A DNA stretch of 63,611 bases from Planctomycetia bacterium (GTDB lineage: Bacteria; Planctomycetota; UBA1135; UBA2386), in NCBI GenBank assembly GCA_005776475.1, contig SXPB01000020.1, forward strand, positions 1 through 63,611, read 5' to 3'. Positions within the stretch are counted from its first letter, which is position 1. Every line of letters starts with the position of its first letter. Below, in pieces: positions 1-63,611 of the stretch. The position numbers were made by a program, and so were the translations under genes. Under the pieces are notes generated by a model. That model did no database searches, had not been told where the DNA came from, and saw only the letters and a program-made list of their open reading frames with translations.

Positions 1-554
1 CCCGAGTTGGTGTAGGCGAGCACGCCATCGACGAACAGGCGCACCTGGCCCAGGGTGGTGGCGCCGGCCGGCAGCACCGTCGTCAGCATGTGCCACTGGC
101 CATCGTTGACCGCGGGTCCTTGACCGACGGTGCGGCCGCCGCTGATGCCGAGTTCGAAGACGCCGCCGTTCGCACAGTCGATGTCCATGTCCCACTTGGT
201 GCCGTTGCCAGGATTCGTGCCGAAGGCAAACGGTGTGACGATGCCGGTGGTCGCCGTCGTCCTGGCCCACACCGACACCGTGCGTGCCTGGGCGCCGAGC
301 AGCGGCGTTGGGCCGCAGTTGATCTGATCGCCAAGCACGCCGCCGAGGGTGACTGCAGTAGCGAGCGGGCCGACCGCGAGCGTCACGTTGCCGGTCGGCG
401 TGCCGTCGTTGGCGGTGCCCGTCGATCCGGCGTTGGTGTAGACGGTGCCGCTCGGTGGCAGGAAGTCGTGATGGACCCGGTAGTCCACGGAAGTTTGCGC
501 GGGCAGGGCGAGCGCGGTGGAAAGGGCGACGAGCGAAACGAGGGGGTGGGGCAT
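1..554 (-). CDS. Secreted LamG/concanavalin-A-like lectin-fold protein, N-terminal part only (gene continues beyond the window start)
   Basis: Not in the ORF track because no stop lies in the window. The minus-strand ATG at 554-552 opens MPHPLVSLVALSTALALPAQTSVDYRV, a signal peptide with the same ...PAQ context as other secreted proteins here. The frame stays open to nt 1. RTVSVWARTTATTGIVTPFAFG ... GQWHMLTTVLPAG ... VRLFVDGVLAYTNS fits the LamG_3-type jelly-roll pattern. Confidence 0.6.
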   Translation of the reverse strand, partial: MPHPLVSLVALSTALALPAQTSVDYRVHHDFLPPSGTVYTNAGSTGTANDGTPTGNVTLAVGPLATAVTLGGVLGDQINCGPTPLLGAQARTVSVWARTTATTGIVTPFAFGTNPGNGTKWDMDIDCANGGVFELGISGGRTVGQGPAVNDGQWHMLTTVLPAGATTLGQVRLFVDGVLAYTNS

Positions 555-650
555 GGTGCGATTGCGAGGCGGTGGTGTGGGCCACTGTTGCGAGATGGCA
601 GCGGCCCGTGCCAAGCAAAGTAGCGTGGTGCGGGGGGCTGGCATAGTCGT

Positions 651-686
651 GCGCAACCGATGCGGACTGCGCCTGGTCGGTTGCGC
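651..686. repeat. Perfect 10-bp inverted repeat GCGCAACCGA-N16-TCGGTTGCGC in a 418-nt divergent intergenic region
   Basis: Read directly: 651-660 gcgcaaccga and 677-686 tcggttgcgc are exact reverse complements. The repeat lies between the LamG gene start (554, minus) and the hydrolase start (973, plus). Whether it is an operator or an RNA hairpin cannot be decided from sequence. Confidence 0.5.
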
Positions 687-972
687 GAATATCACGCCAG
701 CCCTCGGACCGCAGCAGCAGACCGGGGTACCGCAGCGCGTTCTTCCGTGGCACGATCGCCGCGATGTGACCGCCCCCTGCGCGGCGTCGGTGATCGCCGC
801 ATCGCTCGCCCTGTCTCGCAGGGAATTGCCGCCCTCAGTTCGGCCGCGACTTCCGGCGCGCCGACGGGCTCGGGGAAGGTGTTCGGCGCGGGGCGGGCCC
901 GAAAGCGCCTTCCCTCAGGTGGGGAGATATCCGGCGGCTGCGTTGCCGACCATACTCCACGCCGGAGCTGCC

Positions 973-3081
973 ATGCCCCACACGCCGACCATGCGAGCAA
1001 TGTTCGCCGCGTTCGCCCTCGTCTGCACCGCATCGGCGCAATGCATCGATCCGCCAATGCCGCCCGGTGGCTTTCCCGTCGTGTCGGCGATCGACCAGCT
1101 GGTGACCTTCACCGACCAGTACCGAACGCGGACCGACGTTCGCTGGCCCGGCGTCGCTCCCGGCACCTGCGGTTGGCCGATGCTGTTGATCGTGCACGGG
1201 TTTCCAGCCTCCAAGAACGGCCCCGTTGCGGCGATGGCTGCCGAGTACGCGGCGCGTGGCTTTCTGGTGGTCTGCTATGACGTGCGCGGGCAGGGTTCGG
1301 CGATTGGCCTGAATCCGGGACGCGGCACCGGACTCATGTCGTTGGCCGAGTGGATCGACATGTTCGAAGTGATGGAGTGGGCCGAAGCGAACTGGCCTGC
1401 GAACGTCGACTTCGCGCGCATCGGCGTCACCGGCATCAGCCAGGGCGGCGCGCACTCGTGGGCGGCAGCAGCCTACTCCGGACGGTTGCCACCGCCGAAC
1501 CCGCGCCGCAGCGCGGCGTTTCCCGTCGTGCGCGCGGTGGCGCCTACCGTGATGGTGCCGAGTCACAGCGATGCGGCGACGTTCGACGGCACGGCATTCG
1601 TGGACAGCTGGGCCCAGCTGTCCTACGCGACGCCCAATCCGACTCTCGCGTTGGATGCCGCGTTCCAGCAGACGATGCGTTCGTTCGTGCTCGCCGACGA
1701 TCCGGTCGGGATGCGGGCGTGGATGCACGCCGATCCGGGGCGCGACTTCCAGGCACTGCTGGCCACGTCGACGACGGCTGTGCTGGCGACGATGGCGTGG
1801 CACGACGATTCGATGGCAGTGAACCCGGTGTTGCGCGCGTTGGCGCAGATGCCGGCGAACACGCCGCGCCGCGCGTTCTTGACCACCGGCCACCACGGCA
1901 CGCCGGGCAACACGTGGGAAACGGCGCGCGTCGATGAAGTGCGGCGGGCGTGGTTCGACCGCTTCCTGCGCAACGGCGTCGAACCGGTGGAATTGGGGCC
2001 GCCGGTGCTGATGTCGTGCATTCCGCCGACCGCCAGCGAATACCTCGCCGCGTCGACGTTGTGGCGACACCGCGCCGAGACCACGTTCCTGCCGCCGCCG
2101 GCCGTTTCGACCACGTACTACCTGCGGCAGGGGGCCGTTCTGTCGACGTCGGCGCCGACGCTCGCCGAACCGCCCGAGTCCGTGCAGCACACGATGCCGC
2201 CGGGCTACGACCTCCTCGCGTGGCGCGCCGATGGTGCGGGCTCGAACCTCACGCTCGCGTTGCAGCGCATGCCGTTGTCGAGCCACTCGTTCACCACGCC
2301 ACCGTTCGCGCAGGACACCGAAGTCGCCGGGATTCCGCTGTTGTCGCTCGAAGTCACGGCGCAACAGGTTCGCTTCCAGTTGTCGGCGCGGCTCGAAGTC
2401 GTGCCGACCAGCGGCACGCCGCAGGTGATCGCCCAAGGTGGGATCGGCGTGCGGCTGCCAGCAGCGCCCGGGCCCGCCACGGTGACGATCGAACTGTCGT
2501 CAACTGCTTGCGTGGTGCCCGCGGGAGCGCGGCTGCGTCTGTCGGTGCGCAACCACTACCTGGTGAAGGCGGCGGCGGTGGATTCGTTCCGCACGTTGCC
2601 TCTGTTCGTGCCGTCCACGGTGCTCGTCGAGCATTCGCCCGGAATGGCGTCGCGGCTGATGCTGCCGCTGCGCGCCGAACCAGGACTCGATGCCGTCACC
2701 TCGACCCGCGACGTGCTGTTGTCGCAGCCAGCCAACGCGACGTTCCAGTTGCGGTCGTCGCCGTTGCGCGCCGGTGCGGCGTACTGGCTGCTCGGTTCCC
2801 TGGGCGGGCAAGGTCCAGCCTCGGTCCTCCCCGGCGGCAGTACCCTGTATCTGCAAGTCGACGCCCTGACGGCCGCGTTGCTGGACCCCAACGGCAATCC
2901 GCTGTTCCCGGGTTTCGTCGGCGTGCTCGATGCCGCCGGTTCGGCGACGGCGACGATGGCGCTGGCACCGGCCGCGCCGCTGCCGGCGGTGCTGGCTGGC
3001 TGGCACGTGCACTTCGCACCGGTGGCGCTGCACAACGGCGCCGCGTTCGCGGGGCCGCCGCTCGAACTGGTGCTCAGGTAG
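973..3081 (+). CDS. Secreted alpha/beta-fold hydrolase (S9/S15 peptidase-like, CocE/NonD-type) ending in a Cys-less copy of the shared C-terminal module
   Basis: Lies inside ORF 517-3081. ATG 973 (alternative 991) precedes the signal peptide MRAMFAAFALVCTASAQC. LLIVHGFPASKNG ... VVCYDVRGQGSA and the nucleophile elbow GVTGISQGGAHSW are present, followed by a long beta-rich C-terminal half. The last ~120 aa (2719-3078) align with the module seen on five other proteins. Confidence 0.6.
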   Translation: MPHTPTMRAMFAAFALVCTASAQCIDPPMPPGGFPVVSAIDQLVTFTDQYRTRTDVRWPGVAPGTCGWPMLLIVHGFPASKNGPVAAMAAEYAARGFLVVCYDVRGQGSAIGLNPGRGTGLMSLAEWIDMFEVMEWAEANWPANVDFARIGVTGISQGGAHSWAAAAYSGRLPPPNPRRSAAFPVVRAVAPTVMVPSHSDAATFDGTAFVDSWAQLSYATPNPTLALDAAFQQTMRSFVLADDPVGMRAWMHADPGRDFQALLATSTTAVLATMAWHDDSMAVNPVLRALAQMPANTPRRAFLTTGHHGTPGNTWETARVDEVRRAWFDRFLRNGVEPVELGPPVLMSCIPPTASEYLAASTLWRHRAETTFLPPPAVSTTYYLRQGAVLSTSAPTLAEPPESVQHTMPPGYDLLAWRADGAGSNLTLALQRMPLSSHSFTTPPFAQDTEVAGIPLLSLEVTAQQVRFQLSARLEVVPTSGTPQVIAQGGIGVRLPAAPGPATVTIELSSTACVVPAGARLRLSVRNHYLVKAAAVDSFRTLPLFVPSTVLVEHSPGMASRLMLPLRAEPGLDAVTSTRDVLLSQPANATFQLRSSPLRAGAAYWLLGSLGGQGPASVLPGGSTLYLQVDALTAALLDPNGNPLFPGFVGVLDAAGSATATMALAPAAPLPAVLAGWHVHFAPVALHNGAAFAGPPLELVLR

Positions 3082-3445
3082 GACGCACGCGTTCGCGCCG
3101 TCGCTGCGTCAGGGCGGCGGCGCATTCGGTGCACGCACGGATCCGTTGGAGCAAGGCTCGCATGGCGACGCATGTTGCTTTGCGAAACGGCCGCCGTGGC
3201 GCGCAATCCGGAGCTTGCGTCGCAATTCGCTCACTGCCGTGCCGTTTGGCTCGCCGCCGCGGTTCGCGCGGTCTTGCTCAACCGGAGGGTCCATCGCCCT
3301 CCGCGCCGGGCGTCGTTTTCGCTGCATCCACGCCGTCCAATGACCTCAGCTCCCGATTTGCGGCCGCATGCCGCGCTCGGAGTTTGCCGTGGTTGCGTTC
3401 GCATCGCACGCCGACGATGACGCCGCGGCGCGGTATTCTCCGGCA

Positions 3446-3826
3446 ATGGTGACGGTGGCGTGTCCGGCGTGTGCGCAGACGATGCAGGCGGAGCGTCACG
3501 ACAACATCGAGATCGACCGCTGTGCCTGCGGCAGCTTGTGGTTCGACGCGGGGGAACTCGCCACCTGGCGAGCCGCACGCCTGGCGCCCTTGCGGGCCGT
3601 CGCAGCGACGCCGGCGCCAGCCATGCGATGCCCCCGTTGCGCGACGCAGACCTTGCGCGAGCACACGGTCGATGGCGTGCCGGTTCGCAACTGCGGCAAT
3701 TGCCGCGGGGTGTTCGTGCCCGGTGCTTCGGTCGCGAAACTGGAACCGCGCTATTCGTCGACCAGTGGTTTTGGCCTCGTCGGCGAGGCGATCCTGCAGA
3801 TCCTGACCTGGCTGCCGTTCGGGTGA
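3446..3826 (+). CDS. Double zinc-ribbon protein (zf-TFIIB-like, PF13453-type) with a C-terminal hydrophobic segment
   Basis: In ORF 3368-3826, with the probable start at ATG 3446 (MVTVACPAC). Two CxxC...CxxC units are present: CPACAQTM..IEIDRCACGSLWFDAGEL and CPRCATQTL..VRNCGNCRGVFVPGASV. The tail GFGLVGEAILQILTWLPFG is hydrophobic. Confidence 0.5.
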   Translation: MVTVACPACAQTMQAERHDNIEIDRCACGSLWFDAGELATWRAARLAPLRAVAATPAPAMRCPRCATQTLREHTVDGVPVRNCGNCRGVFVPGASVAKLEPRYSSTSGFGLVGEAILQILTWLPFG

Positions 3827-3845
3827 CGGACGGACGCCACGCTGC

Positions 3846-4514
3846 TCAAGCCGGCGAGTCCGCACGGCAGAAGTGCAGCCACGACGCGAGCAGCGTCAGC
3901 GTGCCGCCGCCTGCACCGAGCAGCAAGGCCGTTGCTCGCGCGCTGCCGTCGTCGCCGATCGACGCGACGAGGCTCCACGACCACGGCACGTAGAACCAGT
4001 ATTCCTCCGAGTTGGACGCGACGCCGCCGAGGACGAGTCCGGCGACGCCGAGGATCAGCGGCAACGCGAACGACGACATGCGCTGCGCGAGCCATGAAAT
4101 CAGCGCCATCGTCGGCAGCGACGCGAGATAGGCGCGAAACGGCGTTTCGAAGGCGACCGACCAGTGCACCGGGCCAATGCCGGTGATCGTGACCAGCAGC
4201 ATGCAGAGCACGCCGAGGAACGCGGTGCCGAGCGCGATCAGCGCAAGCAGCCACATGCCGTCGGCAGTGCTCTCGAGCTTCACGCACATCGACGCCAGCA
4301 GCGCTGCCACGCGGACGTCGGCGGTGGTGCGCAGCTGCAGCGCGGGTTTGGCAGCGGCCCGCAGTTCTTGCAGTGGTCCTTCGAAGCGGTTGATCCCGTC
4401 GTGCAGGATGCCGACGTGCGTGGCGACCTGTTCGACTTCGCCGAGTTGGTGGCTCGACAGCAGCACCGTGAACGAACCAGCCGGCGCCGATTGCGCGGGG
4501 CCGACACTGCCCAA
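3846..4514 (-). pseudogene. Relic fusing the C-terminal end of an ABC-transporter ATPase to the C-terminal half of an ABC-2/MutE-EpiE-like permease
   Basis: The translation carries GSFTVLLSSHQLGEVEQVATHVGILHDGINRFEGPLQEL, which is the H-loop and C-terminal region of an ABC ATPase. No Walker A, signature or Walker B motif is present. An in-frame stop lies at 4596-4598 and the Kelch gene starts at 4622. The downstream ~140 aa are 3-4 TM helices (LLALIALGTAFLGVLCMLLVTI, ALPLILGVAGLVLGGVA, ...). The track start is a TTG. Confidence 0.5.
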
Positions 4515-4621
4515 TCCGAAAGGGGGACGACGGCCCGCGCCGAGCTGGACGATCTCGCATCCATCCGGTGTCGGCGTGCAAGTAGTGGAGCCCCCTCAGC
4601 GGTTCCAACTCCTCAGCTCCG

Positions 4622-6082
4622 ATGCTCCACGCAATCCACTTGCGGTATCTCCCGTTGCTCTCCGCGTTGCCGTACGCCGTCAGCCTGTTTGCCGACGCGG
4701 CGTCCGCCCAGTCCCTGGTGCGCTCCGTGCCCGCCTTCTCGCCGCCGGCGCTCGATGGTGCGCAGATGGCGTACGACCTGGGGCGTCTGCGTGGCGTCCT
4801 GTTCGGTGGGCTCGCGCTTGACCCCGTCCTGGGCTTCAACTCATCCGACGCCACCTTCGAGTGGGACGGCCAGGCGTGGAGCCTGGTGCAGGCGACGGTG
4901 CGCCCGCCGGGTCGCACGTACCACACATTGGGTTACGACGGCACGCGCACGATCCTGTACGGCGGGGTCCAAATCACCGGGCTCACGTTCCAGGAACTCG
5001 GCGACACGTGGGCCTTCGACGGTGTCGCCTGGACCCAGCTCGCACCGGCCTTGTCGCCGCCAGCGCGCGGCGGTGCGTCGATGGTGTACGACGTGGCGCG
5101 CGGCCGCCTCGTGCTGTTTGGCGGTGCGGACACGAACCAGTACTTCAATGACACCTGGGAGTGGGATGGCGTCACGTGGACCTTGCGTTCGCCGGCCGTG
5201 AGCCCGCCAGTGCGGGCGAACGCACATCTCGTCTATGACCCCCTGCGCAGCCGTATCGTGCTGTTCGGCGGCAGTGACTTTTCCTCCACCGCAGGCCCCC
5301 AGTTGCTGCAAGACACGTGGGAGTACGATGGCGTCACGTGGGCGCAGGTTTCGACGGCGACGTCGCCGCCGACCCGCATCAGCGGCAACCTCGACTTCGA
5401 TCTGCTCAGCAGCCGCGCTGTCCTGGTGGGCGGTTCCGACTTGAACGGGACCCTGGCGGACGCGTGGGCCTACGACGGCACGAATTGGAGCGCACTGACG
5501 CTCGCGAACGCGATCTCGATCGCCGGCAGCGCGCACACCTTCGATCCCTTGCAGCAGCGCGTTGTCTACTTCGGCGGGGTCTCGTTCGATCCGTCCTCGC
5601 CAAGCCCGACCTCGGGCCCGATCGACTTCACGCTGTTGTTGGTGCCCGGCCCCGCAAGTGCGGCGTACGCGTCGTTCGGTGCGGGATGTGACGGCACCGC
5701 GGGCAACGTGCCGGTGCTGGCCGCGGCGCCTTACTCGCTGCCGGTCATCGGAACGACGTTCGCCGCGACGATCGACTACGCGCCCATCGCGGCGCCGGTG
5801 GCCGTCATCCTGATGGGCTTCAGCAACACCACGTGGGCCGGCGGCGCCTTGCCGTTCAACCTGTCGGTGTTCGGCATCGGCGGTGGTTGCAACCTCCTCG
5901 TGGACCCTGCAGCCGCCGCGGTGGTCGGCAATGGCACCGATCCGGCGGTGTTCCGCTTCTCGATTCCGCTGGACCCGCAGCTGACGGGGATCGTGTTCCA
6001 CAACCAGGCGTTGGTGCTCGACACGTTGGCGACCAACGGCCTTGGCGGCCTGACGAACGGGTGCACCGCAACAGTGCAGTGA
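4622..6082 (+). CDS. Secreted Kelch-repeat beta-propeller protein with the shared C-terminal module
   Basis: The signal peptide ends ADAASAQ. Five to six Kelch units are visible: LFGG...ATFEWDGQAW, LYGG...GDTWAFDGVAW, LFGG...NDTWEWDGVTW, LFGG...QDTWEYDGVTW, LVGG...ADAWAYDGTNW. The C-terminal module is at 5663-6079. Confidence 0.75.
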   Translation: MLHAIHLRYLPLLSALPYAVSLFADAASAQSLVRSVPAFSPPALDGAQMAYDLGRLRGVLFGGLALDPVLGFNSSDATFEWDGQAWSLVQATVRPPGRTYHTLGYDGTRTILYGGVQITGLTFQELGDTWAFDGVAWTQLAPALSPPARGGASMVYDVARGRLVLFGGADTNQYFNDTWEWDGVTWTLRSPAVSPPVRANAHLVYDPLRSRIVLFGGSDFSSTAGPQLLQDTWEYDGVTWAQVSTATSPPTRISGNLDFDLLSSRAVLVGGSDLNGTLADAWAYDGTNWSALTLANAISIAGSAHTFDPLQQRVVYFGGVSFDPSSPSPTSGPIDFTLLLVPGPASAAYASFGAGCDGTAGNVPVLAAAPYSLPVIGTTFAATIDYAPIAAPVAVILMGFSNTTWAGGALPFNLSVFGIGGGCNLLVDPAAAAVVGNGTDPAVFRFSIPLDPQLTGIVFHNQALVLDTLATNGLGGLTNGCTATVQ

Positions 6083-6284
6083 ACCGCGGGCACGGCGTTG
6101 CGCGGCGAGCGGACGCTCCCGCGCCAAGGCCGCGAACAAGCTGCGCACGCGCGGCTGGGTTTCTTGCATCCACTTGGGTCACGGGCGTCAAGCAGACTCC
6201 GCAGTCGCCGCCCTTGCGAGTGGTCCCCCGATCGTGGGCAGCGCGCGAAACCCTGGTCCCGACAGGGACTAGCCAACTCGTCGC

Positions 6285-9200
6285 ATGAACCCGCTCGCCA
6301 TCAGCCAGCCTTTGGAGGTCGTGTTCCAGCGGTATGCCGCCACGGCCGATCCCGCCGCTTTGGCCGAGGTCTACGAGCGACAGGCGCCACGATTGACGGT
6401 GTTGGCGGCGCGGTTGGTGAGCAACCGCAGCGACATCGAAGACCTCGTACACGAGACCTTCTTGCGCGCGATGCGGGCGGCGGCGAGCTGCGATCCGACG
6501 CAACCACTGAGCGGATGGCTGTACGGCATCCTGCGCCGCGTGGCATGGGAACGTTCGCGCCGAGCCCGCGAAGCACAACTTGCCTGCGACCCGCCAGACT
6601 GCGTGGGTGGTACGGAACCCATGTTCGCGGCCGAGGTCAGTGCCGCCATCGACCGGGCCCTGTTGCGGGTTCCAGGTCACTACCGCGAACTGCTACGGCG
6701 CCGGCTCATCGCGGGGCAGCGGGCCGTCGACATCGCCAACGAAATGCGCCTGCCGATCGCGACGGTGCGCTCCAAGCTGCAGCGTGGCTTGCGCATGCTG
6801 CGCGCGGCGTTGCCGTTCGGGCTCGCGAGCATGTTGTGCCTCGCGTTCGCGCCGCGGGCACTGGCGCAGGGCCAACGACGATTGGACCGCGCCTTGGCAG
6901 CGAAGCCGGCCCTGTCGATGACAGCGTTGCTGTTGCTCGCCGCCGCGCTGCTCGTACTCGCCGGCGGCTCCGTGTGGTTGCAGCATGCTGGGCTGGCGTC
7001 GTCGCCAGGTGCCTCGGTGCTGCCCCTGGTGGCAGCGACCGAAGACGTTGCGCCGAGCAAGGAGCCGCTGCTGTCGCGCGACGCCGCCGATTCGCAGGTC
7101 ATCCTGCGCGGGTTCATCGATGTCGGGACGGCGTACTCGTTCACGAATGCAGTACTCGTCGCCTTCGCGGCGCCCGTGGATCTCCTGATGGCGCGCCCAC
7201 CGATGATGGTCCTGGATCCGAACGAGCAGGAACTGGCCTGCATCGCCAGGCAATGCCTGCAGGGGCCGGAGTGCGGGCGGGCCCAGGTGGCCGCCGACGG
7301 CTCCTTCGAACTGGTGACGTCGCTGCGCGATGTCGTCCTGGATCTGCGTGACGACGTCAGTGGGCTGCTGTTGCCGATGGTTGCCCATGTTCCCGCGGGA
7401 CAACGCGAACTGCAGTTGCCGGTGCTGTTCGGCTACGTCGGCTGCCGTCTGCAGGGATTCCTGCCGGCGGGAGTGTCGCCAACGGAGGTCACGCTGCACT
7501 GCATGCCGGAGATGCACGATCCGTTCGCCGACGCCACGATCGTGCAGTTGGCGAGGGATCAGCCCTTGCGAGCCGACGTGGAAGGTCGGAGCTTCGTGTT
7601 CTCGGCAGTGTTGTTCTCGGGGGTGGCGACGGTCGTCGCGACGGACGTGCACGGCAACCGGTGGTACCAGTTCATCGACGGCGACGCTCCGGTGCGGCAG
7701 GTCGCGCCGCTGCAACAGGCGCGAGAGCGGCTCGAAGTGTGTGCGGCCGACCCGGAACTGGCCGGAACCATGGACTTGATCCACGAGCACGGGCTGCAGG
7801 TCGGCGCCGTCATGGTGGACGGTCGCGCCGTCGTCACCGACCTGCTGCCTGGCAAGTACCAGGGTGCACTGTGCACGCACGACGGCAGGACGATCACGTT
7901 CGAGGCCGATCTCGAGCGCTGTTCGCACGTGTCGTTGCCAGCAACCCAGGAACGCCAGTGCATCGGGATCGTACGGACCACCCGCAACCTGCCGGTGGCT
8001 GGGGCGCAGATCGTCACCCTCGATCCAAGAGCAAGGGGGGCGGTGGCGATTGCGACGACGGACGACGAAGGCGCGTTCTCGGTCACGGTGGGCGGTGCGA
8101 CGCAGTTGCTGATCGATGCCGGACACGGTCGGAAACAACTGGTCAGGCCCCGCGGTGACCGGCCCTTGCGCATCGAAGTTCCGGACCTGATCGCTGTGCG
8201 CGGGCGACTCCTGCTGCCGCCGGAAGAACGGGGCGCATGTTTCGGCTACGCGCTGATCCACGGCAGTGATGGTGAGGACATCGGTTGCGATCGGCGACCG
8301 GTGCGGATTGCCGCTGATGGCGGGTTCTGCATCGCCAACGTCGCGGCCACCGCGTTGCGGCTCGACCTGACCATTGCCGGCGTGGCCTCTGCCGGCGCCG
8401 AACTTCCGCGGCGTGCGGTCGACAACGACGAATGCGACCTCGGCGACCTGCAGGTGCAGAGATGGGTGGCTGTGCGTGGGCAAGTGTTCGATCCGGAACA
8501 GCGACCCGTCGCCGGCGCCTTCGTTGCCGTGTTGCCGCCTGGCATACCGGAACAGCGCAGCACGCGAGCGCGGCTCGGCCGAACTGCAGCCGATGGCACG
8601 TTCACCCTGATGGTGCCGCCCGACAACTCCGTCGATGTGATTGCCCACGATCGCGGGCACGCCATGCGATGGCGCGGGTCGATGGAGGCGAGCGAGCGCA
8701 TCGTGCTGCAACCGCTCGGAGCAGTCACCGGCCGTGTCGACGGGAGCCTGCCGGGTGGTACCGGCGTGCTGCTGCTCAGCCCTGAGGGCATCGTTCGCCT
8801 CGCGCCGATCGCGCGCGACGGGTCCTTTCGTTGCGTTGGCCTGCCGGCGGGCGACTACCGCCTTTCGCTCGTCAAGGCCGACCAACCGTGCATCGGTACT
8901 GCTGCACGCCAGGTGCGGGTTGCCAGTGGCGAGACGGTTTGGGTCGAGTTCGCCGGCAGCGTACCGGTGGCGCGCCTGACGCTGGAGCTGACGTCACCGA
9001 TCGTGCCGATGGCGGACCTCATGGTCGTGCTTCAGTCGAGTGATGCGAGCGAGCCGCCGGTGCTGCATCCCGCGTGCGAATCGTCGGAGTTCGAACTGTC
9101 ACCCGGTGAGTGGACGGTGCAACTGGTGCGGTGCGACGGACTGCCGCATGGTCTGGGTCGTCGGCTGCGCCTTGCCGCTACCGCAGCGAAGCTGGCCATC

Positions 9201-9671
9201 ACGCTGCCGACGACCGCGGTGCGCGGACGGTTGCTCGGTCCTCGAGGCGATGCGGCCACGGTGTTGGTCGTGCCCAAGCACGCCGATTGGGTGCCGGTGC
9301 CTGCGACCATCGCCAACGACGGCACCTTCGAACTCGGAGGCGTCGACCCCGAGCAGGTCTCGCTGTTCGCCGTCGACCCGAGCCGCGAACCCGCGCTCAG
9401 CGGTGTTGCGGCTGGCACGAGCAGCCAGCTGTTCCTGCAGCCGGCGGGTTGGCTGGAACGGTCGCCGTCTTGCGATCCATCGCATCCGGTTCTGTTGAAA
9501 GCATGCGATGGCCTTTGCTTCGACGTCGAGTTGCCGCGCGACGAGCGCACCGGTCGTGTCCTGCTGCCAGCGGGCGTGCTCGACCTCGTCGTCGGCACGA
9601 CCTTGCGCCAACACGTCGTGGTCGGCGCCGGTCAAAGCGTGGCGATTGCCGCGGGCCCGGTGGGGCGCTGA
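6285..9671 (+). CDS. ECF sigma factor fused to transmembrane segment(s) and a ~900-aa domain of carboxypeptidase-regulatory-like beta-sandwich repeats
   Basis: Sigma region 2 is DIEDLVHETFLRAMRAA and GWLYGILRRVAWERSR. The region 4 HTH is YRELLRRRLIAGQRAVDIANEMRLPIATVRSKLQRGLRML. Hydrophobic FGLASMLCLAFAPRALA and ALSMTALLLLAAALLVLAGGSVWL follow. Repeats then appear, such as VRGQVFDPEQRPVAGAFVAVLP...DGTFTLMVP and VTGRVDGSLPGG...DGSFRCVGLPAGDYRLSL. Confidence 0.7.
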   Translation: MNPLAISQPLEVVFQRYAATADPAALAEVYERQAPRLTVLAARLVSNRSDIEDLVHETFLRAMRAAASCDPTQPLSGWLYGILRRVAWERSRRAREAQLACDPPDCVGGTEPMFAAEVSAAIDRALLRVPGHYRELLRRRLIAGQRAVDIANEMRLPIATVRSKLQRGLRMLRAALPFGLASMLCLAFAPRALAQGQRRLDRALAAKPALSMTALLLLAAALLVLAGGSVWLQHAGLASSPGASVLPLVAATEDVAPSKEPLLSRDAADSQVILRGFIDVGTAYSFTNAVLVAFAAPVDLLMARPPMMVLDPNEQELACIARQCLQGPECGRAQVAADGSFELVTSLRDVVLDLRDDVSGLLLPMVAHVPAGQRELQLPVLFGYVGCRLQGFLPAGVSPTEVTLHCMPEMHDPFADATIVQLARDQPLRADVEGRSFVFSAVLFSGVATVVATDVHGNRWYQFIDGDAPVRQVAPLQQARERLEVCAADPELAGTMDLIHEHGLQVGAVMVDGRAVVTDLLPGKYQGALCTHDGRTITFEADLERCSHVSLPATQERQCIGIVRTTRNLPVAGAQIVTLDPRARGAVAIATTDDEGAFSVTVGGATQLLIDAGHGRKQLVRPRGDRPLRIEVPDLIAVRGRLLLPPEERGACFGYALIHGSDGEDIGCDRRPVRIAADGGFCIANVAATALRLDLTIAGVASAGAELPRRAVDNDECDLGDLQVQRWVAVRGQVFDPEQRPVAGAFVAVLPPGIPEQRSTRARLGRTAADGTFTLMVPPDNSVDVIAHDRGHAMRWRGSMEASERIVLQPLGAVTGRVDGSLPGGTGVLLLSPEGIVRLAPIARDGSFRCVGLPAGDYRLSLVKADQPCIGTAARQVRVASGETVWVEFAGSVPVARLTLELTSPIVPMADLMVVLQSSDASEPPVLHPACESSEFELSPGEWTVQLVRCDGLPHGLGRRLRLAATAAKLAITLPTTAVRGRLLGPRGDAATVLVVPKHADWVPVPATIANDGTFELGGVDPEQVSLFAVDPSREPALSGVAAGTSSQLFLQPAGWLERSPSCDPSHPVLLKACDGLCFDVELPRDERTGRVLLPAGVLDLVVGTTLRQHVVVGAGQSVAIAAGPVGR

Positions 9672-9731
9672 AGCAACCCGGATCCGACACCTGGTGGGGC
9701 CGAGGGCGTGACTCGTGATGGGGGCCGTGGC

Positions 9732-10190
9732 CTATTTGGCTTCGTAGTTCCTGCCGGCGGCGAACTCGATCCGGTGGATTCCCTCCTTCTTCGCCAGGTT
9801 GATGACGTTCACGATCTCGTGCCACGGTACCAACTCGGCGCCATCGACGATGCACGGTTCATCGGCCATGCCGACACGCTCGTGTTCGGCATGGGCAGCA
9901 CGCAGGATGCTGCGCAGGTGGCCATCGTCACGGATGTGCACATAGCCGAACCGCCGCACCGTCTTCTGCGCGTCCGCGTCCCAGTGCAGGGCGACCCGGA
10001 CTTCTTCGAGCGGTGTCGCCTCCGGCCCGTTCCCTCCCCTGTGCTTCGGCAACCACGCGCAGAACTTGCCCTCCATGTCGTTCCACTTCATCGAGCACAT
10101 GAAGAACACGCAGAGGCAGAAGATGACGTCGACCATCGGCACGACGTTGATCGCCACCGGGTTCCCATTGGGGTCTTGGCTGCTGGCCAT
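9732..10190 (-). CDS. exbD: ExbD/TolR-family biopolymer transport protein (orphan)
   Basis: 152 aa. INVVPMVDVIFCLCVFFM is the single N-terminal TM typical of ExbD, followed by a periplasmic domain with ...VNVINLAKKEGIHRIEF. The start codon cat at 10188-10190 was verified. Confidence 0.65.
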   Translation of the reverse strand: MASSQDPNGNPVAINVVPMVDVIFCLCVFFMCSMKWNDMEGKFCAWLPKHRGGNGPEATPLEEVRVALHWDADAQKTVRRFGYVHIRDDGHLRSILRAAHAEHERVGMADEPCIVDGAELVPWHEIVNVINLAKKEGIHRIEFAAGRNYEAK

Positions 10191-10350
10191 GGTGGGGCCA
10201 ACGGTGTGGCTGCGGCGCCGGTTCAGTCGAGGCCGTGGGGCCGCGTTTGCGCTGCCGTGACCTTGCCGTAGCGGGCTGCTAGTACGGGCGGGGGACCGGA
10301 AAGACCTGGCCCCTGGACAACCCCGACGGACCAGCGACGATCCTCACCCC

Positions 10351-11979
10351 ATGCGAAGAACCCCTTGGATTCTGCTCTTGGCTTTGGCGTCGGCTGGCAA
10401 CGCGCAAATCCTGCCGCACGGCTTCGTGGTCGAGACGTTGGCGCCGAACCAGGTCGGGCCGACGAGCCTGGACTTCCTGCCCGACGGGCGCGTGATCTTC
10501 GTCGAGCAGAACACGGGCGCCGTGAAGGTGCTCTGTCCTACGGGTGGCAATGCGGTGGGCACGCTCGGCCAGGTGCCTGGGCTCGTCGTGTCGTACAGCC
10601 GGGGGTTGCTCGGTGTCGCGGTCGACCCGCAGTGGCCGTCCCGCCCGTTCCTCTATTGCTACCACACGAATGCCGCGGCGGCGGACCTACGCATCAGCCG
10701 GTTCACGGTCACCGGGGACCTCGGGACTCCCACCAGCACGAACCTGCAGCTCGGTCCGGCCTACACCGTGTTGGCTGGCTTGCCCGACGTGACGCCGTTG
10801 CACGAGTCCGGCTGCCTCCGGTTCTCGCCCGATGGCACGCTGCTGTGCAGCGTCGGCGATGACACCAACGCATGTGCCGCGCAGAACGTGACCGTGGGGA
10901 ACGGCAAGCTGCTGCGCCTCAAGGTCGACCTGCTGCCGTTCAACGGCAGTGGTCCGCCCACGCTCGCGCTGATCACGCCGCCTGGCAACCCGTTTCCCGG
11001 ATCCGCCGGCCTGGCGCCCCTGGTCTACGCGACCGGCATGCGCAATCCGTTCCGCTTCCACGTCGACTCTGCGAACGGCGCCATCTTCGTCAGCGACGTC
11101 GGCGAGCTGCAGAAGGACGAGATCAACCGCATCGACGCGCCGGGCTACAACCTCGGCTGGCCGTGGCTCGAGGGCGACGTTCCGTACACCACGTGCAGCG
11201 GTTCCGCGCCGAGCAACACGCTCGTGCCGATTGCGATGCAACCCGTCGGTCCGCAGTTCACGGCGCTGATTTCGCTCGGTGTCTATCGCACGCCGAACAA
11301 CCCGACGTGGCCGTTCGGCGCCAGCTACGAAGGCGACTACTTCTACACCGAGCACTTCTCCGGGCGCATCTGGCGCCTGCGTGACCAGGGCGGGTGGTGG
11401 GACATCGCACCGCCGGTGCCGGGCCAATTCTCGAGCACGCTCTGGGGCTCGGGCGTGTTCTGGATCGTCGATGCGAAGTTCGGGCGCGACGGCGCCCTCT
11501 ACTTGTGCGAACGGGTCTCCAGCACCAGCGGCAGCGTGCGCCGCATCCGCCCGACGGGCGCGACCGCGGTTGCCTTCGGTCAGGGCTGCGGCGGCAGCTT
11601 CGGCACTGCGACGATGGCTCCTGCTGCCGGCTCCCTGCCAACGCTCGGGAGCACGTTCCAGACGGTGGTGTCCAACCTGCCGTTGCCGCCCGCCGGACTG
11701 AGCGTGGGCGTGATGGGATTCTCGAAGACCACCTGGGGCGGAATCCCGCTGCCGCTCGACCTGGGCGTGCTCGGCATGCCGGGCTGCACGGCCTGGGCCG
11801 CGCCCGAAGGCCTGGCCGTCCTGCCGCGCGTCGGCACGACCGCGACGTTCACGTTGCCGCTGCCGAATGGAACCGGCCTCATCGGCCAGGACTTCTACCT
11901 GCAGACCCTCGTGCTCGACATCGGTTGGAACCCGTTCGGCGGCGTCGTCACCAACGCCGTCGAGTGCGTGATCCGGTAG
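10351..11979 (+). CDS. Secreted glucose/sorbosone dehydrogenase-like (PQQ-type GSDH) beta-propeller protein with the shared C-terminal module
   Basis: The signal peptide is MRRTPWILLLALASAGNAQ. Family motifs are FLPDGRVIFVEQNTGAVKVL, GLLGVAVDPQW, HESGCLRFSPDGTLL, GKLLRL, YATGMRNPFRFHVD and GYNLGWPWLEG. The module is at 11566-11976. Confidence 0.7.
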   Translation: MRRTPWILLLALASAGNAQILPHGFVVETLAPNQVGPTSLDFLPDGRVIFVEQNTGAVKVLCPTGGNAVGTLGQVPGLVVSYSRGLLGVAVDPQWPSRPFLYCYHTNAAAADLRISRFTVTGDLGTPTSTNLQLGPAYTVLAGLPDVTPLHESGCLRFSPDGTLLCSVGDDTNACAAQNVTVGNGKLLRLKVDLLPFNGSGPPTLALITPPGNPFPGSAGLAPLVYATGMRNPFRFHVDSANGAIFVSDVGELQKDEINRIDAPGYNLGWPWLEGDVPYTTCSGSAPSNTLVPIAMQPVGPQFTALISLGVYRTPNNPTWPFGASYEGDYFYTEHFSGRIWRLRDQGGWWDIAPPVPGQFSSTLWGSGVFWIVDAKFGRDGALYLCERVSSTSGSVRRIRPTGATAVAFGQGCGGSFGTATMAPAAGSLPTLGSTFQTVVSNLPLPPAGLSVGVMGFSKTTWGGIPLPLDLGVLGMPGCTAWAAPEGLAVLPRVGTTATFTLPLPNGTGLIGQDFYLQTLVLDIGWNPFGGVVTNAVECVIR

Positions 11980-11987
11980 CGGGATCG

Positions 11988-12125
11988 TCACTCGGCGAGC
12001 AGGTAGCCCTTGCCGTGCACGGTGCGCAGCCAGCGCGGCGCACTCGGATCGGCTTCGATCGTCTGCCGCAGCGGATGCTGCGAGATGACGACGAGAGTAC
12101 GCGCCGACTGGCGCCGGACGGACTC
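11988..12125 (-). pseudogene. Relic of the C-terminal winged-helix end of an OmpR/KdpE-type response regulator
   Basis: I translated the minus strand by hand. It reads ...ESVRRQSARTLVVISQHPLRQTIEADPSAPRWLRTVHGKGYLLAE, with the stop at 11988-11990. This matches the recognition-helix/wing end of OmpR-family regulators (compare ...HLRQKLEQDPARPR...T..G.GYRF). No start codon occurs in the 76 open codons. No receiver domain is present. The frame is closed upstream by the methyltransferase stop at 12219-12221. Confidence 0.5.
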
Positions 12126-12218
12126 GACCAGATCGCCAACTACCTCGACGCACGCAGCAAGTCGAAGAGCGGCTGCAGTGATCCTGCCGCGCAGCTGCGA
12201 TTGTTCAGGCGAACTGGG

Positions 12219-13094
12219 TCAGACGGCGGCCGGGACCGCCGCCAGTTCGTAGACGCGCAGGAAGTTCGAGGGGTCGCCGCGGAAGCCGGCGACCGCATCG
12301 GCCCAGCCGGACACTGCGGTGCGCTGGAACCACGGCGCCAACTGGCGATCCCACCACGACAATGGCCGCAACGTGATGTGGCCGACGTAGTGGAACTCGA
12401 CCAGTGCGATGTGCGCGACGATCCGGCGCACACCCAGGCGCAGGAACTCCTCGACCATCGGCCGGATCGAGCGTTCCGGAATGTGCTCGAACACGTCGAG
12501 CGCGAGCAGCGTCGAGAAGCCGTCGGCGGGACCGAACGGAATCTGGTCGACGCTGCCACGGCGCAGGAACGGCCGCGTCTCCGGGTAGGCGATGCGATCG
12601 AGGTCCGCGCACAGGTCGAAGCCCCAGGAGTCGATGCCGCGCTCGCGCAGCTGCCGCACGACCTCGCCGGCCGAACAACCGGCGTCGAGCACTTTGCCCG
12701 GGTTGCCGTACTTCACCAGCTGGTCGATCACGTGGCGCTTGAATGCCGTCTCGGTCGGCGAGCCGACCGCGTAGTTCTGCGAGTTGTGGTAGTCGCCGGA
12801 ATACAACGCAGCGAGTGAGGCGTCGTCGATGTCGGCGAAGCTGCCGCGATGGAACGGCGCCAGCAGTTCGCGCAGCTTGCCGAGGATCGCGGTGGCCGAA
12901 GGATGCGACGGATCACCTTCCAGCACGTCGATGCGCGGAGTGGCGTCACGCCAATCGCAGTGGACACTTCCGGCCAGACCCGTCGCGCTGTCGGCGAACT
13001 CGAACACGCACGCGTCGCCGCTCCAGATGCCGCCGGCGACCCGCATGATGCCGCTCCGACTGCCAGCCGTCGTCTCGTACGCAACCTGGAACAT
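12219..13094 (-). CDS. Class I SAM-dependent methyltransferase with a ~90-aa N-terminal extension
   Basis: This is the C-terminal part of ORF 12219-13739. The first ATG downstream of the upstream gene stop is at 13094 (MFQVAYETTAG). Motif I is GKVLDAGCSAGEVVRQLRERGIDSWGFD, and LLALDVFEHIPE is the post-II/III region. Motif I begins near aa 135. Confidence 0.65.
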   Translation of the reverse strand: MFQVAYETTAGSRSGIMRVAGGIWSGDACVFEFADSATGLAGSVHCDWRDATPRIDVLEGDPSHPSATAILGKLRELLAPFHRGSFADIDDASLAALYSGDYHNSQNYAVGSPTETAFKRHVIDQLVKYGNPGKVLDAGCSAGEVVRQLRERGIDSWGFDLCADLDRIAYPETRPFLRRGSVDQIPFGPADGFSTLLALDVFEHIPERSIRPMVEEFLRLGVRRIVAHIALVEFHYVGHITLRPLSWWDRQLAPWFQRTAVSGWADAVAGFRGDPSNFLRVYELAAVPAAV

Positions 13095-13174
13095 GCCGAT
13101 GGCATCGACTCCGCAGCGGCTGCGGCTGTAGATCCAAGCCGCCTCGCGGTCGGGATCGGGGGCGTGGTGCCGGT

Positions 13175-13666
13175 CTACTTCGCCTTCGTGGTGCCGCCAG
13201 CCGTTGCCTTGTCCTTGGTGCCCACCGGCCCCGTTCCGGCCACCGGCGTGCTCGCCAGGCGTGCCGCGGTGAGCACCCCGAAGATCAGGAGACCGCCACC
13301 GATCGGCACCAGGACGATCGCAAAGCCTGGATCCGCGCCGAGGATCTGGATGCCGCCGCCGAGAAACCCGAGCGGCATCGCGATCGCCGCCCAACGCAGA
13401 CTCGTCGCGGCCTTGGCAACCGCGCGTTCGTTCTCCGGGCTCCTGGCGATGGTCGCCACCAACGCCAGATTCACCAGGGCCAGCAGGGTGCCGTGCGTGT
13501 GCGCGAGGGTGAACATCAGGCGACGCGTGTCGTTCACGACATCGAGGTACCACCCGACCTTGAAGCCGTGCATGGCCTCGAGCACCATTCCGAGCGAGAG
13601 CCACACGAGGAGCGACCACCAGCCGAAGCTGCGGGCGCGTTGCAATGGGTCCATGGGGGTGTTCAT
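13175..13666 (-). CDS. Four-TM membrane protein with conserved-looking His residues (unknown family)
   Basis: 163 aa. I checked the translation codon by codon. Helices include WWSLLVWLSLGMVL, GTLLALVNLALVATI, WAAIAMPLGFLGGGI and AIVLVPIGGGLLIFGVL. His residues sit in EAMHGF and LAHTHG. Its start overlaps the upstream cytochrome stop by 4 nt. Confidence 0.6.
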   Translation of the reverse strand: MNTPMDPLQRARSFGWWSLLVWLSLGMVLEAMHGFKVGWYLDVVNDTRRLMFTLAHTHGTLLALVNLALVATIARSPENERAVAKAATSLRWAAIAMPLGFLGGGIQILGADPGFAIVLVPIGGGLLIFGVLTAARLASTPVAGTGPVGTKDKATAGGTTKAK

Positions 13667-15585
13667 TCTTCGAGGCGAACCACGCGCAGGTCGCGACGCC
13701 GGAGCAGCCGCGCGAACTCATCGGAATCGAGCGAACCATCGGGGCGCAGCAACACGGCCGGCCGCGCGACGTCGGCGGGCGTGCGCGGCGCTCGTCGCCA
13801 CGCCGCGACCACGGACTCCTTCAGCACCTTGCGCGTCGCGGCATCCATGCCCGGTTCGTAACGCAAGTCGGCGTGTGCCGGCAATGTTCGCAGCGAGCGT
13901 TCGGCGATGATGCGGACGACGCCGTAGGGATCGTCGAGCAACTCCGCCAGCAACGGCACCGACCAGTCGCTTCCCGAGGCCTGGCGCGCCGGCTCCCAGC
14001 CGAGGCTCCACGCCGCCAGTGCTCGTTGCGCGGCATCGCCCTTCAGCGACCAGAGCACGCCGGCGGCGATCGAGGCTTCATCGCCCGTGATCGTGGGCTT
14101 CGGCGTTCCGTACCAGCCGGCGAGGTGGTCCGCCGTCCACGCCAGCGTCTTGTCGAGGTGGCATTGGTTGCAGGCATTGGGCCGGCCGGTGGCCAGCGTC
14201 GACTGCACGCTTGGGCTGGCGATGCGGTGCGTGCGCACGCCCTTCATCAAGCCGTAGGTCGTGTGCGGCATGTGGCAGTTCATGCAGCGACTGCCTTCGG
14301 AGTCGACGGCGTGGTGCGTGTGTGCGGCGATGTCCTTGGCGAAGGTGGGATGGCATTGCAGGCACGAGCGGTCGCCGACGTCCGCGGCCAGCTGATCGTC
14401 GGCCCACGCCGCTCGCGGCCGGCCATCGTGCGGATGCAGCGTGTGGCAGGACAGGCACGTCATGTGCCCCTTCTCGTAGCAGTCCGACCCCGAGACCGCG
14501 TTGAACTCGCGCCCCGCGACGCGAATCAGGCCATCGGACCAGAACTGTCCCTCGCCATCCTTCTTCAGCAAGCGGTCCTTCAGCAGATCGCCGCCAGGTG
14601 CGTAGGGAAACCCGTGCTTGAACCACGACTCGCGGCGCGCCGTCGTCAACTGGTAGTCGAACTGGCCGTGGCACTGCCCGCACACCATCGTCGACCGGTC
14701 GTGCGGCAAGTTTCTAGGATCGACGATCGTCGCATCGCCGTCGCCGTCGAGTCGCTGCGCGTATCGGGTCAACGGATTGCGCTGCAGTTGCACGTGGGCG
14801 GCGCCGGGGCCATGGCACGCTTCGCACGCGATGCCGAAGTCGCCGACCTTGGTGTCGCCGTCGTGCAAGCCCGTGTTGTCCATGTCGAGCCGCGGGCGTG
14901 CATTCGTCGCATGGCACTTGATGCAGATCAGGTTCCAGTTGCCGATGCCATCCTGCGGCGGGTCGGTCTCCGGCTGCACGAACGAATCGTTGCGCGAGAT
15001 CCAACGCCGTTCCGCCACCTGCCATGAGAACGGCAGCATGCCCGTCAACCGCGTCGGCACGTTGCCCGGCAAGCGGACCTCGTACCAATAGACCTGCATG
15101 TGGTGTGAGCCCGTCGACATGACGACGGGGCGCTTCACGCGGCCTGGCGTGTTGCCAGGCATCACGACGGGATCTTCCATCTCGACGAAGAACGTGTCGC
15201 CGTCGCGCGACAGGTTCCACGTCTTGTCGTGCGATCGCAGCGTGACGCCATCCCAATCGGCCAGCACGCTCGCCGGCTCGACCACCTGCGTCATCGTGCG
15301 GTGGTAGGACTGATGCCACGTGTCGTGTTCGTGCAAGTGGCAGGCGCGGCACGCCGAGGAACCGATGTAGCCGCCGTCGGCCGCCAGCTGTGGCCGGTTG
15401 TTCACCTCTGCCTCGCCGGCGCGCGCCGGCCGCATCACCGTGGCGCTTGCCACCAACGCAGCGCCGAGCAACACCGCAATGGCACTGGCACGGTGTTGCC
15501 AATGGCTGCGCCGCGGCCAACGTGCCGCGAACATGGCGACTGCCAGCAGCAGCGCCACCAACGAGACGGAGAGGACGGGGGGCAT
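13663..15585 (-). CDS. Octaheme c-type cytochrome with a C-terminal HEAT-like repeat region
   Basis: The N-terminal anchor or signal is MPPVLSVSLVALLLAVAMFAA. Eight CxxCH motifs are present: CRACH, CIKCH, CEACH, CGQCH, CLSCH, CLQCH, CMNCH and CNQCH. The tail LLAELLDDPYGVVRIIAERSLRTL is HEAT-like. Confidence 0.75.
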   Translation of the reverse strand: MPPVLSVSLVALLLAVAMFAARWPRRSHWQHRASAIAVLLGAALVASATVMRPARAGEAEVNNRPQLAADGGYIGSSACRACHLHEHDTWHQSYHRTMTQVVEPASVLADWDGVTLRSHDKTWNLSRDGDTFFVEMEDPVVMPGNTPGRVKRPVVMSTGSHHMQVYWYEVRLPGNVPTRLTGMLPFSWQVAERRWISRNDSFVQPETDPPQDGIGNWNLICIKCHATNARPRLDMDNTGLHDGDTKVGDFGIACEACHGPGAAHVQLQRNPLTRYAQRLDGDGDATIVDPRNLPHDRSTMVCGQCHGQFDYQLTTARRESWFKHGFPYAPGGDLLKDRLLKKDGEGQFWSDGLIRVAGREFNAVSGSDCYEKGHMTCLSCHTLHPHDGRPRAAWADDQLAADVGDRSCLQCHPTFAKDIAAHTHHAVDSEGSRCMNCHMPHTTYGLMKGVRTHRIASPSVQSTLATGRPNACNQCHLDKTLAWTADHLAGWYGTPKPTITGDEASIAAGVLWSLKGDAAQRALAAWSLGWEPARQASGSDWSVPLLAELLDDPYGVVRIIAERSLRTLPAHADLRYEPGMDAATRKVLKESVVAAWRRAPRTPADVARPAVLLRPDGSLDSDEFARLLRRRDLRVVRLEE

Positions 15586-15687
15586 GGCCGGACTCCGCGG
15601 CGCATTCTAGTGAGTCGCCGCACGATGCGAAGTCTCGCCGCGCGTCGCCAGGCCGCCATGGGTGCGCGACGCGTTTACCGCGTTGCG

Positions 15688-16971
15688 TCAGGCCAATTTA
15701 CACACGGGCACGACGTACGGACCCTCGGGCACCACGGCGACGCGGCGGTCGCCGCTGCGGGCGACGCTGGCGACGACTGCCGCCGCGACCGACTCGGCGC
15801 TGGTGACGCCGGTCAATGCGCGCGCCGCGACGTCCAGCCCCGTCGTGAAGAGTTGCACCTGGCCTGCGTGCATCGACTTCACCTGCATCTGCGTCTGCCA
15901 TTCGTCGACATCGGCGAAGCGCTTCGGCTCCAGGGATCGCAGGAATGCATCGGGTCCGAGTTCGACCAGCCGCGCTTGCGAAGTGGCGAACGCGCGCGAG
16001 CCGAGGCCCTCGCTGCACGCCGAGGCGATGACCAGCGTGCCGCCGGGTTGCAGGATGCCGAGCGGCGCCACCATGCCCTTCACGGTCTGGTAGTAGGTCG
16101 CGTCGAGCGGATGCCCCGCAGCGCTCGTCACCACCGTCGCGAAACGGTGCGGCAGCTCGACCCGCGCGCAGCGTTCGGTCACGGCGACGGCGGCCAGATG
16201 GCTGGCGACCAATTCGCCGGTGTTGACGAACGACAAGCGGCGGTGCTCGTCGAGCACGGTGTTGACGCAGAACACCGGACCGAGGCGCTGGGCGATCGCC
16301 AGTTGCTCGCGGTGCAGCGGGTTGCCTTCCAGCACCAGGTTGGTCGTGTTCGCATGCGCCATGAAGCGGTGCGAGTGGAACGTCGTGATCGTCTCGCGAT
16401 GCGCGATGCCCGGAGCGATCACCTTGCGGCCGCCGGAGTAGCCGGCCATGAAGTGGGGCTCGACGAGCCCGGTGACGATCTTGACGCCGGCGCGGGTGAA
16501 GCGGCGATCGAGCCGGACCGGAGTGCCGTGCGCGGTCGGACCGAGGTCGTCGTGCGCCGCATCGTCGTTGGCGTCGTGGTTGACCACGGCGATGTGCTGC
16601 AGCACCCACGGATCGCCGACCAGTTCGGCGAGCTCGGCGCCGAGGTTGGGGCGATGCATGCCGGTGGCGATTAGGACGGTGATGCGTTCGTAGGCGATGC
16701 CGGCCGTGTGCAGCGCGTCGACCAGGGGGCGCAGCAGCAGACCGTTCGGGACCGGCCGTGTGATGTCGCAGATCAGGATGCACGCGCTGTCGTGGCCACG
16801 CGCGAACTCGGCCAGCGGCGGCAAGCCGACGGGCGTTGCCAGCGCGGCGCGCACGGCGGCGGCGGGATCGGGCAGCACCGGCATCGGCGGCTTCTGCACG
16901 ATGGTGACCTGCAGCGAATCGGGCAGGTCGACCGGCAAGGTGCCACGGCCGTAGTTGAGGTCGATTCGCAT
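15688..16971 (-). CDS. LarA-like nickel-pincer-nucleotide-dependent 2-hydroxyacid racemase/epimerase (DUF2088 family)
   Basis: 427 aa. ACILICDITRPVP, VLIATGMHRPN, GLVEPHFMAGYSGGRKV and TFHSHRF resemble the LarA blocks that carry the catalytic His residues and the cofactor-binding Lys. This comparison is from my memory of L. plantarum LarA. Confidence 0.65.
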   Translation of the reverse strand: MRIDLNYGRGTLPVDLPDSLQVTIVQKPPMPVLPDPAAAVRAALATPVGLPPLAEFARGHDSACILICDITRPVPNGLLLRPLVDALHTAGIAYERITVLIATGMHRPNLGAELAELVGDPWVLQHIAVVNHDANDDAAHDDLGPTAHGTPVRLDRRFTRAGVKIVTGLVEPHFMAGYSGGRKVIAPGIAHRETITTFHSHRFMAHANTTNLVLEGNPLHREQLAIAQRLGPVFCVNTVLDEHRRLSFVNTGELVASHLAAVAVTERCARVELPHRFATVVTSAAGHPLDATYYQTVKGMVAPLGILQPGGTLVIASACSEGLGSRAFATSQARLVELGPDAFLRSLEPKRFADVDEWQTQMQVKSMHAGQVQLFTTGLDVAARALTGVTSAESVAAAVVASVARSGDRRVAVVPEGPYVVPVCKLA

Positions 16972-16986
16972 GGTCCGGTTGGCTGG

Positions 16987-17919
16987 TCAGCCGCGGAAGA
17001 TGTGGCGCGCTTCCGGCGTTTGCCCGCGCAGGATTGCTTTGACGTTGCGGGCCGTGTCGACGCACATCGCCCGGTAGGTCAGCGCGGTCAGCGAAGCATT
17101 GTGGGGCGTCAGCAGGACGCGTTCGCTGCGCAGCAGCGGGTCGTCGGCGGCCGGCGGTTCCTGTTCGAGCACGTCGGCGGCAAAACCGGCGAGCTTGCCG
17201 GCAGCCAGCGCTGTGCGCAGTGCAGTGCCGTCGAGGAGTGCGCCCCGCGCCGTGTTGACCAGGAACGCGGTCGGCTTCATCGCCGCGAGTTCGTTCGTCC
17301 CGAGCAGGCCCTTCGTCTGCGGCGTCAGCGGCAGGTGCAGCGTCACCACGTCGGCGGTGCGCAGCAGTTCGGGCAACGCCGTGGCCTGGTACGGGGCGGG
17401 AACGGGCTGGTTGCGATGCGCGAGCACCAGCACGCGCATGCCGAAGGCGTCGGCGAGTCTGGCGACGCGCTGGCCGATCGCGCCGAAGCCGAGCACGCCG
17501 AGCGTGAGGCCGCGGATCTCGTTGCCTTGGTAGAACGCGCGGTCCTCCCAGCGACCGGCGGCGACCTGGTTCGCACAGCGCGTGATGCCGCGCACGAGAT
17601 CGAGGATCAGGGCGAGCGTGTGTTCGGCCACCGTCAGCGAGTTGCCGCCCGGCGCGAACACCACCGGAATGCCGCGCCGCGCCGCAGCTGCAGTGTCGAG
17701 GTTGTCGAGGCCGACGCCGGCGCGGGCCACCGCTTGCAGTTGGGGGCAGCGCGTCAGCAACGCATCGGGAATGCGGCCGCGGCCCCGCGTCAGGATCGCG
17801 CGCACGGCGGCGAAGTCGCAGTCGGGTGCATTCGGATCCTTGGCCCGCACCAGCGTGCCGGCTTCGGCGAGCAGCGCCTCGGCGTCGGGATGCAGCGACT
17901 CGAGCAGCAGGATCGTCAT
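16987..17919 (-). CDS. D-isomer-specific 2-hydroxyacid dehydrogenase (NAD-binding)
   Basis: This is the C-terminal 310 aa of ORF 16987-18444, starting at ATG 17919 (MTILLLESL). The Rossmann motif is GVLGFGAIGQRVA. NTARGALLD and LLTPHNAS are the catalytic R/E/H context. The start overlaps the upstream stop (ATGA). Confidence 0.75.
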   Translation of the reverse strand: MTILLLESLHPDAEALLAEAGTLVRAKDPNAPDCDFAAVRAILTRGRGRIPDALLTRCPQLQAVARAGVGLDNLDTAAAARRGIPVVFAPGGNSLTVAEHTLALILDLVRGITRCANQVAAGRWEDRAFYQGNEIRGLTLGVLGFGAIGQRVARLADAFGMRVLVLAHRNQPVPAPYQATALPELLRTADVVTLHLPLTPQTKGLLGTNELAAMKPTAFLVNTARGALLDGTALRTALAAGKLAGFAADVLEQEPPAADDPLLRSERVLLTPHNASLTALTYRAMCVDTARNVKAILRGQTPEARHIFRG

Positions 17920-18386
17920 GGCGACTCGTGCCGACCGACGGCCGCCCCAGGCGCCATGCGGTACATGCCAGGCTTGGGTTCGACGAGGGCGTCGTGGAAC
18001 AGGGCCGGATCGATCTGCGCATCGCGCGCACTGCCGATTTCGACCAGGTTGCCGGACGGATCGCGCAAGAACATCTGCATCGCGCCGGACGGCAGCTGGC
18101 GCACGCGGCCCCACGGGTTCTGGTCGATCACGCCGGCCTGTTTGGCGCGGTGGAACACCGCCGTGAAATCGGGCGCCAGGATGCAGAAGTGGCCGCGGAA
18201 CTGGTGGCTGTCCGCGATCTCGTTCATGTGGATCTGCTGGTTGCTGCCGATGCGGAAGAACTGCGACCGGAAGCCCTGGTCCGGGGTCGGTTCGAGCGGC
18301 AGGCCGACGATGTCGCGGTAGAACGTGACCGCCGCGTCCAGGTCGTCGACGTTGACGTTGATGTGGTGCAGGTGGAAGTCGTTCAC
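17916..18386 (-). CDS. Glyoxalase/bleomycin-resistance/dioxygenase (VOC) family protein
   Basis: This is the C-terminal 156 aa of ORF 17916-19124. GTG 18386 is the first start after the upstream stop at 18395-18397. VNDFHLHHINVNVDDLDAAVTFYRDIVGL and GNLVEI are typical VOC strands. Confidence 0.6.
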   Translation of the reverse strand: MNDFHLHHINVNVDDLDAAVTFYRDIVGLPLEPTPDQGFRSQFFRIGSNQQIHMNEIADSHQFRGHFCILAPDFTAVFHRAKQAGVIDQNPWGRVRQLPSGAMQMFLRDPSGNLVEIGSARDAQIDPALFHDALVEPKPGMYRMAPGAAVGRHESP

Positions 18387-18394
18387 GGCAAAGC

Positions 18395-19558
18395 TCAGGA
18401 CATGGTCCAGCGGCGCACGAAGTCGGGATCGGGGGTGACGCCAAACCCGAGGCCCGTCGGCGGCAACAGCATGCCGTCGTGCAGGGAGAGATCGATGTGG
18501 GCCATCTCGCGCAGCAGCGGGGCGCCGCCCATCGGCACTTCGACCAGCGTGCCGGCCGGACTCGCGCACGCCAGCGTGCGGCCCGCCTGGAACGTGATCG
18601 CCGAACCCCAGCAATGCGGTGCGAGTTCGAGCCGGTGCGCGTAGGCGAGGGCGGCGATGCGCAGGCCTTCGCTGAGGCCGCCGGCGATGGCGAGGTCGGG
18701 CTGCAGCACGTCGATGGCGCGCCGTTCGAGCAGTTCGGCGAAGTCGAAGGCGGTGAAGTCGCTCTCGCCAGCAGCGATCGGCACCGGGCTCGCGCGCCGC
18801 ACTTCGGCCAGGCCCTGGCGGTCGTCGGAAGCGACCGGTTCTTCGACGAACCGCAGGCCGAGCGCGCCGGCGCTGGCGCAGAAGCGCTTGGCCTCGGCGA
18901 CGTTCATCGTGCCGTGCGCATCGACCATCAATTCGACGTTCGGGCCGATCGCGGCGCGCGCCGCCGCCACGCGGGCGAGGCTGGTGTCGATGTGGCCGTC
19001 CATCGCGCCGATGCGCATCTTGATCGCGCGAAAACCATGCTGCGTGTAGCGACCGAGTTCGGCGCCGATCGACGCCGCATCGGCCCAGCCGCCGCTGGCA
19101 TAGGCCAGCACGCGATCGCGGCACGGGCCACCGAGCAGTTCGAGCACCGAGCAGCCGCGCGCCTTCGCCGCCAGGTCCCAGAGGGCGAGGTCGACGCCGC
19201 TCATCGCCGCGATGTGGATGCCGCGGCGGCCGAGCACGGGCATCGCGCGGCCCGAACGTTCGGCGAGCGCGCTGCGGGTGCCGTTGTACATGCGCGACCA
19301 GGCCCGGCCGATGTGGCGCGGATCCTGGCCGACCAGCAGCGGCCGCAGTTCGTGTTCGATGATCGCGACGAGCGCCCGCCCGTTGCCGGCGCTGCCGACC
19401 GCGGGCTTCGCTTCGCCGTAGCCGACCAGGCCGTCGTCAGTCGTGATGGTGACGAGCACCGCATCGAATGCGGCGATACGGCCGAAGTCGGAGACGTGCT
19501 GCTTGGTTGCTTCGAGCGGGCAGTGCATCCACGCAGCGTCGACGGAGCGGATCTTCAC
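18395..19558 (-). CDS. Enolase-superfamily enzyme (mandelate racemase/muconate lactonizing family, probable acid-sugar dehydratase)
   Basis: 387 aa. Capping domain: LVTITTDDGLVGYGEA. Barrel metal-ligand contexts are KMRIGA, VDAHGT, FVEEP and AAGES. ..DVLQPD.. is also present. Confidence 0.7.
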   Translation of the reverse strand: MKIRSVDAAWMHCPLEATKQHVSDFGRIAAFDAVLVTITTDDGLVGYGEAKPAVGSAGNGRALVAIIEHELRPLLVGQDPRHIGRAWSRMYNGTRSALAERSGRAMPVLGRRGIHIAAMSGVDLALWDLAAKARGCSVLELLGGPCRDRVLAYASGGWADAASIGAELGRYTQHGFRAIKMRIGAMDGHIDTSLARVAAARAAIGPNVELMVDAHGTMNVAEAKRFCASAGALGLRFVEEPVASDDRQGLAEVRRASPVPIAAGESDFTAFDFAELLERRAIDVLQPDLAIAGGLSEGLRIAALAYAHRLELAPHCWGSAITFQAGRTLACASPAGTLVEVPMGGAPLLREMAHIDLSLHDGMLLPPTGLGFGVTPDPDFVRRWTMS

Positions 19559-19565
19559 GCGGGCC

Positions 19566-20453
19566 TCAGCGGATCAGGGGCAACAGGGTGTTCGCAGCCG
19601 TCTCGAACAGCATGGTGTAGAAGGCCTCGCTGAGCAGCGAGCCACCGTGGTCCTCGATGAACTTGCGTTGCTCGGGCGAGGTGTTGGCCGGGTTCTTCTC
19701 GACCTGGTTCGGCCATGGTGACACCGGCGTGCGGTCGACGGGCGCCACCGCCTCCATCGTCAGCGCGCCCGGGTAGCCGACTTCGCGCAAGGTCGCGACG
19801 AACTTGCGCCAGTCGACGTTGCCCATGCCCGGGGCCATGCGGTTGTTCTCGGCGACGTGCACGTCGACGAGGCGTTTGCCGACCTTGCGGATCGCGTCAT
19901 GCATGTCCACGTCCTCGATGTTCATGTGGAACACGTCGAGGCAGACCCCGCAGTCGGGGCCGACGTCTTCGGCGAGCCGCAGCGCCTGGTCGGCACGGTT
20001 CAGGAAGTACGTCTCGAAGCGGTTGAGCGGTTCGAGGGCGAGGCGAACGCCGCACGGTTTGGCGTGCGCATAGATCTCCTTCAGGCCCTGTACGACCCAC
20101 TTCCACTCCTGCTCCGGAGTGCTGTCGGGGACGATCTTGCCGACCGTCGCCGGCACGATCGAAATCTCGGTGCCTTCGAGTTCCTTCACCATCGTCACGA
20201 CCGACTTCATGTAGTCGATGGTGCGCGCGCGCAGGGCTTCGTCGCCGGCGGCGAGGTTGCGTCCGGCGACCATGATCGTCACCGAGCCCCAGCAACGGAT
20301 GCCGTACTGCTTGAGCAGCGCGCGCGCCGTCTTGGTGTCGTACTGGGTCGGTTCGCCGCTGATCTCGATGCTCTCGTAGCCGAGGCGCTTGATCCGGCGC
20401 AGCGTGACCTCGAGCGGTTCGGCGCGCATCCAGTTGTGGGTGGAGAGGTGCAT
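19566..20453 (-). CDS. Xylose-isomerase-like TIM-barrel protein, ketose 3-epimerase (D-tagatose/D-psicose 3-epimerase)-like
   Basis: 295 aa. ALEPLNRFETYFLN, CLDVFHMNIED and VHVAENNRMAPGMGNVDW match the E/D/H/E metal-site pattern of the DTE/DPE family. Confidence 0.55.
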   Translation of the reverse strand: MHLSTHNWMRAEPLEVTLRRIKRLGYESIEISGEPTQYDTKTARALLKQYGIRCWGSVTIMVAGRNLAAGDEALRARTIDYMKSVVTMVKELEGTEISIVPATVGKIVPDSTPEQEWKWVVQGLKEIYAHAKPCGVRLALEPLNRFETYFLNRADQALRLAEDVGPDCGVCLDVFHMNIEDVDMHDAIRKVGKRLVDVHVAENNRMAPGMGNVDWRKFVATLREVGYPGALTMEAVAPVDRTPVSPWPNQVEKNPANTSPEQRKFIEDHGGSLLSEAFYTMLFETAANTLLPLIR

Positions 20454-20587
20454 GGGGTTGCCGTCCTAGGGGCTGCGCGTGGCTTTCGAGGTGTCGCAGA
20501 CTACCGCGCCAGCCGTGCGTGGAGTGCTTCCGGTCGGAATCCGATACCACCTACCCGCGCGCGTGGCGCGCTGTCTATGGTGCGCCG

Positions 20588-22963
20588 ATGCGAGTGTTGT
20601 CAGCGGCATCGCGTGCGTTGATCTCGGCGGTTGTGGCCGGCGCGTGGTTGGCTCTGGGTTGCGTGGGCGGTTGCAGTGGTGGTGGCGCCGTCGCTGGCCC
20701 GGCGACGCCTCCCGTGGTCGCCGGCCTCGCCGCTTCGGGACTCGATGCGCGCAGCCGTGGTCTCGTGTTGCTCGACGAACTCGGCTGCGTTGCCTGCCAT
20801 GCGCCGACGGGAACTCCGGTGGCGCCGCCCGCCGTGGCGCCCGGCCCCGATCTCGTCACCGTCGGCAATCGCGTGCGCCCGCAGCATCTTGCGCACTTCC
20901 TCGCCGACCCAGGCCACACCGAGCCGGGCACCACGATGCCCGCCCTGCTCGGCGACCTCGGTGACGCTGCCCGTGCGGTCGCGGCAGGGCAGCTGGCGGC
21001 ATACGTGCGCTCGTTCGCGCCGCCCGCTGCCGAGCCCGTCGCCGAACCTGGGGATGCCAGGGCGGTGGCGCGTGGCAAGGAGCTGTTCGACGCGATCGGG
21101 TGCTCGATGTGCCACGCTCCGCGCGACGACCGTGGCGCCGAGTTGCCCGTCGCTGCGTCGGTGCCGATGGCGCCGCTGGCGGCGAAGTACTCCTTGCCGG
21201 CGCTGCGAACGTTCCTGCTGGCGCCGCTGGCGGCGAGGCCGCACGGGCGCATGCCCGACCTCGGGCTCGCTCCGGGCGAAGCGCTCGACCTGGCGCACTT
21301 CCTGTTGGCGGCGCCGCCAACCGACAAGCCGGCCGACGCGCCAATGGCGATGTCCGAAGCGAACGTGGCGGCCGGCCGCGCCCTGTTCGCCGAACGCGGC
21401 TGTGCGCACTGCCATGCCTTGCCGGATGCGGAGCGGCCGGTCAGCCGAACGCACAAGCCCCTGCGAGAACTCGATGCCGCGCGCGGTTGTCTGACGGGCA
21501 CGAAGGGCCCGTGGCCCGGCTATTCGCTGTCGACCCAACAACGCAGCGACGTGGCGAGCGCGCTCGCCACGCTGGCGGCGCCACTGGACGACGAGGTCCG
21601 CATCCGCCAGCAGCTCGCCGCCCGCAACTGCATCGCGTGCCACGCCCGCGACGACTTCGGCGGCATCAGCCAGGCCCGCAATCGCCTGTGCACCAGCAAC
21701 GACCCGAGCATCGGCCACGAGAGTCGGTTGCCGCCGCGGTTGACGGGAGTCGGCGCCAAGCTGCAGCGCAGCTGGCTGCACGCTGCGATCGCGCACGGCC
21801 AGCGCGAGCGTCCGTACCTGAACCTGCGCATGCCCGCGTTCGGCGCCGCGTTCGCCGAAGGCCTGACGGAGTTGCTGGCGCGCACCGACTCGTTGCCGCC
21901 GTTCGCCCTGGCGCCGTTGCCCGAAGACGACAAGGCCCGTCGCGCGGTCACCGACCTCGGCCGCACGCTGGTAGGGGACAAAGGCATGAACTGCATCGCC
22001 TGCCACACCTTCGCCGGCCAACAATCAGGTTCGCTCGGCGCGATCGATCTCGTCGCCTCCACCGGGCAGCGGCTGCAGCCGCAGTGGTTCGCGCACTTCC
22101 TGCGCACGCCGCTTCGCTTCAGCCCGAACACGGTGATGCCGCAGTTCTTTCCCGACGGCAAGACGACGCGGCCCGAACTCGGCGGCGGCTCGACGCAGGG
22201 CCAGATCGAAGCGATGTGGCACTACCTCGCCGAAGGTCGCAACGTCGGCCAACCGAGCGGCATGCGCCGACCGCCGATCGAGTTGACGGTCGGTGACGAA
22301 GCGGTGCTGCTGCGGCGCAGTGTGCAGAACACGGGCAAGCGTGGCATCAGCGTGGGACTGCCGCGCGGCGTCAACCTCACGTTCGATGCGGAGCGGCTCG
22401 CCATGAACCAGATCTGGTGGGGCCCGTTCGTCGATGCTGCGGGCGTGTGGACGTCGCAAGGCCACGGCCAGGCACGCATTCTCGGCAAGGAACGCGTCGC
22501 ACTGCCGGTGGAGCCCGCCGTGGCGCTGCTGGCGGCGCCGGACGCGGCGTGGCCCGGTGCGACCCGCCGCGAACTCGACCAACGCTGGCTCGGCTACGAC
22601 CTCGATGCGCAGCAGCGGCCGACGTTCCGCTACACGTGCGGAGACGTGACGATCGAGGATGGCGTGCGCGAAGTGGTCGCCGAGGGCGCCGCCGAGGGCG
22701 CGCGCCCACACCTGCGCCGGACGCTGCGGTGCAGTGGGCCGGGGACGACGACGCTGACGTTCCTGGCGGCGCGCGATGCCCATGTGGAACAGCTCGGCCC
22801 TGACCTCGTGCAGGTGGGGGCCACGCTGCGCCTGCGGTTGCCGGCCGGCACGTTCCGCATCCACTCCGCTGGCGACGCCCGCGAACTGCGGATCGCCATT
22901 GCTCGCCCCGAGGGTCGCGGGGAACTCACCGTGGAGTACCAGTTCGTGGAGGGCGGCAAGTGA
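20588..22963 (+). CDS. Lipoprotein-like protein with five c-type cytochrome (CxxCH) domains plus a ~300-aa C-terminal beta domain (PVC-type)
   Basis: In ORF 20519-22963. ATG 20588 gives MRVLSAASRALISAVVAGAWLALGCVGGC (lipobox-like LGC). Heme motifs are CVACH, CSMCH, CAHCH, CIACH and CIACH. Confidence 0.65.
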   Translation: MRVLSAASRALISAVVAGAWLALGCVGGCSGGGAVAGPATPPVVAGLAASGLDARSRGLVLLDELGCVACHAPTGTPVAPPAVAPGPDLVTVGNRVRPQHLAHFLADPGHTEPGTTMPALLGDLGDAARAVAAGQLAAYVRSFAPPAAEPVAEPGDARAVARGKELFDAIGCSMCHAPRDDRGAELPVAASVPMAPLAAKYSLPALRTFLLAPLAARPHGRMPDLGLAPGEALDLAHFLLAAPPTDKPADAPMAMSEANVAAGRALFAERGCAHCHALPDAERPVSRTHKPLRELDAARGCLTGTKGPWPGYSLSTQQRSDVASALATLAAPLDDEVRIRQQLAARNCIACHARDDFGGISQARNRLCTSNDPSIGHESRLPPRLTGVGAKLQRSWLHAAIAHGQRERPYLNLRMPAFGAAFAEGLTELLARTDSLPPFALAPLPEDDKARRAVTDLGRTLVGDKGMNCIACHTFAGQQSGSLGAIDLVASTGQRLQPQWFAHFLRTPLRFSPNTVMPQFFPDGKTTRPELGGGSTQGQIEAMWHYLAEGRNVGQPSGMRRPPIELTVGDEAVLLRRSVQNTGKRGISVGLPRGVNLTFDAERLAMNQIWWGPFVDAAGVWTSQGHGQARILGKERVALPVEPAVALLAAPDAAWPGATRRELDQRWLGYDLDAQQRPTFRYTCGDVTIEDGVREVVAEGAAEGARPHLRRTLRCSGPGTTTLTFLAARDAHVEQLGPDLVQVGATLRLRLPAGTFRIHSAGDARELRIAIARPEGRGELTVEYQFVEGGK

Positions 22964-24453
22964 ACTCCACGTCGATCCGCAACCGTTTGCTCGCCACCGT
23001 CCTGCTCGGCGCTGTGGGTCCTGCGCAAGAACTCGGCGACGCCTGGGGCACCGCCGGCGCCGAAGCCGCCTACTACCGCATCGTCGAACTGCCCGTGCCG
23101 CGCGAGCTCGCGCTCGAAGCCGGCAGCTTCTGCATGCTGCCCGACGGGCGCCTCGCGATCGGCACGCGCCGCGGCGAGATCCTGCTGGTGGACGGCGCGT
23201 TCGACGAACGGCCCGAATTGCGCATCACCACGTTCGCCCGCGGCCTCGACGAAGTGCTGGGTCTGGGGCAGCGCGACGGCGCGCTCTACGCAACGCAGCA
23301 GGCCGAACTCACGCGCATCACCGATCGCGATGGCGATGGCCGGGCGGACCGCTTCGAGAACCTGAGCGATGCCTGGGGCTTTGGCCACTACCACGAATTC
23401 GCATGGGGCTCGCCGGTGGCCGCGGACGGCAGCGTGCACGTCGTGCTCGGGCTGTCGGACTCGTACCACTACAAGGCGCCGTTCCGTGGCTGGGCCTTCC
23501 AGATCACCGCGGATGGCAGGTCGATCCCGATCGCCAGCGGCATTCGCAGCGCCGGCGGGGTGGCGCCGAACGAGAGTGGGGCGATGTTCTATGTGGAGAG
23601 CCAGGGGCCGTGGAACGGATCGTGCTCGCTCAAGCATCTGAAGCCCGGCGGCTTCATGGGCCATCCGATCAGCTATGCGGCCTACGACCTGCCGCTCGCA
23701 GCCGGCATGGGCGGCAAGCCCACGCAACCGAACACGCCGTCGCGCCTCGTCACCGAGTGCGCGCGCGTCGAGCAGCTGGTTCCGTACGCGGTGGTGTTCC
23801 CGTACCGGCGCATGGGCCAGTCGATCACCACGCTCCGCGTCGATCGCAGCGAGGGCCGCTTCGGGCCGTTCGCCGGCCAGCTCTTCCTCGGGGACTACAG
23901 CCTCAGCCTGGTGATGCGGGCAACGACCGAACTCATCGACGGCGTCTGGCAAGGCGCCTGCTATCCGTTCCGCGAAGGCTTCGGCAACGGCATCCTGGCG
24001 GTCGAGTTTTCGCCGCGCGGGTCGCTGATCACCGGCGGCACCAATCGTGGTTGGCCCGTGCGCGGCAACAAGCAGTTCGTGCTCGAACGCCTGGATTGGA
24101 CCGGGCGCACGCCGTTCGAGATCCAACGCATCCGCATCCAGCCGGATGGCTTCGCGATCGACTTCACGCAGCCGGTCGATCGGGCGGTGGCCGCGGTGCC
24201 GGCGAACTACCGGCTCGGCAGCTTCACGCACATCTACCACGAACACTACGGCAGCCCCGAGGTCGACCGCACGGTGCCGCGAGTCAATGCGGCCGTGCCG
24301 GGCGCCGACGGCCGCAGCGTGCGGCTCGTCGTCGATGGCATGGTGCTCGGGCACGTGCACGAGTTCGATCTCGCCGCGGTGCGCTCCGCCGATGGGGCGC
24401 CGCTGCTGCACGTGCACGCCTTCTACACCGTGAACCGGATCCCCAGACCATGA
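22960..24453 (+). CDS. Heme-less beta-propeller protein related to PVC membrane-bound dehydrogenase domain proteins
   Basis: A GTG start overlaps the upstream stop (GTGA). Motifs are LPDGRLAIGTRRGEILLV, DRDGDGRADRFENL and GPWNGSCSLKHLKPGGFMGHP. This domain commonly follows multi-cytochrome genes in PVC genomes. Confidence 0.45.
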   Translation: MNSTSIRNRLLATVLLGAVGPAQELGDAWGTAGAEAAYYRIVELPVPRELALEAGSFCMLPDGRLAIGTRRGEILLVDGAFDERPELRITTFARGLDEVLGLGQRDGALYATQQAELTRITDRDGDGRADRFENLSDAWGFGHYHEFAWGSPVAADGSVHVVLGLSDSYHYKAPFRGWAFQITADGRSIPIASGIRSAGGVAPNESGAMFYVESQGPWNGSCSLKHLKPGGFMGHPISYAAYDLPLAAGMGGKPTQPNTPSRLVTECARVEQLVPYAVVFPYRRMGQSITTLRVDRSEGRFGPFAGQLFLGDYSLSLVMRATTELIDGVWQGACYPFREGFGNGILAVEFSPRGSLITGGTNRGWPVRGNKQFVLERLDWTGRTPFEIQRIRIQPDGFAIDFTQPVDRAVAAVPANYRLGSFTHIYHEHYGSPEVDRTVPRVNAAVPGADGRSVRLVVDGMVLGHVHEFDLAAVRSADGAPLLHVHAFYTVNRIPRP

Positions 24454-25499
24454 ACGCCATGCGCGCCCTGTTCCGCTTCGTCTTGCCGGTGTCCGCAGTC
24501 CTGCTCGGGGCGTGTGCGTCGCCACCGCCGCCGCCGCCGCATCCGGTGGCCGACGATGCGCGCTGGCTCACGTATGCCGGTGGCTCGGGCCCGGGCGCTG
24601 GCAAGCACATCGTGCTCGTCGCGGCCGAACAGGAGTACCGCGCGGAGCAGTCGATGCCGATGCTGGCGCGGGTCCTCTCGACGCACCATGGGTTCCACTG
24701 CACGGTGCTGTTCGTGCAGCACAACGGACTCGTCGATCCGACGCAGAAGACGCGCCAGGAAGACCGCACGATCGTGCACGACATCCCGGGCCTCGAACAC
24801 CTCGCGAAGGCCGACCTGCTGATCCTGTTCACGCGGTTCATGACGTTGGCCCCGACGCAGCTCGCGCACATCCTCGAGTACCTCGATTCCGGCAAGCCCA
24901 TCTTCGCGCTGCGCACCGCGAACCACGGCTTCCTCGGCGAGTTCCCCTACCAGGTCAACGGCAAGCGGGTGCGCTTTGGCGAGGACGTGCTCGGCGGCAC
25001 CTTCCTCGGCCACCACGGCAATTGGCACGCGGACAGCACGCGCGGGATCCTGGTGCCGGAGCAGCTCGGCCATCCGATCCTGCGCGGCGTGACCGACGTG
25101 TGGGGCCCGTCCGACGTCTACCGCACCTTCAAGGAAGGCAGCAGCTTGCCCGCGGGCTGCACGGCGCTCGTGCTCGGCCAACCGCTGCTCGGCCGCAAGC
25201 ACGGCGATGCTCCCAACACCGCGAAGGAGCCGCTGCCGGTGGCATGGACCAAGACGTGGACCGGCAACAAGGGCATCCCGGCGCGCGTCTTCCACTGCAC
25301 GATGGGCAGCGGGGCCGACTTCGAGAGCGAAGGCGTGCGGCGGCTCGCGGTGAACGCGGCCTACTGGTGCATGGGGATCGAAGATCGCATCACTGCCGAT
25401 CGCAGCGTCGCCTGCGTCGGTCCGTACGTGCCGCTCGACACCGGCTTCAATCATGCGGAGCTCGGTGTGGTGCCGAAGCCCGTCGCCGCCTACCGCTGA
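24450..25499 (+). CDS. ThuA-like (class I glutamine-amidotransferase-fold) lipoprotein
   Basis: In frame within ORF 22776-25499. ATG 24450 overlaps the upstream stop (ATGA). The lipobox is VLLGAC. KHIVLVAAEQEYRAEQSMPMLA, DLLILFTRFMTL and GKPIFALRTANHGF fit the ThuA pattern. Confidence 0.6.
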   Translation: MNAMRALFRFVLPVSAVLLGACASPPPPPPHPVADDARWLTYAGGSGPGAGKHIVLVAAEQEYRAEQSMPMLARVLSTHHGFHCTVLFVQHNGLVDPTQKTRQEDRTIVHDIPGLEHLAKADLLILFTRFMTLAPTQLAHILEYLDSGKPIFALRTANHGFLGEFPYQVNGKRVRFGEDVLGGTFLGHHGNWHADSTRGILVPEQLGHPILRGVTDVWGPSDVYRTFKEGSSLPAGCTALVLGQPLLGRKHGDAPNTAKEPLPVAWTKTWTGNKGIPARVFHCTMGSGADFESEGVRRLAVNAAYWCMGIEDRITADRSVACVGPYVPLDTGFNHAELGVVPKPVAAYR

Positions 25500-25512
25500 A
25501 CCCAACGCCGCC

Positions 25513-27087
25513 ATGCCCGCCACCCTGCCACCCAGCATCTTCAACGACGTCGTCGGCCCCGTCATGCGCGGTCCGTCGAGTTCGCATTCCGCCGCGTCGG
25601 TGCGCATCGGACGCCTCGCGCGCGACCTGTGCGGTGGTCAGCCCGACCACGTGCTGTTCGAGTTCGACACCGAAGGCTCGTTGGCGACCACGCACGAAAG
25701 CCAGGGCTCCGACATGGGGCTGTTCGGCGGGTTCCTCGGTTGGGAAGCGGACGACGCACGCTTGCCCGAATCGGCGGCGGCGTTGCGTGCGGCCGGCATC
25801 CAGCTCGAGATCCGCATCGCGACGCTGCACGATCCGCACCCGAACACCTACCGGCTGACCCTGCGCAAGAACGGCGTCGAACACCGTCTCATCGCGTTGT
25901 CGACGGGCGGCGGCATGATCGAAGTGGTCGCGATCGATGGGGCGCCGGTGACGCTGTACGGCGACTACGCGGTGACGGTGCTCGACGTCGACGGCGATGG
26001 CCGCAGTGCGGCGGCGGCGTTGGCGGCACGCGCGGATGTCGACGACGTGAAGATCACGGGATCGAACCCGGTGCGCGTCGTCGTCTGCGCGCAGGGGTTC
26101 GTCGCCGAGGCGGTGCTCGCCGCGTTGCCGGCGGTGCGGCGCGTGCGGCGACTTGCCCCGGTGCTGCCGGTGCGCTCGCGCAAGGGCCTCGCGGTGCCGT
26201 TCCTGCATGCCGGCGAGATGGTGCGCCGCGCCGATCCGGCCACGCGCAAGCTCTCCGACTGGGCGCTCGAGTACGAATGCGCGCGCGGCGGCATCGGTGC
26301 GAACGAAGTGCTCGAACAGATGCGCAAGATCCTCGCCATCGTGCGCGGCGGCGTGCAGCAAGGCCTCGCCGGCACCGAGTACAAGGACCGCATCCTGCCG
26401 CGCCAGAGCCATCGTTTCGCCGCGATGCTGCAGGATGGCAAGCTGCTCGACGGCGGCATCCTCAACCGCGCGATCCTCTACGTGACGGCGCTGATGGAGG
26501 TGAAGAGCAGCATGGGCGTCATCGTCGCCGCACCCACGGCGGGTTCGTGCGCGACGTTCCCGGGCACCTGCACCGCCGCCGCCGACGTGCTCGGCAGCGA
26601 GGAAGCGACGACGTTGCGCGCCATGCTGTCGGCCGGCCTGATCGGCGTCTTCGTGGCGACGCGGTCGAGCTTCGCGGCGGAAGTGGGGGGCTGTCAGGCC
26701 GAGACCGGGGCCGGCGCCGCGATGGCGGCGGCGGCGCTGGTCGAGCTGATGGGCGGCAATGCAGCCCAGGCGCTGTCGGCCGCGAGCCACGCGCTGCAGA
26801 ACGTGCTCGGCCTCATCTGCGATCCGATCGCCAACCGCGTCGAAGCGCCGTGCCTGGGCCGCAACATCGCCGGCGCCGCCAATGCGTTCGCCTGCGCCAA
26901 CATCGCGCTCGCCGGCTACGACCATCTGATCCCGCTCGACGAAGTGCTCGATGCGCATCGCCAGATCAGCGAGAGCATGGCGCGCGAGCTGCGCTGCACG
27001 GCGCTCGGCGGGCTGTCGATCACGCCGACCTCGAAGGCGATCGAGGCGCGCATGTGTGGCAGCGGCGGTTGCGGCAGCTGCAGTTGA
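25513..27087 (+). CDS. Iron-sulfur-dependent L-serine ammonia-lyase family protein (fused beta/alpha domains) with a Cys-rich C-terminal tail
   Basis: ATG 25513 lies in ORF 25453-27087. SIFNDVVGPVMRGPSSSHSAAS is the hallmark N-terminal motif. Alpha-domain Cys contexts are GSCATFPG, GGCQAETGAGAAMA and EAPCLGRN. The protein ends ...RMCGSGGCGSCS. Confidence 0.65.
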   Translation: MPATLPPSIFNDVVGPVMRGPSSSHSAASVRIGRLARDLCGGQPDHVLFEFDTEGSLATTHESQGSDMGLFGGFLGWEADDARLPESAAALRAAGIQLEIRIATLHDPHPNTYRLTLRKNGVEHRLIALSTGGGMIEVVAIDGAPVTLYGDYAVTVLDVDGDGRSAAAALAARADVDDVKITGSNPVRVVVCAQGFVAEAVLAALPAVRRVRRLAPVLPVRSRKGLAVPFLHAGEMVRRADPATRKLSDWALEYECARGGIGANEVLEQMRKILAIVRGGVQQGLAGTEYKDRILPRQSHRFAAMLQDGKLLDGGILNRAILYVTALMEVKSSMGVIVAAPTAGSCATFPGTCTAAADVLGSEEATTLRAMLSAGLIGVFVATRSSFAAEVGGCQAETGAGAAMAAAALVELMGGNAAQALSAASHALQNVLGLICDPIANRVEAPCLGRNIAGAANAFACANIALAGYDHLIPLDEVLDAHRQISESMARELRCTALGGLSITPTSKAIEARMCGSGGCGSCS

Positions 27088-27116
27088 GCGCGGCGGGCTG
27101 CCGTTCGAGGTCACGC

Positions 27117-27133
27117 GCTCGCGTCACGCGAGC
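27117..27133. terminator. 7-bp stem / 3-nt loop hairpin in the 36-nt convergent gap (possible bidirectional terminator)
   Basis: gctcgcg-tca-cgcgagc was read directly. The loop is the stop codon of the DUF1501 gene. There is no U tract, so the function is uncertain. Confidence 0.25.
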
Positions 27134-28530
27134 AGCGGGCGCACGACCTTGCCGTGCACGTCGGTAAGGCGGAAGTCGCGCCCTTCGTGGCGGAACGTCA
27201 GGCGCTCGTGGTCGAAGCCGCACAGCCACAGCACGGTGGCGTTGAGGTCGTGCACGTGCACGGCATCGCGCACCGTGTTGTAGCCGAGTTCGTCGGTCTC
27301 GCCGTGCTGGTGGCCGGGGCGCACGCCCGCGCCGGCCAGCCACGTGGTGAAGCAGCGCGGATGATGGTCGCGACCGTAGCTCGGATCGTCCGGGTTGCCC
27401 TGCGCGTAGACCGTGCGGCCGAACTCGCTGGTCCACAGCACCAGCGTGTCGTCGAGCATGCCGCGCTGCCGCAGGTCGGCGAGCAGCGCCGCGATCGGCT
27501 GGTCGACGTCGCGGCACTGCAGCGGAAGGTCGCGTTCGATGTCCCGGTGCTGGTCCCATCCGCGATGGTAGATCTGCACGCAGCGCACGCCGCGTTCGAG
27601 CATGCGTCGTGCCAGCACGATGTTGTTGGCGAAGGTGCCGCGCGTGTGCACGTCGGGTCCGTAGCGCGCCGTGACGTGGGCGGGTTCGGCGGCAAGGTCG
27701 GTGAGTTCGGGCACCGCAGCCTGCATGCGGAACGCGAGCTCGGCCTGGTGCTGGCGGGCGGCGATGCCGGTATCGCCGAGGCGTTGCTGCGCCGCGGCGT
27801 TGAGTTTCGCCATCGCGGCCAGTTGGTGCGCGCGCGCCTCCCGCGACACGCCTTCCGGATCCTTGAGGAACAGCACCGGATCACCCTGGCCGCGCAGCAG
27901 AACGCCCTGGTGCTCGGCGGGCAGGAACCCCGAGCCCCACAGCCGGCTGTAGAGGGCCTGGTCTTGCTTGGGACCGCTCCACGACGAATGCAGCACGACG
28001 AACGCCGGCAGCTCGCGGGTGTCGGCGCCGAGCGCCCACGCCAACCAGGCCCCGAAGCTCGGGCGGCCCGGCAGTTCGTTCCCGGTCTGCATCAGGTTCA
28101 GCGCGGGTTCGTGGTTGATCGCGTCGGTCTGCATCGAGCGCACGATGGCCAGCTCGTCGGCGCATTGCGCGATATGCGGCAGCAGGTCGCTGATCCACGC
28201 ACCGCTGCGGCCGTGTTGCGCAAAGACGCGGTTGCTGCGTTGGATGCGCAGGTTCTTCTGGCCCGAGGTCATCGTCGTGATGCGCTGGCCCTGGCGCACC
28301 GAATCGGGCAGGTCCTTGCCGTGCCACTGCGCGAGGGCGGGCTTGTGGTCGAACAGGTCGAGCTGCGAGGGCGCCCCGACCATGTGCAGGATCAGCACGC
28401 GCCGGGCCCGCGGCGTGAAGTGCGGCACCGGCGTCGGTTCGGTTCCCAACCGGAAGGCACACATCGCCGCGGCGCCGGAGGCGGCTTGCCGCAGGAACGC
28501 ACGACGGTCGATCCACTCGCGTATCGGCAT
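27124..28530 (-). CDS. DUF1501 family protein (sulfatase-fold) with a Tat signal
   Basis: ATG 28530 lies in ORF 27124-28635. The twin-arginine signal is MPIREWIDRRAFLRQAASGAAA. LHMVGAPSQLDLFDHKP, WGSGFLP and GRDHHP are present. The gene starts 2 nt after the PSCyt2/PSD1 gene stop. Confidence 0.8.
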   Translation of the reverse strand: MPIREWIDRRAFLRQAASGAAAMCAFRLGTEPTPVPHFTPRARRVLILHMVGAPSQLDLFDHKPALAQWHGKDLPDSVRQGQRITTMTSGQKNLRIQRSNRVFAQHGRSGAWISDLLPHIAQCADELAIVRSMQTDAINHEPALNLMQTGNELPGRPSFGAWLAWALGADTRELPAFVVLHSSWSGPKQDQALYSRLWGSGFLPAEHQGVLLRGQGDPVLFLKDPEGVSREARAHQLAAMAKLNAAAQQRLGDTGIAARQHQAELAFRMQAAVPELTDLAAEPAHVTARYGPDVHTRGTFANNIVLARRMLERGVRCVQIYHRGWDQHRDIERDLPLQCRDVDQPIAALLADLRQRGMLDDTLVLWTSEFGRTVYAQGNPDDPSYGRDHHPRCFTTWLAGAGVRPGHQHGETDELGYNTVRDAVHVHDLNATVLWLCGFDHERLTFRHEGRDFRLTDVHGKVVRPLLA

Positions 28531-28532
28531 GG

Positions 28533-31001
28533 TCAGTTGCGGTGCATGGCTTCGTCGAGGGACAGCAGCGTGCTGGCGAGCAGTGCGAGCGCCTGCTCGC
28601 GATCGCTGCCGACGCCGGCGAGCAGCGCCGCACACGCGCTGCGTTCGGGTCCGGTTGCGCGCCGTTGCAGCAGGTGGCGGAACGCGGCATCGACGACATC
28701 GTCGGCATCGCCGCCGGCCGCCGCGAGCCGCTTCCCGAACTCGCGCGACGCCGTGACCATGCCTTCGTCATTCCAGATCGCGAGGGTCTGCAGCGGCGTC
28801 GTCGTCGCCTGGCGCTCGACGACGCAGGTCTCGCGGCTCGGTGCATCGAACGTCAACAGCAGCGGCGGGCCGGCCGTGCGCTTCCAGAACGTGTAGAGGC
28901 TGCGGCGGCGCAGGCTGTCGCCGGTGTCCGCCTTGTAGTGTTCGGTGTTGCTGCCGGGCAATGCGATCGCTTCCCAGATGCCGGGCGGTTGCTGGATGCG
29001 CACGCTCGGACCACCGACCTGGTGCAGCAGGAGGCCTGCCGTGGCGAGCGCCTGGTCGCGGATCGCTTCGGCCGGCAGCCGCACGCGGCTCATGCGCGCC
29101 AACCACACGTTGTCGGGATCGCGGGCGCTGCGCTCGGCATCGACGATGGCGCTTTGCCGGTACGTCGCCGACAGCACCAGCAGCCGATGCAGCCGCCGTT
29201 CGTCCCAGCCGTTCGCGGCGAACTCGCACGCGAGCCAGGCGAGCAGTTCCGGATGGCTCGGTCGGGCGCCTCGCACGCCGAAGTCGTGTGGCGTGGTGAC
29301 GAGACCGCGGCCGAAGTGGCGCAGCCAGATGCGATTCACGGCGACGCGCGCGGTGAGCGGCTGTTCGGGCGCGAACGACCAGGCGGCGAGAGCGCGGCGG
29401 TCGGCGGGTGCGCCGGCGGGCAACGGCGGCAGGAAGGTCGGCGTGCCGGTCTCGACGCGGTCCCCGGGTTGGTCGTAGCGACCGCGGAACAGCACGTGCA
29501 CCGGCCGCGGCGTCGGCAGGTCGCCGCTGACCATGCAGAGCGGCAGGGCGGCTTCGAACTGCTGCAAGTCCGTCGTCGCTGCCCGATGGGCGGCGAGCGG
29601 GGCTTCGATGGCCGCGGTCGTCGTCTGCACGAGGAAGCGGCCGAGCACGTGCTGGTGGTGGCGACTCTGCTGCCGGAGCACGACGCGCAGGCGGCCCGCG
29701 GGTGCCGGGGCGGCGAGCACGAGATGCAGCGCCGTCGATTCGTGGCGGCCGTTCAGCGCCCACCCGGTCAGCGGATCGCCATCGATCGCATGGGCGGCGG
29801 GAAACCCCTGCTGCGCGAAGTCCGCATCGGCGCTGGCGATCGCCAGCCGCTCGCTGCGGCCGTCGGTCTCGCTGTAGAGCTCGATCTCGCCGAGCACGAA
29901 GTTGCCGTTCTCGGCCCGACCCGGCCCACGCGCCGGCAAGGTGTCGTCGGGCAACGCCAGCAGGCGCAGCGCGCGCACACCGGGCGCGGCGTTCGTGCCC
30001 TCGAGTTCGTAGTCGGCGTGCGGCGGCACCGCACCGGTGGCCAGCAACGAACCGTCGTCGCGCGGCGTGAACGCGGCCTCGACGGCCGTGGGCCGCAGCG
30101 GCAGGGTGGTCCACTGCACTGCCGTCCACGCCGCCGACGCCGTCGCTGCGGATTGCCGTCGGCGCAGCCGCTCCGCCGTTTCCTCGGCACGGGGCGCCTG
30201 CATGCTCGGGGCTGCCGCCAGCGCGCCACCGTCGTTGCCCTCCTCCGCGAACGACCCGAAGTAGCCGAGCAGGCGGAAGTAGTCGCGTTGCGTCAGCGGA
30301 TCCGACTTGTGGTCGTGGCACTGCGCGCAACCCACCGTCAAGCCGAGCACCGCGGTGCCGAAGGTGTCGGTGCGGTTCATCGCGTAGCGCGCCAGATACT
30401 CCGCGGGGATCAGGCCGCCTTCGTCCGAGGTCGGGTTGTTGCGGTTCCAGCCGCTGGCGATGCGCTGCGCCTCGCTCGCTTCCGGCAGCAGGTCGCCGGC
30501 GAGTTGCTCGGTGACGAAGCGGTCGAAGGGCATGTTCGCCGCATACGCGTCGATCACCCAGTCGCGCCAGCGCCACAGCGCGCGCACCTGGTCGCGCTGC
30601 ATGCCGCTGGTGTCGGCGTAACGCGACAGGTCGAGCCAGATGCGCGTGTTCTCCTCGGCGTGGGCCTGGCTCGCGAGCAGGCGATCGACCACGCGTTCGT
30701 AGGCATCGGGCCGCTCGTCACCTTCGAACGCTTCGAGCTCGGCGAGCGTCGGCGGCAGGCCGGTCAGGTCGAAGGTGACGCGCCGCAGCAGTTCGCCGCG
30801 GCTCGCCTGGGCGCTGGCGGTGAGGCCGTTGGCGTCGCGCGCGATGGCGACGAAGCGATCGACTTCGTTGCGCGCCCACCCGTCGCCAGCGGCTGGCACC
30901 ATGGGCCGCTCCGGCTGCGCGAAGGCCCAGTGCTGTTGCGAGGCGGCTGCCGTCGCGAACAACGCGACGCACGCAACGAACCGGGACGAGGGCGCGGGCA
31001 T
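28533..31001 (-). CDS. PSCyt2 (DUF1549) / PSD1 (DUF1553) protein with a central discoidin-like insert
   Basis: ATG 31001 lies in ORF 28533-31112, with signal peptide MPAPSSRFVACVALFATAAASQ. DUF1549 motifs are DRFV..., RRVTFDLTGLPPT, WLDLSRYADTSG and FVTEQLAGDLLP. The central region has GNFVLGEIELYS and AHAIDGDPLTGWA. DUF1553 motifs are NRIWLRHFGRGLVTTPHDFGVRGARPSHPELLAWLA. Confidence 0.8.
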   Translation of the reverse strand: MPAPSSRFVACVALFATAAASQQHWAFAQPERPMVPAAGDGWARNEVDRFVAIARDANGLTASAQASRGELLRRVTFDLTGLPPTLAELEAFEGDERPDAYERVVDRLLASQAHAEENTRIWLDLSRYADTSGMQRDQVRALWRWRDWVIDAYAANMPFDRFVTEQLAGDLLPEASEAQRIASGWNRNNPTSDEGGLIPAEYLARYAMNRTDTFGTAVLGLTVGCAQCHDHKSDPLTQRDYFRLLGYFGSFAEEGNDGGALAAAPSMQAPRAEETAERLRRRQSAATASAAWTAVQWTTLPLRPTAVEAAFTPRDDGSLLATGAVPPHADYELEGTNAAPGVRALRLLALPDDTLPARGPGRAENGNFVLGEIELYSETDGRSERLAIASADADFAQQGFPAAHAIDGDPLTGWALNGRHESTALHLVLAAPAPAGRLRVVLRQQSRHHQHVLGRFLVQTTTAAIEAPLAAHRAATTDLQQFEAALPLCMVSGDLPTPRPVHVLFRGRYDQPGDRVETGTPTFLPPLPAGAPADRRALAAWSFAPEQPLTARVAVNRIWLRHFGRGLVTTPHDFGVRGARPSHPELLAWLACEFAANGWDERRLHRLLVLSATYRQSAIVDAERSARDPDNVWLARMSRVRLPAEAIRDQALATAGLLLHQVGGPSVRIQQPPGIWEAIALPGSNTEHYKADTGDSLRRRSLYTFWKRTAGPPLLLTFDAPSRETCVVERQATTTPLQTLAIWNDEGMVTASREFGKRLAAAGGDADDVVDAAFRHLLQRRATGPERSACAALLAGVGSDREQALALLASTLLSLDEAMHRN

Positions 31002-31089
31002 GGCGGCGGCCGATGCTACCTCGGCGCCGCGGCGCGCGGCCCCTCGCTGGGTGGGAATGCGCGTCGCCGGGGCCCGGCGGGACGGGTAA

Positions 31090-31959
31090 TCAGCCGATGA
31101 CAGCGAGGGCAAGCAAGGCGCGCAGCCGCTCGGGAGTGGTAGCCGTCGTCTTGCAGACGAAGCCGCTCTGGTGCGCGAAGTGCACGTCGGCTTGCCGTTC
31201 GAGGCGCGAGAAGTCGAGCCGCGGATCGTCCTCGTAACGCTGCATCCCGTAGCCGGGACCGCGCCGATCGGGGTAGATCATCGCGCCGACGACGCGTTCG
31301 AGCCCTTGCTTGCGGATGAAGTGGGCGACGCCGGCGGACGGCTCGTCGAGCGAAGGCTCGGTGCGCGGCAGGAACACCGTCTCGATCGTCGTGTTCGCGG
31401 CCTGGACCGACCAGCGTTCGCCGTGGCGGGCGACGAACGCGAGCTGGTCGCGCACGGTGCGCAGGTAGTCGAGCAGGTCCTGGCCGACGAGGCGAAGGTA
31501 GTCGTAGACGGTCTCCCCGGGTTGGTGCAGCGAGGCGGCGGCGAACCGCCGCAACAGGGTCGCGTCGATCGGCGAGTTCAGCTGGGCGACGGCGCGGCGC
31601 GGCACGCCGAGCCATTCGGCGGTGCGCTTGGGGCCACGCGAGTCGAACCACTCGGCCGGTTCGAGCCATTCGCAGAACGTGCGGGCATCCTCGTACAGCC
31701 CGATCGCCTGCAGCACGAGGCTCAGCGCGCAGGTTGGCGGATGCTCGCGCGGGAAGTGGTGGTGGTCGAAGTTGTTCCGGGCCGCATCGTGACTGCCGCC
31801 GATGTCGACCGTGGCGACCGCGGGATCGTCGAGTTCCGCGGGCGTGGGTATGCGTCGCTCGATGACGCAGCCGTGCAGCGCCGCGAGCACGCAGCAGGCG
31901 AGCAGGTCGTCGCGATGGGCGCCGCCGGGATGGGTGACGATGCGGCGGAGAGAGGTCAT
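31090..31959 (-). CDS. MYG1/UPF0160-like metal-dependent hydrolase family protein
   Basis: 289 aa. IVTHPGGAHRDDLLACCVLAAL and VDIGGSHDAARNNFDHHH resemble the MYG1 motifs GTH.G.FH.DE..A and VDVGG.YD....YDHHQ. Confidence 0.5.
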   Translation of the reverse strand: MTSLRRIVTHPGGAHRDDLLACCVLAALHGCVIERRIPTPAELDDPAVATVDIGGSHDAARNNFDHHHFPREHPPTCALSLVLQAIGLYEDARTFCEWLEPAEWFDSRGPKRTAEWLGVPRRAVAQLNSPIDATLLRRFAAASLHQPGETVYDYLRLVGQDLLDYLRTVRDQLAFVARHGERWSVQAANTTIETVFLPRTEPSLDEPSAGVAHFIRKQGLERVVGAMIYPDRRGPGYGMQRYEDDPRLDFSRLERQADVHFAHQSGFVCKTTATTPERLRALLALAVIG

Positions 31960-32051
31960 GGGCGGGGCGGAAGGTAACCGCGTCGGCGAAGGAAGCGAGC
32001 CACGTTGCGGCGGCGACGATCGGGACCGGCTCGCGCGGCCGCAGACGGCAG

Positions 32052-34241
32052 ATGTATGGTGCGACGATGCCGTCCGTTCGCCGCGTCGCGTTTGCTCCGT
32101 TGCTGTCGTTGTTCGCCCTCGCGACGCTGCCGGCGCAGGCCGCGCCCGATTGGCTCGTCGATCCCGCGCCGTATCGCGCCCGCGTCGACTCCGCGGCCGA
32201 TGGCAGTGCGGTCACGCTGACCAATGGCCTCGTCGCTCGCCGGTTGCGCCTCGCGCCCGCCGTCGCCACGGTGGCGTTCGACGATCTGGTGGCGGGAGCG
32301 TCGCTGCTGCGCGCCGTGCAGCCGGAAGCAACCGTCACCATCGACGGCAAGCAATGGAAGGTCGGCGGCCTGGTCGGCCAGAAGGTGCGCAACTTCCTCA
32401 CCGCCGAGTCCGAAGCGGAACTGCAGCAAGACCCGCAGGCGTTCCGGTGCGTGGCGCACGGCCCGTGCGCGGTCGAGGCACCGTTGGCGTGGCAGCCGCG
32501 TCGCGAATGGCTGGCGTCGCCGCGCGCCTGGCCACCACGCGGCATCGGCTACGCGTTCGAGTACGTGGCGCCGGCGGGAGGGCCCGCGGCCACGGTGCGC
32601 GTCGTCTATGAGCTGTACGACGGCATCCCCGTGCTCGGCAAACGCATCGAGCTGCGCAATGCCGGCGACAAGGCCCTGCGCCTCGACGCCTTCGCGGCCG
32701 AGTTGTTGGCGGTGGTGGAGACGGGCTCGACGGTCGGCGGCGATCCCGACGTCGGCCACCGCGACCTGCGGGCGCTGCACGTGGAGACCGACTACGCGTT
32801 CGGTGGTGCGATGGAGGCAGTGGCCGACAATCCGGCGGTGCATTGGGAGATCGATCCGGACTACCCGACGCAAGTGCACTACGAGCGCCGCACGCCGTGC
32901 CTGTTGCGTTGTTCGCCGCGGCTCGGGCCCGCGGTCACGGTGGCACCGGCGGCGACCTGGCATTCGTTCCGCGTGTGCGAACTCGCCACCGCGAGCGGTG
33001 ACCGCGAACGGCGCGGCCTCGCGCGGCGGCGCATGTACCGCACCCTGGCGCCGTGGGTGGAGGAGAACCCGCTGATCTTCCACGTGCGCCAGGCCGATTC
33101 GCCGAGTGTGCGCGCTGCGATCGACCAGGCCGCGGCCGTCGGGTTCGAGCTCGTGCTGATGACCTTCGGCAGCGGCTTCGACGCCGAAGACGACAGCGAA
33201 GCGAACCTGACCCGCTTGAAGGAACTGGCCGACTACGCGCACGGCAAGGGCGTGGCGCTCGGTGGCTATTCGTTGCTCGCGAGCCGATCGATCGACGCCG
33301 CCAACGACGTCGTCAACGTCGCCACCGGCAAGCCCGGTGGGTTCGCCCGCTACGACAACTCGCCTTGCCTTGGCAGCGAATGGGGTCGTCGCTACTTCGC
33401 GAAGTTGCGGCGCCTCTACGAAGTGACCGGCCTCGATGCGCTCGAACACGATGGCAACTATCCGGGCGACACGTGTGCTTCGACCACGCATCCCGGCCAT
33501 GCCGCCCACGCCGATTCGCAGTGGACGCAGTGGGAGGCGATCCGCGACCTGTATCGATGGATGCGCGGGCGCGGCATCTACCTCAACGTTCCCGATTGGT
33601 ACTTCCTGTCCGGTGCCAACAAGACGGGCATGGGCTACCGCGAGACCAACTGGTCGTTGCCGCGTGCCGACCAGTTGTTGATCGAGCGGCAGAACGTGTT
33701 CGACGGCACCTGGACCAAGGCGGTGACGATGGGGTGGATGTTCGTGCCGCTGAGCGAGTACCACGGTGGCGGCCCGGCGGCGACGATCGAACCGCTCGAC
33801 GCGCATCTCGACCACTACGAGGCGCGGTTCGCCAACTTGCTCGGGGCGGGAGTGCAGGCGTGCTGGCGCGGGCCCCGGCTCTACGACACCCCACGCGTGC
33901 GCGATGCGGTGCGCACGTGGACGACGTGGTTCCGCACGAACCGACCCATCCTCGAAGCCGATGTGCTGCACGGGCGGCGGCCGGACGGGCGCGACATCGA
34001 CTGGCTGCTGCACGTTGCCCCCGGGCTGCCGACGCCGGCGATGCTGGTCGTGCACAACCCGCTGGCGCAGGACGCGGAGCGCACCCTCTTGCTCGATCTG
34101 TCGTTGGCCGGCATCGAGCGCACGGTGACCGCCGACTTCGGCGACGCGCAACGGGCGCTACCGGTCGATGGGCGAGGCCGGGTGTCGGTGACGATCACCG
34201 TGCCGGCTCGCAGCCACCGGTTCGTCGCGTTCCGGCGCTGA
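32052..34241 (+). CDS. Secreted putative glycoside hydrolase (alpha-galactosidase-like TIM barrel); family uncertain
   Basis: The signal peptide ends ATLPAQA. The start may be ATG 32052 or 32067. Barrel-like blocks are GFELVLMTFGSGFD, LADYAHGKGVALGGYSLL, LDALEHDGNYPGDTC, IYLNVPDWYFLSG and MGWMFVPLSEYHGGG. Confidence 0.4.
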   Translation: MYGATMPSVRRVAFAPLLSLFALATLPAQAAPDWLVDPAPYRARVDSAADGSAVTLTNGLVARRLRLAPAVATVAFDDLVAGASLLRAVQPEATVTIDGKQWKVGGLVGQKVRNFLTAESEAELQQDPQAFRCVAHGPCAVEAPLAWQPRREWLASPRAWPPRGIGYAFEYVAPAGGPAATVRVVYELYDGIPVLGKRIELRNAGDKALRLDAFAAELLAVVETGSTVGGDPDVGHRDLRALHVETDYAFGGAMEAVADNPAVHWEIDPDYPTQVHYERRTPCLLRCSPRLGPAVTVAPAATWHSFRVCELATASGDRERRGLARRRMYRTLAPWVEENPLIFHVRQADSPSVRAAIDQAAAVGFELVLMTFGSGFDAEDDSEANLTRLKELADYAHGKGVALGGYSLLASRSIDAANDVVNVATGKPGGFARYDNSPCLGSEWGRRYFAKLRRLYEVTGLDALEHDGNYPGDTCASTTHPGHAAHADSQWTQWEAIRDLYRWMRGRGIYLNVPDWYFLSGANKTGMGYRETNWSLPRADQLLIERQNVFDGTWTKAVTMGWMFVPLSEYHGGGPAATIEPLDAHLDHYEARFANLLGAGVQACWRGPRLYDTPRVRDAVRTWTTWFRTNRPILEADVLHGRRPDGRDIDWLLHVAPGLPTPAMLVVHNPLAQDAERTLLLDLSLAGIERTVTADFGDAQRALPVDGRGRVSVTITVPARSHRFVAFRR

Positions 34242-34300
34242 GGCGGCCAGGAACGCGAGAACGGGGCGGCGGCGCGATCGCGCCGCGCGAGGCGTTGGCG

Positions 34301-35923
34301 CTACTGCGCGCCGATCATCAGCAACGCGCCGTTCGACGTGATGAAGCCGAGCGGCGTCAGCGGCGGGCTGATCGAGATCGACTGCGTACCGACGATCACT
34401 CCGATCAGCGGCGCGGAGTTCGGCACCACGAGCGGCACCTGGGCGGTGCTGACCGGGTTGAGCCAGACTTCGTTGACGCCATCGAGCACGTAGGCAAAGC
34501 ACGTCGGCATGCCGATCACGGTCAGGTCGATCGGAGCCGGCGCCGGCGTCAGGGTCAGGATCGTGGCGCCGAGCGGCGTGCCCGCAGGGATACCCGAGGT
34601 CGTGATCTGCGCCGTGGTGCCGAGCACCGGCCGCGTGGACGTCAGGCTGAGGCCAAAGCAACCCGTGCCAACCGAGGCAACCGCTGCCGACAAGGCGCCG
34701 TTCGGCACTTCGGCGGGAACGACGACCGACAGCGCACCCGGGCCGACGCGGGCCTGGTCGATGACCACCGTGCTCGTCGTCGGCGCGACGGTCGCGTCGA
34801 ACCAGACGTTGTAGATGGTGTTCCAGTCGAGCGAGTTGGTGCCCGTCGCCATGAACGACAGCTCATTGCCGCTGCGCGACCAGGTCCAATCGTTGAGCGG
34901 GTTGCCGTCGATGTCGCGGAAGCCGACCGCCGTCAGCTGTGCGTCCGGGTGCAGCGGGAGCTTCAGCGACGCGCCGCCGCGGGCGTTGTCGATGTTGTGC
35001 ACCGCGTACTCGAAGTGGTAGACACCGTTGACCGGGCCGGTGACCTTCGATGCCACCAGGAAGCGGCCGTCGTCGAGGCCGTTGCCGGCCGTGTTGCGGA
35101 CCGAACCGGTCCACCGATTGAGCACCGAGCCCTGCACCGGCAGGCTGGGAGTGCCGGCCTGCCACGCAGTGCCGCTCCACGTGATGGGGAACAACTCCGA
35201 CAACTGGTTGTTGCCGCGGTTGGCGACCGGCTCGCCTTCGCAGACGAGGTGAACCTGGGCGTAGAACGTGCCGCCTTGGCTCAATTCACTTTCCGGAATG
35301 ACGCCGCGGTTCTTCAGCGCATCCCAGGTGTTGATCTGCGTGTTCGTCAACGATTGGGTGCCATCGGAAGCCGCAGGGCCGGCCACCGCGGGGTCGCCGC
35401 GGTCGAAGTAGCTGCCGACGGGATTCCAGCTGCCGGTCCACGGATCGAGTTCACTCGACGGGCCTAGGTTGAAACGGTTGCCGTTGAAGCCGGTGGTGTA
35501 GGCGTCGTAGCAGCCCATGCGGAACGTGCTCGTCGGCCCCGACTGGCAGGTGCCGCATTGGCTCGAGCCGAGGTTGTAGGTGACGCGCGAGTGCTTGACG
35601 AAGTTCTCCGACACCTTCACCTGGACCATGCGGCCGTTGCTTTCGCGGGCCAGCATGAACGCGATCTTGAAGTGCACGTCGGTCATCAGGCCGCCGGTCG
35701 TCGGCGACGTCGCCCACGGCACGTGCACGGTGCCGGCGTTGCAGAACGCATGGCCGAATCCGACCGCGACTTCACCATTCGGGTAGGCCGGGCCGCGGCG
35801 ACCGTAGATCGTGGGGCTGTAGACGTCGTAGAGATTGACGTCCGTGCCGGGAATCGCATTGGATTGCGCGGCGGCAATCGACGCGAGCGTGACGAGGGAC
35901 AGATTGGCGAGGGAGATACGCAT
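34301..35923 (-). CDS. Secreted protein with a ~390-aa N-terminal region of no recognised family plus the shared C-terminal module
   Basis: The signal peptide is MRISLANLSLVTLASIAAAQ. The module is at 34304-34684 (VGTGCFG ... GMPTCFAY ... VGTQSISI). Confidence 0.6.
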   Translation of the reverse strand: MRISLANLSLVTLASIAAAQSNAIPGTDVNLYDVYSPTIYGRRGPAYPNGEVAVGFGHAFCNAGTVHVPWATSPTTGGLMTDVHFKIAFMLARESNGRMVQVKVSENFVKHSRVTYNLGSSQCGTCQSGPTSTFRMGCYDAYTTGFNGNRFNLGPSSELDPWTGSWNPVGSYFDRGDPAVAGPAASDGTQSLTNTQINTWDALKNRGVIPESELSQGGTFYAQVHLVCEGEPVANRGNNQLSELFPITWSGTAWQAGTPSLPVQGSVLNRWTGSVRNTAGNGLDDGRFLVASKVTGPVNGVYHFEYAVHNIDNARGGASLKLPLHPDAQLTAVGFRDIDGNPLNDWTWSRSGNELSFMATGTNSLDWNTIYNVWFDATVAPTTSTVVIDQARVGPGALSVVVPAEVPNGALSAAVASVGTGCFGLSLTSTRPVLGTTAQITTSGIPAGTPLGATILTLTPAPAPIDLTVIGMPTCFAYVLDGVNEVWLNPVSTAQVPLVVPNSAPLIGVIVGTQSISISPPLTPLGFITSNGALLMIGAQ

Positions 35924-36001
35924 TCGGGAAGTTGCGCATTTCTGGCCCTTGCCGTCAAGGGAGTGGGCCGCGCGATCGATCGCCCGCTCACCTTGGAGCG
36001 T

Positions 36002-36727
36002 TCAGGACCGGCTGCGAGCCGTAAGCCCGAGGACCGCCGCTTCGGCAGTGCGCACCACGGTGGCCCAGCCGTCCCGGTCGTCGCTGGCATTGTCGAAGCG
36101 CAGGGGGGCGCCGATGCGCAGCACCACGGGCCGGGGCCGCGGCAACCGCGCCTGCCGAGGCCAGGCTGCGAACGCACCCTCCAGATGGCACGGCACCACG
36201 GGCACGGCAGTGCCCGCGACCAGCATCCCGAGCCCGGGCTTAAACGCCTGCATCGCGCCGGTCGCGCTGCGCGTGCCTTCGGGGAACATCACCAGGCCGA
36301 AGGCATCCTCGACCAGCCGCGTGCGCAGATCCTCGATCGCATGCCGCACCTGGCGTTGGCGGCGCATCGGCAGCGCGTTCAGCAACACCGAGGCCAGCAG
36401 GGAACGGGTCGGGGTTTCGAAGAACACGTCGCTGGCCGCCAACAGATAGGTCGATTGCCGCACCCGCCACGGCAGCGCCGTGGTCAACGCCAGGGCGTCC
36501 AGGTGGCTGGTGTGGTTGGCGACCAGGATGAACGGTGGCGTCGCCGGCAGGTGTTCGCGGCCTTCGATCTGCAACCGATGCCACACGCGCAACAGGCATG
36601 ACAGGGCGGAGCCGGCGATGCGCTGCCCGATGGCCTCGATCAGGCCGGGTTCGCGGCGCGTGCTGGCCATTCGCTGTTCCAACGACATGCCGTGGTCGCG
36701 CGCGGGTCGCAGTCGCCAGGGTTCCAC
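36002..36727 (-). CDS. plsC: 1-acyl-sn-glycerol-3-phosphate acyltransferase
   Basis: The HX4D motif is VANHTSHLDAL and the FPEGTRS motif is present. The track start is GTG 36727, and ATG alternatives lie a few codons in. Confidence 0.75.
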   Translation of the reverse strand: MEPWRLRPARDHGMSLEQRMASTRREPGLIEAIGQRIAGSALSCLLRVWHRLQIEGREHLPATPPFILVANHTSHLDALALTTALPWRVRQSTYLLAASDVFFETPTRSLLASVLLNALPMRRQRQVRHAIEDLRTRLVEDAFGLVMFPEGTRSATGAMQAFKPGLGMLVAGTAVPVVPCHLEGAFAAWPRQARLPRPRPVVLRIGAPLRFDNASDDRDGWATVVRTAEAAVLGLTARSRS

Positions 36728-36728
36728 G

Positions 36729-37733
36729 TCAACCTCCGGTGAGCAGCCGCGGCACCGAGGACAGGCCGATGCCGTGCTCGTAGCCGATCAGGTGGAACAC
36801 CGCCGGCGCCACCAGTACCAGGCTGTCGAAGCGGTCCAGCAGTCCACCGTGGCCAGGGATGGTGGCGGCGAAGTCCTTGATCCCGACGTCGCGTTTGATC
36901 GCCGACAGCACCAGGTCACCGAGCTGGCCAGCGATCGCGATCAGCAGGCCGAGCAGCAGCAGTCGTGAGCCTTCGGCGCAGGGACGCCCTGCCAACACGT
37001 GCGGGCCGACCAGAGCGACGAACGCGCTGGTCAGCACCACGGCGCCGATCGCGCCGGCCCACGTCTTGTTCGGGCTGATGTGGGGTAGCAGCTTGCGGCG
37101 CCCGAACAAACGGCCGCACACGTAGGCGAACACGTCGTTGAGTTCGACCGCGATCAGCACGAACAGCACGATCGGCCGGTAGTCGACATCGTTGGCGAAG
37201 TAGCCCAGGTGGCCGATGCCGTTGCCGAAGAACGCGAACGCGAACACGCCGAGAGCGGTGCGCTGCACGTAGCCCTTCGGCGCATCGGTGATCACCGCGA
37301 TGCCCGCGATGGTGACGACGCCGAGCGGCAGCGCCGCCATGAACAGTTCGTACCAGTGGTCGACGACGGCGAAGGTGGTCGCGAGGATGCCGAGCACGAC
37401 CAGCGCGCTGATCAGGTGTTCGCGGAACAAGCCGGTCGCCCGCGCGAACTCGCGATAACAGCCGAGGCTCAGCAGCAGCACGGCGGCGAAGGTCGACGCC
37501 GCGCCGAGCAGCACCGGGCCGATCATCAGCGGTGCCAGGATCCACCACGACTTGATGCGTTGGTGCAGTTCGAGTCGCGTGCTTGCCCCGATCCGGCCCG
37601 AGGCCGACAGTCCGGCGACCAGCCCCGTCGCGAGCACGAGCACCAGGAACACGCCGCCGACCAGCCAGAGCACGGCGGGATGGTCGAACGCGTGCTGCCA
37701 GCCGAACAGGCGTTGCAGGGTCGCTTCGTTCAT
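36729..37733 (-). CDS. cdsA: Phosphatidate cytidylyltransferase (CDP-diglyceride synthase)
   Basis: ATG 37733 overlaps the upstream stop (ATGA). The protein is multi-TM. The C-terminal signature is SAIKRDVGIKDFAATIPGHGGLLDRFDS. Confidence 0.8.
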   Translation of the reverse strand: MNEATLQRLFGWQHAFDHPAVLWLVGGVFLVLVLATGLVAGLSASGRIGASTRLELHQRIKSWWILAPLMIGPVLLGAASTFAAVLLLSLGCYREFARATGLFREHLISALVVLGILATTFAVVDHWYELFMAALPLGVVTIAGIAVITDAPKGYVQRTALGVFAFAFFGNGIGHLGYFANDVDYRPIVLFVLIAVELNDVFAYVCGRLFGRRKLLPHISPNKTWAGAIGAVVLTSAFVALVGPHVLAGRPCAEGSRLLLLGLLIAIAGQLGDLVLSAIKRDVGIKDFAATIPGHGGLLDRFDSLVLVAPAVFHLIGYEHGIGLSSVPRLLTGG

Positions 37734-38398
37734 GGCGCGTCGGCGCGCAGGCGCAAGGCAAGGTTGCGCAGTCGGCGCAGCGCGGTCCACAGCGAACCGA
37801 GGCTGATCGTGGCGAGCACCAGCGTAGGCAGGTTCCAGGTTCCCGTCGGCAGCCAGCCGGAGGGTGCCAGGCCGAGGTAGAGCGCCGCCATCGTGACGAA
37901 GAACATGCGTTGCGGTTTCGCCATCGGCCCGCCGAAGTCGCTGGTGCCCGTCAGCGCCTTGCCGAGCGCGCGCACGTAGGCGGTCGCCATCGCCAGCAGT
38001 GCCGCGGTGAGTCCGAGCCAGGTGAAACCGCTCGCATACCCGAAGCCCACCAGCACCGCGGTGTCGGCGATGCGGTCGGGTACCTCGTTGAACAGTTCGC
38101 CCAAGGCCGAGGCGCTATCGGATTCGACAGCGACCATGCCGTCGAGCAGGTTGCAGAGCAGGCGCAACTGGATCGCTGCTGCGCCCACGAGACACAGCAG
38201 TCGTGCCGCGTCAGGCACGACTGTCGTTGCGGCCAACGCGGCACCGGCGGCAATGCCGGCGAACATGCCGAACACCGAGATCGCATTCGGGGACACGCCG
38301 CGCGCCACCAGCGCCAGGCACGCACGCCTGGCCAGGGCGGTGTCACGACTGGCGAGCGGTCGTCGATCGCCAACGCCGGAAGGCGGCACGGGGGTCAT
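37730..38398 (-). CDS. CDP-alcohol phosphatidyltransferase family protein (variant motif)
   Basis: This is the C-terminal 222 aa of ORF 37730-40096, starting at ATG 38398 (MTPVPPSG). The motif region is NLLDGMVAVESDSASALGELFNEVPDRIAD. It is a multi-TM protein. Confidence 0.65.
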   Translation of the reverse strand: MTPVPPSGVGDRRPLASRDTALARRACLALVARGVSPNAISVFGMFAGIAAGAALAATTVVPDAARLLCLVGAAAIQLRLLCNLLDGMVAVESDSASALGELFNEVPDRIADTAVLVGFGYASGFTWLGLTAALLAMATAYVRALGKALTGTSDFGGPMAKPQRMFFVTMAALYLGLAPSGWLPTGTWNLPTLVLATISLGSLWTALRRLRNLALRLRADAP

Positions 38399-38477
38399 CG
38401 GCCGTCGAGCGTAAGGCTGCGCTGCGTTCGCTGCGACGCCGCCGACGAGAAGTCCGGCGACGATGCCAAGCCGCGGC

Positions 38478-38705
38478 TCAGCCTTCGTACTTGAACGACA
38501 GGCTGACGCGCGCGCGGAAGGCGACCACCTTGCCGTTCTCGATCTTGACGTCCAGCTTGGACACTTCGGCCACGCGCAGGTCGCGCAGCGTCTTCGCCGC
38601 CGTCTCGATGGCGGTGCGCGCCGCCTCTTCCCACGAGACTGCGCTGGTGCCGATGATTTCCGTGACGCGATAGACGCCGCCGCTGCCCGAGTTCTTCTTC
38701 GCCAT
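38478..38705 (-). CDS. Dodecin-family flavin-binding protein
   Basis: ATG 38705 lies in ORF 38478-38960 and gives 75 aa: VYRVTEIIGTSAVSWEEAARTAIETAAKTLRDLRVAEVSKLDVKIENGKVVAFRARVSLSFKYEG. A GGAG lies 9 nt upstream. Confidence 0.7.
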   Translation of the reverse strand: MAKKNSGSGGVYRVTEIIGTSAVSWEEAARTAIETAAKTLRDLRVAEVSKLDVKIENGKVVAFRARVSLSFKYEG

Positions 38706-38901
38706 GTCGTTGTGCTCCGTGGTGGTGAGGCGAGGGCGAAATCCCTGCCTGTCGATCGCGGCAGCATAGGTCGGGCGCCGCGCTGTCGCCACGAGCCGCT
38801 CCTTGGCTGGGAAACGACACGCGGTCGCGTCACCGCACCGCATCGGGGCGCGCGTTCCTCCGGCAAGCCGTCGGCAACGGCGCGTGCTGCCGCGGCCGGC
38901 G

Positions 38902-40419
38902 TCAGTGCACCGGCAGGAACCGCCAGACCTGCACGTCGGCATCGAACACGAGTTCGGCATTCGCCCGCAGCCACGTGACAGTGGCCGCCGGCGCCGAACC
39001 TGGCACCGGGTCGAAGGCGAAGCGCGCGCCGAGACGGCGCAGGTCGGCGAGCCGATCCCAGGTGAACTCCTCCCTGGGTATCGCGAAGCCGTGGCGGCGG
39101 CTCTGGTAGAGCAGGCGCGGGTCTTCGAAGTTGTTGCCGCTGTGCCATTCCTTGTCTTCGCGCGGCTTTTCCGACCGCACGACGATCAGATCGTCCGGCG
39201 CGGAGAGCGACTGCACGACCTTGGCTGCCGCCATGATCGGATGTTCGTTGACGACGATGCGCACACCGCGTTCGTCCTTGAGGCGCCAGGCCCCTTGCGC
39301 GCAGAGACCGACGAGGACAGCGAGCCACAGCCACAGCGGCGCGCGCCGCGGCCAGGCGATCGCCACGCACCACGCACCCGCGAACGCGGCGAAAATGTGG
39401 TAGTGCGGCCCGAGCCCCGAATTGTGGCTGTAGCGGAACGACACCAGCAGCCCGGCGCCGACGGCGGCGAGCAGGGCGAAGTCGGCGAAGCCGAGTCGGC
39501 GTTGCAACAGCGCCGCCAGAAACGCGACCATGCCGAAGGCAGAACAACCGAACGCCAGCAGTGACCACGCCATCACGGCGTGGGTGCCCGGGTCGAACAG
39601 GTGCGCCGCATCGGGGAACTTGCTGTCGCCGCCGCTGACCACACCGAACGAGAGCCCCGTTTCCGCGTGCAGGTGTGCACCATGGACCAGCCAGAGGCAC
39701 ACCGGGATCAGGATCATGGCGAACGAAGCCCACAGCAGCGGATGGGTGGACTTGCGTGGCGCCCAAGCCAGGGTCCATCCGAACATGACGATGCCGAGTT
39801 GCAGCGACAGGGGCTTCTGCAGGCACGAAGCCTGGATGGCCAGGGTGGCGAAGCAGATTGCCAGGCGCGACGACGTGCGCAGCCAGCGTTCCAACAGCAG
39901 CAGACCGACCATGCCGCAAGCGAAGCTGGTGGCATCGGGCATCACGCGGGCGCCGAGGATCAGGGTGCTGCCGCAGCACAGGAGGACCGCGAGGCCGACG
40001 ACAGCTCCGGTCGGTCCGGCCCGGCGCTCGAGCAGGCGATGCGCGGCCAAGGTGCCAAGGATCATCGACAGCAGCGACAGCACGCGACCGGGCCATTCGA
40101 CGATGCCGGTGACCGCGAGCACGGCCCCGACCACCAGCTGGTACAGCGGGAACTCACATTCGACGGCGCCATCGGTGAGGCCGCGCCAATCGATGCGCGG
40201 GCGCAGCGGGTCGAAGCCGTCGTGCACGAAGTTGCGGGAGATTGCCTGCGTTTCGCATTCGCGCCACGAGGTGCCGATGCCGTGCGGGATCAGGAACCAC
40301 ACGACGAGCGCCCAGGCGATGGCCAGGGCGAGTGCGACGCGGCGACCTCGCTGGACGTCGACGGTCAACCAGTCGCCCCCTCCGGGCCGCGTCGGCGTGG
40401 ACTCGTTCGGCGCCATCAC
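38902..40419 (-). CDS. GT-C fold membrane glycosyltransferase (ArnT/PMT_2-like)
   Basis: 505 aa with ~11 TM helices. The early loop has ...AISRNFVHDGFDPLRPRIDW...ECEFPLYQ, followed by a C-terminal soluble domain. Confidence 0.5.
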   Translation of the reverse strand: MMAPNESTPTRPGGGDWLTVDVQRGRRVALALAIAWALVVWFLIPHGIGTSWRECETQAISRNFVHDGFDPLRPRIDWRGLTDGAVECEFPLYQLVVGAVLAVTGIVEWPGRVLSLLSMILGTLAAHRLLERRAGPTGAVVGLAVLLCCGSTLILGARVMPDATSFACGMVGLLLLERWLRTSSRLAICFATLAIQASCLQKPLSLQLGIVMFGWTLAWAPRKSTHPLLWASFAMILIPVCLWLVHGAHLHAETGLSFGVVSGGDSKFPDAAHLFDPGTHAVMAWSLLAFGCSAFGMVAFLAALLQRRLGFADFALLAAVGAGLLVSFRYSHNSGLGPHYHIFAAFAGAWCVAIAWPRRAPLWLWLAVLVGLCAQGAWRLKDERGVRIVVNEHPIMAAAKVVQSLSAPDDLIVVRSEKPREDKEWHSGNNFEDPRLLYQSRRHGFAIPREEFTWDRLADLRRLGARFAFDPVPGSAPAATVTWLRANAELVFDADVQVWRFLPVH

Positions 40420-40618
40420 CTGCGAGAGTAGCTCGCAGGTGGCGCGACGGCGGGCGGCGCGATCCCTGCCATCGGCCAGGCGCGCGTGCGGCCGTTGGCA
40501 ACGTCGGGTTGCCGTGTCTCACGACGAGTGTGCGGCGTGAACTTCTCTGGGCGGGATCGGCGGGCTGCCGGGCAATGCACTGGTCAATCCGGGGAGCCCG
40601 TCGCGCTATCGTGCGGCC

Positions 40619-42016
40619 ATGCTGCGTTGCCTCGTCCGATGCGCCTTCGTCGCGCTCATCGCCACCGCTCTCGGCTGCAGTGGCGCAAGGCAGCATGCCG
40701 TGCGGCCCAATCTGCTCATCGTCGTCACCGACGACCAGCGTTGGGACAGTCTCGGTTGCATGGGCGACACCCGTCTGCGCACGCCGCACCTCGACCAACT
40801 CGCGGCCGATGGCGTTCGCTTCGACCAGGCCTTCGTCACCACCGCGATCTGCGCCGCCTCGCGCGCCTCGATCCTCACCGGCCAGTACGAAGGCACGCAC
40901 GGCTACACGTTCGGCACGCCGCCGCTCGGCGATGCGCACGTCGACGCCAGCTACCCGGCGCAACTGAAGCGGGCCGGCTACCGCACCGGCTTCATCGGCA
41001 AGTTCGGCGTCAACGCGGCGAAAGGAGCGACGCCGCGCATGTTCGACGTGTTCGAGCCGCTGGGTGGGCCGCCGGCGGGCGCTGCCGGCCCCAACGGCGA
41101 ACGTCGCCACCGCTGTGACCGCACCGCCGACCGCGCGCTCGCGTTCCTCGACGGCTGCCGCACCGACCAGCCGTGGTGTCTGTCGGTGAGCTTCCACGAG
41201 CCGCATGCCGACGACGGCGACCCGCGCCAGTACGTCTGGCCGAGCGCGTTCGACACGCTGTACGAAGACGTCGTCTTCGCGCCGCCGGCGACGATGGATC
41301 CGTCGTTCTTCGCGACCTTGCCGGAGTTCTTGCGCCGGTCGGAGAGCCGGGTGCGCTTTGGCTGGCGCTTCGACGAAGCGGACAAGTACCAGCGCATGGT
41401 GCGTGGGTACCACCGGCTCATCGCGGCCGTGGACGCCAACGTGGGCCGGTTGCGCGCCGCCCTGGCGGCGCGCGGCATGGCCGACGACACCATCATCGTG
41501 TTCACGTCGGACAACGGCTACTTCCTCGGCGAGCGTGGGTTCGCCGACAAGTGGTATGCGTACGAGCCGTCGATCCGGGTGCCGCTGCTCGTCGTCGATC
41601 CCCGCGCGGCGAAGGCCCGCCGCGGCGTGCGTTCGGCGGCGATGGCGCTCAACGTCGATCTGGCGCCGACCCTGCTCGATTTCGCCGGCGTCGCGATTCC
41701 GGCAGTGCACCAGGGCCACAGCCTGCGGCCGGTGCTCGCTGGCGACGCGCCCGCCGACTGGCGACGTTCGTTCTTCTACGAGCACCGCTTCGTGCACGCG
41801 CGCATTCCGCGCAGCGAAGGCGTGCGCACCGAGCAGTTCACCTACCTGCGTTGGATCGACGAGACGCCGGCACCGGAAGAGCTGTACGACCACGTCGCCG
41901 ACTTCGCGCAGGTGCACAACCTCGCCGCCGACGCAGCGCAGGCGGCGACGCTGGCGGACTTGCGGGCGCGTTGCGATGCGCAGCGCGCGACGTTGGCGCC
42001 GAGCGCGACCCGCTGA
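40619..42016 (+). CDS. Formylglycine-dependent sulfatase
   Basis: Motifs are PNLLIVVTDDQRWDSLG, the C-x-A-x-R motif CAASRASILTG, FTSDNGYFLGERG and DKWYAYEPSIRVPL. Confidence 0.8.
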   Translation: MLRCLVRCAFVALIATALGCSGARQHAVRPNLLIVVTDDQRWDSLGCMGDTRLRTPHLDQLAADGVRFDQAFVTTAICAASRASILTGQYEGTHGYTFGTPPLGDAHVDASYPAQLKRAGYRTGFIGKFGVNAAKGATPRMFDVFEPLGGPPAGAAGPNGERRHRCDRTADRALAFLDGCRTDQPWCLSVSFHEPHADDGDPRQYVWPSAFDTLYEDVVFAPPATMDPSFFATLPEFLRRSESRVRFGWRFDEADKYQRMVRGYHRLIAAVDANVGRLRAALAARGMADDTIIVFTSDNGYFLGERGFADKWYAYEPSIRVPLLVVDPRAAKARRGVRSAAMALNVDLAPTLLDFAGVAIPAVHQGHSLRPVLAGDAPADWRRSFFYEHRFVHARIPRSEGVRTEQFTYLRWIDETPAPEELYDHVADFAQVHNLAADAAQAATLADLRARCDAQRATLAPSATR

Positions 42017-42019
42017 GAA

Positions 42020-43879
42020 TCACCGCACCGCGCCGATCGCCTTCTGGAACGCCGCGTTGCCGCCGACGACCGGCAGTTCGAGGAAGGTGGCGTCGAGGTC
42101 GAACGTCAACTCGGTGCCCGCCGCCGGCCACAGCGTGAAGTCGCGGTCGCTCGAGAACAGCATCAGGCCGAGCCGCTTGCCCTTCACGAGCACCTGGTCG
42201 TCGGGTTGCAGGTCGAACGTCAACTGGTACGACTGCCCCGGCGTCAACGGCTTGCTCTCCGTCAACGAGGCGTGGTTCTGCGGATCGGCCCAGCCGCGGG
42301 TGATCACCGAGTCGGTGATGAGGCCCTCGGTCCACGGCAACTGCACGAGCCAGACCGACAGGTTCACGGCGGGTTTGCTGCTCGCCACGCGAACCGTCAA
42401 TCGCGCCGTGCCCGACACGTGCAAGGTGTCGACGAGGGGTGGGGTCGCGTACAGCAGCCGGTGCGGCGACGTCGCGGCCTTGGCCAGCTCGGCGCCGGCG
42501 ACGGCAACATCGTCGACGAGGGTCTCGGTCTTGCGGCCAGACTTGCCCTCGGTGCGAAGTTCGCCCACCGACGCTCCGTCCGGGTGCGGATGCAGTGCGA
42601 CCATCTTCGCTTCCGGATGCGGATAGTCGGGGTAGGCGGTCGGTTGGTCGGCCTTCTGGTCCTCGCGCACGATCCAGCTCTTCGGGTCCTTCTCGACGCC
42701 ATTGTCGATGCCGTACAGGAAGCGCGTGAACCAGCGGTTGCGCAGCACCAGCGGCGGCGGGCCGCCGTGGCCGCCCTGGTGGAAGTAGGCCATGCAGGGC
42801 ACGCCCTTCTGCTTGAGTGCTTCGTAGATCCGCACGCTGTGCTCGGGCATCACGTTCCAGTCGTTCCACGCGTGCGCCATCAGCGTCGGCGTGCGCATCG
42901 GTCCGAGGTCGTTGAGGTAGTCGCGGCCGGCCCAGAACTCGTTGTAGTCGCCGGTCACGCGGTCGAAGCGCGTGAGCATCTCTTCGTCGCGCACCTTCTT
43001 GTCGCAGTAGGCGCGTCGTTCGGGGTTGCCGCTGTTGATGAAGTCGTAGAGGACGTCGATGTCCTCGCCCATGTAGCCACCGGGGTGCCGGATGAGCCCG
43101 TGGCTGCGGTAGTAGTGGTAGTACGAAGTGTTGGGCGCGATCGGAATGATGGCCTCGAGGCCCTCGACGCCCGTCGTGGCGGCGGCGAGCGGCAGCGTGC
43201 CGTTGTAGGAGGTGCCGGTCATGCCGACCTTGCCGCTGCACCACGCCGCCTTCACCTCGACGTTGCCGTCGATCGTCGTGTAGCCCTTGGCGCGCCCACA
43301 CAGCCAGTCGATCACCGCCTTGGGGGCCAGCGACTCGTTGTCGCCGCCGACGGTCGGGCAACCCTGGGAGTAGCCGGTTCCTGGCGACGACGAGTGCACG
43401 ACGGCGAAACCGCGCGGCACCCAGGTGCGCACTTCGGTGTTGCTGATCATGCCCGGGCCTTTGCCCACGGCGATCGCCGGGCTCGGCTCGTGCATCGGTG
43501 GTTTGGCGCCGACTTCGTGCTTGGGATCCCAGAACCAGCGGCTGTCGTTGCTGCCGGTGCCCGCGAAGTACGGGCTCGTCTCGTAGACCACCGGCACCTT
43601 GAGGCCTTCGGTGTCGGTCTGCTTCTGCCGCGTCACCGAGACGTGCAAGCGGTCCTTCTTGCCATCGCCGTCGGAGTCGAACGAGGCTTCGACCCACAGG
43701 AAGTGCCGGATCCAGGTCTCGGGATCGTTGAATGCCGGGACCACCTGCGCCTGCCCATCGACGAACACGGGCTGGCTGGGGGCAGGGGCGTGGCCGGCGG
43801 TCTGGGCTTGGATCGAAGCGGTGGCGCCAGCGATGCCGACCAGCCACGGGACGAGACGACGCAGCGGACTGTTGCGCAT
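42020..43879 (-). CDS. Xaa-Pro dipeptidyl-peptidase (S15 family, PepX-like), secreted
   Basis: This is the C-terminal 619 aa of ORF 42020-45601, starting at ATG 43879 (MRNSPLRRLVPWLVGIAGATASIQAQ). The nucleophile motif is GMTGTSYNGTL. DSDGDGKKDRL and the C-terminal beta-sandwich are present. Confidence 0.75.
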   Translation of the reverse strand: MRNSPLRRLVPWLVGIAGATASIQAQTAGHAPAPSQPVFVDGQAQVVPAFNDPETWIRHFLWVEASFDSDGDGKKDRLHVSVTRQKQTDTEGLKVPVVYETSPYFAGTGSNDSRWFWDPKHEVGAKPPMHEPSPAIAVGKGPGMISNTEVRTWVPRGFAVVHSSSPGTGYSQGCPTVGGDNESLAPKAVIDWLCGRAKGYTTIDGNVEVKAAWCSGKVGMTGTSYNGTLPLAAATTGVEGLEAIIPIAPNTSYYHYYRSHGLIRHPGGYMGEDIDVLYDFINSGNPERRAYCDKKVRDEEMLTRFDRVTGDYNEFWAGRDYLNDLGPMRTPTLMAHAWNDWNVMPEHSVRIYEALKQKGVPCMAYFHQGGHGGPPPLVLRNRWFTRFLYGIDNGVEKDPKSWIVREDQKADQPTAYPDYPHPEAKMVALHPHPDGASVGELRTEGKSGRKTETLVDDVAVAGAELAKAATSPHRLLYATPPLVDTLHVSGTARLTVRVASSKPAVNLSVWLVQLPWTEGLITDSVITRGWADPQNHASLTESKPLTPGQSYQLTFDLQPDDQVLVKGKRLGLMLFSSDRDFTLWPAAGTELTFDLDATFLELPVVGGNAAFQKAIGAVR

Positions 43880-43955
43880 CGCCGGGTCATACTCTGCTGC
43901 CGGCGATCGACGCGAAGGACAACCTCCCGTTGCTCCGCTCGTTTCCCGGAGAACC

Positions 43956-44057
43956 ATGCCAACCGCCCTCCAGGCGTTGCGGCAGGAAGACGTGCGTCGC
44001 CGGGTCGCCGAGGCGGAGGCCGTGTTGCAGCAGCACAAGCGCACCGAACCGCGATGA
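43956..44057 (+). CDS. Possible 33-aa small ORF upstream of the methyltransferase operon
   Basis: ATG 43956 is preceded by GGAGA (43948-52). It encodes MPTALQALRQEDVRRRVAEAEAVLQQHKRTEPR, which looks helical and charged. I recognise no homology. Confidence 0.2.
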   Translation: MPTALQALRQEDVRRRVAEAEAVLQQHKRTEPR

Positions 44058-44131
44058 AGTAGCCGGCCGCCGCTACTCGCGCCGCCGCTACTGGTCTCAA
44101 GTCGGGACCTCCGCGTGTCGATGTTTGCAAC

Positions 44132-44767
44132 ATGGCCTCCCAGGTCGCAGCCCCCGCGGTTCCCACCACCCTGCACGTGGGCAGTGGCAAGAACTTCCGT
44201 CCCGAGTGGCTCAACCTCGACATCGAGCCGCGGTGGCGCCCCGACATCCTGTTCGACATCAGCCAGCCGTTTCCGGCCGAGGGCACCGTCAAGCTGCCGT
44301 CGCGACGGTTCGGCCACGTCACGTTGGCGGCCGAGAGCTTCGATCGCATCCTGGCGCAGGACGTGCTCGAACACATTCGCGACCTGACGACGGCGATGAC
44401 GACGATGCTGCACCTGCTGAAGACCGGCGGCGTGCTCGACATCGTCGTGCCGTACGAACTCTCGGTGGGTGCGTGGGCTGACCCGACCCACGTGCGCGCG
44501 TTCAACGAGAAGAGCTTCGACTACTACACCACCTGGTCGTGGTACCTCGGCTGGACGACGCACCACTTCGCGATCGCCCAATGGCAGCTCGTGGCCACCG
44601 AGTTGGGCATGCAGTTGCAGGCGGCGGGCAAGTCGCAGGAGGAGGTCCTGCGCACGCCCCGCGCGATCGAGCAGATCTTCGTGCAGTTGCGCAAGCAGCC
44701 CCTGAGTGCGCAGGCGCGGGAAGTCACGGCGCACTATCTGCACCGCCAGCTCGCCGGCACGGACTGA
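44132..44767 (+). CDS. Class I SAM-dependent methyltransferase
   Basis: 211 aa. LHVGSGKNFRPEWLNLDI is a motif I variant of the ..G.G...W.N.D type. ILAQDVLEHIRD and LKTGGVLDIVVP are present. Confidence 0.65.
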   Translation: MASQVAAPAVPTTLHVGSGKNFRPEWLNLDIEPRWRPDILFDISQPFPAEGTVKLPSRRFGHVTLAAESFDRILAQDVLEHIRDLTTAMTTMLHLLKTGGVLDIVVPYELSVGAWADPTHVRAFNEKSFDYYTTWSWYLGWTTHHFAIAQWQLVATELGMQLQAAGKSQEEVLRTPRAIEQIFVQLRKQPLSAQAREVTAHYLHRQLAGTD

Positions 44768-44791
44768 TGGTTGCTGCGGTAGTCTGACGCC

Positions 44792-45394
44792 GTGGTTGCC
44801 GCGAACGCAGATGCCAAAGTCGATCCCGGCCAGGTCTGGCACACGATCGCGCGCCGCAGCGCGATCGTCGCCATCGTCGTCGGCGTCGCGTGGGTGACGG
44901 CGTGGTGGTGGTGGCGTAGGTCGTGGCTCATGGCGTCCGGCGGTCTCGTCGTCGGCAGTGTGCCCTTCGTGGCGTTCGTCGTGCTGCTGTGCAGTGCGAA
45001 TGGCGTGCGCCTGAGCCCTCGGCGTGGACGCCAGCGATGGCTGCCGTTCGCCAAGGTGGGGGCCACGGTCGGCTGCGGCGGGCTCGTTGCCGTCGCGGGA
45101 GTCGCCCTGGTGATCGCGGAGTGGTCGAGCTACCGCGTGGTGTTCCGCAACGAGGCGACGACACCGTGGTCGGTGGGGCAGTTGCGTGGTGGTGGCGTCG
45201 ACGTCGCCGTGCCCGAAGTGGCGGCGCAGGCGACGTGGCAGGTCCGGGTCTGGTTCGACCGTGATGGCTCGCTCCTCCTGCATCCCGAACGCGTCGTGGA
45301 TGGCTACGTGACCAGCGGTTTGGGAGGCGTCGCCAACGTCGTCCGTGATGGCGATGGGCGGATCCGGGTCGAACACGAACCGCGCCCGCGGTGA
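44792..45394 (+). CDS. Three-TM membrane protein with a ~110-aa soluble tail (unknown family)
   Basis: GTG start, 24 nt after the methyltransferase stop. TM helices are IVAIVVGVAWVTAWWWW, GLVVGSVPFVAFVVLLC and GCGGLVAVAGVALVIA. Confidence 0.45.
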   Translation: MVAANADAKVDPGQVWHTIARRSAIVAIVVGVAWVTAWWWWRRSWLMASGGLVVGSVPFVAFVVLLCSANGVRLSPRRGRQRWLPFAKVGATVGCGGLVAVAGVALVIAEWSSYRVVFRNEATTPWSVGQLRGGGVDVAVPEVAAQATWQVRVWFDRDGSLLLHPERVVDGYVTSGLGGVANVVRDGDGRIRVEHEPRPR

Positions 45395-45423
45395 AGGCGA
45401 AGCACTAGACTGGGAATGTCGCC

Positions 45424-45966
45424 ATGTTCGTCGATCCGGTTCCCGATCCCTGGTGTGCGTTCCTCGAGTCGCATTGGCGCGAGTTCCTCGCCGAGATGCA
45501 GGCGCTGCCGGCGTCGCAGTGGATCGAATGGGCGCCGCCGGTGCACAACTACGCCCAGGGTGCGTCGATCGTGCCCCTGGTGATGAAGTACGTGCCGCCA
45601 TGGCTGCACACCGACTTCGGCGCGCATCGGCGCCAGTGTCCGGCGATCGCTCGCGTCGCCACCGAACTGCCGGGTGTCTACACCGTGTGTCTGTCGCGCA
45701 TGGCGCCGGGAGCGCGTGTCGCGGCCCACCGCGACCACGAAGAGCCCGGGTTCCTGCGCATCCACCTCGGTCTCGAAGTCGATCCCGAGGCGCGGTTCCG
45801 CTGTGAACGCGAGTGGCGCAGTTGGGAGGCGGGCCGGTGCTTCGCGTTCCTCGCCCAACACGAACACGAGGTCGTGCACGCGGGCACGCGGCCGCGCGTG
45901 GCGCTGCTCGTGGATGTCGATGCGCAGTCGCTGCAGCGACACGGTCGGGTCAGGGCAGCCAGGTAG
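45424..45966 (+). CDS. Aspartyl/asparaginyl beta-hydroxylase family (PF05118-type) Fe(II)/2OG oxygenase
   Basis: 180 aa. Motifs are CPAIARVATELPGVYTVCLSRMAPGARVAAHRDH, FLRIHLGLEV, WEAGRCFAF..HEHEVVH and RVALLVDV. Confidence 0.7.
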   Translation: MFVDPVPDPWCAFLESHWREFLAEMQALPASQWIEWAPPVHNYAQGASIVPLVMKYVPPWLHTDFGAHRRQCPAIARVATELPGVYTVCLSRMAPGARVAAHRDHEEPGFLRIHLGLEVDPEARFRCEREWRSWEAGRCFAFLAQHEHEVVHAGTRPRVALLVDVDAQSLQRHGRVRAAR

Positions 45967-47371
45967 CGCGCGCGCCGCCGGTTCCGGCCAGCCAGCGTTC
46001 TTCGACGCGAAGCCGCCCGAAGCCGGTGCGGCAGCGCAACCGCGCGATGCGTTCGAGCCAGCGGCGGCGAAGGGAGTGGTCGCCGACATCTTCGCCATAC
46101 GCACGCGGCAGCAACTGCTCGCACCACAAGCGGACCCGGGCCTCCTCCGCCGGAGCGAGCCACGGCATCGCCCGCTGCTGGTGTTGGCGCCAGGCTGCCA
46201 ATGCCGACAGGCTGTGCGGCAGGGGCGGCGAAGCGCGCAGCGCTGCCTCTCCCATCGGTGTGCCCGGCATCGCCTGGTACAGGCGGAAATGGAACAGCGT
46301 GGTGGGATCGATCGTCGCCAGTTGGTGCACCAGACGGCGGGTGCCGTGTTGGTGCTTGCGCGTCTCACCGACCCAGCCGAGCAGGATGTTGTGCACGGGA
46401 CGCACTCCCACGTCGCGCAGGCGGCGTTGGGTTTCGAGCACGTCGGCGACGGTGAAGCGCTTGCTCAGGCGGAGCAGGCCGTCGTCGGTGCCGGTCTCGG
46501 ATCCGAGCTCGAGGCTGTCGAGTCCCGCAGCGGCCAGGCTGCGCAGGCCGTCGACGCCGATCGCTAGCACGTCCTGCACCGACGCCAACGCGAACCAACG
46601 CAACGGCAAGCCCGCTGCGCGCAGGCGTTCGGCCAGTTCGAGCGCCCGCTTCGGCGCCGTGAGGAAGTCCAGTTCACCGAGCTGGAACTGCCGCACGCCG
46701 AGGCGGTGGTGGCAATGCACCATCAACTCGGCCACTTGTGCCGCCGGCAGCAGGCGCGCCTGGGTCGCTTCGTAGAAACAGAAGGTGCAGTGCTTGCCGC
46801 AGCCTTGTCCGGTCGGGATCTGCAGTGACGGCTCGGCGTTGCGGAACAACAGCGACCCAGGCACCAGGAACGACGACAGGTCCATGTCGAACAGTGCTTC
46901 GACACCGAACGGCTGGCGCGCAGGCAGCGCCTCGCCGCGCAAGGCGGCGACGGCGCTGGCCAGGGCACCGACTTCTTCGCTGCGCACGAACTCGGCGAGG
47001 CCCTCGCCGTCGAACGCAGTCGGCAACACCGGCACGAAGCCACCGCCGCACAGTCGTGGCACCGTCGGTGCCACGCGCTTCGCCATCGCCAGGAACGCGG
47101 TCATGCCGGGCAACTGCATGCCGGGATTGAGTTCGGCGAACCACACGGCCACCGCAGTCGCTCCGCTCAGGCGCGCCGCCACCTGCGGATCGTCGGCCGC
47201 CGTGTGCACTTCGAGGCACAGGTCCACGGCGTATCCCGCGCGTTGCAGGGCGCTGACCACGGGAAACACGCGATAGGGCAGGCCGACGCCGGCCGGATCG
47301 GGTGGCAGCCAGCGCGGCACGAACACGACCACGCGGCCACGTCCGGTTCCTTGGGCTGGCAGGCAGAACAT
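45950..47371 (-). CDS. B12-binding-domain radical SAM protein
   Basis: The radical SAM cluster motif is GQGCGKHCTFCFY (CxxxCxxC). The N-terminal Rossmann-like region is VVVFVPRW...AVAVWFAEL. The start is ATG 47371 or the track start at 47431. The 3' end overlaps the convergent oxygenase gene by 17 nt. Confidence 0.7.
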   Translation of the reverse strand: MFCLPAQGTGRGRVVVFVPRWLPPDPAGVGLPYRVFPVVSALQRAGYAVDLCLEVHTAADDPQVAARLSGATAVAVWFAELNPGMQLPGMTAFLAMAKRVAPTVPRLCGGGFVPVLPTAFDGEGLAEFVRSEEVGALASAVAALRGEALPARQPFGVEALFDMDLSSFLVPGSLLFRNAEPSLQIPTGQGCGKHCTFCFYEATQARLLPAAQVAELMVHCHHRLGVRQFQLGELDFLTAPKRALELAERLRAAGLPLRWFALASVQDVLAIGVDGLRSLAAAGLDSLELGSETGTDDGLLRLSKRFTVADVLETQRRLRDVGVRPVHNILLGWVGETRKHQHGTRRLVHQLATIDPTTLFHFRLYQAMPGTPMGEAALRASPPLPHSLSALAAWRQHQQRAMPWLAPAEEARVRLWCEQLLPRAYGEDVGDHSLRRRWLERIARLRCRTGFGRLRVEERWLAGTGGARATWLP

Positions 47372-47542
47372 GGGCACGAGACTACGCACTCCCGTTGCCT
47401 GCGAAAGACGTGCCGGGCCCGATGCCCGCAAGGCTGGCCCGTTCTGGCCATGCTGTCGGCGGTCCGACAGTGTGCTGTCTTTGCCCGGTCACTGGCGCCA
47501 TGGCCGCGAGCAGGCCGGGGTCGGCGATGCCCCGACCGCAGC

Positions 47543-47785
47543 TCAGTCGTTGCGCATGCGCGAGCCGCCGCGCTGTTTCCACTTCGGTTCGGTCTCCGTC
47601 GCCGGTGCTGGCGGCGCTTCGAGCGGCACGCCGTCCTCGTCGAGCTTCAGCATCTGCCGCAGCGCTTCGCGAATGACCGCTCCCGGGGAGCCGTGGTGGC
47701 CCTGCTTCACTTGCTGGAAGACGGCCTCGGCCATGTCCGGCGGGATCGTGACACTGAACGTGGTGGAGCGCCTCTGCTGACCCAT
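47543..47785 (-). CDS. Ribbon-helix-helix (CopG/ParD-like) protein
   Basis: ATG 47785 lies in ORF 47543-48859 and gives 80 aa. TTFSVTIPPDMAEAVFQQVKQGHHGSPGAVIREALRQMLKLDED has the strand-helix-helix pattern, followed by a disordered tail. Confidence 0.55.
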   Translation of the reverse strand: MGQQRRSTTFSVTIPPDMAEAVFQQVKQGHHGSPGAVIREALRQMLKLDEDGVPLEAPPAPATETEPKWKQRGGSRMRND

Positions 47786-47920
47786 CACCGCATCATGGCC
47801 GGCCTGCGGTCGTGGCACCACGTGCCTTTCCGGTCCAGGCAAATCCGGGAGCGGCGGCGATGCAGGATCCTGTCGCGGTTCGCATTGGTCTGCGACACTC
47901 ACGGCACCTGGGAGCACCGC

Positions 47921-48418
47921 ATGGCCAACCGATCCCCGCGCCCGCGCCGAAGTCCCGCCAAGAAGAAGTCGCCGGGCGGCAAGACGAAGCCGGTCCCGCG
48001 CTCGAAGCGTCCGGCGAGGGTGCGGCTGCTCAGCGGCGGCAACCCGCAGATCGCGAAGGCTGATGGGGATGCGCCGGTGCAGGCATGGATCGAGGCGCTG
48101 CCGGGATGGAAGGTCGAAACCGCGCGCTGGTTCGATCGGCTCGTCGTGCGCGCGGTGCCGAAAGTGCAGAAGGCGGTGCGCTGGAACTCGCCGTTCTATG
48201 GCATCGAAGGCCAGGGTTGGTTCCTCGGCATCCATGCGTTGACGCGCTACCTGAAGATCGCGTTCTTCCGCGGCACCTTGCTGCAGCCGATGCCGCCCGG
48301 AGCCAGCAAGAGCAAGGAGGTGCGGTACCTCGATCTGTACGAAACCGATCTGCGCGACGAGGCGCAGATGGTGGCGTGGTTGCAGCAGGCGGCGGCGTTG
48401 CCAGGTTGGATCCCGTGA
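47921..48418 (+). CDS. DUF1801 (YdhG-like) domain protein with a basic N-terminal extension
   Basis: ATG 47921 lies in ORF 47204-48418. The N-terminus is the Lys/Arg/Pro-rich MANRSPRPRRSPAKKKSPGGKTKP. The domain carries VQKAVRWNSPFYGIEGQGWFLGIHALTRYLKIAFFRG. Confidence 0.6.
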   Translation: MANRSPRPRRSPAKKKSPGGKTKPVPRSKRPARVRLLSGGNPQIAKADGDAPVQAWIEALPGWKVETARWFDRLVVRAVPKVQKAVRWNSPFYGIEGQGWFLGIHALTRYLKIAFFRGTLLQPMPPGASKSKEVRYLDLYETDLRDEAQMVAWLQQAAALPGWIP

Positions 48419-48676
48419 GCGGCAGCAGGCAGGACGATGCCGCCGAGCGCAGTCGGTGGAGCGGGAGGTGCTGGCGACTTTCGGTCGCATTCCGCGCTCG
48501 CGGCGGGCCAGCGCGACGACTTCGGTGATGCGGCAGTTCGGCGGGCAGGTGGGCGTGGGGAGTTGCGGCATGAGGCAGTGCGACGGGAAGTGCGCATCAG
48601 GCGCGCGCTGCCGGCGGTGTCGCCAGCCGATGCGCGCGAGGCTGGCACGGGGACGTTCTGCCGTCATGATGCCCGC

Positions 48677-48895
48677 ATGCCCGATCGCCTGGTCGAACTC
48701 GAGAGCAAGGTCGCGATGCTCGAACACACCGTCGATGCGTTGAGCGGCGAACTCGCGGCGCACCAGCGCACGATCGAGCGCCTGCAGGCCAACGTCGAGG
48801 CGTTGGTGCTGCAGATCAAGCGGCAGCGCAGCGACGCGGGCGAAGCGATCGAGCCGCACGATTCACCGCCGCCGCACTGGGGCGGTGGTTCGTGA
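48677..48895 (+). CDS. slyX: SlyX family protein
   Basis: 72 aa: MPDRLVELESKVAMLEHTVDALSGELAAHQRTIERLQANVEAL...PPPHW. This is a coiled coil with the terminal PPPH[WY] typical of SlyX. Confidence 0.65.
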   Translation: MPDRLVELESKVAMLEHTVDALSGELAAHQRTIERLQANVEALVLQIKRQRSDAGEAIEPHDSPPPHWGGGS

Positions 48896-49353
48896 AGGTA
48901 TTCCTCGACGTCGACGGCGTGTTGCTCGGTTGCGATCGCGACCGGCCGAGCCGCCTGGCGCTCGCCGACCACGCGCTCGAACTGCTCGCGTTCGTGCTGC
49001 CCCGCGCCGATGTGTTCTGGCTCGCTCCGCAAGGCCGCGGCGATGCGCGCGCCGTGCTGGATCACCTCGTGCAGCACACGCGGGCCAGCGACCGCGAACG
49101 CCTGCTGGCGCTGGCGGCGAAGGTGCGCGCGGCGGAGTGGCGTGCGCTGCGCACGGAAGCCTTGCCCGCCGATGGTGCGTTCGTGTGGCTCGACGATGCT
49201 CCCGAACCTGGCGAACTGGCGATGCTGAAGGGGCGCGGCTGGCTCGACCGTTGGCTGTGGGTCGACACGCGCGAGTCGCCGGACGATTTGCGGCGCGCGC
49301 AGCAGGTGCTGGCGAAGCGGCTCGGAGCTGGCGTGGCCAGCCAGCAGCGGTGA
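48892..49353 (+). CDS. HAD-like small hydrolase/phosphatase-fold protein
   Basis: A GTG start overlaps the slyX stop (GTGA). Motif I is FLDVDGVLL and the late acidic motif is FVWLDDAP. Confidence 0.45.
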   Translation: MKVFLDVDGVLLGCDRDRPSRLALADHALELLAFVLPRADVFWLAPQGRGDARAVLDHLVQHTRASDRERLLALAAKVRAAEWRALRTEALPADGAFVWLDDAPEPGELAMLKGRGWLDRWLWVDTRESPDDLRRAQQVLAKRLGAGVASQQR

Positions 49354-49461
49354 GAGTCGGCTAGCGCCCTTCTCGCGGAGCCGCCATGCTGCCTTGGGCG
49401 GGTGCCTGTTCGCGGATCTGCGGTCGGAACAGGTGGCGATGCCGCAGCCGTTGGACCTTCC

Positions 49462-50505
49462 TCAGTGTGGTCGCTTCGCCAAGGCTGTGTGCACTTGTTC
49501 GGCGAGATAGCGCGAAAAGAACTTCGCCCCTTCACGATTCATATGGGAGCGGTCGTACCACAGTTCGCGCCGGAACAGCTCCGGGTGTGCCTTCGGATCG
49601 TCCAGGTCGAGAACGATCGCGCGTTTGGCGAGTTCGGGTATGGCGCCGCGTCCTTGGAAAAAGTTGCCCAGCTGGGGTGGTGTCACGTAGATCGGTTCGA
49701 TGCCGGCGGCGCGAAGCGCGCGGTCCATTTGATCGAATGCGGCGTCGTTCCAGCCGGGGAGCAGCACCGGCAGCACGTTCTGGGTCAGTCGGTGGGCCAG
49801 AATGTCGTCGGTTGGTTTGGGATTGGCCACCATTGCCTTGTGCTCGGCGACGGTGGCCGGCCAGGCGATCGCGACGACGTCCTTCCAGCCACCATCCTGC
49901 ACAGGCCAGGCGCCGAGGGGGGGCTTCCCCTGGGTGGACAACAACCAGTCTTCGACGAGGCGTGGACCCTGACCGATGCGCAGGTAGTTGACCGCTGTGT
50001 GGCACAGGGCGAAATACGCCTTCTCCGCTCTGGCCCCGAAGGTGGGATTGAGCAGCAGGATCGACTGCAATCGGTGCGGCAATTGGCGAAGGGTGTGCGC
50101 TTCGATTCGAATGTCCGTCATCCAATTGGTGCCGACTTCGCCAGGATCCCAATCCCAGAGTTCGATGATCGCGTGACGGATGGTCGACGGGCGCTGCGCG
50201 GCAAACCACTGCGCAAGCTCGCTGATGTCGTGCGTGCGTGTGCCACTGTTGGACACGTTGAACGCCTTGGTTGTCAGCCCCAGCTCCTTCATGCGTTCGT
50301 CGAACTCCGACGGAATCAGCCCGAAGTTGAAGCGGCTGCTACCAAAGAAGAGCGTGTCGTGGCTGGTCAGCTGGCTGGCGGCATGGTGCACGCGCGAGCG
50401 CGTGAAGCTCCACCACGGCAGGGTGTCGAGGCTGCGCAGCCAGGCGGCGGTGCTGAGCAGTCCGCCGAGGAAGAGCGCGGTATGCAGGGCCGAGCGGATG
50501 AACAT
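49462..50505 (-). CDS. DltD/AlgX-like SGNH-type accessory protein of the adjacent MBOAT
   Basis: The gene starts 10 nt downstream of the MBOAT stop and has a single N-terminal TM. Block I-like FFGSSRFNFG and block V-like YDRSHMNREGAKFF are present. Confidence 0.5.
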   Translation of the reverse strand: MFIRSALHTALFLGGLLSTAAWLRSLDTLPWWSFTRSRVHHAASQLTSHDTLFFGSSRFNFGLIPSEFDERMKELGLTTKAFNVSNSGTRTHDISELAQWFAAQRPSTIRHAIIELWDWDPGEVGTNWMTDIRIEAHTLRQLPHRLQSILLLNPTFGARAEKAYFALCHTAVNYLRIGQGPRLVEDWLLSTQGKPPLGAWPVQDGGWKDVVAIAWPATVAEHKAMVANPKPTDDILAHRLTQNVLPVLLPGWNDAAFDQMDRALRAAGIEPIYVTPPQLGNFFQGRGAIPELAKRAIVLDLDDPKAHPELFRRELWYDRSHMNREGAKFFSRYLAEQVHTALAKRPH

Positions 50506-50515
50506 CGACTAGATC

Positions 50516-51946
50516 TCAGAACTGGAAGTAGATGAAGGGCCGCGCCTGCAGAGGCATGAAGGCTAGGGACAACGCGGCGATCACGCCGAACAGGAGGGTC
50601 ACCAGCCAGGCCGGCATTTTCCCGCGCAGCCAGAGATGCGTGCGCAAGTGGGTGGCAATGTGCAGGGCGAGCAGCGGCAGCAGCAAGAGCATGCTGGCAC
50701 CAAAGAGGCTCCAGGTCTCGGGGTCTGGCGACCACAGCTTGACCACCTTGACTCCTGGGGACTCGAACCACAGCCAGGCCTTCAGCATCGTCCACGACTG
50801 GTCGAAGGTCTGGGCGCGGAAGAAGATCCATGCCGCCAACACGACGTACAAGGTCACCAGGCGGGACACGAAGGGCAACTTGCCGGTGCCGAACCGCAGC
50901 ACCCATTCCTTGTGGACGACGAGGGCCGTGCCGTGGATCGCGCCCCAGATCACGAAGTTCCAGCCTGCCCCGTGCCACAAACCGCCTAGCAGCATGGTCA
51001 GCATCAGGTTGCGATGGGTGAACCACCGGCCACCGCGGTTGCCGCCGAGCGTGATGTAGAGGTAGTCGCGCAGCCAGGTCGACAGGCTGAGGTGCCAGCG
51101 CCGCCAGAAGTCGGTGATGCTGGTGGCGAGGTAGGGGAAGTCGAAGTTCTTGCAGAGCTCGTAGCCAAGCAGGCGGCCGGTGCCGATCGCCATGTCGGAG
51201 TAGCCCGAGAAGTCGCAGTAGATCTGGACTGCGTAGCAGACGACGGCGATCCAGATCGAGCCGGCGTCATAGGCGGAAGGGTCCTTGAACACCACGTCGG
51301 CAGGGCCGGCGATCATGTCGGCGATGACCGCCTTCTTGATGAAGCCGGACAAGAACTGGCCGAGTGCGTTGTGCACGTCGACCTTCGCCAACTCACGCTT
51401 CGTTTCGAGTTGGAACAGGAAGTCGGAGGCGCGCACGATCGGGCCGGCGACCAGCTGCGGAAAGAACGTGATGAACAGCAGGAAGTCGTCGAACCGCCGC
51501 ACCGCCTGCAATCGACCGCGATAGACGTCGATCGTGTAGCTCATCGCCTGGAAGGTGAAGAAGCTGATGCCGACGGGAAGCACGATGCCCAAGGTCAGAT
51601 CGCTGACCGGCAGCCCGAGCCAACGCAGCGTGTCGCCGGCGCTGTCGGCGAAGAAGTCGAAGTACTTGAAGAAGGCCAGCGTGCCTAGGTCGTAGACCAG
51701 GCTCGTCAGCATCCAGCCAAAGCCCTTCTCGCCGCGGGCCTGCGCCGCCTTGATCTTCCCTGCAGCGATGAAGTCGATCGCCGCACAGCCGACGATCAAG
51801 CCAAGGAAGCGCCAGTCCCAAAAGCCGTAGAAGTACAGGCTGCAGGCGAGCAGGAAGTGCTTGCGCGCCTGGTTGTTGCGCAGTGACCAGTGCACCGCGA
51901 ACACCAGCAGGAAGAACAGCAGGAAGCGCGGTTCGGAGAAGATCAT
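50516..51946 (-). CDS. MBOAT family O-acyltransferase (AlgI/DltB-like)
   Basis: 476 aa, multi-TM. Motifs are DFWRRWHLSLSTWLRDYLYITLGGNRG and LLGGLWHGAGWNFVIWG (conserved His). Confidence 0.8.
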   Translation of the reverse strand: MIFSEPRFLLFFLLVFAVHWSLRNNQARKHFLLACSLYFYGFWDWRFLGLIVGCAAIDFIAAGKIKAAQARGEKGFGWMLTSLVYDLGTLAFFKYFDFFADSAGDTLRWLGLPVSDLTLGIVLPVGISFFTFQAMSYTIDVYRGRLQAVRRFDDFLLFITFFPQLVAGPIVRASDFLFQLETKRELAKVDVHNALGQFLSGFIKKAVIADMIAGPADVVFKDPSAYDAGSIWIAVVCYAVQIYCDFSGYSDMAIGTGRLLGYELCKNFDFPYLATSITDFWRRWHLSLSTWLRDYLYITLGGNRGGRWFTHRNLMLTMLLGGLWHGAGWNFVIWGAIHGTALVVHKEWVLRFGTGKLPFVSRLVTLYVVLAAWIFFRAQTFDQSWTMLKAWLWFESPGVKVVKLWSPDPETWSLFGASMLLLLPLLALHIATHLRTHLWLRGKMPAWLVTLLFGVIAALSLAFMPLQARPFIYFQF

Positions 51947-52045
51947 CGACGGCGGCGAAGGCTAGCCACTGGCGGGGAAATCGCGCGAAGTGGGCCGCAG
52001 ATTCGTTCAGGATGACACCGGCAGTCGCGGCGGCCGGCGTGAGCT

Positions 52046-52071
52046 GTATTGACAAAAACAGTTGTCAATAC
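52046..52071. promoter_or_regulatory. Perfect 10-6-10 inverted repeat GTATTGACAA-aaacag-TTGTCAATAC, the likely ArsR operator overlapping a TTGACA -35 box
   Basis: Read directly. It is an AT-rich island in the 137-nt divergent gap. TTGACA occurs on the plus strand (52049-52054) and on the minus strand (52068-52063). GATGAT at 52072-52077 is a plausible -10 with a 17-nt spacer. The ArsR ATG follows at 52084. Confidence 0.55.
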
Positions 52072-52083
52072 GATGATGCCGCC

Positions 52084-52710
52084 ATGCCTGCCGCCGAACG
52101 CGCCCTCGGAGTCGTCGACGATCACCATCGCTCGCGCGTGGTGCTGGTGGCGCCGCGCCCACAGATTCTCGAACTGGCCAGGGAGCCGTTGTCGGCCACC
52201 GGCCTTGCCGTCCGGCTCGGGTTGCCGCGGCAACGCGTCAACTACCACGTGCGCCAACTGGCGAAGGCGGGCTTCTTGCGGCGCGCCGGTCGCCGCCAGC
52301 GCCGTGGCCTGCAAGAGCAGTTGTGGCAGGCGACGGCGCGGGCTTTCGTGCTGACGCCGGGGCTGCTCGGCCCGGATGCCACTGCCGAACTGCAGCCGGC
52401 GGCGAATGCGGCGGCGGGGCCAGCGGCGCTGCTGTTGCTCGCCTCGCGTCTGCAGCACGAACTGGCCGCGGCCAGCCGCGCTGCCGCAACCGACGGCGCC
52501 ACGGTGCCCGTGTTCGCCATCGACGCCGACATCACGTTCGCCAGCCCCGACCAACGCGCGGCCTTCGCCGCCGCGATGTCGAAAGCGGTCGCCGAGGTCG
52601 TCGCCAGGCACTGCGAACCGACCGAGCCGGCGCGGCCAAGATCGCGCGTGCGACTCCAACGCTTTCGTCTCCTGGTTGGCTGCCACCCGATTGCCACCGT
52701 ACTCCCATGA
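52084..52710 (+). CDS. ArsR/SmtB-family winged-helix transcriptional regulator
   Basis: ATG 52084 lies in ORF 51883-52710. The wHTH is RPQILELAREPLSATGLAVRLGLPRQRVNYHVRQLAKAGFL. Confidence 0.7.
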   Translation: MPAAERALGVVDDHHRSRVVLVAPRPQILELAREPLSATGLAVRLGLPRQRVNYHVRQLAKAGFLRRAGRRQRRGLQEQLWQATARAFVLTPGLLGPDATAELQPAANAAAGPAALLLLASRLQHELAAASRAAATDGATVPVFAIDADITFASPDQRAAFAAAMSKAVAEVVARHCEPTEPARPRSRVRLQRFRLLVGCHPIATVLP

Positions 52711-53528
52711 AGAAGCACGAACACACCGGCCGTTCCATCCGTCAAGAACTCGACATCGCCGCTGCCGCGGATCGCGTCTGGAGCGCCTGGGCCGATCCGC
52801 AGCGCATCGCGCAGTGGTTCGTCGATCGCGCCACGGGCTTTGCCAGGAAGGGCGAAGTCGTGCAGTGGTACTTCGAGGCGATGAAGTTCGAGGTGCCGCA
52901 GCCGGTGCTCGAAGCCGAACCGGGCAAGAACTTCGTCACTGGCGGCGAGTACCAGGGGCGAGCGTGGCTGCTGGAAGTGGAGATGGAACATCGCGGCGGC
53001 ACGACCCGCATGCGCCTGGTCAACTCGGGATTCGGGGAAGGCCCGGAGTCCGCCGCGCAGTTCGAAGGCACCGAATCGGGTTGGTTGATGGCGACGCACA
53101 CGCTGAAGCATTGGCTCGAAGTGCACGAGGCGCACGGCGGCGCGCGCATCCATTCGCTGGTGATGCAGCCGGCCGGCCCGGGGTTCTCGTGGGAACGGCT
53201 GCTGCCGTTGTTCACGACGCCGGCCGGTTTGTCGAAGTGGCTCGGCCGCACGACCGGCCCGAGTCAACTCGCTGCCGGCAGCGCGCTCGAGATCGCCATC
53301 GAGGGCGGCGAGCGCCTGGTTGGACACGTTCTCTGCCGGTCGCGTTGCGAGGTGCTGCTGGCGTGGCCGGCGCGCGCCGCCGTGTTGTCGCTCAAGGCCT
53401 TCGCGGCGGGGCCGATGACGATGCTGGGGCTCGACGTGTCGGCGTGGGGCAAGGCGGCGGCCAGCGATGCTGCAGTTCGCGTCTGGGCGCAGCCGGCGTT
53501 GCAGCGGCTCGCCGCCGCGCTGGCCTGA
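52707..53528 (+). CDS. SRPBCC/AHSA1-like (START-fold) protein, tandem domains
   Basis: ATG 52707 overlaps the ArsR stop (ATGA). IRQELDIAAAADRVWSAWADPQRIAQWF is the typical AHSA1 N-terminus. The second half repeats the fold (LFTTPAGLSKWLG). Confidence 0.65.
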   Translation: MKKHEHTGRSIRQELDIAAAADRVWSAWADPQRIAQWFVDRATGFARKGEVVQWYFEAMKFEVPQPVLEAEPGKNFVTGGEYQGRAWLLEVEMEHRGGTTRMRLVNSGFGEGPESAAQFEGTESGWLMATHTLKHWLEVHEAHGGARIHSLVMQPAGPGFSWERLLPLFTTPAGLSKWLGRTTGPSQLAAGSALEIAIEGGERLVGHVLCRSRCEVLLAWPARAAVLSLKAFAAGPMTMLGLDVSAWGKAAASDAAVRVWAQPALQRLAAALA

Positions 53529-53588
53529 TCGGCGGCGGCAGCGGCGGGGCGGCCGCTCGACGATCGTCGCCCTCACCCGCCACGCCGA

Positions 53589-55058
53589 TCAGTAGTTGCC
53601 CAGCTTGCCGTCGATGCCGTTCGCCGTGACCGCTCCGAACGCGTTGGCGCCGGGCACGAACACCGCCGCAGTCGTGAACAGGTGGTGGTTCGCGAGGGAT
53701 GGGCTCGGCGGAATGGCGAGCAGGTAGCTGTGCGAGGCACCGGTCGGCGCCCACGGGCTCACCACTTCCAGCGACGAGCGCAGGCCGCAGCCGGGCAGAC
53801 CCAGGAATGTGAGGTCGTCAAAGCCCGGATCGGTGAAGCCGAGGATGTCGACGCCGAGCGTGCCGGTCGCGGGAACGTTGGTCACGTTGAGCGACCAGGT
53901 CGAGCCGAGGATCGGGCGCGTCGCCGCCGTGAGCGTGAGCCCAGGCGCGTCGGCGGCTGGGAGAGTGAACGACGCCGGCAGCGCTGCCGAGATGTCGATC
54001 GCGCCCACATCGATGTTCGGGCCACCCGGGGAGTAGCCGACGAGGGTCGCCCAGATGGTGTTCATGCTCTGGTAGACCATGTGCACGCGGCCGTTGCTGG
54101 TGTCGAACTGGTACTGGAACGTGTTCGCGTGTGCGGGCGAGTTGCCCAGGAAGTTCCAGACGCCATCCCAGGTCACGATGGCCTTGGCGCCGACCTGCTC
54201 GAACTTCACTCGACCGCCGGCCGGGATCGACGGGTCGAAGTCGTTCCACGTCCACCAGGCGGTTCGCATGGCGTCGAGGAATTGCTGGGGCCCGCCATTG
54301 GTGGAAGCGCCGTTGCCCACGGCAATCGACACGACGCCGTTGGAGTTGATGGTGAGAGCCGTGGTCGAGCCGCCTGGGAATGGCATCGGCGCCGCCAGCA
54401 GCACGGTGGCTTCGGAGTCGTCCCCCAACGCCAGCACGGTTGCTGCCGCGGACGGCGGCACATAGCTCGAGGTCCCGGGTTGCACCGAGTAGTTGCCGCC
54501 CGACGGGACCATCGTGATCGACGTGTAGTCGAGGTCGAAGTTCGCGCTCGAGAAGACTTCGTAGAACGACGCCGACTGGCGGATGCAGCCGTTGCCGAGA
54601 GTCGTGTTGGTGGCTGCGGTGCCGACAACCGGACCGCTGATGTTGAGCGGGAAGCTGCCGGTGGCGCCGCCGAAGCCGCCGACGCGCACGAAGTAGGTGT
54701 CGGCGACGACTGGCACCGAAACCGACGAGGCGGTGCCGCACGAGTCGTCGTTGCAGCCGAGGCTGGTGAGGCTGCCACAGATGCCTCCGAAGACCTGCAG
54801 GGTGGTGTCGAACGAGGCGCCGCAGGTGCTTGCGGTCAGCGTGCCGGGCCCGTTGGTGACGACGGTGAACCACACGTCTTTGCTGCCCGAGCCGCAGGGC
54901 CAGACCGGCGCCGAGTTCGTAGCGCCGACGTTCGTGAACGGCCCGTTGGTGCCCGGGTAGACCATCAAGGCCCCCGAGCACTCGTTGTTCTGGGCAAGCA
55001 GGGAACCCGCCAGTGCAATGCTGACGGCGAGGGAGAGAAGGCGGGTGAACGTTGTCAT
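53589..55058 (-). CDS. Secreted protein with a Cys-rich N-terminal domain, a NIDO-like middle domain and the shared C-terminal module
   Basis: ATG 55058 lies in ORF 53589-55670, with signal peptide MTTFTRLLSLAVSIALAGSLLAQ. The N-terminal domain is NNECSGAL...WPCGSGSKDVWF...STCGASFDTTLQVFGGICGSLTSLGCNDDSCG...YFVRVGGFGG. The middle domain has FYEVF..FDL...LGDDS..PFPGGST.L.INSNG...TWDGVW...FQYQF. The module is at 53592-53984. Confidence 0.6.
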   Translation of the reverse strand: MTTFTRLLSLAVSIALAGSLLAQNNECSGALMVYPGTNGPFTNVGATNSAPVWPCGSGSKDVWFTVVTNGPGTLTASTCGASFDTTLQVFGGICGSLTSLGCNDDSCGTASSVSVPVVADTYFVRVGGFGGATGSFPLNISGPVVGTAATNTTLGNGCIRQSASFYEVFSSANFDLDYTSITMVPSGGNYSVQPGTSSYVPPSAAATVLALGDDSEATVLLAAPMPFPGGSTTALTINSNGVVSIAVGNGASTNGGPQQFLDAMRTAWWTWNDFDPSIPAGGRVKFEQVGAKAIVTWDGVWNFLGNSPAHANTFQYQFDTSNGRVHMVYQSMNTIWATLVGYSPGGPNIDVGAIDISAALPASFTLPAADAPGLTLTAATRPILGSTWSLNVTNVPATGTLGVDILGFTDPGFDDLTFLGLPGCGLRSSLEVVSPWAPTGASHSYLLAIPPSPSLANHHLFTTAAVFVPGANAFGAVTANGIDGKLGNY

Positions 55059-55189
55059 GGTCCCCCGGTCATCCGGAAGCGCAGCTGCGTGTTGCACGCC
55101 GATTCGAAAACCGCGGCGAGCCCGGTGGCTGGCGCTTCCTGGGGGGCCTCGCCAGTCGAGTTGGCCGGGATGTGGCGGCGCGAGGTCGG

Positions 55190-56095
55190 CTAGCGCGCCA
55201 CGCCGAAGTCCGCCGGCCACGGCGCCTGCACTTCGATGCGTTCGCCGGTGTGCGGATCCGCGAACGCCAACCGCTGCGCATGCAGCAGGTGCCGGCCTGG
55301 TTCGAGTCCCGCGGGAATCGCCACGGGTTGCCCCATCTGGAAGCGGATGAAGCGACGTTCGTCGCCGCCGTAGAGCAGGTCGCCGAGGATCGGCAAGCCG
55401 ATGTGGGCGAGGTGCACGCGGATCTGGTGGCGGCGGCCGGTGCGTGGCCTCGCGCGCACGAGCGTGCGTTCGCCGAGGCGTTGCAGCACCTCGCAGTCGG
55501 TCACCGCCGCCGCTCCTGCAGTGGTCACCATCACCTTGTTCGGCACGCGGCTCGCGGCATCCGGGCCGAGCGGTGCATCGATCGTGAAGGTGTCGTGCGC
55601 AGGGTTGCCGTCGACGACGGCGACGTAGGTCTTCTCGATCGCGTGCGCGCGGAAGGCGAGGTCGAAGCAACGCGCCGTCGCCGCATCGTTCGTCAACAGC
55701 AAGCAGCCGCTGGTGCCGCGGTCGAGGCGGTGCGCGGGGGCGAGGCCGAGCAGCGTCGCGAGGTCGGGGCCAGGGCGGCGTGAACCCGGCGTGCTGGCGA
55801 TGCCGGCCGGCTTGTCGACGACGGTCCAGCCGGCTCCTTCGCGCAAAACAGGAATGGGCACGGGCACGCCGCCGGCTGGCTCGCGCACCGGCCGCGCCGC
55901 GATGGTGACGACTTCGCCGAGGGCAGGCCGGCGCGACGCCTTGGGCTCGGCGCCCGACGCCAGCGTCACGCGATTCTCGATCGCGTCCTGGATCGACGTG
56001 CGCGACATGCGCGGCAGCATGAGCTGCAGGAAGCGGTCGAGGCGCATGCCGCGGTAGAAGTCGGTGACGACGAAGGACTGCGCGGCGGCGGACAT
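55190..56095 (-). CDS. RluA-family 23S rRNA/tRNA pseudouridine synthase with an S4 domain
   Basis: The S4-like region is MRLDRFLQLMLPRMSRTSIQDAIENRVTL. The catalytic motif is HRLDRGTSGCLLL. VVDKPAGI and HQIRVHLA are present. Confidence 0.8.
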   Translation of the reverse strand: MSAAAQSFVVTDFYRGMRLDRFLQLMLPRMSRTSIQDAIENRVTLASGAEPKASRRPALGEVVTIAARPVREPAGGVPVPIPVLREGAGWTVVDKPAGIASTPGSRRPGPDLATLLGLAPAHRLDRGTSGCLLLTNDAATARCFDLAFRAHAIEKTYVAVVDGNPAHDTFTIDAPLGPDAASRVPNKVMVTTAGAAAVTDCEVLQRLGERTLVRARPRTGRRHQIRVHLAHIGLPILGDLLYGGDERRFIRFQMGQPVAIPAGLEPGRHLLHAQRLAFADPHTGERIEVQAPWPADFGVAR

Positions 56096-56207
56096 GGAGC
56101 GCGGGCAGCTTGCCCTTCGGCGGCGTTCGGCGCCAGCCGGACGCGGCGTCCCGGCGATCTTCGCCGCGCGGACCGGCGAGTTGCGGCGTGCCGTCGCTGC
56201 GCGCCGA

Positions 56208-56963
56208 TCACTTCGGCTTGCTGTCGCCGGCAGGCTTCTGCTTGCCGAGCGCGTCTTCGAGCGCCTTCACGCGACGTTCGAGCGCCGGCACGCGCTCATC
56301 GACCATGCCCGGCATGCCCATGCCGTCCATGCCGCCGGGCACGTCGCACTTGCGCAGCATCCGGATCGCTTGCGCCACCTGGTCTTGCAAGCCGGAGATG
56401 AGCATCGCCTTGCTCGAGCCGACGTTGCCGATCGTCAGCGTGCTGCTGCCCGGTTGCCCGGTGCTGGCGAAGAACGGCCGCAGCGCGTTGCTGGCGATCG
56501 TCGCGTTGATGTGTTCGAGCGGCACCACGGTCGTCACGGCGAGTTTGAGGTTCGGCCGCAGCAGCACGGTCTCGGGCGAGCATTCGATGGCGCGGCTTGC
56601 GACTTCGCGGCCGCGCGGGCCGTGCAGCCCGATCACTTCGAGCATCGTGCCTTTCTCGTCCATGCGCGTGAGCGCCAGACCGTTGCGATAGAGCATGTTG
56701 GCGAGGAACTCCTCGCAGCCGTCGCGGTCGGTGCTGATGCCCTTCTGCAGCCGCACAGCGTTCTGCGTGGACAACTCCTGCGGCGACACCAGGATGTTGC
56801 AGTCGAGGTAGGCGGCGCTGCGGTCGATCAGGTCGGTCAGCGAGAGTTCGCCGGCGGCAACCACGAACGGCTCCTTGGGCGGCGCCTTGGCTGGCGTCTG
56901 GGCTATGCACGATGGCAAGGCGGTGAACAGGGCGAACGAGAGCAGGAGCGTGGCGGTCTTCAT
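56208..56963 (-). CDS. Stand-alone secretin N-domain (GspD N0/N1-like) protein with a C-terminal coiled coil
   Basis: The signal or lipoprotein-like sequence is MKTATLLLSFALFTALPSC. The N0-like region is LSLTDLIDRSAAYLDCNILV...FLANMLYRNGLAL. The N1-like region is VTTVVPLEHINATIASNALRPFF...MLISGLQDQVAQAIRMLRKCD. No secretin beta-barrel follows. Confidence 0.45.
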   Translation of the reverse strand: MKTATLLLSFALFTALPSCIAQTPAKAPPKEPFVVAAGELSLTDLIDRSAAYLDCNILVSPQELSTQNAVRLQKGISTDRDGCEEFLANMLYRNGLALTRMDEKGTMLEVIGLHGPRGREVASRAIECSPETVLLRPNLKLAVTTVVPLEHINATIASNALRPFFASTGQPGSSTLTIGNVGSSKAMLISGLQDQVAQAIRMLRKCDVPGGMDGMGMPGMVDERVPALERRVKALEDALGKQKPAGDSKPK

Positions 56964-57032
56964 GGGTTCCTCGACCCGTCGGACGGGCCGTGCCCGGGGC
57001 TTCTTCCCCGCCGGTTGCGGTCGCGCGTTCGC

Positions 57033-57287
57033 TCAGGTCCGAGGTTCGTCGCGTTGCGTGCGCGCCAGCGTCCGCAGGTAGAGCTGCTCGACCTTGGCGC
57101 GGGCCCACGGCACCCGCCGCAAGAACTTCAGCGACGACGTCAGGCTCGGTTCGAAATGGAAGCAGCGCACGTCGACCGCGCGCCCCATCGCTTCGAAGCC
57201 GAGCCGGTCGATCAGGAACTCGAGGATCGCCTGCAGGGTGACGCCGTGCAGCGGGTTGTTCGGTTGCTGGACCAAGTGGGCGAGCAT
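57033..57287 (-). CDS. DUF2132 (VF530-like) small protein
   Basis: 84 aa. Motifs are NPLHGVTLQAILEFLIDRLGFEAMGRAVDVRCF and SLKFLRRVPWARAKVEQLY. Confidence 0.6.
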   Translation of the reverse strand: MLAHLVQQPNNPLHGVTLQAILEFLIDRLGFEAMGRAVDVRCFHFEPSLTSSLKFLRRVPWARAKVEQLYLRTLARTQRDEPRT

Positions 57288-57317
57288 GCTACGCGCCGGG
57301 CGCGCCGGCGCGGCACG

Positions 57318-59228
57318 TCAGGGGCAGATCACCAGGTCGACGCCGTTACTCAACGTGAACGGCACGTCGAACAGGCCCTGGAAGACGACGCGCAGGCCGA
57401 CCAGCGGCGGTGCCACCGGAATCGGGATCGGCAAGATGCCGGTGCCGGCGGCGTCGGTGCCGATCGGCACCAGCGTCACCAGGAGGCCCGGATCGACGAC
57501 CAGGATGCCTTGCGGGTAGGTGATGCTGGCGCGCGCCAGCGACAGCGCCAGCAAGCCCGTCGTCGACGGGCCCGCCTGGCTCCACGTGAACGTCGCCGTG
57601 CCGCCGGCCGACGTCGTGCCCGTGGCCGCGAGCAGCGACGAGTTGCCGCCGCCGAGGCCGAGCGCGTACTGCTGCAGGCCGCACACGGTGACGTTCTGCT
57701 GTGCCGACGTCGTGGCGTTGCCGCGCAGGTCGGTTGCGGTCAACGAGAACGACAGCGTGGAGCCGTTCATCACGACGGCCGGGGGCGGCGTGAAGTCGGC
57801 GCGATAGAACAGGCCGCCGCGGAACGTCAGCGGCGTGCTGCCGGTGGTGACGCCGGCGAGGTGCGTGATCGACCAGTTCATCACCACCGAAGCAACCGAC
57901 GTTTCGCCGTCGTCGACCGCCGAATCCTGCACCACGGCGCGCACCACGAACGGGCCGTTCGGATTCGTCGACACCGCCGGCAGCTGCTCGATGCGCACGA
58001 AGCGCGGCGGCTGCGTGTCGGCGGGGCCGGTGCCGTAGTAGGCGCGGTTCAGGAACGAACCCGACTCGCCCTGTGCGGTCACCATGTCGAACACGCCGTC
58101 GTTGTTGAGGTCGCCGACCGCGACGTCGAGTGTGCTGTCCACCAGCGGCGAGAAGCCGGCCGTGCCGGTTTGCCGCGCGAACGAGAACGCGCCGTTGTTG
58201 ACGTAGAGCTTGTCGCCGTTGCTCTGCAGCGAGCCGTTGACGATGTCGAGCCAGCCGTCGTTGTTGGAGTCGACGAACACCCATTCGTTGTCGTCGTCGC
58301 CGTTGCCGCCGGTCAGCGCCGTGGTCAACGACGTGAACGACAGCGTGCCCGACGGCACCAGGTTGTTGCGCAGCACGGTGTCGGTGAGGCCCGACACCGA
58401 CAGCATCGTCATGTCGAGGTCGCCGTCGTGGTCGAGGTCGGCGGCTTCGCCTTCGTAGGTGAGGCCGGTGCCGGCCGGCAGCAGTGCCGTGGTGAAGGTC
58501 AGGAAGTGGCCGGTGCCGTCATTGAAGAAGATCTGCTGGCCCGACGACTTGCCGAAGTTGATCACGTCGAGGTCCCAGTCGTTGTCGATGTCGCACAGGA
58601 CGACGTCCTGCTGGTTCGACTTCGGCGCCACGGCGACGCGCGTCGCGGTGGCGTTGGTGAACACGCCCGCCCCGTTGTTCATGAACAACTTGAGCTGGCC
58701 GCTGGCCAGTTCGTCGTTGAGGAACAGGTCGTAGTCGCCGTCCTGGTCGACGTCGCCATAGGCGCAACCGGCCACGGCGATGTTGAGCGCGCCCAGCCGC
58801 GCCACCGACTCGTCGGTGAACACGCCGGCGCCGTTGTTGACGTAGACACGCTGCTGGCTCGGGCCGTTGCACGAGAACACCAGGTCCTTGTCGCCGTCGC
58901 CTTCGATGTCGAAGGCGATCACCAGCGTGCCCTTGATCGCGAGCGTCGGCAGGCGCGTCGCGGTTTCGTCGACGAGGCCGAGGCTCTGGTTGATCTTGTT
59001 GATCAGGATCGTCGGTTGGATCGCCGAGCCCGAGGTCGACAGCACGTAGCCGTTCGCGAACACGACGTCGAGGTCGGTGTCGCCATCGACGTCGACGAGG
59101 ACGCAGCCTTCGGACATCACCGTCGGGCCGGTCACGAGACCGACTTGTTGGGTGTAGCGGTATTGCGCCGGCAACGCGGCCAGCAGCACGAGCGGGGAGA
59201 GGGAGGCGAGCAGCGACGTGATCTTCAC
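57318..59228 (-). CDS. Secreted FG-GAP/VCBS repeat (integrin-alpha-like beta-propeller) protein with the shared C-terminal module
   Basis: The signal peptide is MKITSLLASLSPLVLLAALPAQ. Seven Ca-binding-like loops are present: DVDGDTDLD, DIEGDGDKD, DVDQDGDYD, DIDNDWDLD, DLDHDGDLD, DSNNDGWLD and DLNNDGVFD. The module is at 57321-57689. Confidence 0.75.
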   Translation of the reverse strand: MKITSLLASLSPLVLLAALPAQYRYTQQVGLVTGPTVMSEGCVLVDVDGDTDLDVVFANGYVLSTSGSAIQPTILINKINQSLGLVDETATRLPTLAIKGTLVIAFDIEGDGDKDLVFSCNGPSQQRVYVNNGAGVFTDESVARLGALNIAVAGCAYGDVDQDGDYDLFLNDELASGQLKLFMNNGAGVFTNATATRVAVAPKSNQQDVVLCDIDNDWDLDVINFGKSSGQQIFFNDGTGHFLTFTTALLPAGTGLTYEGEAADLDHDGDLDMTMLSVSGLTDTVLRNNLVPSGTLSFTSLTTALTGGNGDDDNEWVFVDSNNDGWLDIVNGSLQSNGDKLYVNNGAFSFARQTGTAGFSPLVDSTLDVAVGDLNNDGVFDMVTAQGESGSFLNRAYYGTGPADTQPPRFVRIEQLPAVSTNPNGPFVVRAVVQDSAVDDGETSVASVVMNWSITHLAGVTTGSTPLTFRGGLFYRADFTPPPAVVMNGSTLSFSLTATDLRGNATTSAQQNVTVCGLQQYALGLGGGNSSLLAATGTTSAGGTATFTWSQAGPSTTGLLALSLARASITYPQGILVVDPGLLVTLVPIGTDAAGTGILPIPIPVAPPLVGLRVVFQGLFDVPFTLSNGVDLVICP

Positions 59229-59487
59229 GCAGGGTCCTGGACCGGAGCGGCGGGGGAGGCGAGTGGGGTGCTTCCGGGGGCGCGCAGTCTATCGAGCCCG
59301 CGGCGGCGCGGTGGGCTTCGTTGCCGTTCCCGCGCGGCATTGCGGTCGATCGCGCGACGTGCGGCCAGGGCAAGGCCCGGTGCTGTGGGCGACGAACCCG
59401 CCGCCGATGACGTGCTCCTGGCAGAATGGTGAAGGCCCGCCCGCCGGGAATGCGTTCACTACACCGTCCACGCCTCTGTCCCATGTC

Positions 59488-59757
59488 ATGCGACGCTTCC
59501 TCCCGCTCGCCGGTCGGTGGTTCGCCACCACGGTTCCGGCCCAGAATCTGGTCGCCAACCTGATCGCCACCTCGCCGGCGCAGGCGGGCAGCAACGTGCC
59601 GGCGTTCCACGGGCTCGGCAGCAAGGCCGTGTTCCGCGCCACGAGTGGCCACGGCACCCCGGCATGGGGCACCGACGGCCAGTTCGGCGGCACCGCGATC
59701 CTGCGCGACCTGATGCCGGATGGCAGCAGCTGGGTGGACGATTTCGCCGTGCTCGGC
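59488..59757 (+). pseudogene. Fragment of an ELWxxDG-repeat secreted protein (signal peptide plus one repeat)
   Basis: ATG 59488 lies in ORF 59218-59997. MRRFLPLAGRWFATTVPAQ is signal-like. KAVFRATSGHGTPAWGTDGQFGGTAILRDLMPDGSSWVDDFAVLG resembles one ELW.(S/T)DGT..GT repeat. After about 59757 the frame loses similarity and runs antisense through the DUF4177 gene. Confidence 0.35.
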
Positions 59758-59781
59758 CCGGTCCACGCGCGGCGTCCGGCG

Positions 59782-59982
59782 TCAGCGCGGCCGCTTGAAC
59801 ACCGCGATCACCAACCGCGTCGCCCCTTGTGTGGTGTTGGTGTCGAAGACGTTGACGAGTTCCCAGCCGTCGCGACCGAGTTCGTTCAGCGCGGCGTCGA
59901 ACGTGGTGCTGTCGACCTTGCCACCCAGCCATCCGTGCGAAGGGATCTGGACGCTCGTGTATTCCCAAATGGTCTTCATCAT
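59782..59982 (-). CDS. DUF4177 small protein
   Basis: ATG 59982 lies in ORF 59782-60360 and gives 66 aa: MMKTIWEYTSVQIPSHGWLGGKVDSTTFDAALNELGRDGWELVNVF...RLVIAVFKRPR. Confidence 0.55.
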   Translation of the reverse strand: MMKTIWEYTSVQIPSHGWLGGKVDSTTFDAALNELGRDGWELVNVFDTNTTQGATRLVIAVFKRPR

Positions 59983-60097
59983 CGCTCCTGGGCGTAGGCC
60001 CGCCGCCAGCATGGGTGGTCGCAGGGACTGGCGAAAGGGGCAGCCGCGTGTTGTCCGCAACGTTGACGACGTGCAAACGGCCACGGATCGTGCTGCG

Positions 60098-60655
60098 ATG
60101 CTCGTCATGTGCCACTGGCCACTGCTCGTCGCCGTCGCCTTGACGGCAGCATGCACATCGCCGCCGGCGCCCGATGTCGGCGAACTCGGCAGCCGCGTGC
60201 GCGTGCGCATCGTGAGCCGCGGCGAGATCCCGAGCATCACCACGGCGCGGTATCGCCTTCTCGTGGGTATCCGTGGGCCCGACGGGCGTGTCGAGGGTTT
60301 CGGTGTCAGCGCGCCGGAGTATGCAGAGAGCGAATCCATCGGAGGGGCGCTGGCGATCAAGTTCGTGTCGGTGCTGGAGCTGCCGGATCTGGAGTCCCCC
60401 GAGTCGCTGCACGGTGAGCCTGAACTCGTGCACGACTTCGTGCTGCCGAAGGGCTACGCGCTCGACTTCACGCCGGGCCGCTTCTTCGCCTACCGGGTCA
60501 TCGGGGACGACAGGCTGGTCGCCGATCTCGCGCCGGAGATCCGCATCGGGCAGATCACCGCTGACGGCAGTCGTTACCTGGAACTGACTCCGACTGCCGG
60601 TCCCGACCGGGGTGAGAGCGACGATCCTCCGGGATGGCCGCCGAGCGAACGATGA
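60098..60655 (+). CDS. Lipoprotein, unknown family
   Basis: ATG 60098 lies in ORF 59720-60655. The lipobox is LVAVALTAAC. The remaining 165 aa match no family I recognise. Confidence 0.5.
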   Translation: MLVMCHWPLLVAVALTAACTSPPAPDVGELGSRVRVRIVSRGEIPSITTARYRLLVGIRGPDGRVEGFGVSAPEYAESESIGGALAIKFVSVLELPDLESPESLHGEPELVHDFVLPKGYALDFTPGRFFAYRVIGDDRLVADLAPEIRIGQITADGSRYLELTPTAGPDRGESDDPPGWPPSER

Positions 60656-60966
60656 GCGCCGCATCGCCGTGGTGGCTCTACCTGGTGCGCACCCGCACCG
60701 GATCGCTCTACACGGGCATCGCCCTCGACGTGCAGGCGCGCTTCGCTGCGCATGCGGCAGGCGCAGGCGCCAAGGCTCTGCGTGGGCGCGGGCCGCTGCA
60801 GCTGGTGTTTTCGACGCGGGTGGGTGCGCGCGGCGCGGCGCTTCGGCTCGAAGCGCGCGTCAAACGGTTGCCGAAGGCGGCGAAGGAACTGCTGCCCTCT
60901 GCGGGGTTGCCGAAGGGTTGGGTGCGCGCAGCGCGGGTGGCAACGGGGTCGCGGAGGGCGCAATGA
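60652..60966 (+). CDS. GIY-YIG nuclease-superfamily small protein (UPF0213/YhbQ-like)
   Basis: ATG 60652 overlaps the lipoprotein stop (ATGA). Motifs are WWLYLVRTRTGSLYTGIALDVQARFAAH and GAKALRGRGPLQLVF...ALRLEARVKRL. Confidence 0.65.
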   Translation: MSAASPWWLYLVRTRTGSLYTGIALDVQARFAAHAAGAGAKALRGRGPLQLVFSTRVGARGAALRLEARVKRLPKAAKELLPSAGLPKGWVRAARVATGSRRAQ

Positions 60967-62138
60967 ACCTCCCGGAACAAGCACCGGCGCCGATTGCCGC
61001 CGAGCCAGTCGCGCCGCAGCCGCCAGCCGCGCCGACGGAGCCATCGGGCGACCGTCCGGTGCGATGGGCACGCATGCTCACGTTCGCCGCGCTGGCACCG
61101 CTCGGATACCTGCTGCAACGCATCTGTGCCGGCAACCCCGAGCAGACCGAAGCGATCTACTCGCGCGGGATCTATCCGTACATCCAAAGCGGCCTCGCCG
61201 CGGTCGCCGAACTGTCGCCGGTCGCCATCGGCGAGTCGCTGTTGCTGGCGAGCCTCGCCTGGATTGCGTGGCGGCTTTTCCGTGGTGCTCTCGGCTGGTG
61301 GCGTGGTCGCCGCACCGCGCGCAACCTGCTGCTGCACGTGGTGGCGCAGGCCGCGGCGACATTCGGCGTGTTGGCCCTGCTGTTCCAGCTGCTGTGGGGG
61401 CTCAACCACGCGCGGTTGCCGTTTGCCCGGCAGCTCGGCTTGCAGACCGAAGCGAGCCAGCCGGCGCGGTTGGCGCGCGTCGTCCTCAAGCTGGCGCACC
61501 GCGCCGCGGCGGTGCGGCCGCCGGGGCTCGTCGGCGACCAGCCGTTCCTCGCCGCGGACTGGCGGCGGCGCATCGGCGAAGCGTACGACATCGCCGGCGC
61601 CGAGTTGCCCGTGCTGCAGGGCCCGCGCCCGACCATCCGGCGCGCGTGGATATCGCGGGTGATGACGCTCGGTTCGATCACCGGCATCTACTCGCCGTTC
61701 ACCGGCGAACCGAACGTGAACGCGCACGCGATCGAGTTGATGCAGCCGTTCGTCGCGTGCCACGAGGTGGCGCACCTGCGCGGCTACGCCCGCGAGGACG
61801 AGGCGGACTTCATCGCCTGGTACGTCGGTTCGCGCTCACCCGACCCGACGATTGCGTACAGCTGCGAGCTGATCGCGTACCGCATCGCGATGCACCAGCT
61901 GATGAACGCGGATGCGATTGCGGCGATCCTGTTGCGCCAGCAGTTGCCGCGTGAAGTGCTCGGCGACAACCTCGCCATCGACAGCTTCTGGGATGGGCAG
62001 CCGCGAGCCGTCAGCCATGTGGTGACCCAGATCGCGCGCACGTCGAACGACATCTACCTGAAGAGTTCGGGTCATGCCGACGGTGTGAACAGTTACGGGC
62101 GCATGGTCGATCTGCTGATCGCACATTTCGAACGCTGA
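60963..62138 (+). CDS. DUF3810-family membrane protein with an HExxH metalloprotease-like motif
   Basis: ATG 60963 overlaps the GIY-YIG stop (ATGA). TM helices are present. The motif region is GIYSPFTGEPNVNAH...FVACHEVAHLRGYAREDEADFIAWY. Confidence 0.55.
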   Translation: MNLPEQAPAPIAAEPVAPQPPAAPTEPSGDRPVRWARMLTFAALAPLGYLLQRICAGNPEQTEAIYSRGIYPYIQSGLAAVAELSPVAIGESLLLASLAWIAWRLFRGALGWWRGRRTARNLLLHVVAQAAATFGVLALLFQLLWGLNHARLPFARQLGLQTEASQPARLARVVLKLAHRAAAVRPPGLVGDQPFLAADWRRRIGEAYDIAGAELPVLQGPRPTIRRAWISRVMTLGSITGIYSPFTGEPNVNAHAIELMQPFVACHEVAHLRGYAREDEADFIAWYVGSRSPDPTIAYSCELIAYRIAMHQLMNADAIAAILLRQQLPREVLGDNLAIDSFWDGQPRAVSHVVTQIARTSNDIYLKSSGHADGVNSYGRMVDLLIAHFER

Positions 62139-62532
62139 GCCGGAACTGCCTGGCGCCTTGCCACCGGATAGTGCGCTTTCACGCGCGCGACCAGTACGTG
62201 CTGACGGTCGATCCGGCGCGTGGCTTAAGGATCGACGTGCCCGGCTTCCTCGCCGAATGGGAACCCGCGGGTTGTCCCTTGCTGCTGGACCAGAACGGCG
62301 GCGACGAGGGGGAGGGCAACGTGGGCAATGCGTGCGGGCATGGGCGTTCTCAGCAACAAGCAGGCCCGGCAGCGTATTGCGGCGGTGGCCCACTTCCCGC
62401 CGCGGCTGTCGGCGGTTGGTCGGTCCTTCTTCGGCGCGGCGACGCTGGCACGCACGCGAAGCCAGCCCGCGCCATTCCCACGTTGCGCGGCAAATCGGTG
62501 GCGGTACCCTGCTCGCCCTTCAAGGAACGCCC

Positions 62533-63611
62533 ATGCCACGCATCACCCTTCCCGACGGCAAAGTCCTCGAGTTCGCCCAGGCGGTCACCGGCCTGCAGAT
62601 CGCCACGACGATCGGGCCCGGTCTCGCCAAGAAGGCGATCGGCATCAAGCTCGACGGCAAGGAACTGCGCGACCTCGCGCGTCCCATCGACCGCGATTGC
62701 AGCGTCAAGATCATCACCGCCAAGGACGACGATCCCGATGCCCTCTACCTGCTGCGCCACTCGGCGGCGCACGTGCTCGCCGAAGCGGTCTGCGAAGTGT
62801 TCCCGGGCACGCAGCTCGCCTACGGTCCGCCGGTCGACGACGGCTTCTTCTACGACCTGAAGACGCCGCGCCCGATCACCGAGGCCGACTTCGCCGCGAT
62901 CGAAGCGAAGATGCAGGAGATCGTCGCGCAGAACCGGCCGTTCACCCGCACCGAGTATTCGGCGCCGGATGGCCTCGCCCGCACCGCCAACGACAAATAC
63001 AAGCGCGACAACGCCGAGCGCGCGATCGCCAAGGGCGACAGCGCCTTGTCGTTCTACACCAGCGGCACGCCGGGCCAGCATTGGGAGGACCTGTGCGCCG
63101 GCCCGCACGTGCCGGCCACCGGTTGGTTGAAGGCGTCGAAGGTGATGTCGGTTGCGGGTGCGTACTGGCACGGCGACCAGACCAGCGACCAGCTCACGCG
63201 CATCTACGGCACCTGCTTCGCCGACGAGAAGGGCCTGAAGGCGCACCTGCACCGCCTCGAAGAAGCGAAGCGCCGCAACCACCGCAAGCTCGGCAAGGAG
63301 ATGGCGCTGTTCCACGTCGAAGAGGACAACCCGGGCCAGGTGTTCTGGCATCCGGCGGGCTGGTCCATCTACGTGACGCTGATGGATTACATGCGCGAGA
63401 AGCAGCGCCAGTACGGCTACGTCGAGGTGCACACGCCGAGCGTGATGGCGCGCTCGCTGTGGGAACGCAGCGGCCACTGGGAGAAGTACCGCGAGAACAT
63501 GTTCACGACGGAGTCGGAGAAGCGCGACTTCGCCATCAAGCCGATGAACTGCCCGGGCCACCTGCTGATCTACAAGACCAGCCTGAAGAGCTACCGGGAC
63601 CTGCCGCTGCG
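62533..63611 (+). CDS. thrS: Threonine--tRNA ligase, N-terminal 359 codons (gene continues beyond the window end)
   Basis: Not in the ORF track because it is open-ended. ATG 62533 gives MPRITLPDGKVLEF (TGS domain). The editing-domain motif is RHSAAHVLAEAV...DDGFFYD. WEDLCAGPHV, HRKLGKEM, ...HTP... and KPMNCPGH (class II core start) are present. Confidence 0.9.
   Translation, partial: MPRITLPDGKVLEFAQAVTGLQIATTIGPGLAKKAIGIKLDGKELRDLARPIDRDCSVKIITAKDDDPDALYLLRHSAAHVLAEAVCEVFPGTQLAYGPPVDDGFFYDLKTPRPITEADFAAIEAKMQEIVAQNRPFTRTEYSAPDGLARTANDKYKRDNAERAIAKGDSALSFYTSGTPGQHWEDLCAGPHVPATGWLKASKVMSVAGAYWHGDQTSDQLTRIYGTCFADEKGLKAHLHRLEEAKRRNHRKLGKEMALFHVEEDNPGQVFWHPAGWSIYVTLMDYMREKQRQYGYVEVHTPSVMARSLWERSGHWEKYRENMFTTESEKRDFAIKPMNCPGHLLIYKTSLKSYRDLPL

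Follow-up and report, generated by a model that had tools for sequence, protein, structure and literature searches.

The closest described counterparts of the protein module that we report here are T9SS CTDs, which have a compact, 7-stranded (3+4) Ig-like fold of about 70-100 amino acids (PMC11285876). They form a single beta-sandwich at the extreme C-terminus of unrelated Sec-exported proteins, are specific to certain lineages, and are present in dozens of copies per genome. The T9SS is known only from the FCB group (PMC12398890), and in Bacteroidetes its biology is accompanied by the Q-rule, meaning that the signal peptide is followed by Gln (PMC5837995). Sorting signals such as PEP-CTERM, LPXTG, and GlyGly-CTERM are also C-terminal on diverse secreted proteins and lineage-specific, as is our module. 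SLH domains and dockerins resemble it in another way: they are small units on many extracellular proteins, at either end, and are presumed to share an envelope or scaffold partner. No T9SS is known in Planctomycetota, the phylum that we consider here. The cell envelope of these bacteria is unusual, and their routes of protein export and surface display are little understood.

The window, by which we mean the whole stretch of planctomycete DNA that was analysed (63,611 nucleotides), had been examined from its letters alone. This sequence-only reading proposed that six proteins with signal peptides and different N-terminal domains all end in the same module. All six open reading frames are present, and each has a signal-peptide-like N-terminus. 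By sequence comparison, four of the tails are clearly copies of one homologous module of about 125-140 amino acids; a fifth is probably a divergent copy, and the sixth fell away. The relevant features are:

5660-6079, forward strand: copy 1, the C-terminal 139 amino acids of the Kelch-propeller protein (gene 4622-6082); family HMM E = 2e-38
11560-11976, forward strand: copy 2, the C-terminal 137 amino acids of the GSDH-like propeller (gene 10351-11979); family HMM E = 4e-48
34304-34687, reverse strand: copy 3, the C-terminal ~127 amino acids of a secreted 540-amino-acid protein in which Pfam recognizes no domain (gene 34301-35923); HMM E = 7e-25
53592-53975, reverse strand: main body of copy 4, the C-terminal ~125 amino acids of the Cys-rich, NIDO-like protein (gene 53589-55058); HMM E = 8e-27
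54585-54599, reverse strand: LGNGC motif, 215 amino acids upstream of copy 4 and verified in the window sequence
57321-57689, reverse strand: copy 5 (divergent, and a probable member only), the last 123 amino acids of the FG-GAP protein (gene 57318-59228)
2719-3078, forward strand: tail of the hydrolase, not a demonstrable copy; the C-terminal 120 amino acids of an S15/CocE-type hydrolase (gene 973-3081)

The four firm copies are significantly similar both to the family HMM and to each other. By BLASTP, the Kelch and GSDH-like tails are 37% identical over 138 amino acids (E = 6e-18), and the other significant pairs are the GSDH-like and NIDO-like tails (E = 1e-9), the tail at 34304-34687 and the NIDO-like tail (E = 3e-9), and the GSDH-like tail and the tail at 34304-34687 (E = 4e-8). 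When the six-frame translation of the window was searched with a family HMM built from 135 sequences, exactly these four tails matched, and neither this model nor an HMM built from 4 sequences found another copy. The HMM envelopes agree to within a few residues with the boundaries of the sequence-only reading, and the five motif blocks described at the same time are genuine: they are the most conserved columns across the wider family. In the Kelch protein, for instance, copy 1 has FGAGC, LPVIGTTF, MGFSNTTW, and GIGGGC. Among the copies in the window, copy 2 is the nearest to the family consensus.

The tail of the FG-GAP protein is probably related to these four, judging from profile comparisons. 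The family HMM gives it 12.4 bits, and the maximum across 1000 shuffles of the sequence was 8.9 bits. With hhalign, it matches the family profile from terminus to terminus (87.6% probability, E = 3.5e-6), and the top phmmer matches of this tail are all family modules, in register. Pairwise BLAST against the other tails in the window gave nothing significant, and a metagenome scan found no relatives. The tail does not have the GxGC and GMPGC cysteines; instead, it has cysteines at positions 3 and 122.

In contrast, the hydrolase tail is, by sequence, not a member of the family. Its HMM score is 0.7 bits, which 140 of 1000 shuffles equalled or exceeded, and hhalign gave only 3% and 0.2%. By its sequence, we assign it to a second recurrent C-terminal module ("type 2"): it shares 43% identity (E = 1e-12) with the C-terminal end of an unrelated protein at locus L031. 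Type 2 occurs in the window's hydrolase and in loci L031 and L051-L060, on S15 hydrolases, GH18, endonuclease I, and other proteins, which is a different set of cargo from that of the main module. The two modules are alike in that both are outside Pfam, are predicted to be all-beta, and are mostly C-terminal on exported proteins, which in the case of type 2 are enzymes. Type 2 is about 115 amino acids long, and the order of its blocks (LLGS-S-G, LPLN-D, a strand ending in LP, L-G, and SN near the end) resembles that of the main module, but it has neither the GxGC nor the GMPGC cysteine. Aligning the two profiles with hhalign gave 49.9% (E = 1.7e-4), so type 2 may be remotely related to the main module. 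An AlphaFold2 model of the hydrolase tail, built with 5 close sequences, had a pLDDT of 51, too low for the model to be used in searching for similar folds.

Most of the N-terminal domains had been recognized correctly: Pfam identifies S15/PepX_C in the hydrolase, Kelch repeats across amino acids 77-319 of the Kelch protein (4622-6082), GSDH, and FG-GAP_3. The description of the protein at 53589-55058 as NIDO-like was not borne out by Pfam, whose sole match there is a weak PPC, and no Pfam domain was found in the secreted 540-amino-acid protein (34301-35923, reverse strand). The secreted periplasmic-type proteins of the window (DUF1501, PSCyt2/PSD1, sulfatase, and cytochromes) do not carry the module. 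Besides this sulfatase, the window encodes other genes for glycan use.

The copy in the NIDO-like protein may be split. Its HMM match begins at about column 15, and the first strand, with the GxGC motif, is missing from that place. In all 13 of the 13 nido-type homologues that extend far enough upstream, a [LY]GxGC motif lies 213-239 amino acids before the start of the HMM match. The LGNGC motif in the window is a candidate for the displaced first strand and cysteine of copy 4, in which case the NIDO-like region would be a domain inserted into the module.

In an exhaustive search of representative sequences, 9,403 clusters (at 50% identity) matched the module at E ≤ 1e-3, which bears out the expectation of a large family. 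Word-based protein searches gave few matches (5, 36, and 5), so we took the family's size solely from the exhaustive search. All of the named sources are metagenome-assembled genomes (MAGs) of uncultured Planctomycetota, as expected for a lineage-specific module, with cluster taxonomy entries no finer than "Planctomycetota bacterium." The phyletic distribution, and the count of up to 6 module loci per MAG, are based on a single 10-amino-acid pattern that only 8% of the members carry.

The module does not match any family in the databases that we searched. The tails of the six window proteins had no match at E ≤ 1 in Pfam-A 2025 or NCBIfam 20.0, nor did Pfam-A match any of 35 diverse module sequences. 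The best result of a sequence-profile search of PDB was a DUF3992 protein, which we rejected as a relative (E = 0.17, not significant). In the literature on Planctomycetota (C-terminal sorting, Kelch and FG-GAP proteins, CL500-15, and Saltatorellus), we found no description of the module. By these sequence comparisons, it is a new domain family, without annotation in Pfam, NCBIfam, or the sequences in PDB.

The same searches agree with the initial judgment that the module is neither a T9SS CTD nor a PEP-CTERM or LPXTG signal. The models for T9SS CTDs of type A (Por_Secre_tail, TIGR04183/PF18962) and type B (TIGR04131) had no match on the six tails (E ≤ 1), and no T9SS CTD model was matched in the Pfam-A scan of the 35 module sequences. 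The analysis covered the 63.6-kb window and 6-kb loci, and none of the window genes that were scanned matched a T9SS component. No NCBIfam sorting signal matched either, and the tails have no hydrophobic helix. PEP-CTERM and LPXTG-type signals consist of no more than a short motif with a TM helix and a basic tail behind it, whereas this module is a folded domain of 135 amino acids that ends in ...[IVLF]-G-x-x. SLH domains are helical and come as triple repeats, and dockerins are EF-hand-like, whereas this module is a single all-beta sandwich, unrelated in sequence.

AlphaFold2 confidently predicts that the isolated module, modeled from copy 2, is a beta-sandwich (137 amino acids, pLDDT 96.5, pTM 0.89) with about 9 strands and a long loop. 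When this model was compared to PDB with Foldseek, the best of the top 50 matches were Ig-like and ML-domain proteins (NPC2, the fungal effector NIS1, and antibody V domains), and T9SS CTD structures were absent from these 50. There was no match at E ≤ 1e-3. With TM-scores of 0.3-0.5, E ≥ 1.9e-3, and identity of at most 15%, the resemblance is one of fold class and general architecture only, and it does not support homology or a shared function. As compared to T9SS CTDs, with 7 strands in about 70-100 amino acids (PMC11285876), the module is larger (about 135 amino acids), has about 9 strands, and has a conserved pair of cysteines. These two cysteines (C74 is invariant and C8 is present in at least 90% of the family) and one loop are the most conserved columns. 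The loop, W-x-G-x-P-L-P-x-D-L-x3-G-M-P-G-C, lies between strands in the AlphaFold2 model. The cysteine pair, from the GxGC strand to the GMPGC loop, probably forms a bracing disulfide.

A domain of this size and fold could be a ligand-binding domain, as of a CBM or lectin, that directs its cargo to an external substrate (algal or bacterial polysaccharide) and not to the cell's own envelope. Beta-sandwiches of this size are typical of CBMs, the conserved loop includes W, D, N, and Q, and the module can be N- or C-terminal and possibly stands alone. Some of the cargo proteins are hydrolases (M28 and GDSL), and there are the sulfatase and the other glycan-use genes in the window. But most of the cargo proteins are not enzymes (Kelch, FG-GAP, BNR, and lectins), the module is never in tandem and almost always terminal, unlike most CBMs, and no Pfam CBM matched it. 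The best structural matches are the generic Ig-like and ML domains, with their low TM-scores. We consider this explanation to be fairly unlikely.

The claim that the cargo is diverse was confirmed, with one qualification. Among the 88 top homologues, Kelch is the cargo in 46, so the expansion of one paralogous family may account for part of the pattern. The other cargo includes FG-GAP, BNR/sortilin, C-type lectin, PPC, GSDH, CARDB, M28 peptidase, GDSL lipase, PKD, and beta-helix domains. The many Kelch proteins, where only a very short linker separates the module from the last blade, raise the idea of a passive structural domain, such as a cap or stalk for the propeller, like domain 3 of galactose oxidase. 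The module would then have spread as Kelch paralogues were duplicated, and it would have no common partner. We think that this is very improbable, given that the module is also found on cargo other than propellers (lectin, PPC/NIDO-like, CARDB, peptidase, lipase, and beta-helix) and that conservation is strongest in the loop rather than in the core. Also, the Pfam family for the galactose-oxidase C-terminal domain (PF09118, E-set) had no match in the window's Kelch protein or in the 88 homologues.

The position of the module is nearly, but not invariably, C-terminal. Only 0-3 residues follow it in 150 of the 155 homologues, and 130 of these 150 have exactly 1-2 residues past the final [IVLF]-G. 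In 48% of the C-terminal homologues, the last residue is R or K. No protein among the 155 has two copies. Four homologues (about 3% of the top homologues) have a signal peptide, the module directly behind it, and then other domains, and one subfamily has a C-terminal extension of about 45 amino acids behind the module. There are also proteins that appear to consist of a signal peptide and the module only. Signal peptides are present in all of the carriers in the window and in most full-length homologues, and they precede Gln.

We tentatively propose, at a probability approaching but short of even, that the module, an extracytoplasmic beta-sandwich of about 135 amino acids, acts as an autonomous domain and docks exported cargo to a common partner in the envelope. 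A lineage of uncultured Planctomycetota has fused it, once per protein and nearly always at the extreme C-terminus, to many Sec-exported proteins. Sec would export the carrier, whose signal peptide is cleaved; the module would then fold, either in the periplasm or at the surface of the cell, and its highly conserved loop, together with the fixed-length C-terminus, might dock the cargo to the one partner. As a result, propellers, lectins, and hydrolases would be kept or displayed at the cell surface. We infer this sorting or anchoring role from how the module is deployed, as no sorting machinery was found. Counting against docking, we found no partner, receptor, or processing enzyme. Around the module genes in 49 loci and in the window, no gene family recurs other than cargo paralogues, and there is no candidate machinery.

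The fixed length of the C-terminus fits a translocon that recognizes the terminus just as well as it fits docking. The module could instead be a C-terminal secretion signal, analogous to a T9SS CTD, that is read by an outer-membrane translocon of Planctomycetota and then possibly cleaved or covalently attached. Many features are shared: the extreme C-terminal position of most copies, the single copy on diverse Sec-dependent cargo, the restriction to one lineage, the multiple copies in a genome (the pattern that 8% of the members carry gave as many as 6 loci per MAG), the beta-sandwich (an AlphaFold2 model here; PMC11285876 for the CTD), and the Gln exposed by signal peptides in this lineage as in T9SS-containing Bacteroidota (PMC5837995). 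However, the few N-terminal copies, which T9SS CTDs do not have, weaken the case for a strictly C-terminal secretion signal and favor an autonomous binding or anchoring domain. The apparent module-only proteins likewise fit binding or anchoring better than a terminal secretion signal, and the subfamily with 45 amino acids behind the module counts against one. Furthermore, T9SS CTDs were not matched by sequence or among the top 50 structures, the host phylum is outside the FCB group, the only one from which the T9SS is known (PMC12398890), and no machinery genes adjoin the module genes in the 49 loci or the window. On balance, we view the secretion signal as unlikely, yet as having a real chance. 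A broader version, which seems to us rather doubtful, is that an uncultured class of Planctomycetota has an undescribed pathway of outer-membrane secretion and attachment, analogous in function to the T9SS but independent in evolution, which would recognize its cargo by this module, with Q-rule cleavage and with type 2 as a second tag.

Many surface or secreted proteins of uncultured planctomycetes that are abundant in freshwater, groundwater, and wastewater are marked by the module. Even if it is a mere binding domain, it merits definition as a family, and so does type 2. If it is an anchoring or targeting tag, then the surface proteome of these bacteria could be predicted from sequence with its help, and it could serve as a bait for the partner or machinery. 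It would also be a second, independent example, beside the T9SS, of a design in which a beta-sandwich tag is placed on many cargoes.

The module is genuine, and it defines a large domain family that had not been described. The window holds four firm copies and one probable copy of it, and the sixth tail belongs to a second new module. All six open reading frames named in the sequence-only reading are present at accurate coordinates, and each opens with a signal-peptide-like segment. Pfam identifies S15/PepX_C hydrolase, Kelch, GSDH and FG-GAP_3 domains at the N-termini, gives only a weak PPC match for the Cys-rich/NIDO-like protein, and finds no domain in the "unknown" protein (gene 34301-35923). 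None of the six tails has a match in Pfam or NCBIfam.

An all-versus-all BLASTP comparison of the tails connects four of them: kelch with gsdh (E = 6e-18, 37% identity over 138 aa), gsdh with nido (1e-9), unk with nido (3e-9), and gsdh with unk (4e-8). When we searched all stop-to-stop ORFs of the window with a family HMM built from 135 sequences, these four tails scored at E = 4e-48 to 7e-25, and nothing else rose above noise. The five motif blocks that had been read from the translations are accurate, and they are the most conserved columns across the whole family.

The tail of the FG-GAP protein has no significant match by pairwise BLAST. It aligns with a 35-sequence family alignment (hhalign, 87.6% probability, E = 3.5e-6) over 66 columns that reach both C-termini. 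When a 2,926-sequence local database is searched with this tail by phmmer, the top matches are without exception true modules, aligned in register (best E = 3.9e-4). With the family HMM the tail scores 12.4 bits (the maximum of 1000 shuffles of the tail was 8.9). It is probably a divergent member in which the canonical cysteines have been lost. The proposal of six copies of one module is thus firm for four tails and probable for the fifth, and fails for the hydrolase.

We tried the hydrolase tail as a family copy and rejected it: it scores 0.7 bits with the HMM (140 of 1000 shuffles score as high or higher), and hhalign gives only 3% and 0.2%. Instead, it matches the C-terminal end of an unrelated protein, in locus L031, at 43% identity (E = 1e-12). 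A metagenome scan added further relatives: a GH18 chitinase-like protein and several proteins with no Pfam domain have one at their C-terminus, and an endonuclease I-LTD protein has one internally. We therefore assign the tail, by sequence, to a second recurrent module, "type 2", which is likewise unannotated (no Pfam match). Its copies are mostly C-terminal:

2719-3078 (+): type-2 module of the window
L031:329-706: type-2 module
L051-L060: loci with type-2 modules

The conserved blocks are ..Y-x-L-L-G-S-x-S-G-x-x-P-G..L-P-L-N-x-D-A..G-V-L-D-A-x-G-x-A-T-A..L-x-G.. A profile of 10 type-2 sequences can be aligned in register with that of the family over 98 columns, though with a probability of only 49.9% (hhalign, E = 1.7e-4); the two modules may be remotely homologous. 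An AlphaFold2 model of the hydrolase tail has low confidence (pLDDT 51).

A large genome-wide family had been predicted, and this holds. We built a profile from the four tails of the window; an exhaustive search of 1.84 billion cluster representatives with it matched 9,403 proteins at E ≤ 1e-3, 4,258 of them at E ≤ 1e-10. We also scanned one genome per species with a single 10-residue pattern, Wx[GT][IV]PLPLDL, which is present in only 8% of family members. This gave 49 loci in 31 MAGs, with up to 6 loci in one MAG, and 10 of the 49 six-kb loci have a second or third module gene. Extrapolating from the 8%, we expect dozens of copies per genome. All 49 loci carry the label Planctomycetota, planctomycete or "uncultured bacterium". 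Their sources are lakes, rivers, groundwater, wastewater plants and hydrothermal sediments; the MAGs include the freshwater CL500-15 lineage. For the proteins studied here, every relative with a name is labelled as a Planctomycetota MAG.

The window itself (63.6 kb, 69% G+C) matches an 84 kb ENA metagenome contig (ERZ27257034 k141_734076). It has planctomycete/verrucomicrobial-type genes, namely a sulfatase and:

28533-31277 (-): PSCyt2/PSD1
27124-28767 (-): DUF1501

Directly 3' of the Kelch-module gene, 6285-9671 (+) encodes an ECF-type sigma-70 factor (regions 2 and 4) fused to a ~950-aa extension with a CarboxypepD_reg domain. The stretch 56208-56963 (-), which follows the FG-GAP-module gene and a VF530-family gene, encodes an exported 251-aa protein whose sole domain is Secretin_N, without the secretin pore domain. 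A 1309-aa ORF at 42023-45949 (-) has S15/PepX_C matches confined to its C-terminal half and overlaps plus-strand ORFs (44063-45966 (+)) that match methyltransferase and Asp/Arg-hydroxylase; high GC has probably extended this ORF spuriously over its long upstream part.

In 150 of 155 homologues, 0-3 residues separate the end of the module from the stop codon, and none of the 155 has two copies. Exactly 1 or 2 residues follow the final [IVLF]-G in 130 of the 150, and the final residue is R or K in 48%. The position had been described as invariably C-terminal, which is nearly but not strictly so: in four proteins (P0063, P0065, P0066 and P0132) a signal peptide is followed by the module and then by other domains (CARDB-like, FG-GAP), and a subfamily has a ~45-aa extension after the module. 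The extension occurs in five loci (L024, L028 with two genes, L036, L047, and L049 with two genes) and ends in ...G-F-V-Q-P-G-R-G-P-V-x-Q-L-x-[WY] (...GPVxQLxW); its aromatic last residue is reminiscent of the outer-membrane-protein C-terminal signal. A few ~170-aa proteins resemble a signal peptide plus the module alone. Among the short entries, some are pieces of longer genes. Among 88 homologues of at least 300 aa, 46 have Kelch propellers (Pfam), and the remaining cargo includes FG-GAP, BNR/sortilin, C-type lectin, PPC, GSDH, CARDB, M28 peptidase, GDSL lipase, PKD and beta-helix domains.

AlphaFold2 predicts the copy on the GSDH protein, from a 37-sequence alignment, to be an all-beta sandwich (pLDDT 96.5, pTM 0.89). 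Conservation peaks at W-x-G-x-P-L-P-L-D-L-x3-G-M-P-G-C, which the model places between strands as a long loop that includes a short helix. C74 is invariant and C8 (of F-G-x-G-C) nearly so, which suggests a disulfide between this loop and the N-terminal strand. In the NIDO-like subfamily, the family HMM match begins downstream of the GxGC strand, and [LY]-G-x-G-C lies 213-239 residues upstream of that match in all 13 members with enough upstream sequence. Most simply, the NIDO-like region would be an insertion into the module after its first strand, which in the window would give:

54585-54599 (-): LGNGC, candidate first strand of the nido module
53592-53975 (-): rest of the nido module

The predicted signal peptides of the window and the family nearly always end in [A/S]-Q, so cleavage would expose an N-terminal Gln. 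At least nine exported window proteins have this pattern (ASAQ, GNAQ, AAAQ, LLAQ, LPAQ, CIAQ or GPAQ). Without a strand sign:

973-1050
4622-4720
10351-10415
32052-32140
22960-23030

On the minus strand:

35850-35923
54985-55058
59160-59228
56890-56963

Most full-length family homologues share this ending, as do type-2 proteins. It resembles the signal-peptide "Q-rule" that was described as Bacteroidetes-specific (PMC5837995).

The module is a single-copy, terminal, extracytoplasmic domain of putative disulfide type, which one lineage has on many exported proteins that are otherwise unrelated. It is most strongly conserved in a loop, not the core, and the length of its C-terminal end is fixed; that it is a passive structural cap seems very improbable. 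The best-supported inference is that it would recognise one common partner. Neighbouring genes, in the 49 loci and the window, include no gene family that points to such a partner. A CBM- or lectin-type ligand binder is rather improbable. A PDB sequence-profile search gave a best E of only 0.17, and Foldseek of the model against the PDB found nothing at E ≤ 1e-3. The best Foldseek matches (NIS1, NPC2 and antibody V domains; TM 0.3-0.5, identity ≤ 15%) reflect a generic Ig-like sandwich only.

A T9SS-like secretion signal ranks ahead of a ligand binder, yet is still unlikely. The T9SS CTD is an Ig-like sandwich of 7 strands at the C-terminus of many cargoes (PMC11285876), and the module is deployed similarly, but the two are unlike in sequence, size and cysteines, in host phylum, and in how strictly the position is kept. 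The sequence-only reading had found the module not PEP-CTERM- or LPXTG-like and had not recognised it as a T9SS CTD; the module likewise has no match among the models of Pfam-A or NCBIfam, those for the T9SS CTD and sortase-type sorting signals included. We tentatively favour an envelope-attachment or display domain over these three alternatives because the module also occurs at the N-terminus, and possibly alone, and because no cleavage or machinery signal is evident. The earlier idea of a sorting or anchoring role is plausible from the sequences, and needs softening since the position is not absolute. The module would belong to an already known design, the terminal beta-sandwich tag shared among proteins.

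Follow-up and report, generated by a model that had tools for sequence, protein, structure and literature searches.

An uninterrupted open reading frame (ORF) at 6285..9671 (+) of a 63,611-nucleotide contig from a Planctomycetia bacterium (the whole stretch analysed, here called the window) encodes an ECF sigma factor, a conserved post-σ4 segment, a predicted transmembrane (TM) helix, a linker and a β-sandwich array in a single polypeptide. Judged from sequence comparison and structure prediction, this protein falls into an established class in which one self-sufficient protein is both sigma factor and sensor: sigma factor, TM helix and extracytoplasmic domain lie in one chain, and no cognate anti-sigma gene lies nearby. 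The sequences of its relatives indicate that members of a large, uncharacterised planctomycete family normally have this sigma-TM-β-sandwich design.

The ORF starts with ATG and runs without interruption for 1128 aa to its stop codon. Its continuity was checked against independent assemblies from three metagenomes. An 11,426 bp contig at ~51x depth spans 6000-9900 with no gap and differs from the window over that interval by only one substitution, C6705G (L141V), and contigs from two more runs, likewise free of indels there, span the σ4-TM junction; because none of these assemblies contains an indel, the fusion of sigma and extension is real. GC content peaks at codon position 3 in 18 of 21 sequence windows along the ORF. 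A search for orthologues of the same architecture recovered proteins that align with it over their full length at 26-34% identity, at least six of them distant and sharing the uninterrupted sigma-TM-extension arrangement. The idea that a missed frameshift or stop had artificially joined a sigma gene to a surface-protein gene has nothing in its favour beyond the suspicion that a high-GC, repeat-rich sequence invites, and is effectively refuted by the indel-free deep contig, the two further runs and the unbroken orthologues. The continuous 1128-codon frame described in the initial annotation, an ECF sigma with a large extension, is thus borne out, with no frameshift or stop between its parts.

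The ECF sigma part, comprising σ2 and σ4, occupies aa ~10-176. Sigma region 2 (aa 30-95; 6372..6569, +) matches Pfam PF04542 (Sigma70_r2) at 48.5 bits against a cutoff of 24, matches solved ECF sigma structures and is folded confidently by AF2 (pLDDT at least 95). Sigma region 4 (aa 120-176; 6642..6812, +) is identified by Pfam PF08281 (Sigma70_r4_2), TIGR02937 and a PDB profile match; the PF08281 hit at aa 120-172 scores 23.3 bits, marginally below its cutoff of 25.7, and NCBIfam TIGR02937 (sigma70-ECF) scores 57.1 bits against a cutoff of 42.9 over aa 25-176. When a profile of the clade was compared with ECF sigma factors in the PDB (E 6e-28), the match stopped at position 175. With σ2 and σ4 as its only sigma regions, both matching the family models, the protein is an ECF (group 4) member of the sigma-70 family. 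Identity among orthologues is 38-50% in the sigma part versus 20-32% in the extension, and from its sequence and predicted fold the sigma domain looks intact and functional. AF2 arranges σ2 and σ4 compactly, in a form nearer to anti-sigma-bound structures; because AF2 frequently yields the compact form, we give this feature of the model little weight.

Beyond σ4 lies a segment conserved in clade alignments (aa 177-208; 6813..6908, +), which AF2 models as two short helices, 178-187 and 190-206, at intermediate confidence (pLDDT 64-75), the second of them highly charged. The segment is a degenerate copy of a clade motif, LPxGLA…RGLAAVRxxVL; a strict GLAAVR is found in 64 of 147 representatives versus 0 of 9 WD40-type relatives. 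The σ4-TM segments of 10 clade members matched nothing in Pfam at E<=10, the query's segment has no counterpart in the PDB, aa 177-208 contain no Cys/His motif, and Pfam found neither a FecR domain nor a zinc finger in the full protein. On the combined reading of alignment and model, the post-σ4 segment is neither a TM helix nor a recognisable anti-sigma domain.

Both hydrophobic stretches noted in the initial annotation are present, but only the second is a convincing membrane span, so that the "TM segments" proposed there reduce to a single predicted helix (aa 209-233; 6909..6983, +) oriented N-in/C-out. This assignment draws on hydropathy (Kyte-Doolittle (KD) 2.39 for the core, aa 209-227, versus 1.72 for the first stretch), on charge asymmetry (+4/-1 before the helix, +1/-3 after it) and on a coinciding AF2 helix at 210-235. 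Across the family the median start of the TM helix is aa 226, and the positive-inside signal is weak (K+R 1.55 versus 1.18). Two TM segments would instead make the β-sandwich domain a cytoplasmic, ECF41/42-style soluble regulator on a hairpin anchor. The hydropathy of the first stretch, and the fact that the segment reaches KD 1.6 in one third of family members, speak for such a topology, but the stretch overlaps the end of the σ4 helix, Pro190 interrupts it, the model splits it into helices of 10 and 17 residues, KD reaches at least 2.0 in just 1.6% of members, and structurally the array comes closest to extracellular and surface proteins; we consider a hairpin anchor very improbable. CarboxypepD_reg, Big_1 and SdrD_B modules are, moreover, typically extracytoplasmic. 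With one TM helix rather than two, and with no signal peptide, the extension is therefore most probably periplasmic. It would begin with an Ala/Pro/Ser-rich linker (aa 234-269; 6984..7091, +) that is predicted to be disordered from its composition and a pLDDT below 50, and that is a candidate region for site-1 cleavage.

The remainder of the extension (aa 270-1121; 7092..9647, +) was delineated with Pfam, iterative HMM searches, AF2 and Foldseek. In the AF2 model, aa 272-1121 are all-β and form about ten sandwich modules. A single CarboxypepD_reg, at aa 730-797 (61.5 bits), passes the Pfam cutoff, and iterative HMM searches recover four significant CarboxypepD_reg-like copies (aa 561-615, 725-812, 814-885 and 977-1055) and a weak fifth (aa 656-703), in agreement with the earlier count of at least four such repeats; the very long C-terminal extension, put at ~900 aa, is likewise found, as ~890 aa of β-sandwich repeats. 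Foldseek matches the array to tandem Ig/β-sandwich stalks and α2-macroglobulin MG arrays. Pfam found no WD40 match in the protein.

The initial annotation regarded this architecture as unusual. In an exhaustive search of 50%-identity representatives, 125 of the best 148 are at least 700 aa long, and in an even sample of 55 used for domain analysis σ2 and σ4 are present in 54 and CarboxypepD_reg in addition in 48, making the architecture the dominant form in the clade; Big_1/SdrD_B modules also occur among the family's extensions. (A word-indexed protein search with a profile of the N-terminal module, which returned at least 13 mostly short ECFs, was not used as a census.) Related contigs carry tandem paralogues with very divergent extensions. 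Stand-alone proteins built of CarboxypepD_reg repeats adjoin family members at two loci (955 aa in L002, 518 aa in L166). One further protein, P0037, appeared to be a free-standing extension and was rejected as such, being a contig-edge fragment without a start Met.

The general design is also already on record: ECFs that have a membrane anchor and a C-terminal extension include IutY (ECF243), ECF48/52/53 and the planctomycetal ECF57 (PMC8999054, PMC7826278, PMC7671368). The possibility that the architecture is that of an ECF group already described, and whose mechanism is known, holds for the architecture class, but none of the named groups that could be tested matched, and our literature search found no paper linking ECF sigma factors with CarboxypepD_reg extensions.

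IutY of Pseudomonas putida, the one protein of this kind whose mechanism has been demonstrated (release through proteolysis by Prc and RseP; PMC8999054), resembles the query in having its ECF sigma at the N terminus, a single TM helix and a periplasmic C-terminal part, and in lacking a separate anti-sigma gene. However, it has a FecR-type anti-sigma and a FecR periplasmic domain, where the query has neither and instead carries a periplasmic array of ~850 aa, and its partner in siderophore signalling is a TonB-dependent receptor, whereas no such receptor is found near the query and the neighbouring ExbD is not conserved. ECF52 (SCO4117 of Streptomyces coelicolor; also the related ECF48/ECF53) resembles the query in its order of sigma, anchor, linker and extracytoplasmic β-rich part; in ECF52 the linker is Pro-rich and the β-rich domain carbohydrate-binding, and proteolytic release has been proposed for it but is unproven (PMC5826349, PMC8999054). 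In the query, the linker is Ala/Pro/Ser-rich and the modules that follow it are CBM-like in fold only, with no CBM family matched. ECF52 differs in having a ZAS zinc finger (pfam13490) between sigma and TM, which the query lacks, in being restricted to Actinobacteria, whereas the query's context is planctomycete-like, and in its extension, which has a single CBM and at most ~400 aa, compared with ~890 aa and about ten modules.

ECF57 (formerly ECF01-Gob) is likewise planctomycete, has a long C-terminal extension and occurs as many paralogues per genome; duplication with divergent extensions, as in the query's family, agrees with what has been described (PMC7671368). ECF57 proteins mostly carry WD40-like repeats, and two conserved cysteines link their σ2 and σ4 (PMC8999054). 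Our searches also retrieved relatives of the WD40 type, in which the two cysteine columns are occupied in 7 of 9 and 9 of 9 sequences, versus 0 of 25 at either position in the query clade. The sigma part of the query clade is ~25% identical to the WD40 type versus ~38% within the clade, the GLAAVR motif is missing from the WD40 type, and the extension is of CarboxypepD_reg rather than WD40 type. The comparison with ECF41/ECF42 made in the initial annotation stands at the most general level, in that a covalently attached C-terminal extension regulates an ECF sigma in place of an anti-sigma factor, but not in the type or size of the extension or in the TM helix: the SnoaL/TPR extensions of those groups are cytoplasmic, about 100-200 aa long and without TM (PMC7826278), whereas the query has a TM helix and neither SnoaL nor TPR.

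The neighbours of the sigma gene are as first annotated, with a secreted Kelch-repeat protein upstream (4622..6082, +; Pfam Kelch families) and a convergent ExbD downstream (9732-10190, -); GSDH, an S15 peptidase and a 222-aa protein without Pfam matches are also nearby. No flanking protein contains an anti-sigma domain, in line with the earlier statement that no anti-sigma gene flanks the ORF, and we found no TonB-dependent receptor among the annotated genes and no site-1 or site-2 protease gene in the window. In a distant orthologous locus, L001, a Kelch orthologue (64% identical) adjoins the sigma orthologue P0002, inverted yet still adjacent, and the Kelch protein is a putative regulon member or partner of the sigma protein. 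ExbD is absent from beside the L001 orthologue, and we rejected a functional link between it and the sigma protein. Single-protein searches of genome contigs gave no further orthologous loci, and an alignment-based search of metagenome and genome contigs, which used generic σ2 motifs, yielded nothing but ordinary ECFs with matches at residues ~20-176; the conservation of synteny and of the motifs described below is therefore drawn from the window plus L001.

Examination of 6083-6284 for an autoregulated promoter, as had been suggested, yielded a candidate ECF-type element, P1 (GCATCCA-N16-CAAG; 6166..6192, +), 92 nt upstream of the sigma start codon, and a second copy (GCATCCA-N15-CAAG; 4557..4582, +) lies 39 nt upstream of the Kelch gene. 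In L001, P1 lies 96 nt upstream of the sigma orthologue and 38 nt upstream of the Kelch gene, and also precedes a gene for another secreted protein. The bipartite motif GCATCCA-N15-16-CAAG has 3 matches in the window versus 0.11 expected and 3 in L001 versus 0.02 expected; in five of these six the motif is correctly oriented and precedes a start codon by 36-96 nt, the sixth (13841-13867 in the window) is intragenic and antisense, and just three stray matches occur in 165 other loci. Because P1 precedes both the sigma and the Kelch genes in the window and in L001, it suggests an autoregulated mini-regulon, and we infer that the encoded sigma recognises it, although a motif seen in two genomes could belong to another sigma or regulator. 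The assignment is complicated by a second element, P2 (GAAACC-N13-GGACTAG; 6247..6272, +), 12 nt upstream of the ATG and conserved in the window and L001, which is a candidate second promoter or translation-start context; L163 has a related pattern ahead of three paralogues. P2 might itself be the autoregulatory promoter, but elements of its type lie 5-12 nt from start codons and the generalised pattern was derived post hoc. A scan of 4300-10400 gave no sigma-70 consensus promoter, and a terminator-like hairpin, a pattern match only, lies between the Kelch gene and P1 (6139..6156, +).

The tether predicted here supports the earlier argument that activity must be controlled post-translationally, and the likeliest mechanism, by analogy with IutY, would be release of sigma by regulated proteolysis. 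A one-component, membrane-anchored ECF whose sigma is released by proteolysis onto local GCATCCA-N15-16-CAAG promoters is the model that we favour, with modest confidence. In this model σ2 and σ4 would be cytoplasmic and held at the membrane by the two-helix segment and TM helix, while the linker and a rod of about ten CarboxypepD_reg/transthyretin/Ig-like modules would project into the periplasm. At rest the tether would keep sigma from free RNA polymerase; since there is no recognisable anti-sigma domain, simple tethering would have to explain inhibition, although the protein may also possess a minimal anti-sigma element of its own if the post-σ4 segment folds back. The array would respond to a cue from outside the cytoplasm, possibly an envelope or polysaccharide ligand or the binding of the co-conserved secreted Kelch protein, and this would lead to site-1 cleavage in the linker or extension, followed by RseP-type intramembrane cleavage (site 2) and cytoplasmic trimming, as in IutY. 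The freed sigma would then transcribe its own gene, the adjacent Kelch gene and, in L001, one more secreted-protein gene.

ToxR and CadC are membrane-bound regulators, and the sigma might similarly be active while tethered, recruiting RNA polymerase to DNA close to the membrane and switched on by a conformational signal passing through the TM helix and post-σ4 segment. The absence of an anti-sigma domain and the conservation across the clade of the segment linking σ4 to the TM helix fit such control, as does the position of the apparent targets, which are immediate neighbours that co-translational insertion could bring to the membrane. A tether of ~33 residues is, however, short for a sigma that wraps around RNA polymerase, and we know of no precedent for an active ECF sigma still tethered to the membrane. 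For ECF57, conformational control or protein interaction rather than proteolysis has been proposed, but IutY, the one fusion dissected experimentally, is released by proteolysis (PMC8999054); overall we judge activity in the tethered state unlikely. Still less probable is an evolutionary by-product, in which a duplicated σ2-σ4 module was inserted in frame into a surface β-sandwich gene, leaving an extension with no regulatory role or an inert sigma. Such an origin has been proposed for many planctomycete C-terminal extensions (PMC7671368), and the stand-alone repeat proteins in L002 and L166 and the divergence of paralogue extensions are consistent with it. Against it, the order σ-motif-TM-β-sandwich is retained in most of ~150 clusters (<=50% identical), orthologues align over their full length, the apparently intact sigma part is under tighter constraint than the extension, the frame-specific GC3 signal runs along the whole ORF, and the only apparent stand-alone extension is the contig-edge fragment.

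Beyond the favoured proteolytic model, these proteins might form a distinct, undescribed major clade of planctomycete one-component ECFs with three hallmarks; there the LPxGLA…RGLAAVR helix pair would stand in for a canonical anti-sigma domain as a minimal built-in inhibitor or a protease/adaptor signal, the β-sandwich rod would be a periplasm-spanning sensor and GCATCCA-N15-16-CAAG would be a non-canonical promoter governing a mini-regulon of secreted proteins, namely Kelch and proteins with a C-terminal module in common. We offer this fuller proposal only tentatively. ECFs with their own anchor and sensor are known almost solely from sequence, with IutY alone dissected experimentally, and the locus is a tractable example from a very large, unstudied planctomycete clade, with several parts that lend themselves to experiment: the tether is defined, the post-σ4 segment and a putative target gene are conserved, and there is a candidate promoter. 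Should the predicted promoter and regulon prove correct, they would supply a reporter system for studying how fused sigma factors switch on. For annotation, the lesson is that Planctomycetota commonly encode genuine "sigma-70 family" proteins of 1000 aa that carry CarboxypepD_reg repeats, and that these are not mis-assemblies.

The named relatives come from Planctomycetota MAGs. Genes typical of planctomycetes are present at both loci, with a PSCyt2/PSD1 protein and a sulfatase in the window and PSCyt2/PSD1/DUF1501 in L001, and it is these hallmark genes, rather than phylogeny, that point to a planctomycete origin.

The sigma gene (window 6285-9671, +) is an open reading frame of 1128 codons that begins with ATG and runs without interruption, and the ECF sigma with a repeat-bearing extension in a single chain is present as the initial annotation described it. 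Specifically, Pfam places Sigma70_r2 at aa 30-95 (48.5 bits), Sigma70_r4_2 at aa 120-172 (23.3 bits, marginally below the cutoff of 25.7) and one CarboxypepD_reg match at aa 730-797 (61.5 bits), and the NCBIfam sigma70-ECF model TIGR02937 covers aa 25-176 (57.1 against a cutoff of 42.9). A frameshift or stop hidden between the sigma part and the extension, a concern raised with that description, is contradicted by the sequence of this gene as recovered from three freshwater-metagenome runs, whose independent contigs have no indel between the two parts. In one run, an independent 11,426-bp contig (~51x depth) spans 6000-9900 with zero gaps and one substitution, and the remaining two runs yielded contigs that span the σ4-TM junction (nt ~6810-6985) free of indels. 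The substitution, C6705G (Leu141Val, in σ4), is a population variant that the X1 and X2 contigs carry as a fixed difference from the window; the X2 and X3 contigs have a few more substitutions near 9480-9491, and none of the contigs has an indel. Codon position 3 has the highest GC in 18 of 21 windows along the reading frame, and distant relatives with the same architecture (P0002, P0034, P0035, P0036, P0038 and P0065; 1090-1195 aa) align with the protein end to end at 26-34% identity. Together, the independent contigs, the GC3 signal and the full-length relatives exclude a frameshift or assembly artefact for practical purposes, and we assign an assembly origin of the fusion next to no probability.

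Both of the hydrophobic stretches reported initially are present, but only the second is a convincing TM helix (aa 209-227, Kyte-Doolittle 2.39, the one strong candidate in the scan); it is preceded by four positive charges within 14 residues and followed by net negative charge. The first stretch (KD 1.72) overlaps the last σ4 helix, is broken by Pro190 and aligns with a post-σ4 segment conserved throughout the clade, with the consensus LPxGLAxx…RGLAAVRxxVL. An AlphaFold2 model of the N-terminal module, run on a 28-sequence alignment, has σ2 and σ4 at pLDDT of at least 95, short helices at aa 178-187 and 190-206 (pLDDT 64-75) and the TM helix at aa 212-235. Because the protein has a single TM helix and lacks an N-terminal signal peptide, we infer from sequence that the sigma part would be cytoplasmic and the extension periplasmic. 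The positive-inside signal across the family is weak. A two-TM topology would instead leave the extension in the cytoplasm; it would need the post-σ4 segment to cross the membrane, and as this segment reaches KD 2.0 or more in only 1.6% of 122 family members, we regard such a topology as very improbable.

In the full-length AlphaFold2 model (pLDDT 66.8) the linker is disordered to ~aa 270, and aa 272-1121 are modelled purely as β-strands arranged in ~ten sandwich-sized modules. The initial count of at least four repeats agrees with an iterative HMM started from the strong repeat, which finds four significant copies (aa 561-615, 725-812, 814-885 and 977-1055) and a weak fifth (aa 656-703). When compared with the PDB by Foldseek, the sigma part matches ECF sigmas, and the extension matches tandem stalks of β-sandwich or Ig-like type, namely B. 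anthracis TIE, GhpA, SdrD B-repeats, Gram-positive pilins and α2-macroglobulin MG arrays; none of the extension's PDB matches is an enzyme or a known ligand-binding fold. Identity among orthologues is 38-50% in the sigma part versus 20-32% in the extension.

The initial annotation read this protein as a single-chain sigma/sensor and considered its architecture unusual; the first part of that reading stands, and the second does not, as the protein is a member of a very large clade. An exhaustive HMMER search over 1.84 billion representatives returned 26,512 matches at E<=1e-3, 1,901 at E<=1e-10 (a set that includes ordinary ECFs) and 7 at E<=1e-30. The best 148 representatives (50%-identity clusters) match query aa ~10-260, that is, the sigma part, the post-σ4 segment and the TM helix, and 125 of them are at least 700 aa long (median 974). 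Among 55 representatives sampled at even spacing, Sigma70_r2 and r4_2 occur in 54, CarboxypepD_reg in 48, CarbopepD_reg_2 in 27, Big_1 in 26, DUF4198 in 20 and SdrD_B in 15. The prevalence of long representatives and of CarboxypepD_reg makes the sigma-TM-β-sandwich architecture the rule for this sigma clade and no oddity. A word-indexed search likewise gave ~20 clusters of 835-1220 aa with a sigma part and β-sandwich repeats, and ~8 with a sigma part and WD40.

Some family members occur side by side. In one locus, L163, an 11-kb stretch holds three ECF-TM-β-sandwich genes (831-3935, 4001-7117 and 9467-end) and, between them, a CBM96 protein; another locus, L164, carries a divergent pair (1584-3740, -, and 4001-7342, +). 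These tandem and divergent clusters agree with earlier descriptions of lineage-specific duplication among planctomycete ECFs, whose duplicates have large extensions of diverse Pfam content (PMC7671368). The window itself has a single family member, and where members carry a name, their annotation goes no further than 'sigma-70 family RNA polymerase sigma factor [Planctomycetota bacterium]'. In a further locus, L002, the family member P0004 adjoins a separate ECF (Sigma70_ECF, 3829-4407, -) that is divergent from a 936-aa Ser/Thr kinase gene (4538-7348, +), and a divergent ECF and Ser/Thr kinase is the planctomycete ECF-STK arrangement. Directly downstream in L002 (12065-14932, +) is a stand-alone 955-aa CarboxypepD_reg-repeat protein.

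The protein is of a known kind, a membrane-anchored ECF with a C-terminal extracytoplasmic extension. Fused or extended ECFs with TM segments that are already described include IutY (ECF243), a sigma/anti-sigma hybrid freed by Prc and RseP; the actinobacterial ECF48/52/53, which combine a zinc finger and TM helices with an extension that can reach ~400 aa, and of which SCO4117 has a carbohydrate-binding module and a Pro-rich linker; the planctomycete ECF57, with long, mostly WD40 extensions and a pair of conserved cysteines suggested to connect σ2 with σ4; and ECF263, with extensions of five or seven TM helices (PMC8999054, PMC7826278, PMC5826349). The two ECF57 cysteines are found in WD40-type relatives (7/9 and 9/9) but in 0/25 of the query clade, whose sigma parts are ~38% identical to one another and only ~25% identical to those of the WD40 type; conversely, the GLAAVR motif occurs in 64 of 147 clade representatives and in none of nine WD40-type proteins. 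When the clade profile is compared with solved ECF sigmas, the match stops at position 175. The σ4-to-TM segments of ten members have no Pfam match at E<=10, and thus no zf-HC2, RskA or FecR domain. As far as defining features were compared, the protein falls outside every named group, and it may already have an ECF Hub group number. The clade is very large, planctomycete and uncharacterised, within the recognised class of extended membrane-anchored ECFs; new here is its signature, a post-σ4 motif without an anti-sigma domain and without the ECF57 cysteines.

One chain carries an intact-looking sigma part and a β-sandwich array, connected through a conserved stretch of ~33 residues and a single TM helix. 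We propose that this tether, possibly aided by the post-σ4 helices, would hold the sigma part inactive until a periplasmic event causes the array or the disordered linker to be cut; intramembrane proteolysis could then set the sigma free, as in IutY, to transcribe the genes that carry the candidate promoter P1. Among the window genes no protease gene for such a release was found, which is uninformative. Alternatively, the sigma could be active while tethered and be governed by a conformational switch, which we consider unlikely. AlphaFold2 predicts a compact σ2/σ4 that is nearer to anti-sigma-bound crystals (RMSD ~9-13 Å) than to RNA-polymerase-bound ones (~22 Å), but because AlphaFold2 often predicts this compact arrangement, we give the likeness little weight. 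That the fusion is a fortuitous insertion product of no regulatory meaning is less probable still than activity in the tethered state, as the architecture is kept across ~150 divergent clusters.

The surroundings of the gene are as initially annotated: Pfam confirms a Kelch-repeat protein upstream (4622-6082, +) and a convergent ExbD downstream (9732-10190, -), and no separate anti-sigma gene flanks the sigma gene. The closest full-length orthologue, P0002 (31% identity), lies on L001, a 176-kb JGI contig, and also adjoins a Kelch gene, inverted there, whose product is 64% identical to the window Kelch. Neither ExbD nor the GSDH-type protein that follows it in the window (10351-11979, +) is kept beside P0002, and because of this absence ExbD probably has no connection with the sigma factor. 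The window ExbD/TolR-like gene is solitary, without adjacent ExbB/TolQ or TonB. A module of ~110-125 aa at the C-terminus, 35-40% identical and without a Pfam match, is common to the secreted Kelch protein (aa 373-480), the GSDH-type protein (aa 401-535) and, in L001, the products of 6268-7740 and 11458-14157 (C-terminus), the latter an 899-aa protein; given this module, the neighbourhood of the sigma gene may code for a set of secreted proteins that use one shared domain for sorting or anchoring. Elsewhere, the window encodes a PSCyt2/PSD1 (DUF1549/DUF1553) protein (28533-31112, -), a sulfatase (40619-42016, +) and multihaem/cytochrome-c proteins (13663-15585, -, and 20519-22963, +), and L001 too has PSCyt2/PSD1/DUF1501. 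The planctomycete hallmark genes and 69% GC indicate a Planctomycetota-like freshwater organism. Three large reading frames with a strong coding GC3 signal have no Pfam match (32052-34241, +, 729 aa; 34301-35923, -, 540 aa; 3846-4514, -, 222 aa).

Two blocks, P1 and P2, are common to the regions upstream of the window and L001 sigma genes, and P1 (GCATCCA-N15-16-CAAG) additionally precedes both Kelch genes. Counted as GCATCCA-N13-16-CAAG, P1 has three matches in the window against 0.11 expected (0 of 100 shuffles reach three) and three in L001 against 0.02, whereas 165 other loci combined have three. The window matches lie 39 nt before the Kelch ATG (4557-4582), 92 nt before the sigma ATG (6166-6192) and, exact with N16, antisense inside the multihaem cytochrome gene at 13663-15585 (13841-13867, +), where it could be chance or an antisense or internal promoter; those in L001 are upstream by 38 nt (Kelch gene), 96 nt (sigma gene) and 36 nt (899-aa gene). 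P1 has the bipartite form, spacing and distance to start codons expected of an ECF-type promoter, making it a candidate in two genomes, and the copy at 6166-6192 supplies the putative autoregulated promoter sought between 6083 and 6284. ECFs usually combine autoregulation with local targets (PMC7826278), and P1 before both the sigma gene and its conserved Kelch neighbour would fit this pattern. The sigma protein may recognise P1. The conserved Kelch linkage and this statistically supported candidate promoter and regulon are also new, and the latter make the sigma system testable.

P2 (GAAACC-N13-GGACTAG) lies at 6247-6272, 12 nt before the window ATG, and at 7951-7976 in L001; in both, the sigma reading frame opens at an in-frame stop formed by the TAG of this element. 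A related element, GTGACGC-N17-CAAG, stands 5-7 nt before the three L163 paralogues (796, 3967 and 9433), the generalised pattern being post hoc. P2 could be translation-start context or a second promoter; in the latter case, the 5-12 nt from such elements to the ATG would give a near-leaderless mRNA.
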